Shown here: in pieces, positions 1 through 64,000 of the stretch
How positions within the stretch are numbered: the stretch's first letter is position 1
How the letters are laid out: every line of letters starts with the position of its first letter
Assembly: GCA_900540085.1 (NCBI GenBank)
Contig: UQEU01000002.1
Coordinates: 20,833-84,832, forward strand
Source: an uncultured Eubacteriales bacterium
Lineage (GTDB): Bacteria; Bacillota; Clostridia; Oscillospirales; Acutalibacteraceae
Direction: 5' to 3'
Length of the DNA stretch: 64,000 nt
Translations under genes and position numbers: made by a program
The notes under the pieces: model-generated
Told to the model about the DNA's origin: nothing
The model's input: the letters and a program-made list of their open reading frames with translations, nothing else
Databases searched by the model: none

Positions 1-249
1 CTTATGCGAAACAATGTAAAAACAAACTACGGCGATTATCGTTACAAAGGCCTGCACCTTTGTGCAAAAAGCGGTACTGCTCAAATTGACGATGTAACAG
101 AGCATAATACTGCGTGGTTTGTAGGATTTATGGACGACAGCGAAAACCCGTACGCTTTTGTTGTTGTAATTGAAAAAGGCGGTTCAGGTTCACAAAACGC
201 AGGTCCTGTTGCAAACAAAGTTTTACAAAAGGTTGTTGATAAAGATTAA
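1..249 (+). CDS. Penicillin-binding protein transpeptidase domain, C-terminal fragment. The 5' end lies outside the window.
   Basis: Translation of 4..249 contains a KSGTAQ motif (KTG/KSG box of PBP transpeptidases) near the C-terminus. The ORF runs off the window start. Stop at 247-249 overlaps the hflX ATG. Confidence 0.6.
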   Translation, partial: LMRNNVKTNYGDYRYKGLHLCAKSGTAQIDDVTEHNTAWFVGFMDDSENPYAFVVVIEKGGSGSQNAGPVANKVLQKVVDKD

Positions 250-1493
250 TGGAAAACATTGAAACACAGAACAAAAAAGAAAAGGCTTTACTGATAGGTG
301 TTGACTGTGGATTTTATGATGCAGAAACATCAATAGAAGAACTTGCCGAATTGGCCGACACGGCAGGTGCAGAGGTTATGGCAACAGTTTTGCAAAAACG
401 CTCTGCACCAAGCAGTGCAACTTATATAGGAACAGGCAGACTTGAAGAAATCAAGCAATTTTGCAATGCAAACGAAATAGATTTAATAATAGCCGACGAC
501 GAACTTACACCGACGCAGGCAAGAAATATAGAAGACGAAACAGATGTCAGAGTAATTGACAGAACAAATCTTATACTCGACATTTTTGCAAAAAGAGCAA
601 AAAGCAGTGAGGGTAAAATTCAAGTTGAACTCGCTCAACTCAAATACTCCCTTCCACGTCTTGCAGGAAAAGGCACGGCACTGTCCCGTTTGGGTGGTGG
701 TATCGGCACAAGAGGTCCCGGCGAAACAAAACTTGAAAGCGATAAAAGGCATATACGAAAAAGAATACAAAATCTGACGGCAGAACTTGCTGAAATGGAA
801 AAGCGAAGAAAATTAATGCACGAAAGACGCAGAAAAAACGGTGCTTTGAGCATTGCGATTGTCGGCTACACAAATGCAGGCAAATCAACTCTGATGAATT
901 TGCTTACAAACGCAGGTGTTCTTGAAGAAGACAAACTTTTTGCCACCCTTGACCCGACTGCAAGAAAACTCAACTTGCCAAACGGCCAAAGCGTAATGCT
1001 TGTCGATACGGTAGGTCTCATTCGCAGACTTCCCCACCATCTTGTTGAAGCGTTCAAATCAACGCTTGAAGAAGCCGTTTATGCCGACCTTATACTCAAT
1101 GTATGTGATGCATCAAGCGAAGACTGCTATGAACATATAGAAGTTACAAATAACCTTATAACATCGCTCGGATGCGGTACAACACCTATGATAACGGTGC
1201 TTAACAAGTGCGATTTAGTAAACGAAAACGAACTTGTATTTATGGGTAAAACCGTAAAAATCAGTGCAAAATATGCAATGGGAATAAACGAATTGTTAAA
1301 CGAAATAGTTAACAAACTGCCTAAAACAAAAAAGCGTGAAAAACTGCTTGTACCTTTTAAAGACGCCTCACTTCTTGCAAAAATCAGAAATGACGGAGTA
1401 GTTTTCAGCGAAGAATATACACAAGACGGTATATTGGCAGATGTTTTGGCAGATATTTCACTGCTTGACAAGTTCAAAAACTATATTCAGTAA
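249..1493 (+). CDS. hflX: GTPase HflX
   Basis: 414 aa. HflX N-terminal domain with glycine-rich GGGIGTRGPGE segment. G-domain P-loop GYTNAGKST and DTVG motifs. Confidence 0.9.
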   Translation: MENIETQNKKEKALLIGVDCGFYDAETSIEELAELADTAGAEVMATVLQKRSAPSSATYIGTGRLEEIKQFCNANEIDLIIADDELTPTQARNIEDETDVRVIDRTNLILDIFAKRAKSSEGKIQVELAQLKYSLPRLAGKGTALSRLGGGIGTRGPGETKLESDKRHIRKRIQNLTAELAEMEKRRKLMHERRRKNGALSIAIVGYTNAGKSTLMNLLTNAGVLEEDKLFATLDPTARKLNLPNGQSVMLVDTVGLIRRLPHHLVEAFKSTLEEAVYADLILNVCDASSEDCYEHIEVTNNLITSLGCGTTPMITVLNKCDLVNENELVFMGKTVKISAKYAMGINELLNEIVNKLPKTKKREKLLVPFKDASLLAKIRNDGVVFSEEYTQDGILADVLADISLLDKFKNYIQ

Positions 1494-1555
1494 ATTACAC
1501 CTTAAACTGTACTTTTTACAAAACTGCACGCATAAAATCTTTTAGGAGTGATTTT

Positions 1556-2035
1556 ATGCGTGTTATGACTTTTAAAGCAAAACCAAAAACAATTTTCGGT
1601 ATTTCAATGTGTCTGCTCGGAGTTTTGGTAATGATTTTAACATTTTTCGGTAATCATTCTGCAAAACCCGCAACAAAAACCTCTTCCGAAATAAGCGGAG
1701 AAACCGAAAAAGACAGAGCCGACTTTTTAAAAAGTTTCGGTTGGGAATTTGAAGCGAGATATTCACAAAAAGAATTTAAAATACCTATGTATTTCAACGA
1801 TGTTTACAAAAATTACAATGAAATACAAACCTCGCAGGGTTTTAACCTTGAAGACTACAAAGGTAAAAAAGCAACTCTTTATTCCTACAAAATAAACAAT
1901 TACAAAGGGCATGAAAAAGATGAGTTTATATACGCCGACATTCTTGTTTACAACGGAAAGATAATAGGCGGAGATATTTGCTCGACAAACGCCGAAAACG
2001 GTTTCATGCACGGTTTTAAATATGCAAAGACTTGA
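1556..2035 (+). CDS. Small membrane-anchored protein (DUF4830-like), function unknown
   Basis: 159 aa, N-terminal TM helix, good RBS (taggagtg). Overlaps the rsuA start by 14 nt. Confidence 0.5.
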   Translation: MRVMTFKAKPKTIFGISMCLLGVLVMILTFFGNHSAKPATKTSSEISGETEKDRADFLKSFGWEFEARYSQKEFKIPMYFNDVYKNYNEIQTSQGFNLEDYKGKKATLYSYKINNYKGHEKDEFIYADILVYNGKIIGGDICSTNAENGFMHGFKYAKT

Positions 2036-2723
2036 CAAACTTATTGCTAAATCAAGCAATATTTCACGCAAAGACGCAAAAAATTTAATAAAAAAAGGCG
2101 AAGTATCTGTTGACGGTAAAATCATGCTCAACTGCGATGAAAAAATCAGCGAAAATGCAAAACTGACTGTAAACGGGAAAAGCATAGAGTACAGTGAATT
2201 TGTATATATTATGCTGAACAAACCAAAGGGCGTTGTCAGTGCGTCGCAGGGAAAAGAAAAAACCGTCATAGATATTTTACCGAACAATTTGAAGAGAAAC
2301 GGACTTTTCCCTGCCGGCAGACTTGACAAAAACACGACAGGTTTTTGCCTGATTACAAACGACGGAAATTTCGCCCACGATATTTTAAGTCCGAAAAAAC
2401 ATGTGGAAAAAGTTTACGAGGCAGTATTGGACAAACCGTTTGACGAAACCGTTATTAAAGACTTTGAAAACGGAATGACTCTGTCAGGGGAAAAACTCTT
2501 GGAGGCAAAACTTGTGCCGAAACCTGATTTTTACAACGCCGAAATTACAATCAGGCAGGGACTTTACCACCAGATTAAACGAATGTTTAAAAAGCACGGT
2601 ATAGAGGTTTTGGAATTGAAACGCACAAAAATCGGCGGACTTTGGCTTGACTGTTCTTTAAAAGAAGGCGAATGCAAAATTCTTGGTAAAGAAGAAATTG
2701 AAAAAATAAAGACACGCCGATAA
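2022..2723 (+). CDS. rsuA: 16S rRNA pseudouridine synthase (RsuA family) with S4 domain
   Basis: 233 aa. N-terminal S4 RNA-binding region, then a catalytic GRLD(K)NTTG motif typical of the RsuA/RluB pseudouridine synthases. Confidence 0.8.
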   Translation: MQRLDKLIAKSSNISRKDAKNLIKKGEVSVDGKIMLNCDEKISENAKLTVNGKSIEYSEFVYIMLNKPKGVVSASQGKEKTVIDILPNNLKRNGLFPAGRLDKNTTGFCLITNDGNFAHDILSPKKHVEKVYEAVLDKPFDETVIKDFENGMTLSGEKLLEAKLVPKPDFYNAEITIRQGLYHQIKRMFKKHGIEVLELKRTKIGGLWLDCSLKEGECKILGKEEIEKIKTRR

Positions 2724-2857
2724 TTAAAATAAAAATCAAAAATTTACACTTTTTCTGTCAAATAATCGTTTTTTGTACAATATATTGTGTAAAATATTTT
2801 AATTTTAAAGTATTATACATATCGCACAAATAATTACTAAAGAATTATTAAAAAAGG

Positions 2858-2886
2858 TTGCAATATCATCAACTATGTTGTATAAT
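2858..2886 (+). promoter_or_regulatory. Sigma-A type promoter for the PucR-family regulator gene: -35 TTGCAA, 17-nt spacer, -10 TATAAT.
   Basis: TTGCAA at 2858-2863 and TATAAT at 2881-2886 with exactly 17 nt between them, about 55 nt upstream of the start codon. Confidence 0.55.
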
Positions 2887-2942
2887 ATTAACAAATAGTG
2901 TACAAAATTTTTGTGCAACTTTATTTGCAAGGAGGAGTAATT

Positions 2943-4028
2943 TTGCCAAACAGATTGTTTCAAAGTGTAATTCATCAAATGCGAGAGGCAATAGACAGAA
3001 CTATCGGTGTGGTTGATGAAAGCGGAAATATTATTGCAAGCAGCGACCTCGGTCTTGTAGGCGATGTCAGAAAAGGTGTTATATCAGCAGGTGTTTTTAA
3101 CGGACTTCAAATCTGCGTTGAGTCTTGCACATATAAAGCGTTCGGAAATTCGGTTCACCCCGAATATGCAGTTTTTGTTGACGGCACAGACGAACTCTCT
3201 AAAAGATACGCTGACCTTATCGCAATTTCTCTTAATCAAATTAAAATTAATAACGACGAGAAATTTAACCGTTCAAACTTTATAAAAAATGTCATTCTTG
3301 ACAACATTTTACCCGGCGATATTCTCATCAAATCAAGAGAACTTCGCTTTAACAATGACGCAACACGAGTTGTATTTTTAATCAGAATAGGTCAACAGAC
3401 AGATGTTTCTGTTTTCGATGTAATTCAAAACTTCTTCCCTGACAAAAGCAAAGACTTCGTTGTAAATATCAACGAAAAAGACATTGCTTTAATCAAAGAA
3501 GTTCGCCCAAATGTTGACACAAAAGACCTTGAAAAACTTGCACGCTCTGTTTGCGATACTTTATCAACAGAGTTCTTCATTCAGGCAGTTGTAGGTATCG
3601 GTACTTGTGTAACGGGAATTAAAGAACTTGCTCACTCCTTTAAAGAAGCACAGATTGCACTTGAAGTAGGTAAAGTTTTCGACACTGAAAAAACAATCAT
3701 CAGCTATGAAAATCTCGGTATTGCAAGACTTATATATCAACTCCCCACAACGCTTTGTGAAATTTTCCTTAAGGAAGTTTTCAAGAGAGGCTCAATCGAC
3801 GGTCTTGACCAAGAAACATTGTTCACAATTCAAAAGTTCTTTGAAAACAATCTCAATGTTTCCGAAACTTCGAGAAAACTTTTCGTACACAGAAACACAC
3901 TTGTTTACAGACTTGAAAAAATCAAAAAACTCACAGGTCTTGACCTCAGAGAGTTTGACGACGCAATCGTTTTCAAAGTTGCTCTTATGGTAAATAAGTA
4001 TCTTAACTCAAGCCCTGTAAAATATTAA
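2943..4028 (+). CDS. PucR/CdaR-family transcriptional regulator (sugar-diacid regulator-like), C-terminal HTH
   Basis: C-terminal PucR-type HTH (SETSRKLFVHRNTLVYRLEKIKKLTG). The likely start is TTG at 2943, 8 nt after GGAGGAG. The upstream ATG at 2898 would overlap the RBS. Confidence 0.75.
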   Translation: MPNRLFQSVIHQMREAIDRTIGVVDESGNIIASSDLGLVGDVRKGVISAGVFNGLQICVESCTYKAFGNSVHPEYAVFVDGTDELSKRYADLIAISLNQIKINNDEKFNRSNFIKNVILDNILPGDILIKSRELRFNNDATRVVFLIRIGQQTDVSVFDVIQNFFPDKSKDFVVNINEKDIALIKEVRPNVDTKDLEKLARSVCDTLSTEFFIQAVVGIGTCVTGIKELAHSFKEAQIALEVGKVFDTEKTIISYENLGIARLIYQLPTTLCEIFLKEVFKRGSIDGLDQETLFTIQKFFENNLNVSETSRKLFVHRNTLVYRLEKIKKLTGLDLREFDDAIVFKVALMVNKYLNSSPVKY

Positions 4029-4043
4029 TAAAACTGTATTTAA

Positions 4044-4078
4044 AATCGCTGAAACGCACTGTTTCGGCGATTTTTTTA
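4044..4078 (+). terminator. Rho-independent terminator after the PucR-family gene
   Basis: GC-containing hairpin (atcgctgaaacgcactgtttcggcgat) followed by a T7 run. Confidence 0.6.
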
Positions 4079-4227
4079 TTTTTCTAATTTTCAGCATTAA
4101 TTGTTTATAATCTGCTCTCAATTTAATTCTATTGTTGATTTATGATATAAATTTCTAAAATCCTTGTTGATTTTTTGTATAAAATGGTTTATCATTGACA
4201 TATAGTTTTCTTTAACGGAGGAGTGTT

Positions 4228-5097
4228 TTGTTGTATTTGTCAAATATTTCGGGAGATATACCTGTTTCCTGTCTAAATCTTGTCGGCTCGCACGACAGTG
4301 CAACTGCCTTTGTTTCTTTTTCAAAATGGGCAAAGTGTCAGACTTTGAGTATTGAAAAGCAACTTGAAGCAGGCGTTCGATTTTTCGACATAAGACTTTA
4401 CGCCGCCAACAATACAATACGGCTTGTTCACGGCTCTGCCGACTGCTACTGTGACGAAACGAAAAAGAATTTTCTCACTTTTGATATGGTCTTGGATACG
4501 CTTACAAGATTTTTACACGAAAACCCCCGTGAAACAGTCATTGTATCAATAAAAAAAGACAGAGGTTTTATGGGAATTTTTGCAGAGAGATTTTTTTCTC
4601 TTTTTTATAAAAAATATATTTCGGAAAACAATATATGGTTTAAGGAAAACAGAGTGCCGACGCTTGAAGAAACAAGAGGAAAAATCATTTTATTTCGCAG
4701 ATGCAGAACAAGAATTAAAGATGATTGCGGACTTGACTTTTCCATTTGGAAAAATCAAAAAAGCGAAAAAGACACGGAACCTTTCAAGGTAAAAGTAAGT
4801 GACAATGTTTCAGCCTATGTTCAGGACAGTTACAATGTTGAGCCTTACAAAAAGTGGAAAATCTGCAAAACATTTTCCGAAAACGCAAAGCCTGACAAAA
4901 ATACGATAGCCGTTAATTTTTTCAGTACGGCTTCAAATTCCGCTCCGTGCAAAAACGCCTCTGTCATCAATAAATTATTTAATGATTTTAAAATCAAAAC
5001 AGATAAATGTTCGGGTTGGTACATTCTCGACTTTGTCGATAAAAATATATGCGATAAAATAATGGAAACAAACACAGCAATTCACTCAAATCAATAA
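4228..5097 (+). CDS. Phosphatidylinositol-specific phospholipase C X-domain protein (PLC-like phosphodiesterase), no signal peptide
   Basis: 289 aa. PI-PLC X-domain signature (LVGSHDSAT ... FFDIRL ... RLVHG). TTG start 4-7 nt after GGAGGAG. Confidence 0.7.
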   Translation: MLYLSNISGDIPVSCLNLVGSHDSATAFVSFSKWAKCQTLSIEKQLEAGVRFFDIRLYAANNTIRLVHGSADCYCDETKKNFLTFDMVLDTLTRFLHENPRETVIVSIKKDRGFMGIFAERFFSLFYKKYISENNIWFKENRVPTLEETRGKIILFRRCRTRIKDDCGLDFSIWKNQKSEKDTEPFKVKVSDNVSAYVQDSYNVEPYKKWKICKTFSENAKPDKNTIAVNFFSTASNSAPCKNASVINKLFNDFKIKTDKCSGWYILDFVDKNICDKIMETNTAIHSNQ

Positions 5098-5138
5098 AAA
5101 CTTTTAAAAGATATAAAAAATCAGAAAGGTATGACCGT

Positions 5139-6515
5139 ATGAAACTTGCAGTATTGGGAGGAGGCGGAGTTCGTTCACCGTTTCTTGCAAAATCTATATC
5201 ACTCAGTGCAAAGGAACTTGATATTTCCGAAGTTGTTTTTATGGACATCGACAGAGAAAAACTGCTCATATACGGAAAAATAGCAAAAAAAACAGCAAAA
5301 ATCATCGCTCCCGATTTGAATTTTGTACTTACAACCGACGCAGACGAAGCATTGAAAGACACCGATTTCATCATAACAACTATTCGTGCAAGAAGTGACG
5401 AGGGCAGAGTTTTTGACGAGCGTACGGCTCTTAATTTAGGACTTCTCGGACAAGAAACTACGGGTGCAGGCGGTTTTGCAATGGCACTGCGCAGCATACA
5501 TATTATGAAAGAGTATTGCGAAAAAGCAAAAAAACTTTCAAAGCCGAATGCTCCGATTTTCAATTTCACAAATCCAAGCGGTCTTGTAACTCAAGCGATG
5601 CACAGTTACGGCTACGACAATGTTTACGGAGTATGTGATGCTCCGAGCGGTTTTATACGACAGTTAAAAGATATTTCTGACAACGACAATCTGTCAGTAA
5701 AGTGTTTCGGACTAAATCATCTTTCATGGTTTTACGATTTTAAAATTGACGGTAAAGATGTTACCGACGAAATTCTTTCAAATAAAAAATTGTACACCGA
5801 CACGGAAATGAGACTTTTCGACAAAGAACTTATCTCAATGTGTGAAAACTTTTTGCCTAACGAGTATCTTTACTTCTACTACTATCGTGAAAAAGCAATC
5901 GAATCGGTACTCAGCAGTAAAAAAACAAGGGGCGAAACTATTTGCGAGATAAATAAAAATATGATGAAAGAATTGAAAGAAGTTGATATTGACAAAGATT
6001 TCGACAAGGCATTTCACATATTTATGAGCCACTACACAATGCGTGAAAACAGCTATTTTTCAATAGAGTCGGGTACTGTAAGAAATAAAAAATTTTCCGT
6101 ACCGACTGTTGACGAATATATTTCTCAAGAAGACGAAGGCGGATATGCGGGAGTTGCCCTTGATTATATCCGTGCAAAAAACAGTGAAAATCCGACTGAA
6201 ATGGTTTTGTCGGTGCCGAACGGCAACGCCGTTGATTTTCTAAAAAGTGAAGATGTATGTGAAATTTCCTGCACCATTGACTCAAACGGAGTTCATCCGC
6301 ACAAAGTCGGTTATATACCTGAAATGTGCAAAAATATCATCAGAACAGTTAAACAATATGAAAACCTTACAGTAGAAGCAATTATCGAAAAAAACAAGCA
6401 AAAAGCCGTACAGGCGCTTATGATTCATCCGCTTGTATCATCTTACTCTCTTGCAGAGAAACTTGTTGATACTTACACTGAAGAATACAAAGAATTTATC
6501 GGAGAATGGAAATGA
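5139..6515 (+). CDS. Glycoside hydrolase family 4 (6-phospho-glucosidase / alpha-glucosidase type, NAD and Mn dependent)
   Basis: 458 aa. N-terminal Rossmann motif KLAVLGGGGVRSP. GH4 core FTNPSG...GVCDAPSG with the conserved Cys. Confidence 0.8.
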   Translation: MKLAVLGGGGVRSPFLAKSISLSAKELDISEVVFMDIDREKLLIYGKIAKKTAKIIAPDLNFVLTTDADEALKDTDFIITTIRARSDEGRVFDERTALNLGLLGQETTGAGGFAMALRSIHIMKEYCEKAKKLSKPNAPIFNFTNPSGLVTQAMHSYGYDNVYGVCDAPSGFIRQLKDISDNDNLSVKCFGLNHLSWFYDFKIDGKDVTDEILSNKKLYTDTEMRLFDKELISMCENFLPNEYLYFYYYREKAIESVLSSKKTRGETICEINKNMMKELKEVDIDKDFDKAFHIFMSHYTMRENSYFSIESGTVRNKKFSVPTVDEYISQEDEGGYAGVALDYIRAKNSENPTEMVLSVPNGNAVDFLKSEDVCEISCTIDSNGVHPHKVGYIPEMCKNIIRTVKQYENLTVEAIIEKNKQKAVQALMIHPLVSSYSLAEKLVDTYTEEYKEFIGEWK

Positions 6516-7390
6516 AAAACGAAGTTGCCGTTATCGACAGAATTACAATAGACTGTATCTACTCCGATTTTGAAAATTTTTCAAGTGCCGGCGAAGAAAT
6601 ATGCACTAAAAATTTTTCTCTTTCTCTGGGTGGTGGCGCCTGCGTAAGCATTTCAAGACTTTCCTCAATGGGTATTCCTACCCGTTTCGGAACCTTTTTG
6701 GGAAAAGACAGACTGAGCGAATTTGCATCAATGTTGCTTGAAGATTTTCAACTTCAAAATGCGAAAAACTTTTACAACGGCGAAAAGTGTCCGATAGTTT
6801 ACAGTACTGTTTTTTCAGGCAAAAACGACCGACAGATTTTAAGTTTTGATGAAGAAATAGATGAAAATATTTTAACCGATGAAGAAATGTACAATTTTTT
6901 CAAAGGCAGTAAAATTTGCTTTGCACCCAAAAGAGAAAGTGTGTTGGAAAAATTAAAAAAAGACGGCACAATAATCGTTTATGACTCTCATTGGGTAGAA
7001 AATCAAACTGTAAATGATATTAAAGACATTATAAAATACGCCGATTTTTTCACTCCCAATGACAAAGAAGCAATGGCTTTGACAGACACTGAAAACGCAA
7101 AAGACGCTTTAAAATCATTGACCGAGTACACAAAAAATCCAATTGTAAAAACGGGCAAAAACGGTTGTATCGCTTTTATCGACAACAAAATTGTCAACTT
7201 CCCCGCCCCGAAAGTCAAGTGCGTTGACACAACGGGTGCAGGCGACAATTTTCTTGCAGGTTTGATTTTCGGTATTTATCGCAATCTTCCGATTGAAAAG
7301 TGCGTTGAACTTGCAAATATTGCAGGAACATTGTCTGTAACTGAGAAGGGCTGCTATTCGGCGAAATATGATTTAAACAATTATTTATAA
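6506..7390 (+). CDS. PfkB-family carbohydrate kinase (ribokinase-like)
   Basis: 294 aa. C-terminal DTTGAGDNFLAGLIFG PfkB signature. Start overlaps the GH4 stop (ATGA). Confidence 0.8.
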   Translation: MEMKNEVAVIDRITIDCIYSDFENFSSAGEEICTKNFSLSLGGGACVSISRLSSMGIPTRFGTFLGKDRLSEFASMLLEDFQLQNAKNFYNGEKCPIVYSTVFSGKNDRQILSFDEEIDENILTDEEMYNFFKGSKICFAPKRESVLEKLKKDGTIIVYDSHWVENQTVNDIKDIIKYADFFTPNDKEAMALTDTENAKDALKSLTEYTKNPIVKTGKNGCIAFIDNKIVNFPAPKVKCVDTTGAGDNFLAGLIFGIYRNLPIEKCVELANIAGTLSVTEKGCYSAKYDLNNYL

Positions 7391-7400
7391 GGTTAATATT

Positions 7401-8360
7401 ATGAAAACTTTTTATATCATTTTAATCATTGCAATTATCATAATCGCCTTAATTTTTGCGGTATGCGCAATTATCTATAATCAACTCGTATGGCGAAATA
7501 CATTTAAAATACCTAAGTTCATTGAAAAAATGATTGCAGGAAATGAGATGCCCGACGAATATGAAATCCTTGCAGAAAAGCAAGAAGAGCATTTTAAAAC
7601 ACTTCCTCTTGAAGAAACCGAAATTGAAACAAAAGACGGTTGCCGACTTAAAGCGCATATACTGTTGCCCAAAAAAAGCAACGGACTGCTTATCATAGCC
7701 TGTCACGGTGCAAGAAGCAACGGCATAGGCGAATTTGCATTTATGTCCGATTGGCTTTATGAAAACGGCTATACCGTCATAATGCCCGACCATCGTGGTT
7801 GCGGTGAAAGTGACGGAAAATATATGGGATACGGCACACACGAAAGTAAGGACACATTTTTATGGCTCGACTATGCAAAAAAACAATTTGAAAATATGCC
7901 GATTTTTCTGCTCGGCGTCTCTATGGGAGCCGCAACAGTGCTGATGATGAATGATAAACTTGAAAATTATGACAACATAAAAGGCACTGTCGCCGACTGT
8001 TCATATACTTCTGCTTGGGAAGAGTTTTCGTATCAACTTAAAACTTCTTTTCATCTGCCGAATTTCCCTATACTTCACATTTGTGATTTATACAATAAAA
8101 TTTTGACAGGTTTTTCTTTCAAAGACGCATCACCTTTAAAAGCCGTAAAAAATGCAACAAAGCCAATACTTTTCATTCACGGTGAAAAAGATGACTTTGT
8201 GCCGTTTTATATGCGTGATGTCTTATATGACAACTGTTCTTCCGAAAAATTTAAGTTGGGAATAGAAGATGCAGTACACGCAAGAAGTTATTTTACAAAT
8301 CCGAAAAGTTACGAAGAGGCATTGGAAAAATTTTTTAAATTTTGCCTTGAAAAAAAATAA
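7401..8360 (+). CDS. Alpha/beta-hydrolase (esterase/peptidase S9-like) with N-terminal TM anchor
   Basis: 319 aa. Nucleophile elbow GVSMGA, HG oxyanion region, C-terminal HGEKDDFVP and His. Confidence 0.75.
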   Translation: MKTFYIILIIAIIIIALIFAVCAIIYNQLVWRNTFKIPKFIEKMIAGNEMPDEYEILAEKQEEHFKTLPLEETEIETKDGCRLKAHILLPKKSNGLLIIACHGARSNGIGEFAFMSDWLYENGYTVIMPDHRGCGESDGKYMGYGTHESKDTFLWLDYAKKQFENMPIFLLGVSMGAATVLMMNDKLENYDNIKGTVADCSYTSAWEEFSYQLKTSFHLPNFPILHICDLYNKILTGFSFKDASPLKAVKNATKPILFIHGEKDDFVPFYMRDVLYDNCSSEKFKLGIEDAVHARSYFTNPKSYEEALEKFFKFCLEKK

Positions 8361-8361
8361 A

Positions 8362-8820
8362 ATGAAAACTGTTTTAAATAAAAAAATTTCTTTAACTCCG
8401 AAAGACACAAAAACAAATATAGAAATACCTTTTGATATTGAGGAGAACGCAGACAAATTAAAAATTTCTTTTAAATATCTGCCCAAAATTTTAGAAGACG
8501 AAGAAAAAGCAAAACAACTCGTAAAAGACTGCATTTTAAAAGACGCAGACAAATTTGCAGATGCAAAAGAATACCAAAACATACAGGAATTTTTACCGCT
8601 CAAAAACCTTGTAACAATCAGCGTGTATTCTCCCGATGAATATATCGGAGCGGCGCACAGACACGACAACGAACAAACAATTTTTTTATCGGAAAAAATC
8701 AGCACTCAAGGCTTTATTCCGACAAAAATATCACTCGGCGAATGGAAAATTGTTTTAAATATTCACTGTATCATCACGGATATTTGCAGTTGCTCTGTCG
8801 AGATTGAAACAACGAGGTGA
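8362..8820 (+). CDS. Hypothetical protein
   Basis: The ORF track gives 8269..8820, but its first 30 codons overlap the hydrolase gene. The internal ATG at 8362 (MKTVLNKK) directly follows the hydrolase stop. Confidence 0.45.
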   Translation: MKTVLNKKISLTPKDTKTNIEIPFDIEENADKLKISFKYLPKILEDEEKAKQLVKDCILKDADKFADAKEYQNIQEFLPLKNLVTISVYSPDEYIGAAHRHDNEQTIFLSEKISTQGFIPTKISLGEWKIVLNIHCIITDICSCSVEIETTR

Positions 8821-8823
8821 AAT

Positions 8824-9750
8824 ATGGACTGTTGGCACGCCTGTGAACTTCATTGTCACACAACTCACAGTGACGGAGAGTTCAGCGTAAATGAACTTGT
8901 AAAGACGGCAAAAGAACGGTTGCTCGACGGTATATGTATTACGGACCACAACACTGTATCGGCTTGGGAAAGTGCAAAAAACATTGTTCAGCCGACAATT
9001 TTAAACGGAGTGGAACTGACAACATTTTACGGTCATATACTTGATTTGGGAACAGACGGGTACATTGATTGGGAAAATGCAAAACCGAATAATATAGATT
9101 TAATTTTAAAAAAAGTGCGTGACAAAAACGGTCTCACGGGAATTGCTCACCCGTTTCAACTCGGCACACCGATTTGCACGGGCGGCAGATGGGAATACAA
9201 TGTCAAAGACTATAATCTCGTGAATTATATGGAGATTTGGTCTGAAGGCAATCCTTTTATGAACACAGCTAACAACCGTGCGTATGATATGTGGTTTTCA
9301 CTTCTTGACAAAGGATACAAAATTACGGCAACTTTCGGCAGAGATTGGCACAGCGCCAAAGACAATATATTTCCGACTGCCTGCACATATTTAAAAAGCA
9401 ACTCAAAAAAACTTACAAAAGAAGATATGTTGCTTGCAATAAAAAACGGCGATACGGTTTTGAGCGTCGGCCCGCTTTTTATTTTTAAAATTGACAACAA
9501 AAATGCCGTTTTTGAAACGGATTTTACAAGATTTAACAAAATAAATAAAGATTTAAAAATCAAACCGAAGAAAATACGGCTTTTAACAAACGGAAAAAAG
9601 GAAGTATTTTCTGTCGAATATAAAGAAAAACTGTCGGTAAAAGTATCTTTAAAAACAGGAAACTATTACACGGCAGAACTTTACGGAATTATAAACGGCG
9701 AAGAAAATTGCCTGATTTCTTTAACATCGCCTGTTTATATCGGATATTAA
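8824..9750 (+). CDS. PHP-domain metal-dependent phosphoesterase
   Basis: 308 aa. The N-terminal CELHCHTTHSDG ... ICITDHNT pattern is the PHP (polymerase and histidinol phosphatase) His motif set. Confidence 0.7.
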   Translation: MDCWHACELHCHTTHSDGEFSVNELVKTAKERLLDGICITDHNTVSAWESAKNIVQPTILNGVELTTFYGHILDLGTDGYIDWENAKPNNIDLILKKVRDKNGLTGIAHPFQLGTPICTGGRWEYNVKDYNLVNYMEIWSEGNPFMNTANNRAYDMWFSLLDKGYKITATFGRDWHSAKDNIFPTACTYLKSNSKKLTKEDMLLAIKNGDTVLSVGPLFIFKIDNKNAVFETDFTRFNKINKDLKIKPKKIRLLTNGKKEVFSVEYKEKLSVKVSLKTGNYYTAELYGIINGEENCLISLTSPVYIGY

Positions 9751-9774
9751 AATAAAATTTGAAAGGAAAAAGTT

Positions 9775-11229
9775 ATGGCAAACACAGCAAATTCCACGCA
9801 AAAACGCTATGTCGGAGTTAAAGAAACGCTCATTTACGGCATAGCAAACAGCGGTCAGGTTATCGGATACAACCTTGTGCGGCAACAGTTAACGCTGTTT
9901 CTTGTAACTGTTTTCGGAATACCTTGGCAAGCCGTAACAATAATGATTTCCGTTATGGGCGTTTGGGATACCCTCAACGACCCTATGATGGGTACAATCG
10001 TTGACAAAACACGAACACGGTACGGTAAACTTCGACCGTATCTGCTTTTAGTTCCCATTCCGCTCGGCATTTTTACCATACTGTTTTTCGGCGGTGCAGA
10101 GTTTTTAAAAAATGTTGACTCGCCAACGACAAAAATAGTTTATATGTGTATTACATACTTTTTATGGGAGTTTTTCTACACGATAGGAGATATTCCTTTT
10201 TGGGGACTTTCTGCGGCAATTTCTCCAAACCCCGACGATCGTTCAAGAGTAATAACATCGGCTCGACTGATTTCAGGCGCAATCGGCGGTCTTGTTGCTC
10301 CCATCATTTCAATTTTCATTGACCTTCAAAACAAGGGCACCATCGGAATTGATATGCGGCAATTATTCTTGATTTTCGGAATTGTAGGCGGTACGCTCGG
10401 TATGGGACTATTCTCACTTGCAGGCATTTTTACACGAGAGAGAGTTGTCCAGACATCAAAAGAACCGAAAATTTCCGACTGTTTCAAAGCACTGTTTAAA
10501 AATAAGCCTTTAATTTTAATTGTAATCTCAAACATTCTCGGCACAGTCGAAAGCATTGCCGACACATTTACACAGTATTTTTACCTTTTCACTTTGGGAA
10601 GTGCAAGCTACTCGATTATAGCAGGCGTTCCCGGTGTAATTACAGGGTTTGTAGCATATACATTTATACCGGCACTTGAAAAAAGATGGTCGTCAAAACA
10701 AATCATAGTTCGTGCAGTAATCGTAAAAGCAATCGTATCATCAGCAGTATTTATAATAGGTGCAAAATGGTACAGAAATCCGGCTGTAATCATACCTCTT
10801 ATGATGATTTGGGGCGTTGTAAATGCAGCAGTTTCAAGTATCAAAATGGTAATACCGACAAAGATGATAGGCGACACCGTTGACTATGTCGAATGGAAAA
10901 CAGGCGAACGAAATGAAGGTACTTCTTTCTCACTTCTCACTTTCATCAGCAAACTCACAGGCTCTCTCACAACAGCCGTTTCAGTTGCTATAATGCCTCT
11001 TATCGGTCTCGAGGAAGTCGGTCAGGATATGATTTTGGCTGAAGGAGGAGAAATAAATACACGCTTTATGCTTTGGGCTATCGTAACAATCATACCTGCC
11101 GTACTAAATCTTTTCTCGCTCATTCCGTTTAAATTCTATGACCTTGAAGGCAAAAAACTTGAGAAAATCCAAAGCGACCTTATAGTTCGCCATGAAAAAG
11201 AAACACAGTCTATTTCACAGGAGGGCTAA
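9775..11229 (+). CDS. MFS transporter, glycoside-pentoside-hexuronide (GPH):cation symporter family (MelB-like)
   Basis: 484 aa, about 12 TM segments. GPH-family N-terminal signature (GVWDTLNDPMMGTIVDKTRTRYGKLRPY). Confidence 0.8.
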   Translation: MANTANSTQKRYVGVKETLIYGIANSGQVIGYNLVRQQLTLFLVTVFGIPWQAVTIMISVMGVWDTLNDPMMGTIVDKTRTRYGKLRPYLLLVPIPLGIFTILFFGGAEFLKNVDSPTTKIVYMCITYFLWEFFYTIGDIPFWGLSAAISPNPDDRSRVITSARLISGAIGGLVAPIISIFIDLQNKGTIGIDMRQLFLIFGIVGGTLGMGLFSLAGIFTRERVVQTSKEPKISDCFKALFKNKPLILIVISNILGTVESIADTFTQYFYLFTLGSASYSIIAGVPGVITGFVAYTFIPALEKRWSSKQIIVRAVIVKAIVSSAVFIIGAKWYRNPAVIIPLMMIWGVVNAAVSSIKMVIPTKMIGDTVDYVEWKTGERNEGTSFSLLTFISKLTGSLTTAVSVAIMPLIGLEEVGQDMILAEGGEINTRFMLWAIVTIIPAVLNLFSLIPFKFYDLEGKKLEKIQSDLIVRHEKETQSISQEG

Positions 11230-11231
11230 AT

Positions 11232-11456
11232 ATGATTGAGAATAAATGTCCGAAATGCAACAAGAAACTAAGCCCTTTTTATTTCAAGCCAAATTGTCCT
11301 TACTGCAATTGCAATATTATGAATTATAATATGGAAAAAAGACTTGAGGAAGATAACGAAAAGGCTGAAGCAGAATGGCAAAAAGCAGAAAGACTTCTTG
11401 CCAAATTTACAAAAATATTTAAGAAAAAGAACAAAGAGGGAGAAAAAAATGAATAA
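11232..11456 (+). CDS. Small zinc-ribbon protein (CxxC-x12-CxxC) with charged C-terminal tail
   Basis: 74 aa. CPKC ... CPYC pair. Coupled to flanking genes. Confidence 0.4.
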   Translation: MIENKCPKCNKKLSPFYFKPNCPYCNCNIMNYNMEKRLEEDNEKAEAEWQKAERLLAKFTKIFKKKNKEGEKNE

Positions 11457-12702
11457 AACAAAAAGATTTTTCGCAGTCATCTTTGCTTTGATAATGACTT
11501 TTTCATCATTTGCAATTTGTGCAAATGCAGATGAAAACACAAAAGAACTGAAATTTAAAGACGGAAAATTTAAAATTCTTGTTTTGGCAGATGTCCAAGA
11601 CACCGACAAACCTCAACAGGAAACCGTTGATTTGATGACAAATGCAATCGACAAAACTCAGCCTGACTTGATTGTGCTGACAGGCGACAATATTGCGGGC
11701 TGGTGGAGAAATGTTACACCTGAAAAAACAAAAAAAGCAGTTGAAAATGTTGCAAAAACAATCAACGACAGAAAAATTCCGTTTGCACTTGTTTTCGGAA
11801 ATCACGACCACGAAGGTCTCAGCGACGAAGTAAACCAAATGGAAGAGGCAGAAGCAAAAGAACTTGTTTTATCGTGGTTTAAAGAGTATGAATACTGCCT
11901 TGCTGCCGAAGGTGAAGAAATGACAGGTCTTGCAAACTACAATCTCACCGTAAAAGACTCTGTGGGAGAAAAAGATATTTTCAATATGTGGTTTATGGAC
12001 TCAAACACCTACTCTGACGAAAGCGAAGGCGGCGGATACGGCTATGTCCACAAAGACCAGATAGAATGGTACGAAAGTAAGTCTAACGAACTTAAAGAAG
12101 CAAACGGCGGAAAGCCATTGCCGTCATTGGTATTCCAGCATATAGCAGTGCCTGAAACATACGAAATGTTTAATGAAGTACCAAAAGGTACAAAAGGTGC
12201 AATCAGAGGAAACGCAGGCCACACAAAACAATACTATGTTGAAAATCCTGACTATGTTTTACAGGGCGAATTGAACGAAGGACCTTGTTCGGCAAATACG
12301 GCAAACGACGGTCAATTTGACAGTTGGGTAAAACAGGGCGATGTTATAGGTGCAGTTTTCGGACACGACCATATCAACACATATACAGGCGAACTTGAAG
12401 GTATAAAACTTATGGCAACACCGGGTGTAACTTTCCATGCTTACGGAAACAACAGAGGTGTTCGCACTATCACTTTAAATGAGTCAAATTTAAACGATTT
12501 TGAAACTGAAGTTTTGTTGTTCAGCGACCTTGTTGACTATGAAGTAAAAAATATTTTCATTAGAGAATTCGGTTACGAAACATACAGACGCAAAATTATT
12601 CCTGCAATTATCGGTATATCTGTCGGATTGGTTGTGATTGCAGCGACTGTCACGGTAACTGTAAAAGTTGTTAAAAAGAAAAAGAGCGAAAAAAATAAAT
12701 AA
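11449..12702 (+). CDS. Calcineurin-like metallophosphoesterase, secreted and membrane-anchored (signal peptide plus C-terminal TM)
   Basis: Metallophosphatase motifs (GDNI, GNHDH, GHDH). N-terminal signal peptide MNKTKRFFAVIFALIM. C-terminal hydrophobic segment followed by KKKK. The ATG at 11449 is preferred over the track start at 11344. Confidence 0.8.
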   Translation: MNKTKRFFAVIFALIMTFSSFAICANADENTKELKFKDGKFKILVLADVQDTDKPQQETVDLMTNAIDKTQPDLIVLTGDNIAGWWRNVTPEKTKKAVENVAKTINDRKIPFALVFGNHDHEGLSDEVNQMEEAEAKELVLSWFKEYEYCLAAEGEEMTGLANYNLTVKDSVGEKDIFNMWFMDSNTYSDESEGGGYGYVHKDQIEWYESKSNELKEANGGKPLPSLVFQHIAVPETYEMFNEVPKGTKGAIRGNAGHTKQYYVENPDYVLQGELNEGPCSANTANDGQFDSWVKQGDVIGAVFGHDHINTYTGELEGIKLMATPGVTFHAYGNNRGVRTITLNESNLNDFETEVLLFSDLVDYEVKNIFIREFGYETYRRKIIPAIIGISVGLVVIAATVTVTVKVVKKKKSEKNK

Positions 12703-12710
12703 GCCATAAT

Positions 12711-12742
12711 AAAAGCATCGGTTAAACCGATGCTTTTATTGT
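12711..12742 (+). terminator. Rho-independent terminator
   Basis: Hairpin aagcatcggtt-aaaccgatgctt followed by a T-rich stretch. Confidence 0.65.
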
Positions 12743-12831
12743 TTGCAACTGTCAGTTGACAAACTTCAAACTCAACTTTATAGACATTTATTTTGTCTTT
12801 TGCTAAACTGTATCAAAAGGAGTTGAATTAA

Positions 12832-13446
12832 TTGAATATAGGCGAAAGAATTTATGAATTGAGAAGAAAAAACAGTATGTCACAGGAAGATTTAGCAGAA
12901 AAGATGAATGTTTCCCGTCAATCAATTTCCAAATGGGAAAGCAGTCAAAGTGTTCCCGAAGTTGAAAGAATAATACAGTTGAGCAATATTTTCAATGTTT
13001 CAACAGATTGGATATTGAAAGGAGAAAATTCAAAAAAACAAACAAGTCAATCAAACAAGAACAATTTAAAATCGGTTCAGACAGTGTCAACTGCACTGAA
13101 TTATACAGGATTTGTAATCGGAACTTTTATACTTTTTGAAAAGCAGGCAGTTTGGGCAGTTGCCGTACCCATTGTTTTTTCTATACTGTCGCTTGCAATT
13201 TACTTTGCAGTTTACAGCGACAGCGAAAACACAGATGAAAAGAAGCAATCATTGAATACTTTTATAAAATTAAACATATTCATATTTTCTTTTTGGATAT
13301 TGTTGTTTATTCCTTGCATTATTGTAATTCGTGCATTTTCAGTTTTAAGTTTTATACCCAATTTTTTGTTAGTACCCGCAATTATTTTAATTGTTACAAT
13401 ATATCTAACAATTTGTATTTACATTTTAAAAAAGTGCAAAAAATAA
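12832..13446 (+). CDS. XRE-family HTH transcriptional regulator with C-terminal multi-TM domain
   Basis: N-terminal HTH_3 (LRRKNSMSQEDLAEKMNVSRQSISKWE). C-terminal half has 3-4 hydrophobic helices. Confidence 0.75.
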   Translation: MNIGERIYELRRKNSMSQEDLAEKMNVSRQSISKWESSQSVPEVERIIQLSNIFNVSTDWILKGENSKKQTSQSNKNNLKSVQTVSTALNYTGFVIGTFILFEKQAVWAVAVPIVFSILSLAIYFAVYSDSENTDEKKQSLNTFIKLNIFIFSFWILLFIPCIIVIRAFSVLSFIPNFLLVPAIILIVTIYLTICIYILKKCKK

Positions 13447-13474
13447 GCCTGCTGAATTCAGCAGGCTTATTTTA
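13445..13474. terminator. Bidirectional rho-independent terminator between the XRE gene (+) and gap (-)
   Basis: Perfect hairpin aagcctgctgaattcagcaggctt, flanked by an A-run upstream and a T-run downstream. Confidence 0.75.
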
Positions 13475-13486
13475 TTACTTATAAAC

Positions 13487-14500
13487 TTATGCAAGTTCTG
13501 AGAAGTATTTGATAGTTCTAACCATCTGTGATGTGTATGAGTTTTCGTTGTCATACCAAGCAACTACCTGTACTTCATAGAGACCGTCTGCAACTTTGCT
13601 AACCATTGTCTGAGTAGCGTCGAAGAGTGAGCCGTATCTCATACCAACGATATCTGAAGAAACGATTTCGTCTTCGTTGTAGCCGTAAGACTCTGTTGCA
13701 GCAGCTTTCATAGCGGCGTTGATGCCTTCAACTGTAACATCGTCGCCTTTAACAACAGCTGTAAGAATTGTTGTTGAACCTGTTGGTGTAGGAACTCTCT
13801 GTGCAGAACCGATGAGTTTGCCGTTGAGTTCAGGAATTACAAGACCGATTGCTTTTGCAGCACCTGTTGAGTTAGGAACAATGTTAACTGCAGCAGCTCT
13901 TGAACGACGAAGGTCGCCTTTTCTTTGAGGACCGTCAAGAGTCATTTGGTCGCCTGTGTAAGCGTGGATTGTAACCATGATACCGCTCTGGATTTCAGCA
14001 TATTCGTGAAGAGCTTTTGCCATAGGAGCAAGGCAGTTAGTTGTGCAAGAAGCAGCAGAAATAACTGTGTCTTCAGCTTTAAGAGTGTCGTGGTTTACAT
14101 TGTAAACGATTGTAGGAAGGTCGTTACCTGCAGGAGCAGAAATAACAACTTTACGAGCACCGGCTTTGATGTGAGCCTCTGCTTTTGCTTTTGATGTGTA
14201 GAAACCTGTGCATTCAAGAACTACGTCTACGCCGAGTTCGCCCCAAGGAAGTTCTGAAGCGTCTGCTTTAGCGTAAATTTTGATTTCTTTACCATCAACA
14301 ATGATTGAATCATCTGTTGCAGAAACTGTATCTGCAAGAGCATATTTACCTTGTGATGAATCATACTTGAGAAGATGTGCAAGCATTTTAGGACTTGTCA
14401 AATCGTTGATTGCAACTACTTCGTAACCTTCTGCGCCAAACATTTGACGGAAAGCAAGACGGCCGATACGACCAAAACCATTAATAGCAACTTTTACCAT
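13487..14500 (-). CDS. gap: Glyceraldehyde-3-phosphate dehydrogenase, type I
   Basis: N-terminal [17 protein letters not shown]-binding motif. Active-site SCTTNCLAP. Start taken at MVKV. Confidence 0.95.
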
Positions 14501-14738
14501 TTGAAAAACCTCCAAAAAATTTTAGAATAAATATTAAATCGGCAGGCTTTAAATATAAAACATTTATGTCCGCCTGATTTTTTTCTTTATTATTCTATAC
14601 TTTTTGTTTGCAATAATCAAGTGATTTTTCAACTTATAAAAAGTTTGTTGATTATCGACAAAATGACAGGCAAAAAATGTTAAAAAAATAACAAAATAAG
14701 CAAAACATTGAAAAGTGTTACGATAAATACAGTACACT

Positions 14739-15320
14739 TTACTCATCATCGTCTTGTACATAAACAACATTGTCATCATTCTTCATTTGACTTTGAGAAT
14801 TTTTTACTCTGAAATAAACGGAAATGTCAATGATTGAGAAAACAATAAACGAAATTCCTATAAGTCTTGTTATGATAACTGCCGAGTGGAACGGATTGAA
14901 AATAATCAAAAATCCCGCAATCGTTACAAGCACTGCCGTAACTGCCGAAAGCCACCATCCCGGCATCAAAAGTTTAATTGAAACCGATTTGAAAATATCG
15001 CCTATACCTTTAACGACAAGAAACAGTCCGATTAAAAACTGAATGATTGAAATAAAAAATTCACTCTTAACACAAAGCACTATACCGAAAACAATCGCCA
15101 AAGCTCCCGGCACAATCGCAAGTGCAGACAAAACGGACGAATGGTTTGATATAAACGAAATGACAAGCACAACGCCGAGCGCAATTAAAGCAATACCTAT
15201 CACATAGCAAATAACATTTACCGTAATTGAAGGAAACGCAAGTAAAATTACGCCGATAATCATAGCGATGATACCCGAATACAAACTCAATTTTTTTGCA
15301 CCTTTTAAAAATTCAAGCAT
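14739..15320 (-). CDS. HdeD/DUF308-family membrane protein
   Basis: 193 aa, 6 predicted TM helices in paired repeats, characteristic of DUF308. Confidence 0.55.
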   Translation of the reverse strand: MLEFLKGAKKLSLYSGIIAMIIGVILLAFPSITVNVICYVIGIALIALGVVLVISFISNHSSVLSALAIVPGALAIVFGIVLCVKSEFFISIIQFLIGLFLVVKGIGDIFKSVSIKLLMPGWWLSAVTAVLVTIAGFLIIFNPFHSAVIITRLIGISFIVFSIIDISVYFRVKNSQSQMKNDDNVVYVQDDDE

Positions 15321-15347
15321 ATTAACCCCTCCTGAATAATTTAAAAA

Positions 15348-15506
15348 TCAATCGTCGGAGCCCTCAATATCAAGGACGCCGTCTGAAAAGCCCGAAGCAG
15401 TAACGACAGGCATTTCTTTTTTCTTTGTCTTTGAGCAGGAAGCAAAGCAACTGCACACCAATATGACTGCCAATATCAAAGCAAATAACTTTTTAAAAAT
15501 TTTCAT
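15348..15506 (-). CDS. Small putative lipoprotein (52 aa), not in the ORF track
   Basis: Reverse-strand ORF MKIFKKLFALILAVILVCSCFASCSK with a signal peptide and Cys-rich lipobox-like region. RBS AAGGAGATGG is 5 nt upstream. Confidence 0.35.
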   Translation of the reverse strand: MKIFKKLFALILAVILVCSCFASCSKTKKKEMPVVTASGFSDGVLDIEGSDD

Positions 15507-15650
15507 TTATCCATCTCCTTTATTTTATACATAATTATATAAGATTATTTCACTTAAATCAACCGAATACGGCAACATTCACGCTAAATTTTATTAAAAA
15601 TTATTTTTTACGGTTGTATTATAACTGTTTAATGAATTATATATTATAAT

Positions 15651-15679
15651 TTGACAAAACCGACAGTATTTGCTATATT
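15651..15679 (+). promoter_or_regulatory. Sigma-A type promoter for proS: -35 TTGACA, 17 nt, -10 TATATT. A short GC hairpin follows in the 5' UTR.
   Basis: TTGACA at 15651-15656 and TATATT at 15674-15679. The 5' UTR contains ctgccgacctgaaattatgctgcggcag (stem CTGCCG/CGGCAG). Confidence 0.5.
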
Positions 15680-15735
15680 TAAAATATCTGCCGACCTGAA
15701 ATTATGCTGCGGCAGTTGTTTTAGGAGGACTCAAA

Positions 15736-17526
15736 ATGAAAGTTAGAAATTTATTGTCAAAAACGGTTGAAACCGTTGCTCAAAGCGACTGCGAAAGCCA
15801 AAAAATAATGATTAAAGGCTCATATATGAAACAGATGAGCAGTGGTATATATTCTCTTTTTGCACCGACAAAAAGAATAACAAAAAAAGTTGAAAACATC
15901 ATCCGTGATGAAATGGACAGAATTGACGGTCAGGAAGTTATGTTTCCTGTTGTAATGCCCGCTTCACTTTGGAAAAGTTCGGGAAGATTTTATTCAATCG
16001 GAAACGAGATGGTGCGTTTTTCCGACAGGTCAAACAAAGAAAACGAGTCAAATATGGTACTCGGTATGACTCACGAAGAAGCGGCCGTACACCTTGCAAG
16101 CAATGTTGCCCAATCGCACAGCGATTTTCCTTTTATGATTTACCAAATTCAGACTAAGTTCCGTGACGAGCCTCGTTCAAGAGCAGGACTTATCCGTGTG
16201 CGTGAGTTCACTATGAAAGACGCATACTCTTTCCACACCTCGCAAGAAGACCTTGAAAAATACTATGACCGTTGCTACAAAGCATACGAAAGAATTTTTG
16301 CAAGAGCAGGCGTGCCTGAAGTTATCGCAGTTAAAAGCGACTCGGGTATGATGGGCGGTTCTGTTTCTCACGAATTTATGCTTTTGACAGATATTGGCGA
16401 AGACTCGATTGCAATATGCCCCGAGTGTAACTACAAAGCAAATATGGAAGCGGCAGACTGCGTATTTGACAACAGCGACAACACCGTTGTTGAAGAACTT
16501 GAACTCAAAGAAACGCCAAACGCAAAAACAGTTGCCGATGTTGCAGAGTTTCTCGGAAAAACGGCAAAAGATGTTTGCAAAGCCGTTGTTTACAGAAGAA
16601 AGGACAACGATGAGTTCATTCTCGCATTTATACGAGGCGACCTTGAAATCAACGAAACAAAACTCAAAAACCTTATCGGTGCAGATATTTATCCTGCTGA
16701 AGATATTTCTGACGCTGACTTTGTTGCAGGCTTTATAGGTCCTATCAATCTCAAAGCAAAATGTCAAATCATTTACGACAAGAGTGTTGACGGTTGTGCT
16801 TCAATGATATGCGGTGCAAATAAAGAGGGTTATCACTATACAGGCGTAAATGTCAAAAGAGATGTCGGTGATGTCGAATATTTTGATATTTCTAAAATCA
16901 CAAACGGCTCTGTCTGTCCCGTTTGCCATAAAAAATCAATAACAATTAAAAGAGGCATTGAAGTCGGAAATATTTTCCAACTCGGCACAAAATACACCGA
17001 AGCTATGAATATGCTTTATACAGACAAGGACAACACGCAAAAGCATCCTATTATGGGCTGCTACGGTATCGGTGTAGGCAGACTTGTTGCGTCTGTTTGT
17101 GAAGCAAAAAGATATTCACGCACAAGATTTGACAAAAAAGCAGGCAAAGAAATCACTGCTTGGTATCCGCTTTGGCCAATGTCTATTTCTCCTTGGCAGG
17201 TACAAATCTGTGCTTTAAATGCATCTAAAAACGAAGATGTACAAAAAACTGCCGACAAATTGTATGAAGAACTGACTGCTCTCGGTGCAGAAGTTCTCTA
17301 TGACGACAGAAGTGTAAGTATCGGTTCTATGCTTACCGACGCTGACCTTTTCGGTATTCCGCTTCGCATTATCGTAAGTCCGAAAACACTTTCAAGAAAC
17401 GCTGTTGAGTTCACAAAACTCAATCTCGAACCTGAAAAGACAGAAACTGTTGACCTTGATTTTGACAATGCCGCAAAAACTGTATATCAGGAAATTAAAG
17501 CAGAACTTGAAAAGTACAATATATAA
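15736..17526 (+). CDS. proS: Proline--tRNA ligase (bacterial type with INS editing domain)
   Basis: 596 aa. Class II aaRS motifs, the N-terminal pattern conserved in bacterial ProRS, and a C-terminal anticodon-binding domain. Confidence 0.95.
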   Translation: MKVRNLLSKTVETVAQSDCESQKIMIKGSYMKQMSSGIYSLFAPTKRITKKVENIIRDEMDRIDGQEVMFPVVMPASLWKSSGRFYSIGNEMVRFSDRSNKENESNMVLGMTHEEAAVHLASNVAQSHSDFPFMIYQIQTKFRDEPRSRAGLIRVREFTMKDAYSFHTSQEDLEKYYDRCYKAYERIFARAGVPEVIAVKSDSGMMGGSVSHEFMLLTDIGEDSIAICPECNYKANMEAADCVFDNSDNTVVEELELKETPNAKTVADVAEFLGKTAKDVCKAVVYRRKDNDEFILAFIRGDLEINETKLKNLIGADIYPAEDISDADFVAGFIGPINLKAKCQIIYDKSVDGCASMICGANKEGYHYTGVNVKRDVGDVEYFDISKITNGSVCPVCHKKSITIKRGIEVGNIFQLGTKYTEAMNMLYTDKDNTQKHPIMGCYGIGVGRLVASVCEAKRYSRTRFDKKAGKEITAWYPLWPMSISPWQVQICALNASKNEDVQKTADKLYEELTALGAEVLYDDRSVSIGSMLTDADLFGIPLRIIVSPKTLSRNAVEFTKLNLEPEKTETVDLDFDNAAKTVYQEIKAELEKYNI

Positions 17527-17562
17527 TTTAATCGCAAAAAATATTTAATTCATAAAAACACA

Positions 17563-17592
17563 AAACGCCCGAAAATTCGGGCGTTTGATTTA
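17563..17592 (+). terminator. Rho-independent terminator after proS
   Basis: Hairpin aaacgcccgaaaattcgggcgttt followed by a T-rich stretch. Confidence 0.6.
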
Positions 17593-17604
17593 TGCGAGGA
17601 TAAT

Positions 17605-18144
17605 ATGAAAGAATACTTTGATATAATCACAAAAGACGGAAAAGAAACAGGAATAAAAAAGGAAAGAAACGCAGTCCACACAGACGGAGATTGGCACAAA
17701 AGCGTGCATATATGGGCAAAGGAAAACAACAAAATACTTTTTCAAAAACGAAAAGACGACAAAGAGAGTTTTCCCTCTTGCTACGACGCCGCCTGTACAG
17801 GTCATGTTGACGCAGGCGAAACATATCTGCAAGCGGCAATACGAGAAGTCAAAGAAGAAATAGGACTTGAAATTGACGAAAAAAATCTTTTACCTGTTTG
17901 CAAAAAACATTTTTGCGTAGATGAAAATTTCAACGGCAAAAAATTCATTTCAAATGAACTCACACAAATATATCTTTTAAAAGACTGTGATTTTTCAAAT
18001 CTTTCTTTTCAAGAAGAAGAAATCAGCGAATTAAAATGGTTTTCTGTTGAAGAACTGAAAAAAATAATTAACGGCAAAAATTTTTGTGCTTCATACAGTG
18101 AATTTAAAGAAATATTAAATTTCGCAGAAAAAAACAATATATAG
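17605..18144 (+). CDS. NUDIX hydrolase
   Basis: Nudix box GHVDAGETYLQAAIREVKEEIGL. Confidence 0.8.
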   Translation: MKEYFDIITKDGKETGIKKERNAVHTDGDWHKSVHIWAKENNKILFQKRKDDKESFPSCYDAACTGHVDAGETYLQAAIREVKEEIGLEIDEKNLLPVCKKHFCVDENFNGKKFISNELTQIYLLKDCDFSNLSFQEEEISELKWFSVEELKKIINGKNFCASYSEFKEILNFAEKNNI

Positions 18145-18154
18145 AAATAAGTAA

Positions 18155-18197
18155 AACACGGTGTAATTCAATAAAATGGGTTACACCGTGTTTTTAT
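18155..18197. terminator. Rho-independent terminator (hairpin aacacggtgtaa...ttacaccgtgtt plus T-run)
   Basis: 12-bp perfect stem followed by TTTTTAT. A-rich upstream flank, so it may serve both flanking genes. Confidence 0.7.
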
Positions 18198-18265
18198 AAT
18201 TTAATCGTATTTTTCACATAACGGTATAGTCAGAAAAATGCTGTCTGAATACTGAATTTAACCGT

Positions 18266-18811
18266 CTAAAGACTGCATTCTAATTGACAATCATACGGTT
18301 CATTTTCAACATGTTTTTGATTGTAAACTTCTGCCTCGACACAACCCATTGATTTGTAAAAAGCTTGACTCTCAACGGCTGAATGTGCAGATATATAGAG
18401 TTTTTTCGCTCCGTTTTGTTTAGCCCATTCTTTTGCCGCAAGAAAAAGTGTTCTGCCTATTCCTTTATTTCTCATATCCTCTGATATATGGATACTTGAC
18501 AAGTCGCAATATCTTTGTTCATCATCAAATATTTCCGATTCTACCGAAACAAAGCCTTTTAATTTTCCGTCATAAAAAGCAGCATAAACAAAGCCGTTAG
18601 AAAGGACTGTATTTTTTAAGCAGGAAATTAAAATTTGATAATCCTTTTCAGTCCAATCGTCAACAAAAGGAGCGTCTTTGAGTATCCATTTGCCATTTTC
18701 TTTACGCCAACATTTTGTAACAATTTGATGCCGAATAAAATCATTAAACAACTCCGGACAAATTTCTTCTTCACACAAAACTCTGTATTTTATTAAAACA
18801 TTATTTTCCAT
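18266..18811 (-). CDS. GNAT-family N-acetyltransferase
   Basis: Acetyl-CoA binding motif RNKGIGRTLF...AKQNGAKKLY. Confidence 0.8.
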   Translation of the reverse strand: MENNVLIKYRVLCEEEICPELFNDFIRHQIVTKCWRKENGKWILKDAPFVDDWTEKDYQILISCLKNTVLSNGFVYAAFYDGKLKGFVSVESEIFDDEQRYCDLSSIHISEDMRNKGIGRTLFLAAKEWAKQNGAKKLYISAHSAVESQAFYKSMGCVEAEVYNQKHVENEPYDCQLECSL

Positions 18812-18882
18812 TTTTTCTTTACCTTTACATTACCTTACCGCTGAATTTTGATTTTTCTATTTTTAACTAAACAAACCGAAAG

Positions 18883-19389
18883 TTATTTATCTTCAAAATT
18901 TCTGTAAAACTCTATCCAAGATTTTCCGAAAGTACGATATGCAATAGGCATATAAACGCATAGAATTAGTAAAGCCGGAACTAAAATAGAGCCGATAACA
19001 CCAACACCAACTTCTATATTTTTGATATTAGAATAATCATTGTCAGTTGTTACTTTAACGATTTCCTGTTCATCATTTACATAGACTTTTACTTCATCGC
19101 CAAATTCGTAATTTTCAGCAGATAATCCGTAATCTTTAAGGGCATACTCATATTTCTTTGAGTCATGCGTCCAATAAAAATTACCGTCATAGTCTATTCG
19201 TGCCATAACATATCCGTTCGCACCGTTTGGAGTAGCAGCATTTTCCATATTTTTTGAAAACGGTGTGTTAAATGCAAGAAGTAAAAATGCAATTATAACG
19301 GGAATACAACATATAATGACAAATACAGCAGTCCGTTTCATCAGCGAATTATAAGATTTTTTTATTTCATTATACTTTTCTTTAGGCAA
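18883..19389 (-). CDS. Hypothetical membrane protein (two TM segments); the N-terminus may be frameshifted
   Basis: TTG-initiated ORF with TM helices near both ends. An upstream out-of-frame ATG peptide (MSLTNISAGLNLTAQRFALM) at 19390-19465 suggests a disrupted 5' end. Confidence 0.35.
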   Translation of the reverse strand: MPKEKYNEIKKSYNSLMKRTAVFVIICCIPVIIAFLLLAFNTPFSKNMENAATPNGANGYVMARIDYDGNFYWTHDSKKYEYALKDYGLSAENYEFGDEVKVYVNDEQEIVKVTTDNDYSNIKNIEVGVGVIGSILVPALLILCVYMPIAYRTFGKSWIEFYRNFEDK

Positions 19390-19565
19390 ATGTTCTTTTG
19401 CTCACATCAATGCAAAACGCTGTGCTGTTAAATTAAGCCCTGCTGAAATATTTGTTAAACTCATAAAAGTCTCCTACTCTTACCGAATTTTAGCCATCAA
19501 TACTTAAATAATAAAAATCTGTGAATAGTCCCACATTCAACACTCACTTCAAAGTATAATATAAT

Positions 19566-20006
19566 TTATTTTTTATATATTATACTTAAATCTCCATCAA
19601 CAAATCCTATACCAATACCACAATATTCTTTTAACATATTAGAATATTTACCTGTATCAAGATAATTTTTCAAAAATGAAGTATATAAATCTTCTATTGT
19701 TTTCCAATTACTTTCTTTTACTAAAACATAAGGGTTTTCTCTTGTTGCATACACTTCATCGCAAGCCCAATCTGAATTATTTTCATCAAAAGTAGTAGTA
19801 CCCACTAATTCTATAGACCACTTATTATTACTATCTTCATACAAATTAAAGTTAATTGCTCTTATATTACTTGGAAGTTTCTTACTTAAAACTCCATCCA
19901 ACCAATTAAAAAATTCTATTTCTTCAGATTTTTTATTTGCATTTCCGGAAGTTCTCATTGCTAACTTTGACAACGAACTAATTGCGTGTCCTAAATCAAA
20001 TCCCAT
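19566..20006 (-). CDS. Hypothetical cytoplasmic protein
   Basis: 146 aa ORF, AT-rich, no recognisable motif. Confidence 0.4.
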   Translation of the reverse strand: MGFDLGHAISSLSKLAMRTSGNANKKSEEIEFFNWLDGVLSKKLPSNIRAINFNLYEDSNNKWSIELVGTTTFDENNSDWACDEVYATRENPYVLVKESNWKTIEDLYTSFLKNYLDTGKYSNMLKEYCGIGIGFVDGDLSIIYKK

Positions 20007-20113
20007 ATTCTCATCTCACTTTCAAATTATTTGTTTTATTTGTAGATATCCATAAAACTTTGAAAATTATTTTTGTGTCAAGGAAAAGCTTTATTCTTCT
20101 ATTGTAAGATTTT

Positions 20114-21529
20114 TTATTTTTTAATACTTTTTGCAAGTTTCTTGCCATACTCTCTGATTTCGATAACCATATCGCCGTCATCACTGTAATAGCAACCTTT
20201 CTTGCTGAGTATTCTGTACTCTGCCTCTTTAAGTCCCATTATAACAAGACCTCCGACAACGCCTGCCAAAAGTACAATTATGAAAAGAGGTATTCTGCAA
20301 GTAAGCCAATCACCGCTTCGCAACGGCAATGTGAAACTCATATAAATTTCACCGTTTCTGAAAAGTTCTGCGTATGTATAATCAACTGCGCCGTAAGTAT
20401 AGTTGCCAATCATATATTTCGGCAAACTGCCGTCTGTATAAGCCGTATTTACAATACCGAAAATTGCCGTCAAAAATCCGCCGAAAGCCGAACCGACCAT
20501 TAAACCCGGAATTACGGTAAAAGGACTTCTGTAAGCATAAGGCATTGAAAACGCAGTTGTCAGTTTGATATTTTCAAAAAATGCATTAATCGGGCCGCTG
20601 ACAGTTATGTTGAAATCGTCTGTGTTGCTTTTTCCACCCTTTTTAAATATTTTATTGAAAAGAACGGCAAAAAACGGTGTCCAACCTACCGTTATAAAAC
20701 AAACACTGTAAATCGTAATGAGTCTTGCATCTCCCGTTTGAAGATACGCTGAAGTTGCAACACCGAACGCTGCAAGTGATACAGGACCGATAAGGTCAAA
20801 GCCAACCATAAGTCCCATAACTACCGCCGACAAAATGATATTTCCTGTCGTCAATGTCGTGAGTGCGTCTTTTAATTTTTCTGCAAGCACGGCAAAAGGA
20901 ATTTCTATTCCGTATTTAATAACACAAAATGTGATTGCACACGCAGCAACGGGCAAAATCAAAATCATAACTATTAAATCGACTGCTTCTATAATAGTAA
21001 TGCCCTCAACTTTTGACTTACCCTTTGACATTTTCGCAATCATTTTATCAAAGCCTTTTGCAATTTTAGGCTTCAGATTTGTCCAGCCTATATATAGATA
21101 TTTGATTAAAAGCGACAAAACAACTGCCATTATCAAATAACCCATATACCCTATTGCAGTAGCCTGCCGGTAATTGTCGGGCGTTGAGAAAAATGCGTTG
21201 TACATATATTCGGCACTTGTCGAACCCTCTCTGAAATGACAAAAATATATTGACAACGCCAAACTCGGTGCAATGGCAGGTATGCCTGCAATCAAATATG
21301 AAAGCACTGAAACCATTGCGACAAAAAAGAAATCTGTCGCCCAAAACAAAACAAACCAAAGCGTAGGTTCATTTTCAGGCGAAATCGCCCCAAGCCAATG
21401 ATACTTTTGCAAAATGTTTTGCGCAAAAAAGAAAAATCCCGCTCCAAGAGCCCCAAAGAGCTGAACAACAAACATAATTTGCGTGGAACGATAGATTTGC
21501 TTTTTTACATCAAGATATAACTTTTTCAT
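20114..21529 (-). CDS. Polytopic membrane protein, possibly a PTS EIIC-superfamily transporter
   Basis: 471 aa, more than 10 hydrophobic helices. The family could not be assigned confidently. Confidence 0.45.
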   Translation of the reverse strand: MKKLYLDVKKQIYRSTQIMFVVQLFGALGAGFFFFAQNILQKYHWLGAISPENEPTLWFVLFWATDFFFVAMVSVLSYLIAGIPAIAPSLALSIYFCHFREGSTSAEYMYNAFFSTPDNYRQATAIGYMGYLIMAVVLSLLIKYLYIGWTNLKPKIAKGFDKMIAKMSKGKSKVEGITIIEAVDLIVMILILPVAACAITFCVIKYGIEIPFAVLAEKLKDALTTLTTGNIILSAVVMGLMVGFDLIGPVSLAAFGVATSAYLQTGDARLITIYSVCFITVGWTPFFAVLFNKIFKKGGKSNTDDFNITVSGPINAFFENIKLTTAFSMPYAYRSPFTVIPGLMVGSAFGGFLTAIFGIVNTAYTDGSLPKYMIGNYTYGAVDYTYAELFRNGEIYMSFTLPLRSGDWLTCRIPLFIIVLLAGVVGGLVIMGLKEAEYRILSKKGCYYSDDGDMVIEIREYGKKLAKSIKK

Positions 21530-21715
21530 TTTATTTCCCCCTAAAATAAAATTTTTGTGATAAATTGATATAATTCACCCACTATATTAAATTGTATTTT
21601 AATTATACCTTGATTTTTTCAAGTATGCAATATATAATTATTACTGTCAGTTCGCAATATCCTGACACTCGAAAATTTATTTTCGTAAAACAAAAACTAC
21701 GGAGGAAAATTTAAT

Positions 21716-22249
21716 ATGAAAAACAAAAAAACGCAATTCATTGTCTATTCGGCTGTGTTAGCGGCGCTTTATGTCGTCTTGACTTACGCCCAAAACTTTC
21801 TGTTGCCGGGAAGTACGACAATGGCAATTCAATTCAGAGCAAGCGAGGCACTTTGTGTGTTCGCATTCTTCACACCTGCGGCAATTCCGGGACTTACAAT
21901 CGGTTGCTTGATTTTCAATGTTTCAAACGCCGCCGCATTGCCTGTTGACTGGCTTGTAGGCACTGTTGCAACACTTTTGGCAACATTTACAATGTGGAAA
22001 GTGAGAAATGTCAAAATCAAAAACTATCCGATTTTGGGACTTTTAATGCCTGCAATTTTTAACGCTCCGATAGTAGGTGCAGAACTTTCTTTTTATCTCG
22101 GAGAAAACGGGTTTACATGGCAAGTTTTCGGCTTAAACTCGCTTTATGTATTTATCGGAGAAGCGGCTGTTTTGCTGACTTTAGGCAGTATCCTTTATTT
22201 TTCGCTAAACTCAAAAAACTTAAAAAAAATACTTTTTCAAGATTTTTAA
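21716..22249 (+). CDS. queT: Queuosine-precursor transporter QueT (ECF-type substrate-binding S component family)
   Basis: 177 aa, 5-6 TM helices. N-terminal pattern (YSAVLAALYVVLTY ... QFRASEAL ... IPGLTIGC) typical of QueT/COG4708. Confidence 0.7.
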   Translation: MKNKKTQFIVYSAVLAALYVVLTYAQNFLLPGSTTMAIQFRASEALCVFAFFTPAAIPGLTIGCLIFNVSNAAALPVDWLVGTVATLLATFTMWKVRNVKIKNYPILGLLMPAIFNAPIVGAELSFYLGENGFTWQVFGLNSLYVFIGEAAVLLTLGSILYFSLNSKNLKKILFQDF

Positions 22250-22264
22250 AAATAAAAAATAACA

Positions 22265-22306
22265 AGTAAGAGGCATCCTTCAAAAAAGAATGCCTCTTAC
22301 TTTGTG
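22265..22306 (+). terminator. Terminator after queT
   Basis: Hairpin gtaagaggcat...atgcctcttac followed by a TTTGTGT stretch. Confidence 0.5.
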
Positions 22307-22400
22307 TCTCAATTAGATATTATTGTGTAAATGCGGCGTAGCTATTTGCTATGCCGTTTTGACATTTAAGAAAGACTGTTCTCTATGTACTTATCAAAAT

Positions 22401-22838
22401 TTATTTGTGTGCGTTTTCAAAGGCAAGTCTGATTTCTTCAGGCATATCTTCAGGTTTAATGGAACTAAGGTGTTTTTCATCTCCGTCTTTAATTGCCTGC
22501 TCATAATACCAGCATTTGAATTTTATCATATCAAGTGCCTTATTCATTCGCTCAATTTCAACCTCTATAATTTCTTTTTGTTTCAAAAACAACTCTCTGC
22601 GTTGAGGATATGTTTCACTCCCCTTAACACACCAATCCATAAACAGTTTAATATCTTTAATTTCAAGTCCTGATTTTTTTAAGCATTCAATGACACGCAA
22701 AGCCTCAAGTTCTTTGTCGCTGAATTTACGGATACCCGATACACGATTGATTTCAGGGAACAATCCCTCCTTATCATAATAACGCAATGTGGAAATCGGT
22801 AAATTAAACATTTCCGATACTTGTCCGATGGAATACAT
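22401..22838 (-). CDS. MerR-family transcriptional regulator
   Basis: N-terminal MerR HTH (YSIGQVSEMFNLPISTLRYYDKEGL) plus a coiled-coil dimerisation region. Confidence 0.85.
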   Translation of the reverse strand: MYSIGQVSEMFNLPISTLRYYDKEGLFPEINRVSGIRKFSDKELEALRVIECLKKSGLEIKDIKLFMDWCVKGSETYPQRRELFLKQKEIIEVEIERMNKALDMIKFKCWYYEQAIKDGDEKHLSSIKPEDMPEEIRLAFENAHK

Positions 22839-22954
22839 AAAAATAATCTCCTATTTTTTTTTAAAAAAGTGTTGACCTAAAGTCAAGTTTAGGTGTTACA
22901 ATCATAATATAAAATAAAATTAAAAGTGTCAAACACTTTTCGGAGGACTTAATT

Positions 22955-23494
22955 ATGTCAAAAAACATTCTTGTAATAAGCACAAGCTTGAGAAATAACA
23001 GCAATTCTGAAATATTAGCCGATTCATTTATTGAAGGTGCAAAAAGTGTCGGAAACAATGTAGAAAAAATAACGCTGAAAGATAAGAACATTGCCTTTTG
23101 TAAAGGTTGTCTTGCCTGTCAGAAAACAAAAAAATGTGTCATAAACGATGACGCAATTGAAATTGCAGATAAGATGTGAAATTCAGATGTAATCGTATTT
23201 GCCACACCGATTTATTATTACGAAATGAGCGGTCAGATGAAAACACTCCTTGACCGTGCAAATTCACTTTTCGCCCGTGACTGCAAATTCAGAGATATTT
23301 ATATGCTCACAACTGCTGCCGAAGATGAGGACTATGTCTCCGAAAAAGCGGTAAGCGGATTAGAGGGTTGGATTGACTGCTTTGAAAAAGCTGTTCTTGC
23401 AGGCACAATATTTTCAGGCGGCAACGATAACGCAGGCGATATTAAAAATCACGCAATACTTCAAAAAGCCTATGATATGGGAAAAGCAGTATGA
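22955..23494 (+). pseudogene. NADPH-dependent FMN reductase / iron-sulfur flavoprotein-like gene interrupted by an in-frame TGA at 23177-23179
   Basis: ORFs 22955..23179 and 23225..23494 are in the same frame. The joined product reads ...CKGCLACQKTKKC...IADKM*NSDVIVFATPIYYYEMSGQMKTLLDR..., collinear with flavodoxin-like FMN reductases. TGA is a genuine stop elsewhere in this window. Confidence 0.7.
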
Positions 23495-23994
23495 TGGGAA
23501 AAAAGCCATTTATTCTGTTGGCAGGTGTGTTGTCTGTTCTCTTGATTTTGGCAGGTTGTAGGGCAAGTGGCAAAATTTCTGACAATTCGGCAAAGCAGTC
23601 TTCAGCACCTGCAGTTTCATTGACCGAGCAAAAAGACAACAAAGAAAACTTTTCATCACAGACAGAAAACAAAACGGAAAATAAGGAAAATGCAGAAATG
23701 AAAATGAAAGTACAGGTAGGAAATTACACTTTCACGGCAACATTGGAGAACAATGTTGCTGCCAACGCCTTTTCAGAAATGACAGAGCAGGCTCCTGTAA
23801 TAGTTGAGATGAGCGATTATTCAGGTTTTGAAAAAGTAGGCTCGTTGAATACAAGCCTTCCGACAGACAACAGACAGACTGCAACCCACGAAGGCGATAT
23901 TGTTTTATATAACGGCAACCAAATCGTCATCTTCTACGGCTCTAATTCTTGGAGTTATACACGATTGGGGAAAATAGATAACCGACCTGTTTGA
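23491..23994 (+). CDS. Lipoprotein with cyclophilin-like (DUF/cyclophilin-fold) domain
   Basis: Signal peptide plus lipobox LAGC. Low-complexity linker. The C-terminal approximately 100 aa has the pattern of cyclophilin-like-fold proteins often encoded next to flavodoxins. Confidence 0.5.
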   Translation: MMGKKPFILLAGVLSVLLILAGCRASGKISDNSAKQSSAPAVSLTEQKDNKENFSSQTENKTENKENAEMKMKVQVGNYTFTATLENNVAANAFSEMTEQAPVIVEMSDYSGFEKVGSLNTSLPTDNRQTATHEGDIVLYNGNQIVIFYGSNSWSYTRLGKIDNRPV

Positions 23995-24040
23995 AAGAAG
24001 CACTCGGCAACGACGATATAACGGTCACATTTTATATAGA

Positions 24041-24298
24041 GTGATTATAATGGAATTAAAAGAATTTTTAGACTATATGAACAGCGGAAAAACCGTGATT
24101 GCCAATTCGGAAGTTCACAAGTGTATGAGTGAACTTGCACAAGAAGCACTCAAACTGACGGCAGAATTGAACGGCTCGTATCATACGCCTGAAGAAGTGC
24201 GTTACATATTTCAACAGATAACAGGAAAGCCGATTGACGAGTCATTCAGTTTGTTTCCTCCTTTTTATACCGACTGCAGTTCACACCGATTTGTATGA
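24041..24298 (+). pseudogene. Remnant of a maltose/galactoside O-acetyltransferase gene: only the N-terminal Mac domain remains
   Basis: The 85-aa product matches the Mac N-terminal domain. It ends where the hexapeptide-repeat domain should begin (LFPPFYTDCSSHRFV*). No hexapeptide repeats follow. Confidence 0.55.
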
Positions 24299-24372
24299 CC
24301 GAACTGACATCATTCCTTTTGATAAGATTGAAACATTTTTCAAAAATAATATGTAACAACAAAACTGCCACG

Positions 24373-24408
24373 AAAAAAACCACACCTTAAATTTAGGTGT
24401 GGCTTTTT
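24373..24408. terminator. Bidirectional rho-independent terminator
   Basis: Hairpin ccacacctaaatttaggtgtgg flanked by A-run and T-run. Confidence 0.7.
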
Positions 24409-24438
24409 AGTTATTTATTAACTTTGTCGATATAATTA

Positions 24439-25263
24439 TCAGTCTTTAAAAACTCCGTCAAAAAGGTCAATGTTTGCCATTCTCATAACGCTTGAGAAAA
24501 GTCTTGAACCGTTAACAGGAAGAAGTTTTCCGAAAATATCCATAGCCCAAGCATCTTTACCGTGTACCTGAAGAGCTTTTTGATGAGCAATACCATTCAC
24601 AATCATCTTAACCATTTTATCGCAATCGGTAGAAATCATATTCATCATTTTCTGACCTTTACCGCTTGTTTCGCCTTGATTGCGGAAGATGTCTGTCTTT
24701 GTAAAGCCCGGACAAACGATACCTACATACATTTTGCCTCTGTACTCTTCACGCATTGCTTCGCTCAAGCTTTTGAGTGCAGATTTTGATGCACTGTATG
24801 CAGAAGTGCCTGCAAGACTCATAAGAGCTGCTGACGAGTCAACATTAATGATAGCAGGTGTGTCGCTTTCCATAAGTTGGTCAAAAAGATACTTTGAGCC
24901 GTAAACGGCAGAATAGAAGTTGATGTTCATTACTTTTTCAATATCTTCGATAGAACATCTGTCAAATCTCATAAATTTAGGAAGAATACCTGCGTTGTTG
25001 ATAAGAACATCTATCTTTGTACCGTTATCTTTGAGTTGTTGAGAAAACTTTTCCCAATTTTCTTTAACAGATACATCGAAAAGTTCGTATGAAAACTTGC
25101 CTGCATAAAAGCCGAGTTCTTCAACAAACTTTTTCATCTTAACTTCGCTTCTTGCAACGCCGATAACATTGCAGCCGTATTCTTTTATCAATTTTTCAGC
25201 AATGCCTTTACCCATACCGCTTGAAGCACCGGTAATGACAACTGTTTTTCCTTGCATCCACAT
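24439..25263 (-). CDS. SDR-family short-chain dehydrogenase/reductase
   Basis: TGASSGMG cofactor motif, NNAG, catalytic YxxxK (YSASK). Confidence 0.85.
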   Translation of the reverse strand: MWMQGKTVVITGASSGMGKGIAEKLIKEYGCNVIGVARSEVKMKKFVEELGFYAGKFSYELFDVSVKENWEKFSQQLKDNGTKIDVLINNAGILPKFMRFDRCSIEDIEKVMNINFYSAVYGSKYLFDQLMESDTPAIINVDSSAALMSLAGTSAYSASKSALKSLSEAMREEYRGKMYVGIVCPGFTKTDIFRNQGETSGKGQKMMNMISTDCDKMVKMIVNGIAHQKALQVHGKDAWAMDIFGKLLPVNGSRLFSSVMRMANIDLFDGVFKD

Positions 25264-25341
25264 AATAATGCGAGCCCCCTTTTTTCAATTACCTACATTA
25301 TACAATAAGTAAATAGGTTTATCAACACTTTTTTAAATAAT

Positions 25342-26460
25342 TCATTTTTGATTAACACATTTTTCGTGAGCCTTATACCCTGCTTTCTTTGCACTTTCTT
25401 CATTCTCAAAATATTGTCGGTTTTTCTCATTCGGTAATGCAGAGCAACCGTCTTTGTGATAGACCTTTGTATTTTTATTTCCTATAATTTTAAAATCGGT
25501 CTGTCCTTCGTAATAAAACGGGTCTGAATCCTCTGTGATATTTGATTTCTTATCGCTGTTTGTATTTGTTTTTTCGTAAGTGAATTTAATTTCTCCGTTT
25601 TCATCGACAGTACATATAACGCTCCCCGACATATCTGTTCTGTAAACAGTGGCGCCTGCGTCTTTGAAGCGGGAAACTGCGTTATCTCCCGGATGATTGT
25701 AAGAATTGTCTTTCCCGACACTTATAACAACATATTCGGGCATAACTTCACGCAGAAAAACATAGTTGGAAGACGAGTTGCTTCCGTGATGTCCTGCCTT
25801 TAAAACATCGGCTTTAACATTATAGCCTGCTTCCAAAATATCTTTTTCTTCAGAACGGCTTGCATCGCCCGTAAATAAAAAAGATTTTCCCCTGTAAGTC
25901 AATCTCAAAACAACGCTTGTGTTGTTCAAATCGTCTTCATTGTTCGTGATAGGTCCTACGACTTGAACCTTTGCACTGCCTAAATTAAATGTATCGCCGT
26001 GTTCTGCATCACTGTACGGAATTGAATGCTTTTTTAATGAGTTATAAAACTTTTGACTGTAACTTGTATCGTGTCCTCCGGGAGAAACAAGTGCTTTTTC
26101 AACATCAATTTCTTCTATTATGTCAGGGAAACCACCCAAATGGTCCTCGTGAGCGTGCGTACTGACAATTAGATTTAGAGTTTTTATTCCCAAATCTTCA
26201 ACATAATCTGCCACCAAATCGCCGTCAGCAGCGTTTCCGCTGTCTATCATCATATTTTCGCCGTCACAACTGACAAGTATGCAGTCTGCCTGACCGACAT
26301 CTATAAATCTGACGGTAAACTCCGAATTGTCAGAAATGCCCGACACATTTTGCGACGATTGGCTGCTTTTTATTTCGGAAGAACAAGAACAACAAGTGAA
26401 CAATATAAACATTGCAATTAAAATCGCAGTAATTTTCTTAATGTTTTTCATTTTACGCAC
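25342..26460 (-). CDS. Secreted lipoprotein with metallo-beta-lactamase fold (ComEC C-terminal-like hydrolase)
   Basis: Signal peptide plus Cys-rich lipobox. MBL motif STHAHEDHLGG, with a downstream GHHGS. Confidence 0.8.
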   Translation of the reverse strand: MRKMKNIKKITAILIAMFILFTCCSCSSEIKSSQSSQNVSGISDNSEFTVRFIDVGQADCILVSCDGENMMIDSGNAADGDLVADYVEDLGIKTLNLIVSTHAHEDHLGGFPDIIEEIDVEKALVSPGGHDTSYSQKFYNSLKKHSIPYSDAEHGDTFNLGSAKVQVVGPITNNEDDLNNTSVVLRLTYRGKSFLFTGDASRSEEKDILEAGYNVKADVLKAGHHGSNSSSNYVFLREVMPEYVVISVGKDNSYNHPGDNAVSRFKDAGATVYRTDMSGSVICTVDENGEIKFTYEKTNTNSDKKSNITEDSDPFYYEGQTDFKIIGNKNTKVYHKDGCSALPNEKNRQYFENEESAKKAGYKAHEKCVNQK

Positions 26461-26595
26461 CTATTTTTTATAAAATTGTTAATTTTTTTCGTTTATTTTT
26501 GAAAAATAATTTAATTTGATTGAAATATAAGAATATTTATAGTATAATATACTCAAGTTTATTTCTGTATTATCATTAATAAGGAGAGAAGTATA

Positions 26596-27150
26596 ATGGA
26601 CAGAAGAATAAAAAAAACACGTTCGGCAGTTTTGCACGCAGCATTTGAACTTTTGATGGAAAAAGATATTGACAAAATCACTGTTTTGGAAATTTGTCAA
26701 AAAGCAGACATTAACAAAAGCACATTTTACCTGCACTATAAAAATGCAGAAGACTGTTTCCGTCAATGCATTGACACTTTAATGGATCAGTTGCTTGCAT
26801 ATTGTCAAGATTTTGACTACTATAAAATCCAAGAACATCCTGAAGAAAACATCAGTCTTATTCTTGACCAAATTGAAGCCGCAAAACCGACCCTTGAAAA
26901 ATTCAAGGACAGTAAATTTTCAGGTCAGGTAATCAAAGAATTAAAAGAAAAATTGGTAAAAGGAATTGCCGAAACAAACGGTTTCACAAAAGATAACAAT
27001 TTCTATGAAATAGTTACCATCACATTTATGGTAGGTGGATTTGTTGACGCTATCATAGAACCGTTGCCAAACTACGACAGAGAAGTTTTAAAAGTTGCTT
27101 TCACAAGAATTTTAACAAAAAGAAAGGCTCAAAGCAACCTTACCGTTTAA
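26596..27150 (+). CDS. TetR/AcrR-family transcriptional regulator
   Basis: N-terminal TetR HTH (ITVLEICQKADINKSTFYLHYKN). Confidence 0.85.
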   Translation: MDRRIKKTRSAVLHAAFELLMEKDIDKITVLEICQKADINKSTFYLHYKNAEDCFRQCIDTLMDQLLAYCQDFDYYKIQEHPEENISLILDQIEAAKPTLEKFKDSKFSGQVIKELKEKLVKGIAETNGFTKDNNFYEIVTITFMVGGFVDAIIEPLPNYDREVLKVAFTRILTKRKAQSNLTV

Positions 27151-27178
27151 TTTTTTCATCTGTACTATTTTGTTCAAT

Positions 27179-27222
27179 AATCTTCAGATAATTTTTTAAT
27201 TTGTCTGAAGATTATTTTTTTA
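27179..27222 (+). terminator. Terminator after the TetR gene
   Basis: Hairpin cttcaga...tctgaag followed by a T8 run. Confidence 0.5.
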
Positions 27223-27412
27223 TATATTTATTTTTACCGAAATATTGATATGCACCTGAATTAAAATAAAAACTTCAATTTGCAATATCATTATACACCT
27301 GTATTTTACAAAGTTGGAGGAAAGTTCAATTTTAGACTTTAAAAATAAATATTTTAAAATAACTCTTGACAAAACAACCGTTTTGTATTAAACTTAAGCA
27401 GTTGAAAGATTA

Positions 27413-27490
27413 CGAGGTGTAGCGAAGTTTGGCTATCGCACCTGCTTTGGGAGCAGGGGATCGCAGGTTCGAATCCTGTCACCTCGACCA
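27413..27490 (+). tRNA. tRNA-Pro (anticodon UGG)
   Basis: Cloverleaf: acceptor CGAGGTG/CACCTCG. Anticodon stem CCTGC/GCAGG with loop TTTGGGA (anticodon TGG). T-arm GGTTCGAATCC. 3' CCA encoded. Confidence 0.9.
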
Positions 27491-27492
27491 AA

Positions 27493-27552
27493 AAATAGCC
27501 GTTTTCAATGGTTTTTGAAACTTCTTCAAACCTGTTGAAACGGCTATTTTTC
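27493..27552 (+). terminator. Terminator downstream of tRNA-Pro
   Basis: Long hairpin tagccgttttcaa...ttgaaacggcta followed by TTTTTCTTT. Confidence 0.55.
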
Positions 27553-27660
27553 TTTATTTAAGCCAAATTTGAGATATTAACCCCTTTTCAAACTTTTTCA
27601 ATCCTGCGTGGCGTTGCAGTACTATTGCAGTACTAAAAATAATCAAAATAATAAAGAGCA

Positions 27661-28026
27661 CTAAAAATAGTGCTCTTTATTTATATATAATGAAAATTTA
27701 TTATTAGCACAATTAGTATCATAACTACTGTTACAGTACACTTGATGATTTGTATCAACAAACAAAGGAACAATAATATTTACGTCTATCAGATAAAATA
27801 CCATTCTACTCTTATTGGATATTTTAACTTGATAAACTTTATCTTCGAATATATTGCTAATTTTTTCATCATTAAAACCATATTCTTTTAAAATTCTACT
27901 TACCAACTTTATTGTAGCATTTTCAATCTCATGACAATGCATATTGCCATCATTAAGTAATGAAGAAAAATTTTGAATATTAGAAATGTGTTTAAATATA
28001 TTAATAGAAGCTTTTAACAAATCCAA
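27661..28026 (-). CDS. Hypothetical protein (AT-rich island gene)
   Basis: 121-aa ORF with no recognisable domain. Lies between the tRNA-Pro and the integrase remnant. Confidence 0.3.
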   Translation of the reverse strand: MDLLKASINIFKHISNIQNFSSLLNDGNMHCHEIENATIKLVSRILKEYGFNDEKISNIFEDKVYQVKISNKSRMVFYLIDVNIIVPLFVDTNHQVYCNSSYDTNCANNKFSLYINKEHYF

Positions 28027-28125
28027 AACTTCATTTTCGTCTTTAAAGCAATTATTAAATTCTTTAATATTTATCGAATTTTTTTTGAAAATCTTTAAAA
28101 TTAAAGCAAACTATATCATTACCAT

Positions 28126-28774
28126 TTAATCGTACTTCAGAACTGTCAATTTTATAGTTGCTATGGATTTTGGGCGATTTAATTTTATTTTTTGTCGTGG
28201 ACTTGACATACAGGGACGCAGATCGTGCAAGCGTATCAGTGGTAGTTCCGCTCGCTTCAACAGAATTTTCATTCGATTGTAGGGCGAATCGGTATGCATC
28301 ACTTCGTCGGGTTTATAGATGTTCCAGAAGATTAATTCGCCCCTCGCCGTTTTCTTTCGCTCTCGCAGTATCTCTGCGGTGCTCGGCGACAACAAGATGG
28401 TTCGTGTTCTCCTCTCCTTTCGGTTTTAGTATCGCCCCATGTAACGCCGCCGCCTTTCTTTTATGCACCGTCCACGAGATATTCAACCGTCCGGTCGCTT
28501 CATCAAATTCCGACCACCGCAGTCCGCAGATCTCACCACGCCGCAGTCCCGTGGTCATCTCGGTGTAGAAGAAGTCGCTCTACATCTCATCCTGCATCAC
28601 CACGCTCATTAACTTTTCGAGCTGTGCTTCGGTGAGGATCTGCTTGGTGCGTAATTGTTTTTTGGGATGGTTGTGCCGTCGGTCGGGTTCTTGACGATGA
28701 GCTATTCCGTCGCCCGCAGGTCTTTTGTTTGCAATTTTATCATCTCCTTTCTGTAGCACAACAACATACCACAA
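28126..28774 (-). pseudogene. Tyrosine recombinase / phage integrase, decayed (at least two frameshifts and a 3' truncation)
   Basis: Three adjacent out-of-frame minus-strand ORFs collinear with the XerD/phage integrase family. 28580..28774 is the core-binding region (ILTEAQLEKL). 28313..28558 is catalytic box I (TGLRRGEICGLRWSEFD). 28126..28395 is box II (LHDLR), which then diverges, and the catalytic Tyr region is missing. GC-rich relative to the flanks. Confidence 0.7.
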
Positions 28775-28875
28775 CTCTTTTCGAATATCCAGCGAGTTTA
28801 GAAATCTTCTTCACTTTCCCATTCAATCAACAGAGGTGTCTCGATTTGATGCTCTACATAATATCCGGCGAGGAT

Positions 28876-29127
28876 TTAATCGAAAGGAATTTTACCACGC
28901 AGTCTCCGAACGTTTTTGTAAGATTCGTGGCGAAGTACATCCACTTCATACTCACAGTACTCGTAATGGTCTGCGAGGATCTTTGCGATCATTTCGAGAT
29001 CGATCGCATAGCGGAACAGTCCTTTTGAGATTGCTTTCTTAATTTCTTCTTCGTGAGACTCCATCGCCTTTGCAAACTTTTTGCCGAGGATATCCTTGTG
29101 CTTGTCGGTCACCTCATTCTCTGTCAA
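28876..29127 (-). CDS. Hypothetical protein (island gene)
   Basis: 83-aa ORF in the GC-rich block, no motif. Confidence 0.3.
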   Translation of the reverse strand: MTENEVTDKHKDILGKKFAKAMESHEEEIKKAISKGLFRYAIDLEMIAKILADHYEYCEYEVDVLRHESYKNVRRLRGKIPFD

Positions 29128-29437
29128 AGGGGCTAACGCAACTGGGATTCTTTGAGTGGAGCGATAGAGCGACCGAAGCGAAAAGAATATATCTAATGGT
29201 GAGATATCTGAAAAAGTGGCTCTGAAAGAAATTGAGGTTAATGACTAGCTAATTGAAAAAGCGGAACCGAGCATAAACTCGATTCCGCTTTTTCTTTGTC
29301 AACTGCGGTGCAGTTTTTATATTTCTTCTACCATTTCCATGCCGACCATGACCTTGACCATAATCCTTAGTTTTTCCATCCGCGATCCTCGCTTCATGTC
29401 GCACTCGCACGGGCTGATGTTACCGTAGTACAGATCT

Positions 29438-29689
29438 TCAAGTGTTGTCATATGCATTCCATCTCACATAAGAAGAGAACGACTTAGCATCGGTCATTCC
29501 CGATATTGAGTCGCCCTCTAATTTCATTTTGTCTGCTGCGATCAGCGCATGCTTGACGATCAGCATCTCTACCCACGTCCGTTCGTCGTGCTCTGCCGGA
29601 CGACCGTTCCTAAGATACTCCGCCATCACCGCACTCATTACGCCGTACTTTTCGCCGATGTAGACTTCTTCTACAGTTATTCGTGCCAT
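29438..29689 (-). CDS. Hypothetical small protein (phage/ICE-like)
   Basis: 83 aa starting MARITVEEVYIGEKYG. Strong RBS AAGGAGG 7 nt upstream. The track ORF extends further 5' but crosses the RBS. Confidence 0.4.
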   Translation of the reverse strand: MARITVEEVYIGEKYGVMSAVMAEYLRNGRPAEHDERTWVEMLIVKHALIAADKMKLEGDSISGMTDAKSFSSYVRWNAYDNT

Positions 29690-29759
29690 ATTCGCACCTC
29701 CTTTGCAGTACACAACAGTCCACAGGAGTTTGCGAAGTCCATAGATTTTTTGCTTTTCT

Positions 29760-30720
29760 TTATTCCTTGAAAACACCAAATGTACCTTTAAAACCATATT
29801 TGCGTAACTTGATTTTTTTAATCCGTAGTGCAGCCGAGTCATTTGATTCGAACTCTGTAAAATACCAAGTTGCATTCGGAGATATGTTAGCAATTATTTT
29901 TTTGATATAGACACTATCAACTTTCCCATAACTAAACCCATATGAATATACTTTGTCGATAGAGGAATTCAATTTCTTGAAAAATTCATTATACTTTTTC
30001 AATGGTGAGTTAGTATCTTTTCTGAAAGACAGTATCATCTCATCCAAAAATGATGAACTTATGCAGGGTCCCTCATCAAAATTTAAATTCTGATAAAGTC
30101 CTGTTCAGTCATCTTTTTCATGCCCAAAAATCAGTTTTTGACCAATTCGATTATGAATGTGAATTACTTTTTTGATACCATATAGTTTTTGGAAAGTTTT
30201 GGTATAATTAAAAGTGAAAAACTGCATATTAGGATCTCTAAACAAATCAATCAATGTTTTCTTTGGCATAAATTCAGAACCTTCGATTCTTTTTTGGATA
30301 TTCTTTATCCACACCCTAAAAAAGTCTTGCCATATTTTCGAACAATTGATAAAGCCGCTTATAAGCACATCCATGTATAAAAGATAATTTTGCATTAACT
30401 CTTGATCTTCTTCGTCGGTTTCATCTTCTTTATGATTGGGCCTAGGAAATTTATTATCAAAGTTAATATGGGCGAGAGCCTCTTCAAAATTACACCAATT
30501 CTCGCCAGCAGATTTATCCATTGAGTTTAATAAAATTTCCGTAGCAAACTCATCTGGATCAATATTTGAAAAATCCTCTAGATACACTACCTCATCTCGA
30601 AGGTTCACAACCTCCGGATACATTTCAATGATGAATGATCTAAAATCACTATATTTACTTGGAATACCATGAGCAACGTCAAATCCATTACCAGCAATAA
30701 ATAATGAGCTAATATCGATC
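29760..30720 (-). pseudogene. AbiH-family abortive-infection gene, disrupted (internal stop/frameshift near 30048-30104 and no canonical start)
   Basis: The in-frame upstream extension encodes IAGNGFDVAHGIPSKYSDF, which is the AbiH N-terminal GNGFD motif. Later come FTFNYTKTFQKLYG...IHIHNRIGQ, the AbiH FNYT/HIHG motifs. The C-terminal part continues in ORF 29760..30047 in another frame. Confidence 0.6.
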
Positions 30721-30724
30721 CCTC

Positions 30725-31150
30725 CTAAATCAGCACACCATCACAATGATCCACTTCATGCTGAATGATCTGTGCCGTCCAACCAGTGTAGATCTTGATG
30801 CAAGTTTGCATATCTAAGGTCTGATACTTGACCTTGATGGATCTATAGCGCTTGCACGGGCACGGACCACCGAGAAGTGACAGACAACCTTCCTCTGTGT
30901 CGTACACACCGTCTTTTTTGATAATCTCGGGATTGAGCATCACGGTATATGTAGGAGCTCGTCCACTCTCATCAAGGAATGCAATGATGCGCTTGCGCAC
31001 GCCGATCATATTCGCTGCCATACCGACACAACTTTCCTTGTGCGCCATCAGCGTATCAAGCAAGTCTTGAGCGACCTGCAAATCTTCTTTTATCGCAACC
31101 TCCGAATTCCTTGCAAGAAATATCGGATCATGCATTAGTTCTTTAACCAT
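30725..31150 (-). CDS. def: Peptide deformylase (island-borne copy)
   Basis: Motifs GMAANMIG, EGCLS and HEVDH. 141 aa. GC content higher than the flanking DNA. Confidence 0.85.
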   Translation of the reverse strand: MVKELMHDPIFLARNSEVAIKEDLQVAQDLLDTLMAHKESCVGMAANMIGVRKRIIAFLDESGRAPTYTVMLNPEIIKKDGVYDTEEGCLSLLGGPCPCKRYRSIKVKYQTLDMQTCIKIYTGWTAQIIQHEVDHCDGVLI

Positions 31151-31343
31151 ATCATCTTCCCTCGCAAAAATCTCAATATATCTTAATGCAAATTCAGAAT
31201 TACAATTATTGTATTTATTGAGGCTTTCCTTGGATAGTATGTAAACAACGTATATCTATCACCTATGCAAAATTCCATCAATGCAAGTTTCAACTTTTTA
31301 GTATCAAAGTTTAAAGCGGTCTATTTATCCAGCCCGCGCGCAA

Positions 31344-32968
31344 TTATTGTTTTTCCCCCCAAGACCTACCAAATAGTTCTTCGCCGTTAGGGGCAAGTCT
31401 TAATTTTGCATAGCGAGTAAGCATTTCTGCCGTTTTATCACTATATGATTCTTGTTTATCTAAAGCAATCACGACTTGTTTGCCACAAGCAATATATTGA
31501 TTTATAATGCTTTCAACCGCATCGTCGGATATTTGTTTTAAGACAACTGAATCGTGTACCAAAATAGGCAAATTAGACAAGTGCATTATTGCTAGATCGA
31601 AGACCACAAGTCCCTTATAAGCAATACCTGTTCCCGTATCATTTGGAGTAAAGAAATGATAATTTGAAACAGTAAAATGAATTGTTGGTGCGTTGAATTT
31701 TTCTGTGTAAAGTTCGCTATTTATACGCTCCATTTCAGCATTTATCGCTTTTTCTACGATTCCAAACTGTTCGCTTTTTGCGTTTTTTAACGCTTCTTCT
31801 GCATCTTTTTTTGCCACTTTAAGTTCGTCTGCTTTTTCGTGCGCATCGTTTTCAGCGCTCATTTTATTGATTTGCTTCAAAGTATCAGCATACTTTTGCA
31901 AAACAATTTTTGAAAGATTAGGATTCTTGATCAACTGTTGCAATTGATTTTCAAGTGCAGTGACAATGGCATTGTATTCATCAAGCTGTTTTAAAAGCAC
32001 TCGCTTTTCTTCCTTCAACTCATCTTTAAATATCCCCGATATTTTCTTGTGGAAAAGTTCGATTTCTTCTATATGCCTAACATTTACTTCTGGGAAGAAT
32101 ATTTGAAGTTCTGAATATGTAGTGCTTGTTTGCGAAAATCTGTACTCGATATTTTCATCCAACGTGATTAATTTGCTCTTTATATTGCTTCTCTCGATAA
32201 CTCTTTTTTTATACGAACAGCCTCTTCAGAAGCAGTTGCATCAGCATCAAGCAATCCTCGTTCAAGACCGGATGAAATATTTGCGATTTCACGTTGCAGT
32301 TTTTCGATTTCCTTCTGATTTCTGTTGTATTCTCTTTTTCCTATTTTGGATACGTACTGAAGTTTTTGTGCCTTTTCAAAAACCGAAAGAGCATCCTTAG
32401 ACGCATCTGCATTTCTTTCTAATTGTGCGATTATTTGATATCTTCCAAAAAGCTTAAGCAAAGTTAGACAAGCTTTATTTCCATTTTCACCCGAGACAGC
32501 ATTTAGTGGACGAGATTCGTCGATGTTTTTCTTGCCGTATGCGCGAATATATCTGCCAACCGCATCTCTAAATGATAGTTGCGGAATATTAACATTATAT
32601 TTTTCTGAAAGCCACTTGCAATAAGCAACATTTGAAAAGGATTCCATTGGATTATAGTTTTCATCGCATTTCCAAACAGTATTGCTATCCGTATTTTTGC
32701 GAGAAAAATAATAAAAACTTCCATTAAACTCAAATTTGAAGCAGATATTGTGAGGGGCGACATTATTCAAAATATCGGAAGATTCTGCGTATGTGCTTCC
32801 ACCAAAAACGAAATCCACGATGAGCATAAACGTTGATTTACCAATAGAATTATCTGCAGTTTTCGTTCCCAACACCACATTTAACCCATCACTAAATTCA
32901 ATTTTCTTTTGATGAAATTCTTCGCAAAATATTTCACGCAACATAACGTAGCACCTCCTCTTGATCAA
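31344..32968 (-). pseudogene. RecF/SMC-like ABC ATPase (DUF2326 / ABC-three-component-system-type), split by a frameshift at about 32162-32180
   Basis: N-terminal half 32180..32968 has the Walker A region IEFSDGLNVVLGTKTADNSIGKST. C-terminal half 31344..32162 (different frame) has a coiled coil, then a signature/D-loop-like GTGIAYKGLVVFDLAIM...LPILVHDS. Together about 535 aa. Confidence 0.6.
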
Positions 32969-33144
32969 GATACTCTATTTTTCTTAAAGCAAATAAACAA
33001 TCTAACGCATCGATGAAATCGGAATATGAAGTATATTGTTCTCGTGTTTCAGAGTAAAACTCGAATATCTGCATATTTTTCTGTAAAAGCAGATTAAGTA
33101 TAGGGAGTAATTTGCTCAATACGCTTTCTTAATACGAAGTAACT

Positions 33145-33669
33145 TTATTCGGTAATTTCATAAAACACCTCACAATTCTGGGCAAAAAATGATACAACCG
33201 CTTCACACGCTATATCGGATGTGGATAGTGTTTTGGTTTTAATCCATTGCACCAAATGTTGATAAATCAATTCTTTGTCTTGTGTTTTATAATTCATCTT
33301 TATAAAACAACTACGAATTTGACCTGCGAGTATGCTCTGGTGAAATCCGTTTTTACCATCCATATCTTTCAAAACATCTCTGATAAACGTGTAGTAGTCA
33401 AAAACATAATTTTTGACCTTCCTCTTTATTGTCCTCTCGTATGAATAAAACTTATTAGCAAGCAACTTGGGATCAAAAGACAAATTCGATAGTTCTTCGT
33501 CTGTAACAGTCGAAAGTGCTTGTAATATTGATTCGATTTGATCTTCGAGGTTTAATTTTCGAAGCAAGGCATCCAATTCAGTTTCCAATAGACACCTTTC
33601 TTTTATTTCCAATAATTGAGTGTATTCCTGCGCAGTTGTGTGAAAATCCTGTGTTGGATGACATTCCAA
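33145..33669 (-). CDS. All-alpha hypothetical protein, candidate middle component of the ATPase system. Possibly fused by frameshift to the upstream HNH-like ORF.
   Basis: 174 aa, predicted helical. Overlaps ORF 33603..33956 by 67 nt in another frame. Confidence 0.35.
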   Translation of the reverse strand: MECHPTQDFHTTAQEYTQLLEIKERCLLETELDALLRKLNLEDQIESILQALSTVTDEELSNLSFDPKLLANKFYSYERTIKRKVKNYVFDYYTFIRDVLKDMDGKNGFHQSILAGQIRSCFIKMNYKTQDKELIYQHLVQWIKTKTLSTSDIACEAVVSFFAQNCEVFYEITE

Positions 33670-33956
33670 GCACAGTGCAATTTTTTTTCAAACGACTCGC
33701 AATCTTTTCCTAGTCGACGCAATCCATTTAAATTTATATATTGTTCAATGGTCGGACTATTAAGATAGATATGTGCAATCTGAAAAAGTTTTTGATCGGG
33801 TTTAACTTGTCCGCGATACTGCAACTCTTTACCGCACAAAGGACAATGATAGTTGACTTCATTCAAATGCAACCGTATTTCCGCTTCGGTCGGATTTTGT
33901 CTATCCTTATGATACGGATCTGCCTCAATTATCTTTTTTAACTCATCTTTAGTCAC
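33603..33956 (-). CDS. HNH-like zinc-ribbon protein
   Basis: 117 aa with a YHCPLCGKEL...FQIAHIY (CxxC ... HI) HNH-type motif. Confidence 0.4.
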   Translation of the reverse strand: MTKDELKKIIEADPYHKDRQNPTEAEIRLHLNEVNYHCPLCGKELQYRGQVKPDQKLFQIAHIYLNSPTIEQYINLNGLRRLGKDCESFEKKLHCAWNVIQHRIFTQLRRNTLNYWK

Positions 33957-33975
33957 TTATCTTCACATCCTTTAA

Positions 33976-34170
33976 TTATATCATTGATAAAAGTCTTGCT
34001 AAAAGCTCTTTATCTGCGGAGCAAAAATTGTAGTCTTGTATCTCTGCGGGTGTAATCCATTTAATGTCGTTGTGATCCAGCTTTTGAGAAATACCTTCCG
34101 CTATAGTAACATTAAATAGTGTGAGATGCACCGTTAAGTCTGGGTATTCGTGGATAACATCCATAAACAC
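33976..34170 (-). pseudogene. C-terminal fragment of a NUDIX (MutT-like) hydrolase
   Basis: 64 aa, GTG-initiated. Resembles the last strands and helix of MutT-type enzymes (IKWITPAEIQDYNFCSADKELLARL). No Nudix box. Confidence 0.4.
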
Positions 34171-34646
34171 ATTTCCGACCGAGAGTGTAATAGCAAATAA
34201 ACAATTATGCCAAAATAAACGCCTATTGGATCATCATTATTTATAGCATCATTATCGCAATAAATAAAAAAATTAAAACCTGTTATAATTTCTTTTGTTG
34301 TATTTGCAATTTCAGGTATATCAGAATTAATAAACCTACAAATATTCGGATCGTAGTAGCGTGACTGAAGATAGTAGTACCCTGTTTCGTTGTCGTAGTA
34401 GCCACGATAATGCAGTGGATTGGCTTCTGCTATCTCCAAATCACCTGTAATGTCTAATATTTCGCCCCAATCATCGTAAACATATTCGCAGACGATATAT
34501 CCGTCTTCATCTATTATTGCAGTTACATCTCCGAATTGGTTCGTAACATAGTAGTACTGTCGCTCATTATACAACATTCCGACAGGCGTACCGCCTGTGT
34601 CACATTGGAAATATATGAAATTCCCGTCCGTGTCTTGTTGCGACAC
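34134..34646 (-). pseudogene. Orphan RHS C-terminal module: RHS-core end plus truncated alternative CT
   Basis: First 110 aa are about 85% identical to residues near the end of the RHS core of the 1957-aa protein (YYYVTNQFGDV...YLQSRYYDPNICRFINSDI). A DPIG motif is followed by only about 30 residues before a stop. DNA 34330-34520 is about 90% identical to 36400-36620. Confidence 0.7.
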
Positions 34647-34699
34647 TCAAGATTTTGTTTTGAGTATCGCAACAATATTTTCAATTTTAATTACCGAAT

Positions 34700-34765
34700 A
34701 AACTAAAACAATATACTCCAAAAGTCCCAACGAATAGGCGGACAGTTGTCCCAAGTGTACTGCTC
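34700..34765. repeat. Copy 2 of a ~40-bp direct repeat (ACAATATAyTCCAAAArTCCCAACGrATAGGCGGA) flanking the small membrane ORF
   Basis: 34705-34750 and 35105-35150 share caatata-tccaaaa-tcccaacg-ataggcgga with 3 mismatches. The 34705-34750 copy lies just upstream (minus-strand sense) of the orphan RHS module. Confidence 0.55.
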
Positions 34766-34796
34766 TTTGTACTATAAATCACGGTAATAAACTTCA

Positions 34797-35078
34797 TTGC
34801 CTTTCATTATTAAAAACAATATCAATATTATCAGTAACACCGAAATAATAGAAATGATACCGCTCTTATTCCAAAACGCTTTTCGTATTTTTCTGTCCGA
34901 CATAGGTATAAATGTCAAAAATAATACAGGTGCAATCAAAGGGATTAGTTGAGCAGTGGGATGGCTTACACCGCCGACATATCTACCGAAATTGCTTTTA
35001 TAAATATCTTGTGCTATAAACCAAAAAGATAAAGCACAGACAATTAATACCGAATAATTAATTTTTTAGTTTTCATAC
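34797..35078 (-). pseudogene. Small three-TM membrane protein gene (candidate orphan immunity), frameshifted in an A6 homopolymer after codon 5
   Basis: ATG at 35076-35078 gives MKTKKLIIRY*. Shifting frame at the aaaaaa run gives an open 90-codon hydrophobic frame (...LIVCALSFWFIAQDIYKS...IISIISVLLIILILFLIMKGNEVYYRDL*). Confidence 0.35.
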
Positions 35079-35104
35079 AAACTCACACCTTTCGCTGCTA
35101 AAAC

Positions 35105-35175
35105 AATATATTCCAAAAATCCCAACGGATAGGCGGATAATTTGTTTTTAAACAAAATCAGTTGCCCACATAGGT
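35105..35175. repeat. Copy 1 of the ~40-bp direct repeat
   Basis: See copy 2. Located between the immunity candidate (stop 35188) and the small membrane ORF. Confidence 0.55.
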
Positions 35176-35187
35176 TTATATTTTACT

Positions 35188-35733
35188 TTACCGTACATTA
35201 TTGATTTTAGAGTCTATAAAGTTTTTAAAACTTTCGTTATCTTTAAGACAAAAAGCATAACTTGTTTGATAATCATTCCTGTTTTTACATTTCAAAATCA
35301 CAAACTCTTCACCTGTACATATTGAATTTAATATATGGTCACCTATACGGTCCTTCTTCGTTTTATCTTCTCCGTAAATATAAATTTCTACACTTTGTAT
35401 TTCATCGTAATATATCTTTTTTGCAGGTTTAATGATGATATGTCTTATAAAAGAAACTGCCCAATTATATATTATAATACAATCATCTTTTATCTTTATA
35501 TATTTTCCCTTTACAATGTAGCAAACTAACATAATTATTGATATTACAAAGTATAATACCCCAAAAAATATCATAGCAGGATAAACTTGCGGTTCAATAA
35601 AAAAATTTATAAATACCAAAAAGCAGAATATATACAAATAATTTGTAAAACATGATGAAGCAATTATCCTTAGACTAACAAAAAAATCAACAACATTGTT
35701 TTTCTTGTTAGAGTACCCAAAACGATATTTCAT
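35188..35733 (-). CDS. Two-TM membrane protein, candidate cognate immunity protein for the RHS C-terminal toxin
   Basis: 181 aa. Starts 20 nt after the rhs stop. Two hydrophobic helices in the first 70 aa, then a soluble domain with no known motif. Confidence 0.5.
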   Translation of the reverse strand: MKYRFGYSNKKNNVVDFFVSLRIIASSCFTNYLYIFCFLVFINFFIEPQVYPAMIFFGVLYFVISIIMLVCYIVKGKYIKIKDDCIIIYNWAVSFIRHIIIKPAKKIYYDEIQSVEIYIYGEDKTKKDRIGDHILNSICTGEEFVILKCKNRNDYQTSYAFCLKDNESFKNFIDSKINNVR

Positions 35734-35752
35734 TTAACACACCTCTTTAACA

Positions 35753-38700
35753 CTATATATAATCGTGATTAACAAAACGAATTGAAACCTCCATTATAAA
35801 AATGGCTACATCAGCAATAAAATTATATACACCTGGTATATCCGGAATAAATATATTCACCAATGAAACTATAGCATTTGTAAAAGATAAGGTAAATGAT
35901 TGCCAATCATTATAAATTCCTTCTACATAATCATCATTTATAGAGACCATATCAATGATTAAACCAATAAAAGGAGCAATATTTGTTTTTTCAAAATTTG
36001 GTTTAAATTTTTTTATAATATCCATAAATTCATCTTTAGGGTTATCTATAAAGTTATGAACAATATCAGTAAATGAGTTATTAAGTATTAAATCAAATCC
36101 AGATGAAAATAAATGATTAAACGCAGTTGTAAAAAATAAAGTTGCGTTCTCCATAAATTTTTTCGAAGCACTTTCCAAACCATCAAACCATTCATTAAAA
36201 TTAAATGTTTTGTCAACTAATTTAATAATATGTTCAAATATGTTTGTAAAAGTATCAATTTCAATTGCTACGCATAACCCTCTTAATGCTGCCTCAAACC
36301 AATTTGTTGTTTTATAAAATCCTGTCGGGTCAATAAAATTGATAGGGTCATTTTGACAGTATATAAAAATATTTATTCCGAGCAAAGTGTCAATACTTAC
36401 AAGAGATAATATATCGGCATTGATAAACCTGCAAATATTCGGGTCGTAGTAGCGTGACTGAAGATAGTAGTACCCTGTTTCGTTGTCGTAGTAGTAGCCA
36501 CGATAACGCAGTGGGTTGGCTTCTGCTATCTCCAAATCGCCCGTAATATCTAATATTTCGCCCCAATCACCGTAAACATATTCGCAGACGATTTTACCGT
36601 CTTCATCAGCCAAAGCAACTATATCGCCTAGTTGGTTTGTAATATAATAATATTGAATATGATTATAAACCAAGCCGAGAGGTGTGCCGTTTTCAGCGTA
36701 TTGAAAATAAATAGAATTGCCGTTTGAGTCTTTTTGTGAAATAAGTTTTCCTTGTTCGTAGTTATAAAATGTTTTGACACCGTTTATATCTTTTAAAATT
36801 CGCATACCGTTGTCATCATAATTATAACTGTACTTATTCTCGCCATCTGTTAACTCAGATAAATATCTTCCTACTTTCCACTTGAACTGTCTGTTCGCAT
36901 AAGAAACAGGATTGCCCATATCGTCGTATGTAATCGGCACTCCGTTTACCGACAACAATCTGTCTTTCCATCCATCCTGTGAATAGGCAAAATCTGACTT
37001 TTCTCCGTTAACACTTTTAGAAACAATATTGCCTCGCTCATCGTACTCATATTCACAATTGATCGTACCGTTGCTTTTAATCAACTGACCTTTTTCATCA
37101 TAAGTATAGTTTTCAATATAATCTAAATCGCCATACTTACTGTTTATTGATACAAGTTTATTATCTTTGTCATAAACAGTCTCAAAACTATATTTTTTCG
37201 ACAGATTTTCATAATAACGATTTACAATATTTCCTTCTTCGTCTATTTTATTATGAGAAGTAAAGGTAACATTGCTTTTTATTCTGCCTAAAACATTGTT
37301 TTCGTTTTCGTCATGCTCAAAATTGTATTCAAAAGATTTCGAAGAATTAGAAGAATTATTTGTTTCGGTTGAATCATTATTTATAATATCTCTTGAAAAA
37401 ACTATGCTGTTTTCACCATGTACAATATGATAAACTTGGCCAAAATGTAAAGATGTGATATCGTCCGGTATATTTTTATCTTTATTAGATTTAGTTACAA
37501 ATACTAAATGAGCTATTTCTTGACTGCCGTTTATTCCTTCACCATATAGTTTTTCTGTACAAGAATAAAAATAGTTCAATAAACTAATTGTTTTTGCGGC
37601 AAGACTTCCGTCACTATTATATTCATATGTAACATCATCTTTTTCATTGCCGTCAAAATATTGTCTGCTTACTTTTCCTTCTAAATATTCATAAGTTCTG
37701 CTTCCGCCGTTTGAGTATTTTTCAGCAATCAAATTAAACTTTTCATCATACTGATATGTTACTGCGGTTTTTCCGCCTATATCAATTTTAGAAACTTCAC
37801 CATGATTTATATAATGGAATTTATAAATGTCAAACTCGGCAAGTTCAAGAGAACCTCTGTCATTGTATGTATATTCGGTAACTTTGCCTAATCTGTTTTT
37901 TACTTTTGCAACCGTTCCGTTTGAATTGTAGGAATAAGTAACGCCTGCATTCTTGTCCGAATATGTATTTGACTCGGGAAGACCGTCTTTTGTTTTGTCA
38001 TAATCTTCAGTTGTTATATACTGTACAACTCTTCCGTATTCATCATATACGGTACGAGATATTTCTCCGTTTTCATTGCTGAAAACTATATTGTTCGCTT
38101 TATCATAAATATATTCAGATTTGTTGTCGCCATTCATTGAAGTAAGAACATTTCCTAGTATATTGTATGTATAATCTACCTTACTTACCGAAGAGCTGTC
38201 AGAATTTTTTGCAGTTAAAGTTGCAATATTGACTACATTACCGTATTCATCATAACTATATGATACAGTTTTATCTGTTTTACTGTCAACAGTTTTTGTG
38301 AGCAGACCGTTATCATAAGTATAACTTATTGTATCAAAGCAAGTCAATGATGAATCATAAACAGCAGGAATTCTGCCTGAATAATTTTCTTTTAATGTTG
38401 CTGAAATAATTAGTTCATTATTATCGTTATATACTGAATAGGTATAATTGTTTCCTGTCTGCTGACGAATCAATTTATCATTCTCATCATACGAATAATA
38501 CAAATCTTCTTCGTTATCATTACTGTGAACTTCCGAAATCAAATTATTGTTTGAATCATATTTATACGATACTTCGTCATCAGTTGTTTTATATAAAACA
38601 AGCCTATTAAATTCATCGTACTGATATTCTGTTTTATTTCCTTTTTCGTCAACTGACGAAACTATGTTAAGAGCATCATTGTAACTGTACAAAACAGTTT

Positions 38701-41626
38701 TTTCTGTTGAATCTTCAATAAAAACAGTTTTATTTTTATTGTCATAAACATAGTCGGTATATGCACCGTTGTCATACTCATATGATGTTACTCTGCCGTC
38801 AGAATTATACTCTATCGACTTATCTGAACTTTTTTTCAAAAGTCCGTTTGAATATGAGTATTTACCGACGGTAACACCTTCTTGGTTTATAACCTCTGAA
38901 AGATTGTTGTTATTGTCATATTCATATTTAATCGTATTGCCTGCGGGGTCTGTAACAGATACTATATTTTTATTTAAATCAAGCGCTAAAACATATTTTC
39001 GTTCAGAACCGTCAGAAATTGTTATTGAAGACTCTTCTCGTGCTATTAATATAGAATCTCCGTACTTACTTTCGACGGACTCAAGTACACCTTCAGAATT
39101 ATAGATATAATTAGTATTTCCAATTTGAATAATATACCCATTTTCACTGACATTGAGTATATAACCGTTTTTATTATCTGTATATACTCCTACGGAAGAT
39201 TTTAAAAACCGGACTCTCATTCCGTTAGTCAAAACAGCAGTATAAATATAATCGCTTTCCTTTGAAACAGTGCTGTCCGTTGAAAAGAACCATTTTTTGT
39301 TTACACTGCTATACTCTCTGACAAAATCAAATGAAACCGTTTTATATTTCATTGAAAAATCAATTGAATTTTCTTTATACTCTCCCAATCGTGAACTGTC
39401 AGGAGTGATTTTTTTACTTACAATTTCATCACTGTCTTCAAATTTAGCATATACAATGCTTTCCTGATAAAGCGGCAATGCAAACGGAACAGTATATTTC
39501 TGCCATTCACCGTTTTCACCTATTTTATACAGTAAATTGTCATCATTATTTCTCGGATTAATTATACCTGTAAGACAACCGTCTGTATATAATTCGGGCT
39601 TTAAGAAATATGATTCATCAGGAGCTATTTTATTAATATCAATTTGAACAGGTTTGGAAATATTACCCGCATTATCTCTTGCATAGATATATACAGTTTG
39701 ATTTTCCGAAAATGTTTTTGTATTTTCAGACTGCCAAGAATAAGCACCCTCAGTACTTGAAAAACTGTAATCTTTAATTCCCGATTCAGAATCGCTTGAG
39801 CTTGCCGTCAGAGTTACTTTATCCATAGTCCATTTTGTCGGATTGCCTGTAACGGACGAAACTGACGGTGCGGTTTTATCTATTTTATTTATTGTTTGTG
39901 TTGAAACAAGACGGATATTTCCCATAGCGTCGCGCACATAAACATAAACAGTACAGTTTGATGAAAATGTTTTGCTGTTGGCTGATTGCCAACTATATGA
40001 ACCTTTTGTTGTTGAAAAAGAATACGGAGAAGAATGAAGTCCTGAACCGCCGTTGTTATCTTTCGCTCCGTTAACTGTCAGAGTAACATTATTTTGTGTC
40101 CAATTTGAAATATTGCCTGTTACACTTGTTACTGTAGGCGCAGTTGTATCATTTGTATAATTAATTACGGTATATGGACGCATTGCAGATGAAGAATATT
40201 GACGGGAAGTAAAAGCACGCCAATTATAGTTTCCGTCAGTTTCTTCTGAACTTTCAAAACAAAAGCCATAGTTTTTATTTGTTCCGTCAGCCCATTTTTG
40301 CACCATATTTGTAATATTAAATTTATACCAATACTTATTATCAGGGTCATCCGTAGATTTACTGTTTATTGTTCTTGTAGTTCCTTTTACAGAGTTATAT
40401 GTAGGTCTTGTTTTCCAAGTAACTTCACCCTCGTACCAAGCGCTTGTTACCATATGAGGCGTAACTTTTGTTGTTGTAGTTCTGCCTGTCGTTTCTCTCT
40501 GCCATGAATAAGCACTGTTTATTACAGCACCTTTTTTAATTTCACTCGGCATAGTAAACTGATTTAATACTCTGCCGTAGCCGTACTCGGAAGCTCGTCC
40601 GAAACAACAAGTTTCTTCTTTGCCGTAACATATAGACGCACTTGTACTTTTATTGTATATACCTGCGTCTCTGTAATTGCCTAATTGACTTGTAGTAGGG
40701 TCAATGACTACGGGGTATTTTGTGCTGTCGCTCGTAAACCATTCATTAGGAACGGTTATTGTCATTATATAAGATGTTTCATCTTTATCTATGAGAGAGT
40801 ATTCACAATCAACATAATGTGAATTTAAATCTCCCTCTACATATTCGCTGTCGTAAGCGAACGGAGCGGTAAAGGTCTGAATAACGGTATCATCATTATT
40901 AATGATAGAAATAGTGCCGTCTTCATTGAGTTTAGCCGTACAATTGTTTGTTTTTAATTCAAATGAAAATGAGTTTTTATTAATATTTCGATTAAGCACA
41001 ATTTCATCTTTAAGACCGTTTAATTGAGGATAAAATCGCAAATTTGTTCCTTCACCGTAAATATTTTCATATTGAAAAACTTCAAATTTTTCGTTTGAAA
41101 ATTCTGCTACAGATTCAGTACCCTCTGCTTTTGTATCGGAATAAGGGACAATAGAATAAGAATAATTACCGATTACTGCTTCTATCCCCTTTGAAGAATC
41201 TTTTGAAAAATTTATCCTGTAATCGTTTTGTCCGTTTGTGTAATCATAGCCATTATCTTTTAGTTTTTTATCGGTCTGTTTTTCAACAGATATATCCTTT
41301 GTCTTGAGATTTCCGTTATCGTCAACAAAGGAAATCGGCTCTGAAAACAGATATACGGTATTTGAACCGTCTCGGTTTTCAAGATTTATTGTATGGTCAT
41401 CTGCAAGCATAGCATTTTTGTCAACTGCTGCTGCACCTTCGGTATCAACAATTTCCGAAGCATATGCAGAAAGCATAGACTGAATACCAAGCCATTCTTG
41501 AAGTCTTGAGCTTCCGACTGTCAGTGTTACTATCGTTCCGAAGCCGATAATTACAGCAAGAATGACCGATAGAATCTTTTTCCACGGTTTGTGATTTGTT
41601 GAATTTAATTCATAAAAATCTTCCAT
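35753..41626 (-). CDS. RHS/YD-repeat polymorphic toxin (WapA-like), 1957 aa. N-terminal TM anchor, two tandem Ig-like domains, YD repeats, RHS core ending ...NDPINFIDPTGF, then an uncharacterised C-terminal domain of about 215 aa.
   Basis: Many YD repeats (for example YxYDxxGRL-like: YTYNDRGSL, YQYDEKFNL, YEYDERGNI). RHS-repeat-associated core (YYLQSRYYDPNICRFINADI) and a DPxG cleavage-type motif. RBS AGGAGA 8 nt upstream of the ATG at 41626. Confidence 0.9.
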   Translation of the reverse strand: MEDFYELNSTNHKPWKKILSVILAVIIGFGTIVTLTVGSSRLQEWLGIQSMLSAYASEIVDTEGAAAVDKNAMLADDHTINLENRDGSNTVYLFSEPISFVDDNGNLKTKDISVEKQTDKKLKDNGYDYTNGQNDYRINFSKDSSKGIEAVIGNYSYSIVPYSDTKAEGTESVAEFSNEKFEVFQYENIYGEGTNLRFYPQLNGLKDEIVLNRNINKNSFSFELKTNNCTAKLNEDGTISIINNDDTVIQTFTAPFAYDSEYVEGDLNSHYVDCEYSLIDKDETSYIMTITVPNEWFTSDSTKYPVVIDPTTSQLGNYRDAGIYNKSTSASICYGKEETCCFGRASEYGYGRVLNQFTMPSEIKKGAVINSAYSWQRETTGRTTTTKVTPHMVTSAWYEGEVTWKTRPTYNSVKGTTRTINSKSTDDPDNKYWYKFNITNMVQKWADGTNKNYGFCFESSEETDGNYNWRAFTSRQYSSSAMRPYTVINYTNDTTAPTVTSVTGNISNWTQNNVTLTVNGAKDNNGGSGLHSSPYSFSTTKGSYSWQSANSKTFSSNCTVYVYVRDAMGNIRLVSTQTINKIDKTAPSVSSVTGNPTKWTMDKVTLTASSSDSESGIKDYSFSSTEGAYSWQSENTKTFSENQTVYIYARDNAGNISKPVQIDINKIAPDESYFLKPELYTDGCLTGIINPRNNDDNLLYKIGENGEWQKYTVPFALPLYQESIVYAKFEDSDEIVSKKITPDSSRLGEYKENSIDFSMKYKTVSFDFVREYSSVNKKWFFSTDSTVSKESDYIYTAVLTNGMRVRFLKSSVGVYTDNKNGYILNVSENGYIIQIGNTNYIYNSEGVLESVESKYGDSILIAREESSITISDGSERKYVLALDLNKNIVSVTDPAGNTIKYEYDNNNNLSEVINQEGVTVGKYSYSNGLLKKSSDKSIEYNSDGRVTSYEYDNGAYTDYVYDNKNKTVFIEDSTEKTVLYSYNDALNIVSSVDEKGNKTEYQYDEFNRLVLYKTTDDEVSYKYDSNNNLISEVHSNDNEEDLYYSYDENDKLIRQQTGNNYTYSVYNDNNELIISATLKENYSGRIPAVYDSSLTCFDTISYTYDNGLLTKTVDSKTDKTVSYSYDEYGNVVNIATLTAKNSDSSSVSKVDYTYNILGNVLTSMNGDNKSEYIYDKANNIVFSNENGEISRTVYDEYGRVVQYITTEDYDKTKDGLPESNTYSDKNAGVTYSYNSNGTVAKVKNRLGKVTEYTYNDRGSLELAEFDIYKFHYINHGEVSKIDIGGKTAVTYQYDEKFNLIAEKYSNGGSRTYEYLEGKVSRQYFDGNEKDDVTYEYNSDGSLAAKTISLLNYFYSCTEKLYGEGINGSQEIAHLVFVTKSNKDKNIPDDITSLHFGQVYHIVHGENSIVFSRDIINNDSTETNNSSNSSKSFEYNFEHDENENNVLGRIKSNVTFTSHNKIDEEGNIVNRYYENLSKKYSFETVYDKDNKLVSINSKYGDLDYIENYTYDEKGQLIKSNGTINCEYEYDERGNIVSKSVNGEKSDFAYSQDGWKDRLLSVNGVPITYDDMGNPVSYANRQFKWKVGRYLSELTDGENKYSYNYDDNGMRILKDINGVKTFYNYEQGKLISQKDSNGNSIYFQYAENGTPLGLVYNHIQYYYITNQLGDIVALADEDGKIVCEYVYGDWGEILDITGDLEIAEANPLRYRGYYYDNETGYYYLQSRYYDPNICRFINADILSLVSIDTLLGINIFIYCQNDPINFIDPTGFYKTTNWFEAALRGLCVAIEIDTFTNIFEHIIKLVDKTFNFNEWFDGLESASKKFMENATLFFTTAFNHLFSSGFDLILNNSFTDIVHNFIDNPKDEFMDIIKKFKPNFEKTNIAPFIGLIIDMVSINDDYVEGIYNDWQSFTLSFTNAIVSLVNIFIPDIPGVYNFIADVAIFIMEVSIRFVNHDYI
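39640..40150 (-). repeat. Tandem duplication encoding two Ig-like (Big/He_PIG-type) domains inside the RHS protein
   Basis: Protein segments TAPTVTSVTGNISNWTQNNVTLTVNGAKDNNGGSGLHSSPYSFSTTKGSYSWQSANSKTFSSNCTVYVYVRDAMGNI and TAPSVSSVTGNPTKWTMDKVTLTASSSDSESGIKDYSFSSTEGAYSWQSENTKTFSENQTVYIYARDNAGNI align residue by residue. Confidence 0.6.
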
Positions 41627-41746
41627 TTGTTCCGTCTCCTATAATAAAGTAATTATTATTGTTATTCTATGTAAACATATATTACACAGAACAGCATATT
41701 TTAGATTGATATACTCTTTACTATAAGTCTTGAGTCTTTATTAAAA

Positions 41747-41798
41747 ATTTTAATAAATAAGAAGACGGTAATTCAACAAAAAAACAAAACTATGCTAT
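41747..41798 (-). promoter_or_regulatory. Putative rhs promoter (-35 TTGAAT, 18 nt, -10 TAAAAT on the minus strand) with an abutting 17-bp motif ATAGCATAGTTTTGTTT that is also found at the agrB-peptide promoter
   Basis: Minus-strand reading: ...tcgtttttATAGCATAGTTTTGTTTttttgTTGAATtaccgtcttcttatttatTAAAATtttt... The motif is at 41782-41798, the -35 at 41771-41776, and the -10 at 41747-41752. Confidence 0.4.
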
Positions 41799-41835
41799 AA
41801 AAACGACAAAAAAAGCAGGGTACCTGAGGTAAAAA

Positions 41836-43131
41836 TTAAATTTTAAGAAACAGAATTGTTAAATGAAATTTATGTTCTGTATCATTATAAGACCATTCAT
41901 ATTTGCCATTGTTCTTTTTTGCATATTTTTTTATTATTTTTGTACCAAATCCATGGTTACTTTTATCAAATTTTGTTGTAAGTAATTGTTTGCCGGTATG
42001 TTTTGGCGGAAAATCACAGGAATTTACAACATTCAGCAAATCCATATTATTAATATGCCTTAATGAAAATTCAATACTTTTTTCTTTGCTTGATTTTGCA
42101 GCGTCAACAGCATTATCAAGAATGTTGTTAAGAAGTATAGATAATTCAGAATTATCTATATAATCTAAATTTGCAGTTTTTACTTCATAGTCAAATTTAA
42201 TATTATTATTTTTGCAAACAACTATATATTTGCTGATAATTAAATCAAGCATTTTGTTGTTGGATATATTTATAATATTCCTGTTTTGAAATTCAGGATA
42301 AATCTTTTTTATATACGCTTTTACTTCATCTATATTATCAAAACTGCCGATGGTAAGATAGTGATTTTTCGTATCGTGAAACATCATCTGCAATTCGTTG
42401 TTTTGATGTTGTAAAACATCGAGATATGTTTGATTTAAATTATACAGTCTTTTTTCGGACTCCAGCTCATTTATTTTTTCTTCGCGATTGGCAAGTATTT
42501 GGTAATATATAAAAATAAATATACTTGCAATAATATATAGAATACAAACAGCTGTCGTTGCAATTTTGTATGATGTTGATACTTCAAATTCTAATGCAAT
42601 AAATAAAAATATTGTACAGGATAAAATAGTTAATACAGGAAATATAAACAGTGGCAGAAATTGCTTTATTTTATTATTTTTATGTCCTATTTTTATTATT
42701 ATCAATGATAATAATTGAGATAAAATAAAATATACTAATTTACATATTAATACAACGATTATAAGAATATGGACATCATCTTTATATTTATTTGTCGGAA
42801 GTTCAAAAATTGCAGAAAGTTGAAAAATAGTAATTATTTCAGTAGAAAACATAAGAGTATCAAGAATAATGCTTTGAATTGCGGCATTTTTAACTGAAAT
42901 ATCAAAACATAACAGGGCAAATATAAAATTTATTGCAAAAAATACAATTAAATTAATTATTTCATTTTCAAAAAGACTGAATATACATGAACTTGGCAAA
43001 AACAATAATAATCCTATTAAAATAATAAGGAAATTTGGCTTTTGCTTTTTTTCATATATTCTTGTAAAAAAGCAAAACGATATTATCATTTCAAAAAAAT
43101 AAACAAACATCATTACTATAAGTCTTGACAT
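41836..43131 (-). CDS. Sensor histidine kinase, HPK10 (AgrC/ComD-like) subfamily, polytopic N-terminal sensor domain
   Basis: 431 aa. Six or seven N-terminal TM helices. H-box MMFHDTKNHYL. N-box LLNNILDNAVDAA. G-box region HGFGTKIIKKYAKKNNG. ATG overlaps the response-regulator stop (TAATG). Confidence 0.85.
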   Translation of the reverse strand: MSRLIVMMFVYFFEMIISFCFFTRIYEKKQKPNFLIILIGLLLFLPSSCIFSLFENEIINLIVFFAINFIFALLCFDISVKNAAIQSIILDTLMFSTEIITIFQLSAIFELPTNKYKDDVHILIIVVLICKLVYFILSQLLSLIIIKIGHKNNKIKQFLPLFIFPVLTILSCTIFLFIALEFEVSTSYKIATTAVCILYIIASIFIFIYYQILANREEKINELESEKRLYNLNQTYLDVLQHQNNELQMMFHDTKNHYLTIGSFDNIDEVKAYIKKIYPEFQNRNIINISNNKMLDLIISKYIVVCKNNNIKFDYEVKTANLDYIDNSELSILLNNILDNAVDAAKSSKEKSIEFSLRHINNMDLLNVVNSCDFPPKHTGKQLLTTKFDKSNHGFGTKIIKKYAKKNNGKYEWSYNDTEHKFHLTILFLKI

Positions 43132-43844
43132 TATTTACCCTCCATAAAATGCATAAACTTTTGATAAAAATCTGTTTGTCTGTTTCTTGCAATATTTATT
43201 TCATATTTATTGTCAAGAATAATACGCTTTCTTTCATACGATGTGACATAGTTAAAATTTATAATATAACTTTTATGCGGAGATATAAATATCGTGCTCG
43301 CAAGATTATCTTTCCAAAAGTTCATATTATGGTCGGAATGGTATTCTTTATTACAAGTAACAATTTTTGTTTTGCGCTTTTCAATTTCTACAAATATTAT
43401 GTCTTGTGCAGAAATCCGTTCCACCATTCTATTATCCTTTACATAAAAACTGATTGTTGAATTATCAATCCTTTTTATTGCGTCACTCAATCCTCTGTAA
43501 AATCTTTGTGAATCAAGCGGCTTTTCAAAAAAACGAACGGCATTAAGATTTAAAGCATCATCAAGATATTTTTTGTGAGCAGTAACATAAATCAGAATAA
43601 TGTGCGGATTTCTTTTCCTTAATTCTTCGCCGAGTTTTATACCGTTCATATTATCCATTTCGACATCGAGTATCGCAATATCATAATTCATATTACTCGA
43701 GAGCATATCTGACGAATCGCTAAATACACTTTTTTCAAAATCTATATTATTATCTATTGAAAAGAAATCCAAATGCTCAATTATGTTGTTAATATATATT
43801 TGTTCGTCATCACATATTGCGACTTTCAGAATAATCACCACCAA
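43131..43844 (-). CDS. Response regulator, receiver plus LytTR DNA-binding domain (AgrA/ComE-like)
   Basis: Receiver motifs (VAICDDE ... ILDVEM ... KLGEELR) and C-terminal LytTR pattern (...FFEKPLDSQRFYRG ... ISPHKSYIINFNYV). Confidence 0.85.
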   Translation of the reverse strand: MVVIILKVAICDDEQIYINNIIEHLDFFSIDNNIDFEKSVFSDSSDMLSSNMNYDIAILDVEMDNMNGIKLGEELRKRNPHIILIYVTAHKKYLDDALNLNAVRFFEKPLDSQRFYRGLSDAIKRIDNSTISFYVKDNRMVERISAQDIIFVEIEKRKTKIVTCNKEYHSDHNMNFWKDNLASTIFISPHKSYIINFNYVTSYERKRIILDNKYEINIARNRQTDFYQKFMHFMEGK

Positions 43845-43876
43845 AAAATAAAGTCAATAGGCAACGCCTATTGACA
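43841..43876 (-). terminator. Rho-independent terminator downstream of the XRE gene, upstream of the RR-HK operon
   Basis: Perfect 10-bp stem GTCAATAGGC-aac-GCCTATTGAC, with a T-run on the minus strand. Confidence 0.65.
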
Positions 43877-43910
43877 AAATAATAACATATAGTCTTAATA
43901 AATACAAATT

Positions 43911-44240
43911 CTATTTTTCCTTGAAATCTATCAATGTGTGTGCAACAGATTCTAAAATAGCTATATCTTTATCAGTACATAAATTCAACAAATCTATTAA
44001 ATTATCTTTAGAATTATCTCTGATATTTCCATAAAGAATATAATCTAATCTTGTGTCCAATCCATCACAAATTGTAATAAGAGTGTTTAAACTATATGAG
44101 CCACCATTTTCAACAGTAGAAATATGAGTTGGTGATATATGTATTTTTTTACCTAAACTTTCCTGTGTCAAATGTTGTTCTTTTCTTAATTTAACAATAT
44201 GGCTGCCAATTTTTGTTGTATTGATTTTTATATTACCCAT
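43911..44240 (-). CDS. XRE-family HTH transcriptional regulator
   Basis: HTH_3 (IVKLRKEQHLTQESLGKKIHISPTHISTVENG). The start at MGNIK, downstream of the track ATG, is preferred. Confidence 0.7.
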   Translation of the reverse strand: MGNIKINTTKIGSHIVKLRKEQHLTQESLGKKIHISPTHISTVENGGSYSLNTLITICDGLDTRLDYILYGNIRDNSKDNLIDLLNLCTDKDIAILESVAHTLIDFKEK

Positions 44241-44383
44241 GACATCACCCACAAAAATTATACCATCATACAATAAAAATGTTCTCCTACAATATAGTAT
44301 AACCACTAAAACAGATTGTAATTACAAACTAATTTCAAAGTTTTACTAATTATCAAAATAAATATATTATAAATGCCTTAAAA

Positions 44384-44435
44384 ATAGCATAGTTTTGTTT
44401 CAGATATTGATTCCCGAAAAACTATGCAATATAAT
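44384..44435 (+). promoter_or_regulatory. Promoter of the peptide-agrB operon (-35 TTGATT 44407-44412, 17 nt, -10 TATAAT 44430-44435), preceded by the 17-bp motif ATAGCATAGTTTTGTTT (44384-44400). An inverted partial copy (CTATGCAAT) lies in the spacer.
   Basis: Sequence: aaaaATAGCATAGTTTTGTTTcagataTTGATTcccgaaaaaCTATGCAATATAATtg. The motif is identical to the one next to the rhs -35. Confidence 0.45.
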
Positions 44436-44489
44436 TGTTACAGTTATGGTTAATATTAGTTTTCTGATTAAAAGAAAGGAGTAATTTCT

Positions 44490-44637
44490 ATGAAAAATAT
44501 TAGTTTGAAAAACATATTAAAAAGTGTTGTTATGCTTTCGGTCAAGAACAGTGCAAACAGTACGACAAGCGGAACTGTATATCAACCAAAGGCACCTGTT
44601 GCTTTGAAGAAATTCAGCAAGATTGAGAATGGTAAAT
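44490..44637 (+). CDS. 49-aa peptide, candidate secreted signalling-peptide precursor (AgrD-like position, but lacks Cys)
   Basis: Strong RBS AAAGGAGT 7 nt upstream. MKNISLKNILKSVVMLSVKNSANSTTSGTVYQPKAPVALKKFSKIENGK. The stop overlaps the agrB start by 15 nt. Confidence 0.4.
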
Positions 44638-45213
44638 AAATTATCAACTTATTTTACTGAAAAAATGATTTCAAACGGAACAATAAGTGACAAAGATAAA
44701 GAATTATATATATATGGTTTGTTTATGTTTTTGTCACAACTTATGTTTTTTATTATAGCCTGTATATTCGGTTTTTTATTAAACTGTATTATTGAAAGTA
44801 TTATTTTCTATATTGCATTTCAGTTCATAAGAAAATATGCCGGCGGCTATCACGCAGCAACCGAAACAAGATGCGAAATACTATCAACTCTGTCAATATT
44901 AGCTTGTATTGTTGTAATCAGGTTGTCAAAAACTTATGATTTTCAGACTGTTCTGCTTATTATCAGTGCAGTATCGTCAGTCTGTATATTTGTCTTTTGT
45001 CCGCTTGATACACCTGAAAAGCCCTTATCGAAAAAAGAGTTCAAATATTTCCGTAAAGTTTCTTGGGTTATATTACTTGTGATAAGCATAAATATTATCG
45101 TTTCGTATTTTTTCAAATTTCAAATGGTGCTTGTTCCTTGCTGTTTAAGTTTAATTCTTGAAAGCGTACTGATTGTTGCCGGAAAAATAAAAAAAATTAA
45201 AATATCTTATTAA
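44623..45213 (+). CDS. agrB: AgrB-family membrane peptidase (accessory gene regulator B homolog)
   Basis: 196 aa, 5-6 TM helices. The conserved AgrB catalytic region FQFIRKYAGGYHAATETRCEILS has His and Cys spaced as in S. aureus AgrB H77/C84. Confidence 0.75.
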   Translation: MRMVNKLSTYFTEKMISNGTISDKDKELYIYGLFMFLSQLMFFIIACIFGFLLNCIIESIIFYIAFQFIRKYAGGYHAATETRCEILSTLSILACIVVIRLSKTYDFQTVLLIISAVSSVCIFVFCPLDTPEKPLSKKEFKYFRKVSWVILLVISINIIVSYFFKFQMVLVPCCLSLILESVLIVAGKIKKIKISY

Positions 45214-45243
45214 AAGCAAATTTCATCTAAAGGAATAAAGACT

Positions 45244-45438
45244 ATGAATAACAGCGATTCTTATAGAATTGCAATGCAGGTTACGGAAACCGTTATTTTT
45301 AAAAAAGTGAAGTTGGTTTTTTCGATTTGCCCAAGGTGTAATAAATATCTCGACAGAGAATATATGGTCTTTTGCAGTAACTGCGGTCAAAAATTATCTT
45401 GGAAAGACTTTAACAAAACAAAAATTATATATAAATAA
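45244..45438 (+). CDS. Zinc-ribbon miniprotein (CPRC...CSNC)
   Basis: 64 aa with two CxxC pairs, immediately downstream of agrB. Confidence 0.35.
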   Translation: MNNSDSYRIAMQVTETVIFKKVKLVFSICPRCNKYLDREYMVFCSNCGQKLSWKDFNKTKIIYK

Positions 45439-45576
45439 TTTGACCTGATGATTTTTTTCGTCAGGCTCTTTTTTGTTCTGACTGATGTTGAAACAGATAA
45501 CAACTATAAGAAATCCGACAAAAATCCTCAGCAAAATAACAGAGGATTTGCAATATATTAAATTTTTGTTTTCTAT

Positions 45577-45612
45577 TTACCTATTGACAAGGTAGGTAAA
45601 TAGTGATAGAAT
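45577..45612 (+). promoter_or_regulatory. nifS promoter (-35 TTGACA 45584-45589, 17 nt, -10 TAGAAT 45607-45612) embedded in an inverted repeat TTTACCTA-n8-TAGGTAAA. Candidate Rrf2 operator.
   Basis: Sequence: tttacctattgacaaggtaggtaaatagtgatagaat. A third TAGGTAA half-site is at 45640-45650. Confidence 0.45.
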
Positions 45613-45685
45613 AGCATTTGAAAAAACAGCCTACTTAAATGGTAGGTAATACAAGTTCTATTGAAATCAGACAAGAGGTAGATAT

Positions 45686-46873
45686 ATGAGAATTTACGCA
45701 GACAATGCAGCAACAACCAAAACGAGCGAAGCTGCTATAAAAGAAATGCTGAAATACTTAAACGAGATATATGCAAACCCTTCAAGTTTACATACAGACG
45801 GGCAAATTGCTGCCGAAGCGTTACAAAATGCAAGACAAAGAATTGCCGACAGACTGAACTGTTTGCCGAATGAAATTTATTTTACATCGGGCGGGAGCGA
45901 ATCTGACAATCAAGCAATCATTTCTGCCGCCGTTAACGGAAAAAGGAAAGGCAAAACTCACATAATTTCAAGTGCTTTTGAGCATCACGCAGTTTTACAT
46001 ACGCTAAAGAAATTAGAAAAAGAGGGTTTTGAAATAACCTTACTTAATGTTCACGAAAACGGAATAATCAACCCGAGTGAACTTGAAAAAGCAATAACGG
46101 ACAAGACCTGTCTTGTAACAATTATGTTTGCCAACAACGAAATAGGCACCATTCAGCCGATTGAAGAAATAGGGAAAATCTGCAAAAAACACAATGTTAT
46201 TTTCCACACAGACGCAGTTCAAGCGGCAGGACACATCAAAATTGATGTTAAAAAATTAAACATTGATATGCTTTCGCTTTCTGCACACAAATTTCACGGT
46301 CCGAAAGGTACAGGCGTTCTCTATTCAAGAAACGGAATTGCACTGTCAAACATAATAGAGGGCGGTGCTCAGGAAAGAGGAAAGCGTGCAGGAACGGAAA
46401 ATCTGCCTGCAATAATGGGAATGGCAATCGCACTTGAGCAATCGCTTGACAACTGCGAAAAAGACAATGAAAAAATGTTGAAATTAAGAAACAGACTTAC
46501 AGACGGATTGCTTGAAATACCGCACAGTATCCTAAACGGCGACAGAAAACAAAGACTGTCATCAAATGTAAACATCTGTTTCGAGGGTATTGAAGGCGAA
46601 TCATTATTACTTTTACTTGACGAAAAAGGCGTATCGGCGTCATCGGGTTCTGCCTGCACATCGGGTTCATTAGACCCGAGTCATGTACTGCTTGCAATCG
46701 GCAGACCACACGAAATTGCTCACGGTTCATTGCGTCTTTCTCTTTGCGAAAGCAACACGGAAGAAGAAATTGAATACATAATTAAATCTGTAAAAGAAGT
46801 TGTTGAATATTTACGCTCCATTTCACCCGTTTGGCGTGATTTATGCAACGGCAAAAGAAATTTTATAGTATAA
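45686..46873 (+). CDS. nifS: Cysteine desulfurase (NifS/IscS family)
   Basis: PLP-lysine region SAHKFHGPKG and active Cys loop SSGSACTSG. Confidence 0.9.
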   Translation: MRIYADNAATTKTSEAAIKEMLKYLNEIYANPSSLHTDGQIAAEALQNARQRIADRLNCLPNEIYFTSGGSESDNQAIISAAVNGKRKGKTHIISSAFEHHAVLHTLKKLEKEGFEITLLNVHENGIINPSELEKAITDKTCLVTIMFANNEIGTIQPIEEIGKICKKHNVIFHTDAVQAAGHIKIDVKKLNIDMLSLSAHKFHGPKGTGVLYSRNGIALSNIIEGGAQERGKRAGTENLPAIMGMAIALEQSLDNCEKDNEKMLKLRNRLTDGLLEIPHSILNGDRKQRLSSNVNICFEGIEGESLLLLLDEKGVSASSGSACTSGSLDPSHVLLAIGRPHEIAHGSLRLSLCESNTEEEIEYIIKSVKEVVEYLRSISPVWRDLCNGKRNFIV

Positions 46874-46896
46874 AACGATAAAAGGAGTAAAAAATT

Positions 46897-47328
46897 ATGG
46901 CATTGTACAGTGAAAAAGTGATGGACCACTTTAAAAATCCAAGAAATGTAGGTATAATAGAAAATGCAGACGGCATTGGCGAAGTAGGAAATGCAAAATG
47001 CGGAGATATTATGAAAATATATCTAAAAATCGAAAATGACATTATAGAAGATGTTAAATTTGAAACTTTCGGTTGCGGTTCTGCTATCGCTTCAAGTTCA
47101 ATGGCAACAGAACTAATTAAAGGAAAACCCGTAAATGAGGCATTGGAATTGAGCAACAAAGCGGTTGCCGAAGCACTTGACGGACTGCCTGCACACAAAC
47201 TGCATTGTTCCGTTTTAGCTGAAGAAGCGATAAAATCTGCCGTTAAAGACTACTATGATAAAAACGGAATTGATTACGACAAGTCGCAATTTCCCGATTG
47301 TGAACACTGCGAGCATTGTTCTTTATAA
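46897..47328 (+). CDS. nifU: Fe-S cluster assembly scaffold NifU/IscU-like
   Basis: NifU N-terminal domain with three conserved Cys (GNAKCGD, GCGSAIAS, HCS) and a C-terminal Cys cluster. Confidence 0.9.
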   Translation: MALYSEKVMDHFKNPRNVGIIENADGIGEVGNAKCGDIMKIYLKIENDIIEDVKFETFGCGSAIASSSMATELIKGKPVNEALELSNKAVAEALDGLPAHKLHCSVLAEEAIKSAVKDYYDKNGIDYDKSQFPDCEHCEHCSL

Positions 47329-47389
47329 CGACACAGCATTATTTCATTAAAATTCTGTGATATTTAAAATTCATCAAAGAGGTATTTAT

Positions 47390-47800
47390 ATGAAAATTTC
47401 AACAAAAGGCAGATACGCTCTGCGTGTAATGGCTCAACTTGCAAAAAACGGCAGTGAAAACTATACACCGCTTAAAGAAATTGCCGAAAAAGAAAAAATC
47501 TCTTTAAAATATCTCGAGGGAATAATGACAACGCTCTCAAAAGCCGATTTTGTAAATGCCGTTCACGGTAAAGGCGGCGGATACAAGTTGAGCAAATCGC
47601 CAAAGGAATACACGGTGGGAAGTATTTTGAAATTAACAGAAAAAACTCTTTGCCCCGTTGCCTGTCTTGATGAAAACAACAAACAGTGCAAAATGGCAGA
47701 TGATTGTCTTACCCAGCCCCTTTGGTCAAAACTCAACAAAGTTATAGATGACTTTTTTGAAGAAATTACACTTGATGATTTGGTAAACAGAAAAATTTAA
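47390..47800 (+). CDS. Rrf2-family transcriptional regulator (IscR/CymR-like)
   Basis: MKISTKGRYALRVMAQLA Rrf2 HTH. The start at 47390 is preferred over the track start at 47357. Confidence 0.85.
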   Translation: MKISTKGRYALRVMAQLAKNGSENYTPLKEIAEKEKISLKYLEGIMTTLSKADFVNAVHGKGGGYKLSKSPKEYTVGSILKLTEKTLCPVACLDENNKQCKMADDCLTQPLWSKLNKVIDDFFEEITLDDLVNRKI

Positions 47801-47815
47801 TAAACATCTAAATAT

Positions 47816-47875
47816 ACAAAAAAGCGTCGTAAAGTTTTCAAAACAAACTTTACGACGCTTAAATTTTTATTTTTT
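47816..47875. terminator. Bidirectional terminator between rrf2 (+) and the SSS transporter gene (-)
   Basis: Hairpin aagcgtcgtaaagtt...aactttacgacgctt flanked by A- and T-runs. Confidence 0.7.
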
Positions 47876-47910
47876 ACTAATCAAAACAGTGATTTTCAAT
47901 CAATGATTTA

Positions 47911-49428
47911 TCAATCTTTCATTGCTTTAACTTCTTCAAATGTGTCTATAACTTCCTGTTCGGGTGCTTTTGTCAAAAGCGATACAACTACAATAAACAA
48001 TGAAGAGATGATAAATGCAGGCAAAAGTTCGTAGATTTCAAAAATTCCGCCTTGTAAATAGTGCCAAGCAATTACGCTCACGCCACCGCTTACCATTCCT
48101 GCAAGCGCACCCCATTTTGTTGTGCGTTTCCAGAAAAGTGCAAACAACATAAGCGGTCCGAAAGCACCGCCGAAGCCTGCCCAAGCAAACGAAACAATTT
48201 TGAAAACAGACGAGTCTTTATCCCACGCAAAGAAAACGGCAATGATTGAAATGACAAGCAAAGTTCCTCTTGCCCAAATCATATTTTGTTTTGCAGTCAA
48301 TTTCTTTTTGAATGTACCTACAACTATATTTTGAGAAACTGCCGACGCAGCAGTCAAAAGCTGGCTGTCTGCCGTTGACATTGTTGAAGCAAGAATTCCT
48401 GCAATGATTACACCCGCAGCAAGAGCGGCGAGTACGCCGTTTTTTGCAAGAAGATTTGAAATTGAAATTACAACTGTTTCACTGTCTTTCAAAACCATAG
48501 ACGGCTCAACATTTGACATTGCAAGACCTACAACGCCGATAAAAATTGCAGCTGCCATTGAAATGACAACCCAAACGGTCGCAATTCTTCTTGAAGTTTT
48601 AATCTTTTTACTGTCTTCAATAGCCATAAATCTGAGCAGGATGTGAGGCATACCGAAGTAACCGAGTCCCCACGCAAGCGTTGAGATAATTTTCATGGCA
48701 CCGAACTCAACTGCACCGCCGTTTCCGTCTGTTGTGGAAACCATAGAAATATAGTTCGGAATTGCACGGGCATTTTCGGCAACCTGTTCAAATCCTCCTG
48801 CCGTATAAACGCCAAAGCCAAGAACAACTACAAGCGCAATCGACATTACTATACTTTGAATAAGGTCGGTTGTTGACGCTGCAAGGAAACCGCCGAGACA
48901 AGTGTAGCCGACAATAACAACGGCAGAAATAATCATAGCAGTATGATAATCTGCACCGAAAAGCGTTTCAAAAAGTTTTCCGCAAGCGGCAAATCCCGAA
49001 GCGGTGTAAGGAACGAAGAAAATGATAATAACTATTGCCGAAATACACGCAAGAATATTTTTATCATCTTTAAATCTGTTTGAGAAAAAGTCGGGTACGG
49101 TTATGGCATTTATTTTACTTGAATACTTTCTGAGTCTTTTTGCAACTATCAGCCAATTCAAATATGTACCGATAATCAAGCCGATTGCAGTCCAGCTTGC
49201 CTCTGCGATACCGCAAAGATATGCAAGTCCCGGCAAACCCATAAGAAGCCACGAACTCATATCGGAAGCCTCTGCACTCATAGCCGTTACAAGCGGTCCG
49301 AGTTTTCTTCCGCCTAAATAAAAATCATCTACATTTTTGTTTTTCTTTGAACTCCAGAAGCCTATCGCAAGAACGACTGCAAGATAAACGACAACCGAAG
49401 TCATTATTAAAATTACGGTTTTAGACAC
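47911..49428 (-). CDS. Sodium:solute symporter family transporter (PutP/PanF-like)
   Basis: 505 aa, 13 TM. SSS-family N-terminal pattern (DDFYLGGRKLGPLVTAMSAEASDMSSWLLMGLPG). Confidence 0.85.
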   Translation of the reverse strand: MSKTVILIMTSVVVYLAVVLAIGFWSSKKNKNVDDFYLGGRKLGPLVTAMSAEASDMSSWLLMGLPGLAYLCGIAEASWTAIGLIIGTYLNWLIVAKRLRKYSSKINAITVPDFFSNRFKDDKNILACISAIVIIIFFVPYTASGFAACGKLFETLFGADYHTAMIISAVVIVGYTCLGGFLAASTTDLIQSIVMSIALVVVLGFGVYTAGGFEQVAENARAIPNYISMVSTTDGNGGAVEFGAMKIISTLAWGLGYFGMPHILLRFMAIEDSKKIKTSRRIATVWVVISMAAAIFIGVVGLAMSNVEPSMVLKDSETVVISISNLLAKNGVLAALAAGVIIAGILASTMSTADSQLLTAASAVSQNIVVGTFKKKLTAKQNMIWARGTLLVISIIAVFFAWDKDSSVFKIVSFAWAGFGGAFGPLMLFALFWKRTTKWGALAGMVSGGVSVIAWHYLQGGIFEIYELLPAFIISSLFIVVVSLLTKAPEQEVIDTFEEVKAMKD

Positions 49429-49628
49429 AATACTCCTCCTGATAAATATTTTAAAGATGTGTTATTTTACCATAATTATGTATATTCGTCAAATTCAAAC
49501 AGGAAAATATGAGATATACGACAATTACAATCAAACATGCTTAATATTTAATAAATGTTTTCGGCGTTTTTCAAACATTTGAAAAATGCAAAAAGAAAAA
49601 ACGGCAAGTTCAAAACTTGCCGTTTTTA

Positions 49629-49704
49629 TGGTGGGAACAACAGGGCTCGAACCTGTGACCCTCTGCTTGTAAGGCAGATGCTCTCCCAGCTGAGCTATGC
49701 TCCC
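49629..49704 (-). tRNA. tRNA-Val (anticodon UAC)
   Basis: Reverse complement GGGAGCATAGCTCAGCTGGGAGAGCATCTGCCTTACAAGCAGAGGGTCACAGGTTCGAGCCCTGTTGTTCCCACCA. Anticodon loop CTTACAA. CCA encoded. Confidence 0.9.
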
Positions 49705-49763
49705 GCTCAAGCAAAATGAATTATATCAAAACACAATCAAAATGTCAAGAGCATTATTAAATT

Positions 49764-50159
49764 TTATTGATTTTCTTCAATAATTATTTTGAAAAGTTCT
49801 TTAAGCCTGTCGCTTTCGCCGTTCAGATACAAATACCCAAACAGACTTTCGAGACCTGTGGCAAGACGATAGTCAATAACCGACGCATTTTTCGCAGTAT
49901 GATTGGAATGAGCGTTTCTGCCCCTTTTTGCCACTGCTTTTTCTTTTTCCGTCAAAACACAGTCTATTTTTTTCAAAGCCTCTGCCTGAAACCCTGCACG
50001 AACTTTTGCCGTGCTGAGTTTGTGCAAATCGTTTACGGGACGGTTTGCCTCACATACAAGGCTTTCTCTTACAAAAAGTTCATATACACAGTCGCCTACA
50101 AAAGCAAGGGTAAGCGGACTGAGTTCATTAGGATTTACTTTTTCTTCTAAAAATCTCAT
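49764..50159 (-). CDS. mrnC: Mini-ribonuclease III (MrnC/YazC)
   Basis: 131 aa. RNase III signature region LAFVGDCVYELFVRE. Confidence 0.8.
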   Translation of the reverse strand: MRFLEEKVNPNELSPLTLAFVGDCVYELFVRESLVCEANRPVNDLHKLSTAKVRAGFQAEALKKIDCVLTEKEKAVAKRGRNAHSNHTAKNASVIDYRLATGLESLFGYLYLNGESDRLKELFKIIIEENQ

Positions 50160-50164
50160 TTTAA

Positions 50165-51436
50165 TTACTCAACAAATTCAAATTCAATATCATAAAGCGA
50201 AACAATGTCGCCCTCTTCACAGCCCTGTTCACGCAAAGCGTCAAAAACACCCGTTTTTTCAAGAACTCTCTGCATATACTGTAAACTCTCATAGTCGTCG
50301 ATATTGACTCCTTTAAGCACTTTCGGGAACCAATCTGCTTCAACAAGAAAATATCCGTCATCGACTTTTGTGATTTTAAAAGCGTTGTCGTCTTTAACGA
50401 ACGCTTCCATAGGAATTTCCTCTGCTTCGTATTCTTTAATCGGCGGCAACTCGCTGAGTTTTTGCCAAACGGCATTCATCAACTCTTTTGTACCTTCCAA
50501 AATCGGAGCGCAAATAGGATAAAAATCGTAGCCTTTATCGTTCACATACTTTTTAAATTCCTCTATTTGCTCGGGTTCTGCCATATCTATTTTATTTCCT
50601 GCAACAATCATAGGACGCTTTGCAAGTTCTTCGTCAAACTTTGCAAGTTCTTTATTGATGATTTCAAAATCTTCAATAGGATTTCTGCCCTCGCTGCCCG
50701 AAACATCTACAATATGAATAAGCAAACGGCATCTGTCAACATGCTTTAAAAATTCGTGACCGAGACCTACTCCGTCGCCTGCGCCCTCAATCAAACCGGG
50801 AATATCCGCCATAACGAAAGAATTTCCTTCACCCATATACACAACGCCCAAATTGGGAACAAGAGTTGTAAAGTGATAGTCGGCAATCTTCGGTTTTGCC
50901 TGACTTACAACAGAGATGAGACTGCTCTTTCCGACACTCGGAAATCCGACAAGTCCGACATCTGCCAAAAGTTTGAGTTCAAGGTTTACCTCCCACTCTT
51001 CTCCCGGCACACCGGGTTTTGCAAATCTCGGAACTTGGCGTGTAGGAGTTGCAAAATGAATGTTTCCCCATCCGCCTTTTCCGCCTTTAGCAGCAATAAA
51101 GCGTTCTGTTTTGCTCATATCTGCCATAACGGCGCCTGTTGTCGCTTCTCTGATAACCGTACCTCTCGGCACACGAATTTCAAGGTCTGCACCTTTTTTA
51201 CCGTACTGTCTGTTTCCTCTGCCGTTTTCTCCGTTTTGGGCAGAGTATTTTCTTTTATATCTGAAATCGGCAAGCGTAGCAAGGTTGTCGTCAACAACAA
51301 AAACAACATCTCCGCCCTTTCCGCCGTCGCCGCCGTCGGGACCGCCCGATGCAACATACTTTTCACGGTGAAAGGCAACTGCACCGTCGCCGCCGTTTCC
51401 GCCTTTAATTTTAACTTTCGCTATATCTACAAACAT
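50165..51436 (-). CDS. obg: GTPase Obg/CgtA
   Basis: Glycine-rich Obg fold (GGNGGDGAVAFHREKYVASGGPDGGDGGKGG). G-domain GFPSVGKSS. C-terminal OCT domain. Confidence 0.95.
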   Translation of the reverse strand: MFVDIAKVKIKGGNGGDGAVAFHREKYVASGGPDGGDGGKGGDVVFVVDDNLATLADFRYKRKYSAQNGENGRGNRQYGKKGADLEIRVPRGTVIREATTGAVMADMSKTERFIAAKGGKGGWGNIHFATPTRQVPRFAKPGVPGEEWEVNLELKLLADVGLVGFPSVGKSSLISVVSQAKPKIADYHFTTLVPNLGVVYMGEGNSFVMADIPGLIEGAGDGVGLGHEFLKHVDRCRLLIHIVDVSGSEGRNPIEDFEIINKELAKFDEELAKRPMIVAGNKIDMAEPEQIEEFKKYVNDKGYDFYPICAPILEGTKELMNAVWQKLSELPPIKEYEAEEIPMEAFVKDDNAFKITKVDDGYFLVEADWFPKVLKGVNIDDYESLQYMQRVLEKTGVFDALREQGCEEGDIVSLYDIEFEFVE

Positions 51437-51611
51437 ATATTCACTTCCTTTTTACTTGTTAATATTAACAGAAAAGGCTTTCAAATGCAAACAAAAGCAG
51501 AAATTAAATTAAATAAAATCAGATTAAATCTTATTAGATTATATTATATACAAATATAAAACAATATAAAAACAATCAAAACACGAATATAAAATTCAGG
51601 GTGCAGAAAAA

Positions 51612-54600
51612 TCAATGCAAATAATCTTTATTTCTTCTGACAATTTCAACTCCGGGAACTGCGTTATGCGGAAGTTTACTGAGTTTAACAGTCAAATTAT
51701 CCTTTGCCGTAAATTTGTTTTCAAACGGTCTTTTTTCGACTCTGTCGTACAACGGATAAGCAAGTTTATGTTCACTTTCTCCGTTAACTCCGACTGCTGA
51801 AAGAATAATTATATCTTTATTATTCGGCATTTCAAGAACATTTACGCCTTTTACATCTATTTCACAGAAGAAAACGCACATCTGTTTTGCTATGACATCT
51901 TCTTTTCTCTCGTTGTGAGCGTGTGTAAACTCATATGCAACTTTACAATCTTTCAAATAGGCAGTTTCGCCGAGACCGACCATATCCCACGCACCGACAG
52001 GCTCTGTAGCACTGAAAAATTCAAGTGTATCAGGTTTGCCGTCACGGAAAAACTTCGCCGTACAGTCGTCTTTTTCACAAAAAGCAAGCATACAAAGTTT
52101 ATCAAATTTACCGTTCAATTCAATTTTTGCTCCGTCGCACCTATACGCTTTGTCTGACGGCAGAGTAAAATCCACACCTTTATAAAATATCTTTTCGGGT
52201 TTAATTTCCAAAGGCAATGTCAAAGACGCAAAATCATTGTACTGTGCCGTATTTCTGCTTGAGTTTCTTGTAAACACCGTATAGTTTTCAGGCAAAGGAA
52301 CATTGTTCTGATTGATTTTTCTTTGCTTGATTTTTGACGGTTTAAGTTTAAGTACAAACGATTTCACATCGTACGGTTCAATGTCAAACACAAGCCGTCC
52401 GTCTTTAACAACAGCATTGCCGAGTGTTTCCTCGCTTGCATATATTTCCCTTGCACTTTCAATTCCGTTTCCGAGCGTGAAATTAACATTTTCAGTAAAT
52501 TTATTTTCACCCTCATTAAATCTTACAACAATTTCGTCAGTTTCTTCTGCCTTTTTCAAAGCACGCAAGATAACATTTTCTTTATCAATACTGCCAAAAG
52601 AATATTCATACCCGAAATTGCCCGAATGTTTATCTACTATAACAACACCGACGCTTTGGTTAAATTCTCTTGCAGAATTTTGAGTGGAATTAATCTCGCC
52701 TGCGTGTGAATGTATGGCAAAACCGTATCGGTTAAGCCCCGTATCCATCAAACTTTGCATACTTTCACGCAAAAAGTTTCTTGCAGGAGTGTGAACAACC
52801 GTCATTCTCAAAACATTGTTTTCAGGTTTATCCCAACCGTATTTACTGTCGCTGATAACAGATACACCAAAACCGTCTTCGGTAATATCTGCCCATTTTT
52901 GTGCAGGCACTTCATAAAGTTGTTCTGTGTTGTTCTTTCTCTTTATGGCACCCAAACCCAAGTCGTATGTCGCTGTTTCGTTTGAAACGGCAAGTGAAAA
53001 ACGCTCTTTTAAAAGAGTTTTTTGTTCGTACCATTCAATTTCATTTTGCACATCTGCAAACTGCGCGCCGTTAAACAGAGAAACTACCGATTTGAAAACC
53101 GAATTACCGTGCTTTTGCACAATCTCCGTTCCTACACACGCAGGGCCGTCATACAAGATTTTTTTGCTGACAAGTTTAGGCGTTTCAAATTTCTTTTGAC
53201 ATACACTTTTATATGTCAACTCCCATGCAGGATACGAATAATTGCCGTTATAATTAATCAACTGATGACAAATCGGTGCTTTCAAAGTTTCTTTTCCGAA
53301 TTCTTTATCAAAAATGCTTGAAATATCGCCGTTTTCATTAAATTTCACAATATATTTTTCATTTTCAATACAATCTTCACTTGCTTTTAATAAATTTTCA
53401 AAGCACGGTTTTTCATCACACTGTGAAATATCAAATACTTTATACGACAAAGACGGCAAAACGCAAGTAAAAGCAACAACGGTTTTACCGTTTTCTTTAA
53501 TTATCTGTGACGGCATTTCTTTGCCGTTTCCGTCCTTTACAGACACATATTTACTGCTTATCGGAAGTTGAACTTTAACAAGTGAATTTCTCTCATATTC
53601 AAGAGAATTGTTGACAACAACGGCAACTCCCTTTACCCACGAAGTATCCATACAATCAGCGACAGAACCTAAACTATGCTCATACTCTGCCTCAAATTGA
53701 TTTAAAGACAAAGCATAGTCATTCCACGAGCGTTTGTAAACACGCTGAAGAGAAGTACCTGTAATATCATCGTGAAATTGGTGTGAAATAACTCTTTTCC
53801 ACGCTTTTTCAAACTGTTTTTCAGGGTACGGTGTTCCGTTTGCAAAATTGGCGGCAACAGCAGTTCTTTCAACCATATCCGCAAGTTCTTCGTTTCTTCT
53901 GTTCCACCGTTTTCCGATGGCTCTTGAGGTATAACTTCCGACGCCGTGATTTGTCATAACGAGTTCGTTGTTCCATATCGGCAGTCTGTCTTTTTGCGTT
54001 TCGCTCAAAGCGTTTAAATCATAGTAAATTTTGTCGCTTTTTTCACTCAAAACCTTAACTTCGTTTTGAGCATTTTCATTTATCTCACTCTGCAAAACGC
54101 TGACAGACCTGTCTTTCGGAGCGCCTCCCTGATCGCCTGCACCGTGAAATGAAAATGTCCACGGCAACTTGTACTTTTTCTCGTTTTCCGAGAGCTTTTT
54201 TGCATTATCTTTTTTTTCTCTGACTTTTTTATACGCCAAAACATAGGCATCAGGTTTTACTGACGCAAAACAATACTTTCCGTTTACGCCGTACCATTTT
54301 CCTATATCAAAAGGTGTTCCGTAGGCAGAACCCCAACTGAGTTTTTGAGTTGTAAATCCCAAAAGATTTGCGTGATTTATGATTGACGGCAAGGCATAGC
54401 CAAAACCAAAACAGTCAGGCAAAAATATATCTTTGCTTGTCTTTGAAAATTTCTTTTTAAAATAGCCGTTTCCGTAAAGAATATTTCTGAAAAGTGCTTC
54501 GGGCGACGGCACATTTACATCGCCGTTTTCATACGCACTTCCGGCAACATTCCATCTGCCTTCTTCGATGTACTTTTTAAGTTTTTCAAACTCTTCCGGA

Positions 54601-54778
54601 TAGTATTCCTCAAAAAGTTCGTATCTGTATGCACCCTCAAAATTGAACTTGTAATCTGGGTACTTTTCAAACAAGTCAAAATTCTTGTAAAGAGTATTGT
54701 ACAAACAGTTGTAAATCGTATGTTCAACATCCCAATTCCAAACAGTATCAAGGTGTGAAGTAGCGCAAGTATAAATTC
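51612..54778 (-). CDS. Glycoside hydrolase family 38 alpha-mannosidase
   Basis: N-terminal GH38 catalytic domain (TCATSHLDTVWNW ... GRWNVAGSAYENGDVNVPSPEALFRN). About 1055 aa from the ATG at 54778, which has RBS AGGAGAT. The track ORF is extended 5' across the RBS. Confidence 0.85.
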
Positions 54779-55117
54779 TTTTTTCCATAGCAGCAAAAAT
54801 CTCCTTTAAACACAAAAATAAATTGATTTTGCAAAAAAAATTTCCTTTTAATAATATAATAAAATTCAAAATTTTAATATTAATTACATTATTGCAGACA
54901 AAAACAAATATGTCAACATCTTTCTTTTTGTGAAAAATCACAAATTTTTTCAAATAATTTGAATTATTTAAAACGACAGCCAAACAATAACCGAAAGAAA
55001 AAATAATTTTAATTAAGTATATGGATTTATGTCAATAATTGCAAAATACAAATTACTGTGATATACTTTGAGATGATGAATAACAATCCAAAAAATCTGC
55101 TTTTTTGAGGAATTTTT

Positions 55118-56227
55118 ATGAAACAAAATCTGATGAAAAAAGACTTTTACAATTTTACGAGAACTGACACAAAAATTGTTAAAGGATTTGCAATTCTTTT
55201 TATGGTTTTAGACCATTTATTTGCATGGCCTGAAAGAATAACAGAAGGAAGTTATATCCCTTTGTTTGTTTATAACGGTGTTCCTATTGAAGAAATCATA
55301 GGACTTATGGGTAAAATCTGCGTCGCACTTTTTGTAATTCTCTCCGGATACGGCACATATGAACAGTTTAAAAGCAGGAACAATGTAAATCAAGGTATTT
55401 TCAAAAAAATCACGGGACTGTATATTAAATATTGGCAAATTTTCGCAGTTTTCGTTCCACTTTACTTTATTTTCGGAACAAAAACAGCAAAATCGGGGTT
55501 TGAAAACCTTGTTTTAAATTTTTTAGCAATAGATATAACATATAACGGCGAATGGTGGTTTTTCACTCCATTTATCATTTTAATGCTTCTTTTTCCTTTG
55601 ATATTAAAATGGGAAAATTCCAAGCACTCAAACTTTACAAGCGATATTTTAATTGTTTTTGCACTCTTTATCTTCACAAACTTTTTTTACGGCAAAATTG
55701 CAGATATGGAGTTTTTCAGAGAATTTGCAGCGTCAAATATAGCGTATCAAATACTCGACACGCTTAAACTTTCAAGAAGTTTTCTTCTCGGTATAATAAT
55801 GGCAAAATATGATTTAATAGGCAAATTTTTAATGCTTTTTAAAAACAGAATTTCTATGTTTTTAATTTGCTCTGCTGTTGCCGTTATGTCTTTGCTTGGT
55901 AAGTGGAAACTCAACTATGACTATGATATGCTCTATGCCGCAGCATTCATTTTCGGCTGCGTCGGCGTTTTTAAAAGCCTGCAATTCAAACCTTTGGAAA
56001 GCGTTTTTGTATGGCTCGGAAAACACAGCACAAACATTTGGCTCATACACTCATCGCTTTGCTATTTGCTCGCTCAAAAACTGATATTTGCACCAAAATA
56101 TCCTTTCTTAATTGTAATTTGGCTTATTTTGCTTTCGGTCGCAATCGGTTTTGCCATTGACAAGTTATTTTACTTTCTTGGCTTTTTGTATAAAAAAGTT
56201 ACAAAATTTGCAACTATTGAAAAATAA
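55118..56227 (+). CDS. Acyltransferase family 3 (OatA-like) integral membrane protein
   Basis: 369 aa, 10 TM. Acyl_transf_3 N-terminal motif (IVKGFAILFMVLDHLF). Confidence 0.8.
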   Translation: MKQNLMKKDFYNFTRTDTKIVKGFAILFMVLDHLFAWPERITEGSYIPLFVYNGVPIEEIIGLMGKICVALFVILSGYGTYEQFKSRNNVNQGIFKKITGLYIKYWQIFAVFVPLYFIFGTKTAKSGFENLVLNFLAIDITYNGEWWFFTPFIILMLLFPLILKWENSKHSNFTSDILIVFALFIFTNFFYGKIADMEFFREFAASNIAYQILDTLKLSRSFLLGIIMAKYDLIGKFLMLFKNRISMFLICSAVAVMSLLGKWKLNYDYDMLYAAAFIFGCVGVFKSLQFKPLESVFVWLGKHSTNIWLIHSSLCYLLAQKLIFAPKYPFLIVIWLILLSVAIGFAIDKLFYFLGFLYKKVTKFATIEK

Positions 56228-56237
56228 ATTTACACAC

Positions 56238-56272
56238 AAAAAAAGACGAGATTAAAACTCGTCTTTTTTTAC
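56238..56272 (+). terminator. Terminator after the acyltransferase gene
   Basis: Hairpin aaagacgagattaaaactcgtcttt followed by T7. Confidence 0.7.
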
Positions 56273-56363
56273 TGAATTATTGAATTATGACAGTATAATA
56301 TAATGTATTAATATATTTAATAATATATATTAGGGCATAACATTGCCAAATACTGATAATACA

Positions 56364-56396
56364 CAAAAACAAAAGCCACTGAAACAGTGGCTTTTT
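56364..56396 (-). terminator. Terminator downstream of rpmA
   Basis: Hairpin gccactgaaacagtggc with flanking A- and T-runs. Confidence 0.6.
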
Positions 56397-56405
56397 CTTG
56401 ATATA

Positions 56406-56690
56406 TTACTGCTCAACAGGGTAAACAGAAACTTTCTTTCTGTCTTTGCCCATTCTTTCATACTTAACCGTACCGTCAATGAGAGCGAAAAGAGTGTCGT
56501 CTGAACCCTTGCCTACATTGTTGCCGGGGTGAATATGAGTTCCTCTTTGACGATAGAGGATGTTGCCTGCAAGAACAAATTGACCGTCTGCTCTTTTAGC
56601 ACCGAGTCTCTTTGACTCACTGTCACGGCCGTTCTTTGTAGAACCCATACCTTTTTTATGAGCAAAAAGTTGTATGTTTAATTTAAGCAT
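56406..56690 (-). CDS. rpmA: 50S ribosomal protein L27
   Basis: Firmicute-type L27 with N-terminal propeptide ([24 protein letters not shown]). Confidence 0.95.
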
Positions 56691-56693
56691 AGA

Positions 56694-57017
56694 TTACACC
56701 TCCGTAACTGTTACTTTTACATTTGAAGGGTACGCCTCTGAAAGTTGCTCTAAATGTAAATAAAGCCCTTTGAGTACCCCCGAAACCTCACGGCTCGGAT
56801 TTTTGTTGTTCAAAACAAACTTCAAATACCCGTCATCAGTTTCAATCAACGCTTTTTGCATAAAAACATCTGTCAAAATATTGGCAGCCAAAGCACAAGA
56901 ACCCGAATGATATGCACAAACAATATCGTCCTCGTTCGCTTTTGCATAGTTTGCGTGACCTTTGCTTTCAAAACCGATAAACTGTCCGCCGTTTTGGAAA
57001 AAAATCGTTTTAATCAT
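56694..57017 (-). CDS. prp: Ribosomal-processing cysteine protease Prp (YsxB)
   Basis: 107 aa between rplU and rpmA. Conserved His/Cys pair (HANYAKANEDDIVCAYHSGSCAL). Confidence 0.85.
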   Translation of the reverse strand: MIKTIFFQNGGQFIGFESKGHANYAKANEDDIVCAYHSGSCALAANILTDVFMQKALIETDDGYLKFVLNNKNPSREVSGVLKGLYLHLEQLSEAYPSNVKVTVTEV

Positions 57018-57036
57018 TTTTAATCACTGTTGAAAA

Positions 57037-57345
57037 TTAAGCGTTAATCTTTGTAATCTCAACTTTTGTATATGGTTGACGATGACCTTTTTTACGCTTA
57101 GCATCTTTTTTGGGCTTATATGTGAAAACAGTGATTTTCTTGCCTTTGCCGTTTTTAACAGCTTTTGCCGTAACAGTTGCTGAAGAAGCGTCTGCGCCGA
57201 CTTTGATACCGTCTTCTGTACCTACTGCAAGAACATTGTCAAATGTTACTTCAGCGTCAGCCTCAACATCGAGTTTTTCAATGTAGAGAACATCGCCTTC
57301 AGAAACTTTGTACTGTTTTCCGCCGGTTACGATAACTGCATACAT
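57037..57345 (-). CDS. rplU: 50S ribosomal protein L21
   Basis: [25 protein letters not shown] is the canonical L21 N-terminus. Start at 57345 rather than the track start at 57399. Confidence 0.95.
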
Positions 57346-57700
57346 TAAGCTATACCTTCCTTTTTCAAGACTCGCTATTTGGGGCGGAGACACGCTCACT
57401 TTGAAAAGCCCGTAATATGCGGTGTAAATATATTACCACAACAGTCAATACAAGTCAAGCATTTTTTATGTTTTATATTAAAATTAAGTTACTGATAAAC
57501 AAATAATAAATATATATATAAATGATAAGGATATTTTCGCACAATTAAATAAAAAATAATTTATATTGACTTATACTGTTTTTTGTGTTAAACTTATTTC
57601 GCTGTTACGGATTACTCGGTTTCGGGGGCAACCGTTTTCGGACTCACCTGCCCGATACTGTGTTTTTCGCTAAAGCAAATATTTTAATGAGGTGAAAATT

Positions 57701-57964
57701 ATGACACAAGCAGAAAAACAAGAAATCATCAAAGAATACGCTACACACGAAGGCGACACAGGTTCTGCAGAAGTTCAAATTGCAGTTCTCACAAGAAGAA
57801 TTAACGAACTCACAGAACACCTTAAAGTTCACAAAAAAGACCATCACTCAAGAAGAGGTCTTCTTAAAATGGTAGGTCACAGAAGAAACCTTCTTTCTTA
57901 TCTTCAAAAAACCGACATTGAAAGATACAGAAGCATCGTATCCCGTCTTGGTTTAAGAAAGTAA
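57701..57964 (+). CDS. rpsO: 30S ribosomal protein S15
   Basis: [34 protein letters not shown]... The ATG at 57701 with RBS GAGGTG is preferred. Confidence 0.95.
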
Positions 57965-57971
57965 GCAGTTT

Positions 57972-58012
57972 TAAGGCAGACGGCTGGTTCCGTCTGCCTT
58001 GTTTTTGATTTT
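57972..58012 (+). terminator. Terminator or attenuator between rpsO and pnp
   Basis: Hairpin aaggcagacggctggttccgtctgcctt followed by GTTTTTGATTTTT. Confidence 0.7.
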
Positions 58013-58127
58013 TAAAGGAGAATATGTTAGCAGTAAATTGAGCGCTCAAGTTACTTGTGCGTTGAATTTACGGCTAAACCTCTCCTTTATAAATAAAATT
58101 TACAATCTAAGGAAATGAGGTAAAAAA

Positions 58128-60320
58128 ATGTTTTTTAAGAATTTTAAAAAATGGGAAACTGAACTCGCAGGCAGAAAACTCACTCTTGAAACAGGCAAAA
58201 TGGCAGGTCTTGCAAACGCATCTGTCATGGCTCGCTACGGCGACACAAATGTACTTTGTAATGTTACTGCTTCAGCAAAACCAAGAGAAGGCGTTGACTT
58301 CTTCCCGCTTTCAGTTGACTACGAAGAAAAAATGTACTCGGTTGGCAGAATTCCCGGCTCTTTCCAGAGAAGAGAAAGCAGACCGTCAGAAAAAGCAATA
58401 CTCACATCTCGTTGCATAGACAGACCTATCCGTCCACTCTTCCCGAAAGATATGAGAAACGACTGTTCTGTTGTTGCTACCGTAATGAGCGTTGACCCCG
58501 ATTGCAGTCCTGAAATTACAGCAATGATTGGTGTTTCTGCCGCTATTGCTATTTCGGACATTCCGTGGGACGGTCCGATAAGCGGTGTTAATGTAGGTCT
58601 TGTTGACGGCGAAATCGTTATCAACCCGACTCTTGAGCAAAGAGAAAAATCAGACCTCAACCTCACAGTTGCTTCAACAGCAGACCTTGTTGCAATGATT
58701 GAAGCAGGCGGTAACGAGATTGATGACGACACAATGTTTAACGCTATCATGGCAGGCCACGAAGAAAACAAAAAGATTGTTAAATTCATTCAAGGCATTG
58801 CAGATGAAATCGGCAAGCCGAAATTTGAATTTGAGTCAAGCAATCCTGACCCTGAAATTATGGCAGAGATTGAAGATTTCTGTATTGAAGATGTTAAAAA
58901 AGCACTTGATACAGACGACAAACTTGTTCGTGATGAGGCTCTTCTTCCTATCTATGCCGCAGTTCACGAAAAATTCGACGAGCGTTTTGAAGGCTGTGAA
59001 GAAAAACTCGACGAAATTATGTACCTTGTTCAAAAACACGTTGTAAGAAGTTGGCTCAAAGACGAACACAAACGTGTTGACGGCAGAGGTATAGACGAAA
59101 TCAGACCTCTCAACGCAGAAGTTGACCTTATCGCAAGAGCACACGGTTCAGGTCTTTTCACAAGAGGACAAACACAAGTTCTTTCTGTTACAACACTCGG
59201 ACCTATCAGCGATGCTCAGCAGCTCGACGGTCTTGACGAACAAACAGAAAAAAGATATATCCACCACTACAACTTCCCAAGTTATTCAGTAGGCGAAACA
59301 AAACCTTCAAGAGGACCGGGACGCCGTGAAATCGGACACGGAGCACTTGCTGAAAAAGCGCTTCTCCCTGTCATCCCAAGCGTAGATGAGTTCCCTTATG
59401 CAATCAGAGTTGTATCTGAAGTTCTTTCTTCAAACGGTTCTACTTCACAAGGTTCAATCTGTGGCTCAACACTTTCACTTATGGCTGCCGGCGTACCGAT
59501 TAAAGCACCTGTTGCAGGTATCTCCTGCGGACTTATCACAGGCGACGAAGGCGTTTACGGCGACTTTATGACAATGGTTGACATTCAAGGTCTTGAAGAC
59601 TTCTACGGCGATATGGACTTCAAAGTTGCAGGTACTAAAAAAGGTATTACAGCAATTCAAATGGACCTCAAAGTACACGGTCTTACACCTGAAATCATTA
59701 AAGAAGCATTTGCAAAAACTCACAAAGCAAGAAACTATATTCTTGACGAAATTATGCTTCCTGTTATTTCCGAGCCGAGAAAAGAACTTTCTCCATACGC
59801 TCCTAAAATGCTTTCAACAAAAATCAATCCTGAAAAAATCGGCGATGTTATCGGTAAAGGCGGTAAAGTTATTCAGGAAATTCAGGCTAACTGCGATTGT
59901 AAAGTTAACATTGAAGAAGACGGTCGTGTGTTTGTAAGTTGTATAGATATTGAAAACGCAAAGCGTGCTATTTCACTTATCGAAACTATCGCAAACGACC
60001 CTGAAGTAGGCTCTTTCTACAACGGCGTTGTAACAAGAATTATGAACTTCGGTGCATTTGTTGAAATTGCTCCGGGTAAAGAAGGTCTTGTACACATTTC
60101 CCGTCTTGATGTTAAGAGAACTGAAAAAGTTGAAGATGTTGTAAGCGTAGGCGACTCAATCATCGTTAAAGTTATCGAAATCGACGAACAGGGCAGAATT
60201 AACCTTTCAAGAAGAGATGCACTCATCGAGCTTGAAGGTATGACTCCCGAAAACGATATTGAAGAAGAAACAAAAAGACCGAGACACAACAATCACGGCA
60301 AAAGAAGATTTGACAAATAA
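58128..60320 (+). CDS. pnp: Polyribonucleotide nucleotidyltransferase (PNPase)
   Basis: 730 aa. Two RNase PH domains, KH (GKVIQEI) and S1 (GAFVEI..GLVHIS) C-terminal domains. Confidence 0.95.
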   Translation: MFFKNFKKWETELAGRKLTLETGKMAGLANASVMARYGDTNVLCNVTASAKPREGVDFFPLSVDYEEKMYSVGRIPGSFQRRESRPSEKAILTSRCIDRPIRPLFPKDMRNDCSVVATVMSVDPDCSPEITAMIGVSAAIAISDIPWDGPISGVNVGLVDGEIVINPTLEQREKSDLNLTVASTADLVAMIEAGGNEIDDDTMFNAIMAGHEENKKIVKFIQGIADEIGKPKFEFESSNPDPEIMAEIEDFCIEDVKKALDTDDKLVRDEALLPIYAAVHEKFDERFEGCEEKLDEIMYLVQKHVVRSWLKDEHKRVDGRGIDEIRPLNAEVDLIARAHGSGLFTRGQTQVLSVTTLGPISDAQQLDGLDEQTEKRYIHHYNFPSYSVGETKPSRGPGRREIGHGALAEKALLPVIPSVDEFPYAIRVVSEVLSSNGSTSQGSICGSTLSLMAAGVPIKAPVAGISCGLITGDEGVYGDFMTMVDIQGLEDFYGDMDFKVAGTKKGITAIQMDLKVHGLTPEIIKEAFAKTHKARNYILDEIMLPVISEPRKELSPYAPKMLSTKINPEKIGDVIGKGGKVIQEIQANCDCKVNIEEDGRVFVSCIDIENAKRAISLIETIANDPEVGSFYNGVVTRIMNFGAFVEIAPGKEGLVHISRLDVKRTEKVEDVVSVGDSIIVKVIEIDEQGRINLSRRDALIELEGMTPENDIEEETKRPRHNNHGKRRFDK

Positions 60321-60386
60321 GAATTTCTTGTTTGATTAAAGATTAAACAAATCAAAGTTAAACAAGACAATTTAACTTTGATTTAC

Positions 60387-60434
60387 AGACCACTGTTTAG
60401 TTGAAAACGCAACTTTTCAGTGGTCTTTTTTAAA
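60387..60434 (+). terminator. Terminator after pnp
   Basis: Hairpin agaccactg...cagtggtct followed by T6. Confidence 0.7.
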
Positions 60435-60450
60435 CGGCAGGTGTCAAAAT

Positions 60451-61404
60451 ATGAAAACAAAAAATCTTAACTTAACAAACAGTTTTGTTGTAACGGCTCC
60501 GGCATTGCTCTGTTGTCTTTTATGGGGAAGTGCGTTTCCGTGTATTAAAATAGGATACAAACTTTTTGAAATAGGGGCAAACGACACTTTTACGCAAGTT
60601 CTCTTTGCAGGCGTGCGTTTTACAGTTGCAGGTGCACTTGTGATACTGTTTTCATCTGTTTCGGCAAAAAAGTTTCTTGTACCCGTCGAAAAAAGGACAA
60701 TATCACGGTGCTTTTACTTGAGCCTTATCCAAACTGTTGCGCAATATATATTTTTCTATATCGGACTTGCAAACACAAGCGGTGTAAACGCCTCTGTAAT
60801 TGAAGCTGTAAATGTATTTTTTGCAATCATCATATCGGCAATTTTCTTCAAACAGGAAAAACTTACCGCAAAAAGTATTATCGGCTGTACAATCGGATTT
60901 ATCGGCGTTGTAATCGTAAATATCTCTTCTGGAGAAAACACATTTTCTTTCAATTTTATGGGCGACGGAATGATAGTTCTTTCTGCACTCTCATACGCCC
61001 TTTCCTCCGTGCTGATAAAGGAATTTTCAAAAAAAGACAACCCCGTTGTGCTTGCAGGCTGGCAGTTTTTCATAGGCGGAATTATAATGAGCGTATTCGG
61101 TTTTGCTCTTGGAGGCAGAATAGAAAAATTCTCCCCGTCAGGTATTGCAATGCTTCTGTACCTTGCACTCGTTTCCGCCGTTGCATATACGGTTTGGGGA
61201 ATTTTGTTAAAACACAACGATGTTTCTAAAGTTACTGTCATCGGCTTTATGAACCCTGTTTTCGGTGTATTGCTTTCTGCTCTCGCACTCGGCGAAACAG
61301 CCGAGGCTTTCAGCGTTAAAAATCTCTTTGCACTCGTTCTTGTCTGCATAGGAATATTTGTTGTTAACAAAAAGTTAAAAACTAAAGAACATAAAACGAC
61401 ATAA
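60451..61404 (+). CDS. EamA/DMT-family transporter
   Basis: 317 aa, 10 TM, duplicated EamA halves. Confidence 0.8.
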   Translation: MKTKNLNLTNSFVVTAPALLCCLLWGSAFPCIKIGYKLFEIGANDTFTQVLFAGVRFTVAGALVILFSSVSAKKFLVPVEKRTISRCFYLSLIQTVAQYIFFYIGLANTSGVNASVIEAVNVFFAIIISAIFFKQEKLTAKSIIGCTIGFIGVVIVNISSGENTFSFNFMGDGMIVLSALSYALSSVLIKEFSKKDNPVVLAGWQFFIGGIIMSVFGFALGGRIEKFSPSGIAMLLYLALVSAVAYTVWGILLKHNDVSKVTVIGFMNPVFGVLLSALALGETAEAFSVKNLFALVLVCIGIFVVNKKLKTKEHKTT

Positions 61405-61588
61405 TATCGTTTTATACGGAAAGTTTATAAAATGTTTATCACTGTTTTGTGGAAAATAAAGTCATCAGTTGTTATAATTGATAAGACAACGCATTCAGCA
61501 ATAAAAATTCACAAAATACCGCACGGTTTTTAACTATGCATATTTGAAATTTTTCTGCTCTATGCAATAACCCCAAAGGAGAAAACTT

Positions 61589-63235
61589 ATGGCTTATAAT
61601 ACAGCGAGAACTATGTATGAAGGATTTAAAGAATCTGCAGATAAAAGAAAGGACGCACCTTGTTTTTACTATTACGGTGCAACGCTCACATGGAACGAAG
61701 TTTCCGAAATGATTGACACCTGTGCAGCCGCAATGGTTGCCTGCGGTGTAAAAAAAGGCGACAGAGTTACAATCTGTGCGCCGAATATGCCGCAATGTAT
61801 TGCGGCAATCTATGCAGTAAATAAAATCGGTGCAGTTGCATCTATGCTTCATCCTCTTTCTGTAAAGAGCGAGGCTGAATACGCCGTAAAACTTGTAGGA
61901 GCAAAATTTGCTTTTTGTTTCGATGTTTCCGAAAAAGCATTTGACGGAATGGATATTACACTTGTAAAATGCCCTACTGCTTACTACTTCCCAAAAACAT
62001 TAATGGGTACAATCTATAAAATGGGTTACAAAAAGAAAATCAAAGGCAAGACAGCACCTGCAAATGTAACAACAAAGTACGATTGGGCAGATTTTCTTAA
62101 ACTCGGCAAACAGTACATAAAAGAAAACGGAGTTCCCGAAACACAAGGCGGAGCTTATGATACTGCCGCTATAATGATGACAGGCGGTACAACGGGCAAC
62201 CCGAAAGGTGTAATGCTCCACAACAACGCTATCAATTCACTTTCTTACCAATTATTTGATGTAATTGATGATAAATTTGATGTTGACACTGACTGTATGC
62301 TTACGGCTCTTCCTGTTTTCCACGGATTTGGTTTTGCTCTTTGTATGCATGTTTCAATGCTTGCAGGTATTGCACAGTCACTCTTCCCGCAATTTGACGC
62401 AAGAATGTGTTCAAGTGCCATTAAAAAATATCATATCAACTTTGTTTTCGGAGTACCTGATTTCTTTGAAAAAGTTTACAAGGCAGGCTACCTTAAAGGC
62501 GTAGATATGAGCACTATGAAACTTATCGGCTCGGGCGGAGATGTTGTTCCGTACTCTCTTACAGAAAAAATGGACAGATTGCTTAAAGAAAACGGAGCAG
62601 GCGTTCATTTTGTTTCCGGCTACGGTCTTACAGAATGTGTAACGGTTTGTACATTTACAGACCCGCACAGAGAGGCTCCGCAAGGCTGTATCGGCATTCC
62701 GTGTTACAGAATTGAAACAATGACTGTTAAACCGGGTACAACAGAAGAAGTTAAGGGCGAAGACGGCGAACTTTGCGTTTACGGTCCTACTCTTATGCAG
62801 GGCTATTATCACGACGAAGAAGAAACAAACAAAGTGCTTATTAAACATGACGACGGCAAAGTTTGGCTTCACACAGGCGATATGTGCTTTATTGATGAAA
62901 AAGGCGATATTTATTACCGTCAGCGTCTTAAAAGAGTTTACAAAATCAGCGGATACCTTGTTTACCCAAGCTTTATCGAGGAAAGTTTCCGTGTAATGCC
63001 TGAAATTTACGACTGCTGTGTTATAGGCAAAGAGTACAACGGAAAAACAGCACTTAAACTTTTCGTTGTTAAAAATAAAAAGTTCAAAAATGACGATGAA
63101 GAAACACTCATTGCAAAGATTAAAGAGTTTGCTCTTCAAAACCTTTCAAAATGGAGTGTTCCGAGAGAAATTGTATTTATAGACGAACTTCCGAGAACAA
63201 AAATCGGCAAAGTTGACTTTAAAAAACTTTCTTGA
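61589..63235 (+). CDS. AMP-dependent synthetase/ligase (acyl-CoA or aryl-CoA ligase family)
   Basis: AMP-binding signature MMTGGTTGNPKGVML. Motif GYGLTE. C-terminal lysine region PRTKIGKVD. Confidence 0.8.
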   Translation: MAYNTARTMYEGFKESADKRKDAPCFYYYGATLTWNEVSEMIDTCAAAMVACGVKKGDRVTICAPNMPQCIAAIYAVNKIGAVASMLHPLSVKSEAEYAVKLVGAKFAFCFDVSEKAFDGMDITLVKCPTAYYFPKTLMGTIYKMGYKKKIKGKTAPANVTTKYDWADFLKLGKQYIKENGVPETQGGAYDTAAIMMTGGTTGNPKGVMLHNNAINSLSYQLFDVIDDKFDVDTDCMLTALPVFHGFGFALCMHVSMLAGIAQSLFPQFDARMCSSAIKKYHINFVFGVPDFFEKVYKAGYLKGVDMSTMKLIGSGGDVVPYSLTEKMDRLLKENGAGVHFVSGYGLTECVTVCTFTDPHREAPQGCIGIPCYRIETMTVKPGTTEEVKGEDGELCVYGPTLMQGYYHDEEETNKVLIKHDDGKVWLHTGDMCFIDEKGDIYYRQRLKRVYKISGYLVYPSFIEESFRVMPEIYDCCVIGKEYNGKTALKLFVVKNKKFKNDDEETLIAKIKEFALQNLSKWSVPREIVFIDELPRTKIGKVDFKKLS

Positions 63236-63242
63236 TATTATA

Positions 63243-63275
63243 AAACCGTAAGGATTTTTTCCTTACGGTTTTTTT
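63243..63275 (+). terminator. Terminator after the AMP-ligase gene
   Basis: Hairpin aaccgtaaggattttttccttacggtt followed by T7. Confidence 0.75.
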
Positions 63276-63295
63276 ATAAAGGATGGTGCAAAAAA

Positions 63296-64000
63296 TGAAC
63301 AAAACAGTAAACGAATTTTTAGAAAGAAATTTGCCTAAATTCAAAGATGATATTAATATATCGCTTTGTCAGGGGAAAAAAGATTTTTTTAAAATCGACT
63401 GTGCAGGTAACAAATTAAACATAAGTGCAAACAACTGTATTTCTGCATTTCACGGACTTTATGAATATTTAAAAAAATATTGCAATGTTCAACTTTCGTG
63501 GTGCGGCAACAGAAATATTGAAATTGACTCGTTAAAAATGTTCGACGGAGTTTTTTCAAAAACAACAGAACAAAAATACAGAGTTTATCTTAACTACTGT
63601 ACTCTCGACTACTCAATGTGTTGGTGGGACTTTGAAAAGTGGGAAAAAGAGATAGACTTTATGGCTATGAACGGCATAAATATGACTTTGGCGGTAATAG
63701 GCAGTGAAGCCGTACTTTATGAAACCCTGCTCAATTTTAAATGTTCAAAAGAAGAAGCTCTAAACTGCATTTCAGGTCCTGCTTTTTGGGCTTGGCAGTT
63801 GATGACAAACATTATAGGATACTTGCCGCCTAAAAGCGAAAAATATGTCTATGAAAGACTTGAACTCGGCAAAAAAATATTAAATCGTCTTGTTGAACTC
63901 GGAATACAACCTATTCAACAAGGATTTTCAGGCCATATTCCGACAATTCTAAAAGAAAAATATCCCAACGCCAACATACTTATGCAAAAAGGTTGGTGCA
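63296..64000 (+). CDS. Alpha-N-acetylglucosaminidase (GH89 / NAGLU-like), N-terminal part. The 3' end lies outside the window.
   Basis: Open frame from the ATG at 63296 to the window end. NAGLU N-terminal and TIM-barrel start (CWWDFEKWEKEIDFMAMNGINMTLAVIGSEAV ... GPAFWAWQLM). Confidence 0.75.

Follow-up and report, generated by a model that had tools for sequence, protein, structure and literature searches.

What does the C-terminal tip of a large RHS protein from an uncultured, low-GC, gut-type Eubacteriales bacterium do, and is the small membrane protein encoded directly downstream its immunity partner? The window, meaning here the whole stretch of 64,000 nucleotides that was analysed, carries the RHS gene with the following parts.

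35753..41626, minus strand: RHS/YD-repeat gene, predicted polymorphic toxin (1957-aa ORF, profile matches, alignment to solved shells, ribosome-binding site)
41516..41578, minus strand: N-terminal hydrophobic segment, aa 17–37 (Kyte-Doolittle maximum 2.49)
40163..40648, minus strand: DNRLRE domain, aa 327–488 (NCBIfam NF033679, E=1.7e-20)
39626..40141, minus strand: two tandem repeat domains of ~85 aa, aa 496–582 and 586–667 (self-BLASTP)
36320..39079, minus strand: YD-repeat shell and RHS-associated core, aa 850–1769 (profiles, shell alignment)

The ribosome-binding site of the RHS gene, AGGAG, lies 8 nt 5' of the ATG. The RHS architecture, proposed earlier in a sequence-only reading, was borne out by profile matches to RHS_repeat (E=4e-34), YD_repeat_2x, RHS_core (aa 850–1059) and Rhs_assc_core (TIGR03696; aa 1685–1769). 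The core also aligns to the RHS shells 8h8a, 7q97, 8qja and Tse5 8cp6 up to aa 1769–1771, the exact end point of the solved shells. The DPTGF motif occupies aa 1766–1770, and both presumed autoproteolysis aspartates, D1738 and D1766 (DPTG), are present. That reading had also described an N-terminal membrane anchor and tandem Ig-like domains. The hydrophobic segment at aa 17–37 is present, and could be a Sec signal peptide just as well as a signal anchor. The repeats are indeed tandem (54% identity, E=7e-28), but they match no profile in Pfam or NCBIfam, and "Ig-like" is unsupported. Profile searches of the 1957-aa protein found no cell-wall-binding domain. The labels "contact-dependent" and "Gram-positive" given in that reading are assumptions, although Agr genes and an L21 leader are compatible with a Bacillota origin of the locus.

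The region beyond the core contains the following features.

35756..36319, minus strand: C-terminal tip (CT), 188 aa, acidic all-helical domain of an unnamed family (several analyses)
36179..36307, minus strand: best-conserved CT segment, CT residues 5–47 (alignment A1)
35771..35908, minus strand: C-terminal hydrophobic helical hairpin, CT 138–183 (model helices 6 and 7, PDIPG turn)

Counted after DPTG, the tip comprises 188 aa, not the ~215 aa first estimated, and has a net charge of -13. Its reported lack of a recognisable toxin signature was confirmed. No match was found in Pfam, NCBIfam or PDB sequences, and the AlphaFold model, a seven-helix bundle (pLDDT 80.2, pTM 0.69), has no specific fold match in the PDB or BFVD. 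An exhaustive HMMER search against 1.84 billion proteins (cut-off E<1e-3) retrieved a CT family of 16 representatives, of which one is a near-identical copy (99%) and 15 are 27–46% identical. The domain is located C-terminal to an RHS core in all representatives with upstream sequence (15/15), and the window tip belongs to a real domain family rather than being an orphan sequence. Judging from these searches, the family is rare and unnamed: none of its members has a Pfam, NCBIfam or PDB relative, and its sequences are confined to unannotated assemblies, mostly metagenomes.

The best-conserved CT segment has the motif (T/D)NWxEAxLKxLxLxIEIDxxTxxFE...FNFNxW(Y/F). In alignment A1, T25, F28, F39 and W44 are invariant; near-invariant positions are E29 and N42 within the segment and N184 close to the C-terminus. 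Residues typical of a catalytic site (H, C, S, K or R) are not conserved in the alignment. Every member combines a helical body of acidic character (net charge -10 to -25) with a hydrophobic helical hairpin at the C-terminus, and half of them have an extra helical linker of ~120 aa between RHS core and tip. The hairpin varies in sequence, and one of its helices (helix 6 or helix 7) is the most hydrophobic segment in 14/14 members, its best 17-residue window scoring 1.6–2.55 on the Kyte-Doolittle scale. Of the hydrophobic or amphipathic stretches noted earlier in the window tip, a moderately hydrophobic C-terminal hairpin is retained, but no 19-residue window reaches Kyte-Doolittle 1.5, and the tip has no classical transmembrane (TM) segment.

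The gene downstream of the tip was identified as a candidate partner.

35188..35733, minus strand: candidate cognate immunity gene, 181 aa, two TM helices and a C-terminal domain (ORF, hydropathy, family)

The gap between the two genes measures 19 nt (earlier given as 20 nt), and AAAGAGGTG is located 5' of the ATG of the 181-aa gene. The two TM helices previously assigned to this protein are clear by Kyte-Doolittle hydropathy, with hydrophobic segments at aa 28–46 (1.94) and aa 53–71 (2.75) and helices at approximately aa 23–46 and 53–73. They are followed by a C-terminal domain of about 105–108 aa, and the predicted topology is N-in/C-in with an outer loop of 6 residues (6–14 in the family). 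The protein has no match in Pfam, NCBIfam or PDB, and its structure model is poor (pLDDT 49).

At every locus readable downstream, the next gene after the tip encodes a member of one divergent two-TM family (alignment A4). Proteins of 162–184 aa follow the tip at L001, L003, L005 (two pairs), L007, L009 and L010, and L004 has a partial one; the spacing varies between a 4-nt overlap and 37 nt. An immunity HMM built without the window protein scores that protein at 41.9 bits (E=5e-12), whereas the top score among 1000 composition-matched shuffles is 9.9 bits. The N-in/C-in charge pattern is found throughout the family. Conservation is strongest in the soluble C-terminal domain, which is basic, ~105 aa long, predicted to be cytoplasmic and marked by the motifs KKGVxIYDD, IxYxDIxxVE and ELKNGxKYxFxLEN. 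The nearest relative of the window immunity protein (L006, 31% identical) adjoins a tip ending in ...LFLFLNHDYI. The same ending is found in P0004, the nearest distant relative of the window tip (38%), and tip and immunity protein therefore diverge together. Since this rare tip family is always followed by a two-helix membrane protein, the window tip and the 181-aa protein very likely represent a new toxin/immunity pair.

Genomic comparison further showed that the tip and the immunity gene move together as one recombining cassette.

34671..36739, minus strand: mobile cassette of core-homology arm, CT, immunity gene and small membrane-protein gene (shared with L001/L002)
36560..36580, no strand assigned: approximate recombination breakpoint in the RHS core coding region (identity step)
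34706..35065, minus strand: pseudogene of a 124-aa small membrane protein (tblastn, 98% over aa 5–124)
34134..34646, minus strand: orphan RHS-core fragment, 170 aa (Rhs_assc_core, E=1e-15)

The cassette shares 96.7% identity over 2070 nt (blastn) with an orphan module of another metagenome (L001/L002). Sliding identity is 98–100% over ~1.8 kb, from ~36570 down to ~34771, and 63–72% in the core arm above ~36570. The jump from 72% to 98% falls between neighbouring 100-nt bins, ~250 nt upstream of the CT junction, and lies where the TIGR03696 match begins (aa 1685). The L003 RHS protein shares 60% identity over the first ~650 residues, yet carries a different tip. The small membrane-protein gene, intact in L001, has lost its start codon in the window and carries one W-to-stop change (three-frame translation); 45-nt direct repeats (34703–34747 and 35098–35142) flank it. 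The 170-aa orphan fragment, located downstream, shares 69% amino acid identity with the main RHS core and ~95% nucleotide identity with the 5' part of the L001 orphan, and the two begin at the same core position. Truncation leaves its own tip only ~28 aa beyond DPIG, directly next to a fragment of a NUDIX gene. The assignment of the downstream gene as immunity is thus supported both by the two-TM homologue that follows the tip at readable loci and by the shared recombining cassette, and we consider with high confidence that the locus is a toxin/immunity module.

Several known systems resemble this module. WapA of the Gram-positive Bacillus subtilis is an RHS/YD-repeat toxin with Sec-type export; its C-terminal toxin is polymorphic and an immunity gene lies next to it, all features paralleled in the window, where export and toxicity are predicted. 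WapA tips are tRNases and WapI immunity proteins are soluble. The N-terminal DNRLRE and tandem-repeat region of the window protein differs from WapA, which is mentioned in PMC4436062 and PMC8321402. The pore-forming colicin channel domain (PF01024) follows the same "inside-out membrane protein" logic as the window tip, with amphipathic helices around a hydrophobic hairpin and a small polytopic membrane immunity protein. In Pseudomonas aeruginosa, Tse5 (RhsP1) is an Rhs protein with an RHS cocoon, as in the window protein, and with aspartyl autoproteolysis, which is presumed for the window protein; the Tse5 CT makes ion-selective pores, and Tsi5 neutralises it (PMC9637101). Neither the Tse5 CT nor the window CT has predicted enzymatic activity, both have putative hydrophobic or amphipathic helices, and two TM regions are predicted in each immunity protein. 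The Tse5 shell (8cp6) aligns to window core aa 1660–1769, whereas the tips have no detectable sequence relation; the A1 profile found nothing among PDB sequences, where the Tse5 CT chain may be undeposited. Tse5 is delivered by a PAAR-like domain, VgrG and the T6SS of a Gram-negative host, while the window protein has a Sec-type N-terminal signal, a DNRLRE domain and tandem repeats but no PAAR, and its immunity protein has an extra soluble domain of ~105 aa.

CDI ionophores of the CdiA-CT EC93 group are predicted to fold into bundles of five helices, and their cognate CdiI immunity proteins are highly polymorphic (PMC11630599). They resemble the window system in their polymorphic toxin tips, modelled as helical bundles of sufficient length to cross a membrane, in cognate immunity proteins only ~30% identical within a group, and in paralogous pairs within arrays. 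However, they are proteobacterial, with a CdiA/CdiB (T5SS) scaffold, a VENN motif and separate entry domains, whereas the Bacillota-like window locus has an RHS scaffold and a single seven-helix domain; no sequence or profile match links the tips. Two-TM immunity proteins are exceptional among immunity families (Zhang et al., 2012; PMC3482391). In that catalogue they include Imm17 and Imm-CdiI, the immunity families of Tox-WTIP, an RHS-associated, non-catalytic, predicted pore-forming tip. The window proteins have no Pfam match to Tox-WTIP, Imm17 or Imm-CdiI, and Tox-WTIP has just two helices and the motifs RxxR and W-TIP, both absent from the window tip.

The family-wide hydrophobic hairpin, the membrane-embedded immunity protein and the Tse5/Tsi5 precedent point to the target membrane, which the new pair probably attacks. 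By analogy with Tse5-CT/Tsi5, the best inference is a membrane-inserting ionophore or pore, a mechanism we propose tentatively, at somewhat under even odds. The lack of conserved catalytic-type residues and of Pfam, NCBIfam or PDB relatives, and the seven-helix model, count for a membrane mechanism. The low hydropathy of the window tip counts against it, as does the negative charge of the family, which is unusual for proteins approaching anionic bacterial membranes.

An unlikely alternative makes the tip an enzyme with a novel helical fold whose substrate in the target cytoplasm would be soluble (nucleotides, nucleic acids or others); the cytoplasmic domain of the immunity protein would bind and block the tip, the TM helices serving merely as a tether. 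The strong conservation of this domain fits the binding of a cytoplasm-reaching toxin equally well and thereby weighs against a membrane mechanism. Together, N42, N184 and the polar cluster of helix 1 (D22, T25, E29) could form an active site or an ion-binding site, and the ~120-aa linker could be an entry domain. However, no His, Cys, Ser, Lys or Arg is conserved in the family, neither sequence nor fold shows similarity to an enzyme family, the conserved hairpin is left unexplained, and immunity proteins against cytoplasmic toxins are mostly soluble (Zhang et al., 2012; PMC3482391).

Slightly less likely still, the tip may act at the membrane without forming a pore, by binding or degrading a lipid-linked cell-wall precursor or by blocking an essential membrane protein complex, with the immunity protein shielding the target or sequestering the toxin in the membrane. 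The hairpin and the membrane-embedded immunity protein fit this equally well, the acidic body, with its conserved polar cluster, could serve as a binding site for a cation or a pyrophosphate-metal group, and CDI ionophores depend on specific membrane-protein receptors (PMC11630599). Against it, Pfam and PDB searches gave no similarity to TelC, colicin M, phospholipases or other envelope-targeting families, and an outer loop of 6–14 residues offers little surface against a toxin on the outer face. The view that the C-terminal region is no toxin but a structural or adhesive part of a surface RHS protein, beside a functionally unrelated membrane protein, would suit a family known only from unnamed sequences in unannotated assemblies, mostly metagenomes, but is highly improbable given the position exactly after the autoproteolysis motif, the swapping of the cassette with its downstream gene, the occurrence of CT orphan modules beside toxin orphans such as Tox-REase-9 and Tox-WTIP, and a two-gene linkage that persists across at least 8 loci at 27–38% and 13–31% identity.

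Our preferred reading, to which we give a probability of about 0.5, is an exported RHS toxin with a membrane-inserting tip, a cognate two-TM immunity protein and a swapped cassette. The protein would be exported by the Sec pathway, its YD-repeat shell enclosing the 188-aa toxin domain until aspartyl autoproteolysis (D1738, D1766, DPTG|F) frees it. At a neighbouring cell, the hairpin of the freed tip would enter the cytoplasmic membrane, and the inserted tip, as an ionophore or pore, would dissipate the membrane potential. In the producer's own membrane, the 181-aa cognate immunity protein, oriented N-in/C-in with its 6-residue outer loop, would block the toxin within the bilayer or on its cytoplasmic side, and the sequence-variable TM helices and the toxin hairpin may set the specificity of the pair. 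Homologous recombination through the conserved core would place the cassette into the main rhs gene, and the displaced orphan modules would stay downstream of it.

The RHS protein encoded in the window shows the features of RHS/YD-repeat polymorphic toxins, with a YD shell, a DPxG core, a swappable tip and a downstream candidate immunity gene. The following features were identified in the toxin gene and directly behind it:

35753..41626, minus strand: RHS toxin ORF, 1957 aa
aa 17-37 of the RHS protein: hydrophobic N-terminal segment
aa 327-488 of the RHS protein: DNRLRE domain
aa 496-582 and 586-667 of the RHS protein: two tandem repeats, each ~85 aa (54% identical, E=7e-28)
aa 1685-1769 of the RHS protein: RHS-associated core (TIGR03696, E=1.5e-20)
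35188..35733, minus strand: candidate immunity ORF, 181 aa, after a spacer that contains AAAGAGGTG

YD/RHS repeats were matched by PF05593 (E=4e-34), TIGR01643 (E=8.5e-20) and NF041261 (aa 850-1059). In a phmmer search of PDB sequences, solved RHS shells (8h8a, 7q97, 8qja and Tse5 8cp6) match the core, with alignments ending at aa 1769-1771. Both aspartates expected for the predicted autoproteolysis, D1738 and D1766, are present, and DPTGF is located at 1766-1770. The shell ends and the DPTGF position place the tip after DPTG, with a length of 188 aa (35756..36319). The full RHS architecture with a DPTGF core, proposed in the sequence-only reading, agrees with the YD-repeat, core and shell matches; its tip of ~215 aa is shortened to 188 aa by this boundary, and the spacer to the downstream gene, put there at 20 nt, measures 19 nt. 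A scan of genome contigs with the whole RHS protein yielded nothing beyond an N-terminal match of 56%, on a short MAG scaffold with the label Bacteroides sp., and a distant Omnitrophota RHS. The window sequence agrees at every base with part of a 213,856-bp scaffold from an ENA metagenome (ERZ28621163, SANK15-1 scaffold_9). The GC content of ~35%, the L21 leader and the Agr-type genes fit a Bacillota-type chromosome.

The tip has no Pfam or NCBIfam match at the family cut-off. A match to DUF4844 (E=0.0066, below the family cut-off) was seen in just 1 of 14 members and was therefore rejected as chance. A word-indexed search of 5.8 billion proteins retrieved a 99% identical copy (P0001) as the sole match of the tip. 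Taken together, the word-indexed searches with the tip, the immunity protein and the profile of the 14-member tip alignment returned only near-identical copies and two further proteins (P0014 and P0019). The tip family came to light when 1.84 billion cluster representatives were searched exhaustively with HMMER, which retrieved 16 relatives at E<1e-3, nine of them at E<1e-10. Apart from P0001, these relatives share 27-46% amino acid identity with the window tip. The domain is C-terminal in every HMMER match and is located behind an RHS core wherever upstream sequence exists. No tip relatives were found in a contig scan of 185,579 GTDB species-representative genomes.

The 14 aligned tips share a conserved N-terminal segment, (T/D)NWxEAxLKxLxLxIEIDxxTxxFE...FNFNxW(Y/F), and end in FxNGx(Y/F)WG or NHDYI. 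T25, F28, F39 and W44 (numbered from the start of the tip) are invariant, and E29, N42 and N184 are nearly so. None of the positions conserved among the 14 members is a His, Cys, Ser, Lys or Arg. The profile of this alignment matches nothing among PDB sequences at E up to 10, and six family peptide motifs were not matched in any paper text searched. The tip had been described as lacking a recognisable toxin signature, and the Pfam, NCBIfam and PDB-sequence searches were likewise empty. About half of the family (P0007, P0009, P0011, P0012, P0013, P0015, P0016 and P0018) carries an extra helical segment of ~120 aa between the RHS core and the NWFEA motif. The window protein lacks this segment, which follows the pattern TPQLSINL...KL..F..K..YYL.NPD..IN..LSK..., has no Pfam match and could be a domain for entry or translocation.

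Structure prediction of the tip, suggested in the sequence-only reading, gave a seven-helix model without a specific fold match in PDB or BFVD. The AlphaFold2 model, built with the tip alignment as input, has a mean pLDDT of 80.2 and a pTM of 0.69. Foldseek searches of BFVD and PDB returned nothing at E 1e-3 or better, and all matches were generic helical ones; the best TM-score in PDB was 0.28. Helices 6 and 7 form a C-terminal hairpin (tip residues 138-183 in the window) with a Pro/Gly-rich turn between them. The most hydrophobic segment lies within this helix pair, in helix 6 or helix 7, in all 14 members, and the best 17-residue Kyte-Doolittle score of the hairpin ranges from 1.6 to 2.55 across the family. 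The hairpin is variable in sequence compared to the conserved N-terminal segment. All 14 tips are acidic, with net charges of -10 to -25. The window tip is among the less hydrophobic members and contains no 19-residue stretch with a Kyte-Doolittle score of at least 1.5.

No relative of the 181-aa downstream protein was identified in Pfam, NCBIfam or PDB. A Pfam search with seven members of its family at E up to 10 gave no match, and the family profile retrieved only noise from PDB. The word-indexed search found near-identical copies only; counting close variants, the protein is present, always without a name, on well over 100 contigs of public assemblies, some of them in NCBI. In P0003 (149 aa, from a 674-nt ENA contig), an unrelated N-terminus is joined through VSYTHLDVYKRQ to the last ~40 residues of the immunity protein, with 100% identity over the last 23%; P0003 was set aside as probably an assembly chimera. 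We take VSYTHLDVYKRQ to be the translation of a Nextera sequencing adapter.

An ORF of 162-184 aa was identified behind each tip homologue read, with spacings from a 4-nt overlap to 37 nt. The ORFs in the related loci of other assemblies are:

L001/L002: 181 aa
L003: 162 aa
L004: partial
L005, first pair: 184 aa
L005, second pair: 182 aa
L006: 167 aa, directly behind a tip ending in ...LFLFLNHDYI
L007/L008: 172 aa
L009: 178 aa
L010: 180 aa

Pairwise similarity among these proteins is weak in BLASTP (E=0.002 and E=7e-4). The comparison of the window protein with L005 was not significant, so a profile test was needed to assess family membership. An HMM built from five other members scored the window protein at 41.9 bits (E=5e-12), compared to 9.9 bits for the best of 1000 region-wise shuffles. 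The family aligns consistently, with the shared motifs KKGVxIYDD, IxYxDIxxVE and YIxIELKNGxKYxFxLENNxxFV. The nearest relative is that of L006 (31% identity, tblastn E=1e-12), and the L006 tip shares its NHDYI ending with P0004, the nearest distant relative of the window tip (38% identity).

All members of the immunity family have a K/R-rich N-terminus, two TM helices connected by a loop of 6-14 residues, and K/R straight after TM2. From this charge pattern, the positive-inside rule predicts an N-in/C-in topology that places the C-terminal domain (~105 aa) in the cytoplasm. The two TM helices noticed earlier in the 181-aa protein thus recur family-wide in Kyte-Doolittle and charge patterns, and the gene position expected of an immunity gene is borne out by a homologous two-TM gene adjoining every related tip read. 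A likeness to bacterial PH-domain membrane proteins (YdbS/YdbT-like) was also considered. No Pfam bPH match was found in the seven members, and the single-sequence model of the immunity protein was too poor for use (pLDDT 49). The PH-like idea is our own assumption, prompted by a layout in which two TM helices are followed by strands and a C-terminal helix.

A near-identical tip and immunity gene recur as an orphan module at L001/L002, from another metagenome, with 99.5% amino acid identity for the tip and 98.3% for the immunity gene. The orphan ORF, of 329 aa, has its start within the RHS core (MSQQDTDGNF...) and shares an array with another orphan that has a Tox-REase-9 tip. Window positions 34671..36739 align with L001 8604..10673 at 96.7% identity in blastn. 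Sliding-window identity is 63-72% from ~36760 to ~36570, 98-100% from ~36570 to ~34771 and 93% from there to 34671, beyond which the two sequences are unrelated. The step at ~36570 puts the crossover within the sequence that encodes the core, ~250 nt before the tip and at the start of the TIGR03696 match. The GC content of 35001..36000, which covers the tip and the immunity gene, is 26%, compared to 30-36% in the RHS gene body, in keeping with a cassette that was imported and evolves separately.

The cassette also carries, downstream of the immunity gene, a gene for a small membrane protein of 124 aa. This gene is intact in L001 and is a pseudogene in the window, where the start is lost and one Trp codon has become a stop. 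The pseudogene is flanked by 45-nt direct repeats (34703..34747 and 35098..35142, 89% identical); L001 and L002 also contain at least one copy. The repeats may have been left by recombination or may belong to gene ends that were duplicated. Two further features were identified next to the cassette:

34134..34646: second orphan RHS-core fragment, which begins where the L001 orphan does within the core
33976..34170, minus strand: C-terminal half of a NUDIX_4 (MutT-like) gene (E=8e-8), overlapping the truncated end of the orphan

The fragment is ~95% identical to the 5' arm of the L001 orphan, and its own tip is cut after ~28 residues, running into the NUDIX half-gene. The tip and immunity gene of the orphan, together with the 5' half of the NUDIX gene, appear to have been lost through a deletion or an insertion. 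L003 (2936..9801) encodes a main RHS protein of 2116 aa that shares 60% identity over its first ~650 residues (window aa 7-664) and carries another tip, an unannotated helical one of ~250 aa whose C-terminal helix is hydrophobic; the next gene encodes 172 aa. Two paralogous tip/immunity pairs occur within one orphan array of L005 (289..2261).

The tip and its downstream gene are co-inherited, co-diverging and recombining, the pattern that marks a toxin paired with a cognate immunity protein, and we consider this assignment very probably correct. For the mode of action, we infer a membrane-inserting ionophore or pore. This reading is favored by the helical bundle with a family-wide hydrophobic hairpin, by an immunity protein that is embedded in the membrane and has almost no external surface, and by the pairing of variable regions, the hairpin of the toxin with the TM helices of the immunity protein. 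It would mirror Tse5/Tsi5 and the CDI ionophores. The CT of the Rhs toxin Tse5 has no predicted enzymatic activity and makes ion-selective pores; the two-TM protein Tsi5 neutralises it (PMC9637101). A five-helix bundle is predicted for the CDI ionophores, and their polymorphic cognate CdiI proteins share only ~30% identity (PMC11630599). Two-TM immunity proteins were treated as exceptions by Zhang et al. (2012) and thought to be membrane-acting (PMC3482391).

The window immunity protein and Tsi5 are alike in having two TM regions (PMC9637101). The profile of the tip family gave no match at E up to 10 in a PDB set in which, of Tse5, only the 1121-aa shell chain is certainly included, and Pfam offers no family for this comparison. 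Tse5 has a PAAR-like N-terminus and is a T6SS effector, whereas the window protein has no PAAR match and begins with a Sec-type hydrophobic segment followed by DNRLRE. WapA-type toxins of Bacillus have a cleavable Sec signal peptide and a cell-wall association domain; the window protein has a hydrophobic N-terminal segment and gave no match to a cell-wall-binding profile of Pfam or NCBIfam. WapA combines a tRNase tip with the soluble WapI, whereas the window tip has no nuclease match and its immunity protein has two TM helices. The colicin pore-forming domain (PF01024, a ten-helix globin-like fold) does not match the tip, but a colicin-like hydrophobic helical hairpin in an amphipathic helical bundle is present in the model. 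Tox-WTIP, Imm17 and Imm-CdiI (Zhang 2012) have no Pfam match here, and the RxxR and W-TIP motifs are absent from the tip alignment.

Three properties speak against an ionophore: the strong negative charge of the tip family, the modest hydrophobicity of the window tip, and the finding that the conserved part of the immunity protein is its predicted cytoplasmic domain. They keep two other explanations alive. An enzymatic toxin acting in the cytoplasm would suit a conserved cytoplasmic immunity domain, but the tip family shows no enzyme-like conservation, which favors the ionophore or pore, and we regard an enzyme as unlikely. Non-pore action at the membrane, kept alive by the same three properties, appears rather improbable. 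Tentatively, with a probability of about 0.35, we propose an undescribed RHS-delivered toxin family with an unseen fold, in which the variable hairpin of an acidic bundle would form an ion channel in the membrane of Gram-positive gut bacteria and would be neutralised in the bilayer by an undescribed family of proteins with two TM helices and a cytoplasmic domain.

An Agr-type quorum-sensing set (41836..45213) is located directly upstream of the RHS gene:

41836..43131, minus strand: AgrC-like GHKL histidine kinase
43131..43844, minus strand: LytTR response regulator
43911..44306, minus strand: HTH_3 protein
44490..44639, plus strand: 49-aa ORF directly before agrB (...SGTVYQPKAPVALKK)
44623..45213, plus strand: AgrB, divergent from the RHS gene

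The 49-aa ORF could be an AgrD propeptide. The kinase gene and the RHS gene are separated by 209 nt without a clear terminator, so the toxin gene may be density-regulated, under the control of the adjacent Agr-type genes. Defence-island content (30105..33956, minus strand) lies directly downstream:

33603..33956, minus strand: 117-aa ORF of an ABC-3C system
33145..33669, minus strand: ABC-3C CTD11
32180..32968, minus strand: AAA_23
31344..32162, minus strand: DUF2326
30105..30623, minus strand: AbiH fragment

An MC7 match was obtained in L013, an identical locus. The AAA_23 and DUF2326 ORFs, counted with the ABC-3C system, may be one split ATPase gene.

Collectively, the families of a probable toxin domain and of its matching immunity protein have been defined, with exact boundaries, conserved residues and a usable tip model; neither family is in Pfam, NCBIfam or PDB. 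Both families and the modelled fold are undescribed in the searched libraries and paper texts; the type of system is well known. Unannotated RHS tips are common, which makes the finding useful rather than surprising. The window and the L001 orphan show, in a clean natural case, how a tip is replaced when recombination takes place within the RHS core, and ~9 natural cognate tip/immunity pairs are now available for specificity studies. To our knowledge, experimental work on membrane-acting RHS tips comes mainly from Tse5 in Pseudomonas, and RHS toxins have hardly been studied in Gram-positive gut anaerobes. The tip family is defined well enough for a direct test and comes from Gram-positive-type gut bacteria that have been little studied for such toxins. 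If the tip is an ionophore, it would add a fold to those known for bacterial membrane attack and could serve in studies of competition between strains in the gut.

Follow-up and report, generated by a model that had tools for sequence, protein, structure and literature searches.

A conserved box shared by the peptide/agrB and rhs promoters of an agr-type module in a gut clostridial genome

Genes and promoters at the locus

We analyzed a 64-kb stretch of DNA from an uncultured Eubacteriales bacterium (the window), which carries genes for an XRE-family protein, a response regulator, a histidine kinase and an RHS protein on the minus strand and a peptide/agrB pair on the plus strand. The kinase (41836..43131, minus strand) is AgrC-like and of the HPK10 type, with 6-7 hydrophobic, TM-like segments in residues 1-208, an H-box (FHDTKNH, within MFHDTKNH) and a GHKL domain (HATPase_c_5, 6.5e-16); a search of solved structures returned no relative for it. 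The regulator (43131..43844, minus strand) joins REC (PF00072, 2.7e-14) and LytTR (PF04397, 6.9e-17) domains in an AgrA-like architecture, its acceptor aspartate, D60, is invariant, and it has 299 homologues at E<=1e-20. An exact look-up of the protein in public assemblies gave no record; the nearest contigs by regulator are L009 (2.6 kb, labelled Peptoniphilus and probably mis-binned) and L010 (a Eubacterium sp. MAG). Its relatives among solved structures are remote, the best full-length one being ComE (E 1e-4), and the derivation of DNA contacts from them was dropped, the matches being only remote. The interval between the regulator and XRE genes contains a hairpin resembling an intrinsic terminator (43853..43875, minus strand; 10-bp stem with 5 GC pairs, T-run), and the XRE gene itself (43911..44240, minus strand) encodes a 109-aa protein assigned to HTH_3 by domain search.

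On the plus strand, a promoter scan found a sigma-70-type promoter (TTGATT-17 nt-TATAAT, 44407..44435) ahead of the gene for a 49-aa AgrD-like pro-peptide (…NSANSTTSGTVYQPKAPVALKKFSK…, 44490..44639), which overlaps the start of agrB (44623..45213; likely start, the ATG at 44629). AgrB, a peptide-processing membrane protease with multiple TM segments, matches PF04647 at 8.6e-38, scoring 130 bits against a cut-off of 23. The pro-peptide had no match in a Pfam search; an alignment of its family shows a conserved NSTTSG-x-x-[FY]-QPKAP…KKFSK, with Cys replacing Ser in L047. Its place beside agrB, the Cys or Ser five residues before the predicted cleavage site and the conserved tail point to an AgrD-like precursor, and the pheromone is probably a Ser-lactone pentacycle. 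The module does not form a single autoinduced agrBDCA operon, since peptide/agrB is divergent from the XRE-regulator-kinase unit, and in many relatives no agrBD genes lie close to the regulator-kinase pair.

The rhs gene (35753..41626, minus strand) encodes a 1957-aa RHS/YD-repeat protein (RHS_repeat, 4e-34) with an N-terminal signal anchor, a DNRLRE domain, YD repeats, an Rhs-associated core (TIGR03696, residues 1685-1769, 1.5e-20) in which a DPxG-type motif is seen (…NDPINFIDPTGF), and a hydrophobic C-terminal domain of 188 aa without a family match. Its single N-terminal hydrophobic segment, residues 18-36, is a predicted export signal. A small gene 20 nt downstream of rhs (35188..35733, minus strand) encodes a 181-aa candidate immunity protein with 2-3 TM segments and no family match in domain searches, and it is plausible that the two products act as a contact-dependent toxin and its immunity factor. 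An orphan Rhs-core fragment is found at 34134-34646. The promoter scan also placed a sigma-70-type promoter before rhs (TTGAAT-18 nt-TAAAAT, 41747..41776, minus strand) with a leader of ~120 nt, and promoter and leader are conserved with L010 down to window position 41679. A riboswitch or other known RNA was rejected for the rhs leader and the intergenic regions, where Rfam gave no match at E<=1.

A bipartite box upstream of both promoters

The first-pass annotation had reported an identical 17-nt word, ATAGCATAGTTTTGTTT, beside the -35 elements of the two promoters, and this observation was confirmed: a search of the window located it where it had been placed, at 44384-44400 (plus strand) and 41782-41798 (minus strand), and the promoter scan reproduced its distances to the -35 element, 6 nt for peptide/agrB and 5 nt for rhs. 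The 64-kb window has no third exact copy, the next-best match carrying 3 mismatches. The 17-mer is the longest word common to both intergenic regions in either orientation; over 1000 first-order Markov shuffles, the longest shared word averaged 9.7 nt, peaked at 15 nt and reached 17 nt in 0/1000. The annotation had also set the two target genes divergently on either side of the regulator and kinase genes. The boxes do flank those genes, but rhs shares its strand with the kinase gene and immediately follows it.

Some 30 related loci, with regulators 54-99% identical to the window's, were compared, and they place the 17-mer inside a conserved element, of which it is only the proximal half-site with its flanks; it would represent the promoter-proximal half of a bipartite activator site. 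Because only ~11 nt are common to the two boxes of other loci, the 17-nt identity overstates the functional unit. The proximal repeat has the core GCAYASTTTTG, located 8-9 nt before TTGAWW at both positions, and the distal repeat is a weak, degenerate WWTTG whose end lies exactly 22 nt upstream of the proximal repeat end. TTG or TG is kept there in both promoter classes, the rest of the distal repeat being A/T-rich and a poor match, essentially a TTG in A/T-rich context. In the window, the peptide/agrB box spans 44374..44397 (plus strand; distal TG at 44374-44375, proximal GCATAGTTTTG at 44387-44397), and the rhs box, TGTCGTTTTTATAGCATAGTTTTG, spans 41785..41808 (minus strand) within the 209-nt kinase-rhs spacer.

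One box always precedes the peptide gene, and the other follows the kinase-gene terminator and precedes a variable cargo. The post-kinase box is kept in L001, L006, L010-L015, L017-L021, L025, L031, L076, L078, L081 and L083, with a footprint of terminator hairpin - TTTTTTTGTCGTTTTY - ATAGCAYASTTTTG - N8 - TTGAWW over 14 non-redundant loci. The peptide-side box is kept in L009, L010, L012, L015, L016/33, L018, L025, L027/31, L029, L032, L047, L050 and L076-L080, with a footprint of [CT]A[TC]A[GC]TTTTG - N9 - TTGAWW - N17 - TATAAT over 10 non-redundant loci, the TTGAWW-N17-TATAAT promoter being kept along with it. The G at -22 is among the best-conserved columns in both sets. Box frequency was assessed in the 64-kb window and ~0.6 Mb of related loci: TG-N17-TTTTG-N8/9-TTGAWW occurs in the window at the two expected sites and one intragenic site (0.28 expected), and the bipartite pattern matches almost exclusively at the two expected positions in ~610 kb of family loci. 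Within single loci, both boxes vary in parallel (CATAG/CATAG, CACAG/CACAG, T-extended in both L017 boxes); the true pairing scored highest among 720 permutations, with 6 ties from equivalent loci. Judged by this comparative evidence, the box is a conserved regulatory element, and its conservation backs the proposal that both promoters share an activator-type site whose distance from the -35 element is fixed.

We consider it highly improbable that the 17-nt identity is a non-regulatory by-product of DNA exchange, whether through gene conversion or because a 2.6-kb XRE-regulator-kinase cassette that moves or inverts has the copies as its terminal inverted repeats. The two copies are indeed perfect inverted repeats bounding the cassette and share more than the ~11 nt seen elsewhere, the downstream cargo is swapped between close relatives, and the rhs leader matches the kinase-gene start at 18/19 positions. 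The position of the box relative to the -35 element is nevertheless conserved to the base pair over deep divergence. A cassette bounded by the 17-mers was rejected on three further grounds: no recombinase flanks it within the window, its inverted orientation occurs in no locus compared, and the cargo breakpoint between the window and L010 does not coincide with the box but falls ~100 nt downstream of it.

The published LytTR consensus is [TA][AC][CA]GTTN[AG][TG] (PMC5600425), in repeats 12-13 bp apart just upstream of the -35 element (PMC5600425; PMC4227749). The proximal 9-mer of the window, ATAGTTTTG, agrees at 6/8 specified positions (~3.5 expected by base composition, an estimate), that of L015, ACAGTTTTG, at 7/8, and the 22-bp period of the box is compatible with the published separation. 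On these sequence features, the layout of the box resembles that of LytTR/AgrA sites.

The reader of the box and transcription of rhs

Across the ~30 related loci the box tracks with the LytTR loci, being kept beside the regulator-kinase pair; the LytTR protein is the only regulator that always adjoins it, and the post-kinase box is kept without XRE or agrBD within 8-10 kb in L001-L008, L013, L014 and L019-L021. Because the box stays with this pair and the two boxes of a locus co-vary, we infer that the LytTR regulator is the binder. It appears likely that the box is a bipartite activator site that is bound by the phosphorylated regulator and drives peptide/agrB and the cargo, here rhs, together.

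A different reader, namely a regulator encoded elsewhere or the RNA polymerase alpha-CTD acting on an UP-like sequence, would leave the box a real promoter-upstream element and rhs free of pheromone control. In its favor, UP elements act at about -45 to -75, which is where this A/T-rich region is found; both promoters also come close to consensus, and the distal repeat is weak. We nonetheless find such a reader improbable, since the conserved G and C positions (GCA…G) are not UP-like, the element occurs in ~610 kb only beside the regulator-kinase pair, and the within-locus co-variation and the likeness to the LytTR consensus (PMC5600425) also argue against it.

The box might instead be an operator of the XRE-family protein, forming a repressive palindrome across the -35 and -10 elements of the peptide promoter together with a third, degenerate and inverted copy (ATTGCATAGTTTTT, 44417..44430, minus strand) that lies between them. 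HTH_3 proteins usually bind inverted repeats, the XRE gene is present in nearly all agrBD-carrying loci, and GCATAGTTTT (44387-44396) and AAAACTATGC (44419-44428) make up a perfect 10-bp inverted repeat with a 22-bp spacer across the -35 element. The third copy, however, is lineage-specific: it is present in L009 (regulator 99% identical), and the inverted arm is missing from L010, L012 and all more distant loci. The rhs-side box, moreover, has no inverted partner, and the post-kinase box persists in loci with no XRE gene nearby. A separate palindrome between the XRE gene and the box, ACAGATTGTAA|TTACAAACTAA (44311..44332), is better conserved, with the consensus ATAGTTTGTAA-w-TTACAAACTAT in the same place in L010, L012, L025, L027, L029, L050 and L016, and is the more natural candidate for an XRE operator. 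An XRE operator at the box is therefore quite improbable, and a palindromic one across the peptide promoter was rejected as a general mechanism, its inverted arm not being conserved even in L010.

With the phosphorylated LytTR regulator as the binder, the agr-type module would work as three transcription units. In the first, a box would drive the AgrD-like peptide and AgrB, closing an autoinduction loop; the second, XRE-regulator-kinase, would run with no box ahead, and none was found upstream of the regulator and kinase genes in the window; in the third, the box directly after the kinase gene would drive the cargo, here the 1957-aa RHS protein and the small membrane protein that is the candidate immunity factor. 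When pheromone is abundant, the regulator, encoded between the two box copies, would be phosphorylated by the kinase, bind at both sites and bring RNA polymerase to each promoter, and pheromone output and RHS expression would rise jointly, as in the P2/P3 logic of S. aureus agr. The first-pass annotation had invoked that logic; it would hold for the same box at the pheromone and effector promoters but not for the regulator and kinase genes, which lack a box. With four corrections, each given where it arises, the interpretation offered there is supported by the comparison of loci, and the RHS toxin is probably switched on by cell-density signalling. At both window promoters the -35 and -10 elements are good and 17-18 nt apart, and these promoters could be active on their own, whereas the spacers of promoters that depend on AgrA are suboptimal (PMC4227749).

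The terminator of the kinase operon bears on rhs transcription as well. What remains of it in the window (41808..41826, minus strand) is a 4-bp hairpin, CAGGTACCCTG, at 41826-41816 and a T-run at 41814-41808 that also forms the distal repeat in the rhs box. Retention of the T-run and GTCG despite the hairpin deletion is consistent with a distal-repeat role; in general, the kinase-side distal repeat coincides with a terminator T-run that would be kept anyway. The remnant folds at -2.6 kcal/mol (z 0.04), compared with -18 to -24 kcal/mol for the hairpins of L012, L001 and L015, so read-through may add to rhs transcription. That rhs in this genome is transcribed mainly by such read-through from the XRE/regulator/kinase unit, with little added by the box, seems to us somewhat unlikely, as the -35 element, the -10 element and the box have all been preserved, with the same sequence as in L010, and the T-run alone may still terminate partially; read-through of this kind would in any case be compatible with activation through the box.

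Cargo variation and known systems

The effector had been taken to be an RHS toxin. RHS cargo, found in at least eight distinct loci, is more frequent than any other kind but not the sole one. Genes for RHS proteins with an Rhs core lie behind the box in the window, L015, L012, L031/L078, L076, L079/80, L083/84 and L017, and the L015 protein is 64% identical to the window's over the L015 N-terminal region. Related loci have a class of RHS cargo of ~1700 aa whose C-terminal domain shows no hypervariability and behind which there is no small gene. Non-RHS cargo comprises VanY with an LRR protein, a subtilase-LRR protein and small unknown proteins. L010, the closest relative (regulator 95% identical), keeps promoter and leader and has a different cargo with no rhs, so the coupling of box and RHS is not fixed; protein similarity between its cargo and the window's rhs region is absent beyond two short non-coding or edge segments. 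This exchange of the output gene between close relatives illustrates how a circuit of the agr type can serve as a portable switch.

The window shares with S. aureus agr the AgrB protein, the pro-peptide, the multi-TM HPK10-type kinase and the REC-LytTR regulator, as well as, by prediction, an imperfect direct-repeat site just upstream of the -35 elements of the pheromone and effector promoters (PMC4227749, PMC5600425). It differs in that the regulator and kinase genes lie outside the autoinduced operon and are preceded by an XRE gene, the target promoters flank the regulator genes instead of standing back to back, and the effector is protein-coding cargo (RHS) rather than a regulatory RNA. The window further has near-optimal promoter spacers and Ser instead of Cys at the ring position, and its regulator is only distantly related in sequence. 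In C. perfringens, an agrBD signal works with VirSR, and VirR boxes, two imperfect direct repeats bound by the regulator, lie upstream of toxin promoters (cited within PMC5600425). That system also pairs a clostridial AgrBD peptide with a LytTR regulator that responds to it, but its two-component system is unlinked from agrBD and its secreted toxins act on host cells, whereas the window holds all parts, including the target promoter, in one compact module.

The streptococcal BlpRH/ComDE and lactobacillal PlnABCD systems are LytTR peptide-pheromone circuits that switch on bacteriocin and immunity genes (see also PMC6193735). As is proposed for the window, a dedicated peptide/kinase/LytTR circuit leads to an antagonism factor and a protective gene through direct-repeat boxes upstream of the -35 element; their peptide, however, is handled by a double-glycine ABC exporter rather than AgrB, and their weapon is a small bacteriocin rather than a 1957-aa RHS protein. 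The control of an antagonism factor by a LytTR pheromone circuit is thus already known from bacteriocin loci, and the present case extends the principle. On the effector side, the RHS-repeat toxin WapA of B. subtilis has an N-terminal secretion signal, a C-terminal toxin and its immunity gene, WapI, directly downstream, and wapAI transcription is repressed by DegS-DegU, a global, unlinked two-component system (PMC8321402). The window resembles it in having a Gram-positive RHS protein gene, a downstream small gene and, as predicted, two-component control. We know of no dedicated pheromone circuit or shared box for WapA/WapI.

A literature search for an agr/LytTR circuit coupled to RHS gave no description and nothing relevant, in line with the earlier remark that the arrangement was undescribed. 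Polymorphic toxins, RHS proteins among them, are widespread in gut Firmicutes. We put at about even the chance that agr-like modules of gut Clostridia carry a fixed output socket, a LytTR box and promoter after the kinase terminator, that is repeatedly refilled with secreted or surface cargo, RHS deployment being pheromone-gated. The cargo would then mostly be an RHS-shell protein and otherwise a subtilase-LRR protein, VanY with an LRR adhesin or small unknown proteins; the pheromone variant of a strain would define who arms together; and dedicated peptide quorum-sensing control of RHS would be undescribed in Gram-positive bacteria. The compact module, with its peptide, AgrB, kinase, regulator and pair of boxes, could be reconstructed heterologously. 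If the box is the site of the regulator, it would provide a simple cis-element by which pheromone-gated expression of RHS could be predicted in many uncultured Clostridia of the gut, from human, mouse, rabbit and sheep samples.

Duplicated promoter element in an agr-like locus

The window's locus encodes an RHS protein (1957 aa; 35753-41626, minus strand; YD repeats; Rhs-associated core from residue 1685 to 1769), a polytopic GHKL kinase (41836-43131, minus; 6-7 hydrophobic segments, an FHDTKNH H-box and HATPase_c_5), a REC+LytTR response regulator (43131-43844, minus), an XRE HTH_3 protein (43911-44240, minus), a 49-aa peptide (44490-44639, plus) and AgrB (44623-45213, plus), as the first-pass annotation had identified them. 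All components of an agr-type system are present (AgrB, an AgrD-like peptide, an HPK10-type kinase and a LytTR regulator); the genes are not organized as a single operon.

The 17-mer ATAGCATAGTTTTGTTT occurs at 44384-44400 (plus) and 41782-41798 (minus), with no further copy at fewer than three mismatches in the 64-kb window. An independent consensus promoter scan located TTGATT-17-TATAAT in front of peptide/agrB (44407-44435, plus) and TTGAAT-18-TAAAAT in front of rhs (41776-41747, minus), which leaves 6 nt between the 17-mer and the first -35 and 5 nt between it and the second, the gaps originally described. The longest word common to both intergenic regions is 17 nt, vs. a maximum of 15 in 1000 Markov shuffles; the duplication is no chance product of A/T-rich sequence. 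The two genes had been placed on either side of the regulator operon; both do flank it, but rhs is the next gene after the kinase, read from the same strand, with its box in the kinase-rhs spacer. A separate 18/19 direct repeat is shared by the rhs leader (41715-41733, TCTTTACTATAAGTCTTGA) and the first kinase codons (43110-43128, TCATTACTATAAGTCTTGA); its similarity is lower in L010, it is absent from L015 (L numbers denote related loci from other genomes and metagenomes), and it may be a recombination relic or chance.

Conservation and specificity of the bipartite box

Homologues of the regulator number in the hundreds (62-94% identity). We fetched ~60 regions around them from genomes and metagenomes, mostly of uncultured gut Clostridia (labeled Eubacterium sp., Clostridia, Ruminococcaceae, Lachnospiraceae and Oscillospiraceae) from human, mouse, rabbit and sheep samples. 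The nearest loci are L009 (99%, on a 2.6-kb contig) and L010 (95%, a Eubacterium sp. MAG), the latter collinear with window positions 41679-45504 at 95% DNA identity. Behind the kinase gene, 14 non-redundant loci have the layout terminator hairpin, TTTTTTTGTCGTTTTY, ATAGCAYASTTTTG, 8 nt, TTGAWW, 17-18 nt and a -10 hexamer, and 10 non-redundant loci carry [CT]A[TC]A[GC]TTTTG, 9 nt, TTGAWW, 17 nt and TATAAT ahead of the peptide gene. Both classes keep the core GCAYASTTTTG at a constant spacing from -35, and both have a G, usually in TTG, at exactly 22 nt before the final G of the core; this upstream G is among the most informative columns of both alignments. Judged from these alignments, the box is a conserved cis-element at both positions, with a proximal repeat that holds the core (GCATAGTTTTG in the window) and a weak, putative distal repeat. 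The comparison supports the proposal of a shared site at a set spacing from both -35 elements; the 17-mer itself overstates the functional unit, because the two boxes of other loci have only ~11 nt in common.

Specificity was assessed with a pattern built from the conserved features, TG-N17-TTTTG-N8/9-TTGAWW. It matches the window at the two expected sites and one intragenic site (expectation 0.28; maximum 2 in 200 shuffles), and in ~610 kb of family loci it matches almost solely at the two expected positions. The intragenic match (TGTCGTAAATGATTTGACATTTTGCTTTGAGATTGATA, 16743-16780, minus), which falls within a 596-aa ORF on the opposite strand (15736-17526), is most likely due to chance. Two loci (L014:17199-17230 and L001:17650-17700, both minus) also carry a palindrome, TATAGCATA-N11-TATGCTATA, ahead of a gene for a GH2 beta-mannosidase that lies close to the regulator-kinase pair; this palindrome has TATAGCATA in common with the box, differs in architecture and is probably the operator of another regulator.

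Candidate binders and a model of regulation

Four lines of evidence lead us to infer that the LytTR regulator binds the box. The post-kinase box is kept in many loci where the regulator-kinase pair is present with no XRE or agrBD genes within 8-10 kb (L001-L008, L013, L014, L019-L021). The two boxes of a locus co-vary (CATAG/CATAG in the window, L012 and L031; CACAG/CACAG in L015; a T-extended form in both boxes of L017), and the true pairing tops 720 permutations, with 6 ties among interchangeable loci. The published LytTR consensus, [TA][AC][CA]GTTN[AG][TG], specifies 8 positions, of which the proximal 9-mer ATAGTTTTG matches 6 and ACAGTTTTG of L015 matches 7; LytTR repeats are imperfect, lie just upstream of -35 and are 12-13 bp apart (PMC5600425; PMC4227749), a separation that gives a 21-22 bp period and fits the 22 nt found here. 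Furthermore, the T-run and GTCG of the distal repeat are intact in the window and L010 although the terminator hairpin there is down to 4 bp.

The XRE protein is a weaker candidate for binding the box. In the window, a degenerate, inverted third copy (ATTGCATAGTTTTT, 44417-44430, minus) lies between -35 and -10 of the peptide promoter and pairs with the main box as the second arm of a perfect inverted repeat (10-bp arms, 22-bp spacer), which would provide a palindrome; however, this copy, present in L009, is already missing in L010 and in more distant loci, and it may either have arisen by chance or serve negative feedback in this lineage. The separate, well-conserved palindrome at 44311-44332 is more natural as an operator for the XRE protein, which it probably serves. 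It reads ATAGTTTGTAA-w-TTACAAACTAT as a family consensus, is situated between the XRE gene and the box of the peptide promoter, and recurs at the equivalent place in L010, L012, L025, L027, L029, L050 and L016; each half is similar to ATAGTTT(T)G, the core of the box.

Overall, comparative genomics supports the original interpretation with these refinements, and we consider it likely that the LytTR regulator drives the peptide/agrB and rhs promoters through the bipartite box. Under such a mechanism, accumulating pheromone would lead the kinase to phosphorylate the regulator, which would then bind the box at both promoters; peptide/agrB transcription would increase (autoinduction), and transcription of rhs and the downstream membrane protein would rise alongside. 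What the sequences show is the anatomy of the box, its conservation and specificity, and the recurrence of RHS cargo; which protein binds, whether it activates, and whether expression follows cell density are inferences. Both promoters are near consensus with 17-18 nt spacers, which counts against strict activator dependence. A second point against it is that rhs may plausibly be transcribed in this genome by read-through from the kinase gene: the post-kinase terminator of the window (41808-41826, minus) and of L010 has an internal deletion that leaves a 4-bp hairpin, with a folding energy of -2.6 kcal/mol (z 0.04) vs. -18 to -24 kcal/mol in L012:11985-12040, L001:11985-12040 and L015:3930-3985, and the regulator-kinase transcript may therefore run through, in the window into rhs.

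The regulator and kinase genes have no box of their own; ahead of them lie the XRE gene and a strong hairpin of terminator type (10-bp stem, 43853-43875, minus) that abuts the regulator's ribosome-binding region. The feedback loop governed by the LytTR regulator would thus cover pheromone production alone, in which it differs from S. aureus P2; transcription of the regulator and kinase genes could depend on read-through or attenuation from the XRE promoter, or on an internal promoter.

The AgrD-like family conserves …KNSANSTTSG-x-x-[FY]-QPKAP-x-x-LKKFSK…, with a Ser five residues before QP and, in most members, no cysteine. The Ser of TTSG is replaced by Cys in the L047 peptide (TTCGVFYQP; gene near 7105-7227), and the L032 peptide (gene near 1236-1376) has a Cys three residues earlier than the conserved Ser. 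Since Cys takes the Ser position in L047, the alignment suggests that this residue closes a 5-residue ring; most of the family would then make a lactone, and L047 a thiolactone. Pheromones with a Ser-lactone ring have precedents in staphylococci. In another locus, otherwise complete (agrBD-XRE-regulator-kinase-RHS), the kinase gene is interrupted by an IS1595-family transposase and a GyrI-like gene (L076:8700-10600), which looks like a natural sensor knock-out.

Variable cargo and relation to known systems

The post-kinase promoter is fixed, and the gene behind it varies among loci. The cargo is an RHS protein that has an Rhs-associated core in the window, L015, L012, L031/L078, L076, L079/L080, L083/L084 and L017; the L015 protein is 64% identical to that of the window over 292 residues, as far as the contig end. 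Elsewhere the cargo is VanY plus an LRR_5 protein (L001, L006, L014), DUF2500 plus VanY (L081), a 146-aa protein plus a subtilase-LRR_5 protein (L011) or small unknown proteins (L010, L013, L019-L021). L010, the closest relative, keeps the box, promoter and ~70 nt of leader, with unrelated small ORFs in place of rhs. In L016 (3990-4030) and L033 (after 9991), homology ends within the box (…TTTTTATAGCA|aaaaataagcggg…) and is followed by a convergent gene's terminator with no cargo; these loci have lost the output promoter.

The RHS proteins themselves differ. The ~1700-aa class (L012, L031, L078, L079, L083, L017) has a C-terminal domain of ~108 aa that is no more variable than the protein body, and the gene for a Peptidase_S8/LRR_5 protein (with an added dockerin in L083) follows rhs with no small gene in between. 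By these features, the class may not represent classical toxin/immunity pairs, possibly being a different kind of RHS system. In contrast, the window RHS has a hydrophobic C-terminal domain of 188 aa (residues 1770-1957) and is followed after 20 nt by a gene for a 181-aa protein with 2-3 TM segments. Downstream of this candidate pair lie an orphan Rhs-associated-core fragment (170 aa, 34134-34646, minus) and then a protein with ABC-3C system C-terminal domain 11 (PF20277; 33145-33669, minus).

The RHS and 181-aa genes resemble in layout Bacillus subtilis WapA/WapI, although here toxin and immunity functions are only candidates; wapAI is itself regulated by a two-component system, being repressed by DegS-DegU, which is global and unlinked (PMC8321402). 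The locus is functionally like the P2/P3 logic of S. aureus agr and its logic matches that of LytTR pheromone circuits for turning on genes of bacteriocins and immunity. Our literature search, which was incomplete and yields absence of evidence only, found no account of an RHS gene under an agr or LytTR circuit. In loci that carry agrBD as well, the cargo is predominantly RHS; the coupling first noted in this one genome is therefore a recurrent trait of the family rather than a one-off, though not a universal one, as L010 lacks rhs. As read from these genomes, the locus would represent peptide/LytTR quorum sensing in which a dedicated output promoter usually has an RHS gene behind it.

What the first reader, a model, noticed from the sequence alone, without database searches (positions are those of the whole stretch)
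43845..45438. Atypical agr-like locus: peptide gene precedes and overlaps agrB, the candidate autoinducer lacks cysteine, and a zinc-ribbon miniprotein follows agrB
The locus is XRE(-) | LytTR RR(-) | HPK10 kinase(-) and, divergently, a 49-aa ORF(+) whose stop overlaps the start of an AgrB-family gene(+), then a 64-aa CxxC...CxxC protein(+). In canonical agrBDCA the propeptide gene follows agrB, and the AIP ring is made through a Cys (occasionally Ser). Here the only peptide with a strong RBS is upstream of agrB. It has an amphipathic N-terminus (MKNISLKNILKSVVMLSV) and a Ser/Thr-rich centre (NSANSTTSGTVYQ) but no Cys and a basic tail. Either it is a lactone-type or linear signal processed by AgrB, or the real signal is something else, for example the downstream zinc-ribbon peptide. 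Both options are non-standard.
Basis: partly seen in the sequence, partly recalled or inferred. Interest (0 to 1): 0.6.

Follow-up and report, generated by a model that had tools for sequence, protein, structure and literature searches.

The report
Serine-type agr quorum-sensing locus
This is a complete peptide quorum-sensing (agr) locus of an uncultured gut Clostridium whose "odd" features (signal gene before agrB, serine instead of cysteine) are normal for its large clade and already covered by public annotation, so it is an ordinary member of a known kind.

Summary
The claim that the locus is atypical is not supported.

- **Peptide:** the 49-aa ORF (44490-44639) scores above the curated cut-off of NCBIfam TIGR04223 (AgrD). 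The identical protein is already named "cyclic lactone autoinducer peptide" in NCBI.
- **Serine:** Ser27 lies in the alignment column where relatives carry the ring cysteine, five residues before an invariant QPKAP motif. In this AgrD subfamily, 36 of 148 cluster representatives have Ser at that position.
- **Gene order:** agrD lies immediately upstream of and overlaps agrB in all 47 related species loci that retain upstream DNA. The same order occurs in the RefSeq-annotated Lachnospira eligens ATCC 27750.
- **Receptor:** kinase identity tracks the peptide ring type and not AgrB. This marks the peptide as the kinase's cognate signal.
- **Zinc ribbon:** the 64-aa gene is real and appears co-transcribed, but it occurs in only 4 species lineages (window species, L008, L030, L043) and is not linked to Ser-type peptides. 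It is not the signal.
- **Extra:** an exact 17-mer sits just upstream of the -35 of both the agrD promoter and the adjacent RHS toxin gene promoter. This suggests the toxin is a quorum-sensing output.

Verdict: new member of a known kind, low-to-moderate interest.

The parts
35753..41626 (-). 1957-aa RHS-repeat protein gene (polymorphic-toxin type). Candidate output gene of the system.
   Evidence: PF05593 RHS_repeat E=4e-34. Its promoter carries the same 17-mer box as the agrD promoter. RHS-repeat or large secreted-protein genes follow the kinase gene in many related loci.
41782..41798 (-). Exact copy of the 17-mer box ATAGCATAGTTTTGTTT, just upstream of a TTGAAT-18-TAAAAT promoter-like site of the RHS gene.
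   Evidence: There are only two exact copies in the 64-kb window.
41836..43131 (-). AgrC-like sensor histidine kinase, 431 aa: polytopic N-terminal sensor plus GHKL domain.
   Evidence: PF14501 HATPase_c_5 E=6.5e-16. About 6-7 hydrophobic segments lie in residues 1-215. Its identity to relatives tracks the peptide ring type.
43131..43844 (-). AgrA-like response regulator (receiver + LytTR DNA-binding domain). The exact start codon is uncertain (TTG 43844 or GTG 43838).
   Evidence: PF00072 and PF04397. Gene callers give 235 aa.
43853..43875 (-). Terminator-like hairpin followed by a T-run, between the XRE and regulator genes.
43911..44273 (-). XRE-family HTH regulator, 120 aa with TTG start and AGGAGAA RBS at 44282-44288. 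Conserved component in most loci of the clade.
   Evidence: PF01381 E=2e-10. Detected in most of the related loci that hold this flank. RBS invariant in alignment A3.
44313..44330 (.). Near-perfect palindrome AGATTGTAATTACAAACT (perfect core TTGTAATTACAA at 44316-44327). Candidate operator for the XRE dimer.
   Evidence: Inverted repeat I1. The palindrome is kept in the five related loci with the SGxx[YF] ring. The link to XRE is inferred only.
44384..44400 (+). 17-mer box ATAGCATAGTTTTGTTT directly upstream of the -35 element. Candidate promoter-proximal LytTR site.
   Evidence: Lineage-specific variants of the box recur upstream of the gene that follows the kinase in L008, L014, L022 and L026.
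44407..44435 (+). Sigma-70-type promoter TTGATT-17-TATAAT of the agrD-agrB-zinc-ribbon operon.
   Evidence: Both hexamers are conserved in all six aligned loci.
44490..44639 (+). agrD: 49-aa autoinducing-peptide precursor. Basic leader (residues 1-21), invariant ANST (22-25), predicted ring S27-G-T-V-Y31, then Q32-P-K-A-P36 and a basic tail.
   Evidence: TIGR04223 at 32.5 bits against a cut-off of 19. Identical protein named cyclic lactone autoinducer peptide. Alignments.
44629..45213 (+). agrB: 194-aa membrane cysteine peptidase/cyclase. Its start overlaps the agrD stop by 11 nt.
   Evidence: PF04647 E=8.6e-38. R68, G73, H75 and C82 are invariant in A2 and have the same spacing as S. aureus R70, G75, H77 and C84 (PMC10196373). 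Multiple hydrophobic segments.
45244..45438 (+). 64-aa Cys4 zinc-ribbon protein. Third gene of the operon, function unknown.
   Evidence: RBS 8 nt upstream and no terminator between it and agrB. 44-53% identical homologues lie in the same slot in L030 and L043. Only weak generic Zn-ribbon HMM hits, below Pfam cut-offs.
45444..45475 (+). Intrinsic-terminator-like hairpin and T-run that end the agrD-agrB-zinc-ribbon unit.

Best explanation
This is a functional agr-type peptide quorum-sensing locus of the clostridial 'ANST-ring-QPKAP' subfamily, with a serine in the ring-forming position.

Proposed mechanism:
1. A conserved sigma-70 promoter drives agrD-agrB-(zinc-ribbon gene) as one unit. agrB is translationally coupled to agrD through an 11-nt overlap.
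2. AgrB (catalytic H75/C82) cleaves AgrD between Y31 and Q32. It transfers the acyl group to the side chain of Ser27, giving a five-residue lactone ring S-G-T-V-Y.
3. An unidentified peptidase trims the leader somewhere in or after the invariant ANST(T) stretch. The exocyclic tail therefore cannot be predicted.
4. The exported peptide is sensed by the divergently encoded polytopic kinase, which phosphorylates the LytTR regulator.
5. The regulator most likely binds the box just upstream of the -35 of the agrD promoter (autoinduction). It most likely also binds the identical box at the neighbouring RHS polymorphic-toxin gene (output).
6. The XRE protein probably adds repression through the palindrome in the divergent region.
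7. The zinc-ribbon protein is a lineage-specific, co-induced small intracellular protein, not the signal.

Shown: family memberships, residue homologies, gene order, conservation, signal-receptor co-variation, and the shared box. Inferred: lactone chemistry, cleavage sites, who binds which DNA element, and regulation of the RHS gene.
For: **AgrD identity**
- HMM hit above the curated cut-off over the whole model.
- The identical protein is already so named in NCBI.
- Ser27 occupies the same alignment column as the ring Cys of relatives, always five residues before invariant QP..P.
- In 148 cluster representatives of the subfamily that position is Cys 94, Ser 36, Thr 6.
- There is no other AgrD-like ORF in the window.

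**AgrB**
- Pfam score 130 bits, with invariant R68/G73/H75/C82 spaced as the S. aureus catalytic set (PMC10196373).

**Gene order and translation**
- 47 species loci have agrD directly upstream of and overlapping or abutting agrB, and almost all show an SD-like motif before the start.

**Cognate pairing**
- The five related loci with an SGxx[YF] ring have kinases 53-98% identical to the window's. Every other locus, Cys- or Ser-type, has about 30-38%.
- AgrB identity is uncorrelated with this grouping. L009 has AgrB 78% and kinase 34%; L050 has AgrB 50% and kinase 63%.

**Operon structure**
- Conserved promoter, and a terminator only after the zinc-ribbon gene.

**Output**
- An exact 17-mer lies at the same position relative to the -35 in the agrD and RHS promoters.
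- Box variants co-vary between the two promoters in L008, L014, L022 and L026.

**Precedent**
- Ser-lactone AIPs have been detected chemically in S. intermedius and C. thermocellum (PMC8251862, PMC5322536).
Against: - No chemistry or expression data exist for this organism. No paper on this clade's agr system turned up in the held library.
- A simple hydrophobic-moment test does not show the leader to be amphipathic.
- The residues after the cleavage site are Q-P-K and the tail is basic. In S. aureus, acidic D33/E34 are needed for cleavage (PMC10196373).
- The upstream partner of the putative LytTR box is weak in the window (AAATG against TTTTG, 22 bp apart).
- The own-locus versus cross-locus box comparison over all 20 loci is only marginally better than background (mean 11.85 against 11.29 of 14).
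- If the mature peptide has no exocyclic tail, the fate of a serine lactone (possible O-to-N shift to a lactam) is unresolved (PMC8251862).
Confidence: 0.82

Rival explanations
1. The 49-aa peptide is processed by AgrB, but the active signal is not a lactone. It could be a linear peptide released by hydrolysis of the acyl-enzyme. If the leader is cut directly before Ser27, it could be a head-to-tail lactam formed by O-to-N acyl shift, analogous to the clostridial cAIPs.
For: Tail-free thiolactone AIPs of Ruminiclostridium rearrange to homodetic cyclopeptides, and the fate of tail-free serine lactones is stated to be open (PMC8251862). The N-terminal cleavage site cannot be derived from the sequence here.
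Against: The invariant ANST(T) block directly before the ring suggests a conserved processing site that may leave an exocyclic tail, which would block rearrangement. The C. thermocellum Ser peptide was detected as the lactone form (PMC5322536). Oxygen esters rearrange much less readily than thioesters (general chemistry, my own knowledge).
Confidence: 0.12
2. The real signal is the downstream 64-aa zinc-ribbon miniprotein, or it is an essential maturation factor for Cys-free AgrD.
For: It is co-transcribed with agrDB, with its own RBS and no intervening terminator. It is conserved at 44-53% identity in the same slot in two distant loci.
Against: - It is present in only 4 species lineages (window species, L008, L030, L043). 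It is absent from L014, L022, L026 and L050, which share the window's ring type, and present in two Cys-type loci.
- It has four invariant zinc-ligand cysteines, no hydrophobic or signal segment, and no AgrD motif.
- Kinase identity tracks the AgrD ring instead.
- In 18 other loci the slot after agrB holds an XRE-type regulator gene, which suggests a regulatory cargo position.
Confidence: 0.03
3. The 49-aa ORF is a spurious or untranslated ORF, and AgrB here is an orphan or uses a precursor encoded elsewhere.
For: Only 64 kb of the genome is visible, so a second agrD elsewhere cannot be excluded.
Against: An HMM match above the curated cut-off, an SD-like motif before the start in almost all loci, a conserved reading frame, and conserved motifs across 47 species and 207 cluster representatives. 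There is no other AgrD-like ORF in the window.
Confidence: 0.01

Closest known systems
agr locus on the 627-kb plasmid of Lachnospira ([Eubacterium]) eligens ATCC 27750 (NC_012780, EUBELI_RS14020/RS10685)
   Same: RefSeq already annotates a 49-aa 'AgrD family cyclic lactone autoinducer peptide' directly upstream of AgrB, with a 1-nt overlap. It has no cysteine (…SSANESSSLVFSQPVEPAELKKFKKVR) and a basic tail. The pair is divergent from HTH regulators and has a GHKL kinase and a LytTR regulator next to it.
   Different: AgrB is only about 28% identical to the window's. The kinase and regulator lie downstream and convergent rather than beyond the XRE gene. One extra residue sits between the aromatic residue and QP. 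As far as I could find, it is not experimentally characterised either.
Staphylococcus intermedius/pseudintermedius AIP (serine lactone)
   Same: Serine replaces the ring cysteine, giving a lactone made by an AgrB with a normal catalytic Cys. It is sensed by an AgrC/AgrA pair (Ji et al. 2005, as cited in PMC12180512 and PMC8251862).
   Different: Canonical agrBDCA operon with RNAIII and an acidic AgrD tail. Here the order is D-B, divergent from XRE-A-C, the tail is basic, and no RNAIII was found.
Clostridium (Hungateiclostridium) thermocellum AgrD Clo1313_2818
   Same: A clostridial AgrD with a Ser-x3-aromatic ring before a conserved Pro. The cyclic lactone pentapeptide was detected by LC-MS/MS (PMC5322536).
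   Different: That gene is an orphan with no adjacent agrB, agrC or agrA. The window has the full set of partners.
Staphylococcus aureus agrBDCA / RNAIII system
   Same: The same four protein families and the same catalytic residues in AgrB. Regulator sites lie just upstream of the -35 of an autoinduced promoter (PMC4227749, PMC10196373).
   Different: Different gene order and operon structure. An extra XRE regulator and an extra zinc-ribbon gene are present. The signal has a Ser ring and a basic tail. There is no RNAIII, and the likely output is an adjacent RHS toxin gene.
Ruminiclostridium cellulolyticum Rc-AIP1 (cAIP)
   Same: A clostridial AgrBD pair making a five-residue ring from a precursor with a conserved Pro after the ring (PMC8251862).
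   Different: That precursor is Cys-based and the thiolactone rearranges to a lactam. Whether a serine analogue does so is unknown.

Membership tests
AgrD (NCBIfam TIGR04223, cyclic lactone autoinducer peptide) | Scores above the curated cut-off of the family HMM over most of the model | tested here: met
   32.5 bits against a cut-off of 19, E=6.7e-8, model positions 3-38 of 38. There is no Pfam AgrD hit.
AgrD (NCBIfam TIGR04223, cyclic lactone autoinducer peptide) | Small (about 40-55 aa) peptide gene adjacent to an agrB gene | tested here: met
   49 aa, overlapping the agrB start. The same holds in 47 related species loci.
AgrD (NCBIfam TIGR04223, cyclic lactone autoinducer peptide) | Ring nucleophile (Cys, or Ser in some members) five residues before the AgrB cleavage site, followed by a conserved Pro / PxxP | tested here: met
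   S27-G-T-V-Y31 followed by Q-P33-K-A-P36. Ser27 aligns with the Cys of relatives.
AgrD (NCBIfam TIGR04223, cyclic lactone autoinducer peptide) | N-terminal amphipathic leader helix | tested here: inconclusive
   The leader is basic (+4) and of mixed polarity. The maximum helical hydrophobic moment is only 0.27 and is not above shuffles.
AgrD (NCBIfam TIGR04223, cyclic lactone autoinducer peptide) | Acidic C-terminal recognition tail (staphylococcal type; D33/E34 essential in S. aureus) | tested here: not met
   The tail QPKAPVALKKFSKIENGK has net charge +4. A basic tail is conserved throughout this clostridial subfamily, so this feature defines the staphylococcal type and not the family.
AgrD (NCBIfam TIGR04223, cyclic lactone autoinducer peptide) | Matured to a secreted cyclic (thio)lactone peptide | not testable with these tools
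   Needs mass spectrometry of supernatant or heterologous agrDB expression.
AgrB (Pfam PF04647) | HMM match above the gathering score | tested here: met
   130 bits against 23, model positions 2-181 of 185.
AgrB (Pfam PF04647) | Catalytic residues equivalent to S. aureus R70, G75, H77, C84 | tested here: met
   R68, G73, H75 and C82 have identical spacing and are invariant in 19 homologues. The residue roles come from PMC10196373. Equivalence rests on spacing and the Pfam match, because no pairwise alignment to the S. aureus protein was run.
AgrB (Pfam PF04647) | Polytopic membrane protein | tested here: met
   Several hydrophobic segments above the Kyte-Doolittle threshold between residues 25 and 187.
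Canonical staphylococcal-type agr locus (agrBDCA + RNAIII) | Gene order B-D-C-A in one operon | tested here: not met
   The order is agrD-agrB on the + strand, divergent from XRE, then the agrA-like and agrC-like genes on the - strand.
Canonical staphylococcal-type agr locus (agrBDCA + RNAIII) | Divergent RNAIII effector RNA | tested here: not met
   The Rfam gathering-threshold scan of the whole window gave only two tRNAs and an L21 leader.
Canonical staphylococcal-type agr locus (agrBDCA + RNAIII) | Polytopic kinase with an AgrC-type GHKL domain, plus a receiver-LytTR regulator | tested here: met
   PF14501, PF00072 and PF04397. About 6-7 hydrophobic segments lie in the first 215 residues of the kinase.
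Canonical staphylococcal-type agr locus (agrBDCA + RNAIII) | Pair of direct repeats, about 21-22 bp centre to centre, immediately upstream of the autoinduced promoter | tested here: inconclusive
   A conserved box abuts the -35 and recurs at the RHS promoter. The RHS promoter has TTTTG repeated 22 bp apart (read by eye). The upstream half-site at PagrD is weak. Several relatives show 21-22 bp repeats at the same place.

The most novel reading that the evidence does not exclude
The locus may be a pherotype-gated antagonism module. A serine-lactone peptide and its co-evolving kinase/regulator/XRE block form a specificity cassette that recombines independently of AgrB. Through a shared LytTR box, this cassette would switch on the adjacent RHS polymorphic-toxin gene at high density of kin. 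The variable third gene of the agrDB operon (here the zinc-ribbon protein, elsewhere an XRE regulator) would be a co-induced regulator. That would make agr signalling a widespread controller of interbacterial toxin deployment in uncultured gut Clostridia.
Probability: 0.35. Interest if true: 0.55.

Novelty: new member of a known kind. Interest (0 to 1): 0.28.

Why it matters
For the finding as stated, it matters little. It adds one more uncharacterised member to a well-populated, already annotated AgrD/AgrB subfamily, and it removes the impression that the locus is anomalous.

Three by-products could interest people who work on peptide signalling in gut anaerobes:
- **Serine is common here.** Ser (about a quarter of clusters), and apparently Thr, occupy the ring position in this clostridial subfamily. 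The literature calls this rare.
- **Signal and receptor travel together.** The signal and its receptor block co-vary as a unit that is decoupled from AgrB. This resembles staphylococcal agr specificity groups and identifies the ligand-receptor pair without experiments.
- **A testable output.** A shared promoter box links the system to a neighbouring RHS toxin gene, giving a concrete hypothesis for what these commensal agr systems control.

Tried and rejected
- **Pfam scan of the 49-aa ORF:** no hit. Only the NCBIfam model recognises it.
- **Solved structures:** no PDB relative of this AgrB by sequence.
- **Zinc-ribbon protein, homology:** the word-indexed search found only two near-identical clusters. 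Pfam, NCBIfam and PHROGs give only generic zinc-ribbon matches, below cut-off where cut-offs exist.
- **Zinc-ribbon protein, structure:** the AlphaFold2 model had pLDDT 55 and pTM 0.33, too poor for a fold search, so none was run.
- **Inverted repeat 44384-44396 / 44418-44430** around the -35: rejected as a conserved operator, because the right arm is not kept in related loci.
- **Generic 18-24 bp direct-repeat search upstream of agrD:** no clean repeat pair in the window itself, only in several relatives.
- **Box sharing across all 20 loci** that have a large gene after the kinase: only marginally above the cross-locus background. I therefore rely on the window and its SGxx[YF]-ring relatives.
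- **Literature on D-before-B order and on agr in this clade:** nothing specific found. 'agrACDB' of C. difficile is just the canonical order read backwards; that reading is my own, from locus-tag order recalled from memory.
- **Supplementary data of the human-microbiome RiPP paper:** not held, so I could not check whether this AIP family was among those synthesised.
- **Rfam:** no RNAIII-like or other regulatory RNA at the locus.
Full report
**What is there.** On the minus strand lie three genes:
- a 431-aa kinase with an AgrC-type GHKL domain (41836-43131; PF14501);
- a receiver+LytTR regulator (43131-43844);
- an XRE-type HTH gene (43911-44273; TTG start, with a conserved AGGAGAA RBS).

A terminator-like hairpin separates the XRE gene from the regulator gene. 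Divergently, on the plus strand, lie three more genes:
- a 49-aa ORF (44490-44639) with AAAGGAG 8 nt before its ATG;
- AgrB (ATG 44629 to 45213; PF04647, 130 bits), whose start overlaps the peptide's stop by 11 nt;
- after a 30-nt gap with its own RBS, a 64-aa ORF (45244-45438) carrying CPRC...CSNC.

A promoter-like TTGATT-17-TATAAT site lies at 44407-44435. The only terminator-like hairpin on this strand follows the 64-aa ORF (45444-45465 plus T-run). The three genes therefore look like one transcription unit.

**The 49-aa ORF is an AgrD.** Pfam has no hit. NCBIfam TIGR04223 ('AgrD family cyclic lactone autoinducer peptide') matches over the whole model at 32.5 bits against a curated cut-off of 19. 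The identical protein is present in public data on many contigs and carries the NCBI name 'cyclic lactone autoinducer peptide'.

Aligned with 22 database relatives, the peptide shows an invariant A22-N-S-T25 block and an invariant Q32-P33...P36...K40-K-F-S-K44. The position five residues before Q-P is Ser in some members and Cys in others. Ser27 is thus the positional equivalent of the thiolactone cysteine, and the predicted ring is S-G-T-V-Y.

It is not peculiar to this locus.

**How unusual is serine?**
- Among the 47 species loci found through AgrB, about 37 have Cys and 10 have Ser at that position.
- An exhaustive profile search of 1.84 billion cluster representatives found 207 clusters at E<=0.001. 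Among the 148 short representatives I could parse, the position is Cys in 94, Ser in 36 and Thr in 6. In most of the remainder a Cys sits one residue earlier.
- Serine lactone AIPs are documented in S. intermedius and C. thermocellum and are described as rare (PMC8251862, PMC5322536).

In this subfamily serine is simply a common alternative.

**How unusual is the gene order?** A scan of one genome per species with an AgrB alignment returned 49 loci. They are labelled Eubacterium sp., Ca. Fimenecus, Acutalibacteraceae and similar, with AgrB identity from 96% down to 46%.
- All 47 loci that retain upstream DNA have an AgrD-HMM ORF directly upstream of agrB, overlapping or abutting it. Those that also hold the far flank have the same divergent XRE/regulator/kinase block.
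- Almost all of these agrD ORFs show an SD-like purine-rich motif before the chosen start.
- Outside the clade, the RefSeq annotation of Lachnospira eligens ATCC 27750 shows the same thing. Its 49-aa AgrD has no cysteine and a basic tail, ends 1 nt into agrB, and is divergent from HTH regulators.
- Monoglobus and Paraclostridium plasmids have the classical B-then-D order with the same QPK(A/V)P motif.

Both orders therefore coexist in Clostridia, and the D-B order is already represented in curated annotation.

**Is the peptide the ligand of the neighbouring kinase?** Pairwise identities give an internal test.
- The five related loci whose ring is SGxx[YF] (L008, L014, L022, L026, L050) have kinases 53-98% identical to the window's, regulators 61-95% identical, and XRE proteins 57-98% identical.
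- Every other locus, Cys- or Ser-type, has a kinase at about 30-38%.
- AgrB identity does not follow this split. L009 has AgrB 78% and kinase 34%; L050 has AgrB 50% and kinase 63%.

The ring sequence and the sensing block thus behave as one specificity cassette, separate from the processing enzyme. This is what is expected of a cognate signal-receptor pair, and it resembles staphylococcal agr groups (the comparison to staphylococci is my inference).

**AgrB.** R68, G73, H75 and C82 are invariant in 19 homologues. They have the same spacing as R70, G75, H77 and C84, the residues required for S. aureus AgrB peptidase activity (PMC10196373). No solved structure is related by sequence. The enzyme looks catalytically competent. 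S. intermedius provides a precedent for a Cys-active-site AgrB making an oxygen ester.

**The zinc-ribbon protein.** It is a real gene. Homologues with 44-53% identity and invariant CPxC...CSxC, REY, QKL.W and a C-terminal I.YK occupy the same slot after agrB in L030 and L043, whose AgrB is only 61-64% identical.

It is nonetheless patchy.
- It occurs in the window species, L008, L030 and L043 only.
- The last two have Cys-type peptides.
- L014, L022, L026 and L050 share the window's ring type and lack it.
- It has no hydrophobic segment and no AgrD motif.
- In 18 other loci the gene that overlaps the end of agrB is instead a second XRE-type regulator. This is often followed by an unrelated 61-aa Cys4 protein and a sigma-70-region-4-like protein.

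I read the position after agrB as a variable slot for small co-induced regulators. That is inference. The AlphaFold model was too poor to use.

**Regulation and output.** Among the six loci with an SGxx[YF] ring (the window and its five relatives), the divergent region keeps four elements:
- the XRE RBS;
- a palindrome (window AGATTGTAATTACAAACT, 44313-44330);
- a box TGCAyAGTTTTG ending 6 nt before the -35;
- both promoter hexamers.

The 17-mer ATAGCATAGTTTTGTTT of that box occurs exactly once more in the 64-kb window. That second copy lies on the minus strand at 41798-41782, again just before a -35 (TTGAAT-18-TAAAAT), upstream of the 1957-aa RHS-repeat protein gene that follows the kinase gene.

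In L008, L014, L022 and L026 the lineage's own variant of the box recurs upstream of the gene that follows the kinase. In L022, for example, GCACAGTTTTG occurs at both places. RHS-repeat or similar large secreted proteins occupy that position in many loci.

AgrA binds direct repeats immediately upstream of P2 and P3 in S. aureus (PMC4227749). The RHS promoter has TTTTG repeated 22 bp apart (read), and several relatives show 21-22 bp repeats at the same place. The upstream half-site at the window's agrD promoter is weak.

I therefore consider two things likely but unproven: that the LytTR regulator autoinduces agrDB, and that it switches on the RHS toxin gene.

**Comparison and verdict.** The system works like agr. 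It contains bona fide AgrD, AgrB, AgrC-like and AgrA-like components.

It is not a canonical agrBDCA/RNAIII locus. The order differs, an XRE regulator and a zinc-ribbon gene are added, and no RNAIII was found.

None of these departures is new to public data. The peptide is already correctly named, and the same architecture is annotated in a reference strain. I found no experimental paper on this clade's system, so it is a new, uncharacterised member of a known kind.

The parts of modest further interest are the high frequency of Ser/Thr rings, the signal-receptor cassette behaviour, and the probable link to an RHS toxin.

Noticed in passing
window 41782-41798 (-) and 44384-44400 (+); RHS gene 35753-41626 (-): An exact 17-mer, ATAGCATAGTTTTGTTT, sits at the same distance from the -35 in the agrD promoter and in the promoter of the adjacent 1957-aa RHS-repeat protein gene. 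Lineage-specific variants of the box recur at both promoters in L008, L014, L022 and L026. This suggests the polymorphic toxin is under agr control.
   Followed up: partly
L008-L056 compared with window 41836-44639: Kinase, regulator and XRE identities track the AgrD ring type: 53-98% kinase identity for the related loci with an SGxx[YF] ring, against about 30-38% for all others. AgrB identity is uncorrelated. This implies recombination between the signal/sensor cassette and the processing enzyme.
   Followed up: partly
cluster representatives P0198, P0203, P0205, P0219, P0234, P0259: Six AgrD-like cluster representatives carry Thr at the ring-nucleophile position (for example SANSAA-TTFMY-QPKKP). 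I know of no described threonine-lactone AIP. Their genomic context was not checked.
   Followed up: no
L009, L010, L012-L014, L017, L018, L022, L023, L026, L029, L032, L041, L046, L049, L053-L055, downstream of agrB: In 18 related loci agrB is followed by an overlapping second XRE-type HTH gene (about 127 aa). This is often followed by an unrelated 61-aa CxxC...CxxC protein and a sigma-70-region-4-like protein. The arrangement resembles the regulatory module of an integrative element.
   Followed up: partly
window 43853-43875 (-): A perfect 10-bp-stem hairpin with a T-run lies between the XRE gene and the regulator gene. XRE may therefore be transcribed separately from the regulator-kinase pair, whose own promoter was not identified.
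   Followed up: no
L017 610-771 and L053 4814-5011: Two Ser-type AgrDs also carry a Cys at ring position 4 (SIFCY, SYLCF). Which residue forms the ring there is unclear.
   Followed up: no
window 45573-45649: Upstream of the cysteine desulfurase (nifS/iscS-like) gene there is a perfect 11-bp inverted repeat (CTATTTACCTA/TAGGTAAATAG) overlapping a strong TTGACA-17-TAGAAT promoter, plus a direct repeat of CCTAyTnAnnnGGTAGGTAA. This is probably the operator of the Rrf2 regulator encoded at 47357-47800.
   Followed up: no
window 49632-49704 (-), 27413-27487 (+), 57358-57433 (-): The Rfam scan found two tRNA genes and a ribosomal protein L21 leader. None is related to the finding.
   Followed up: no
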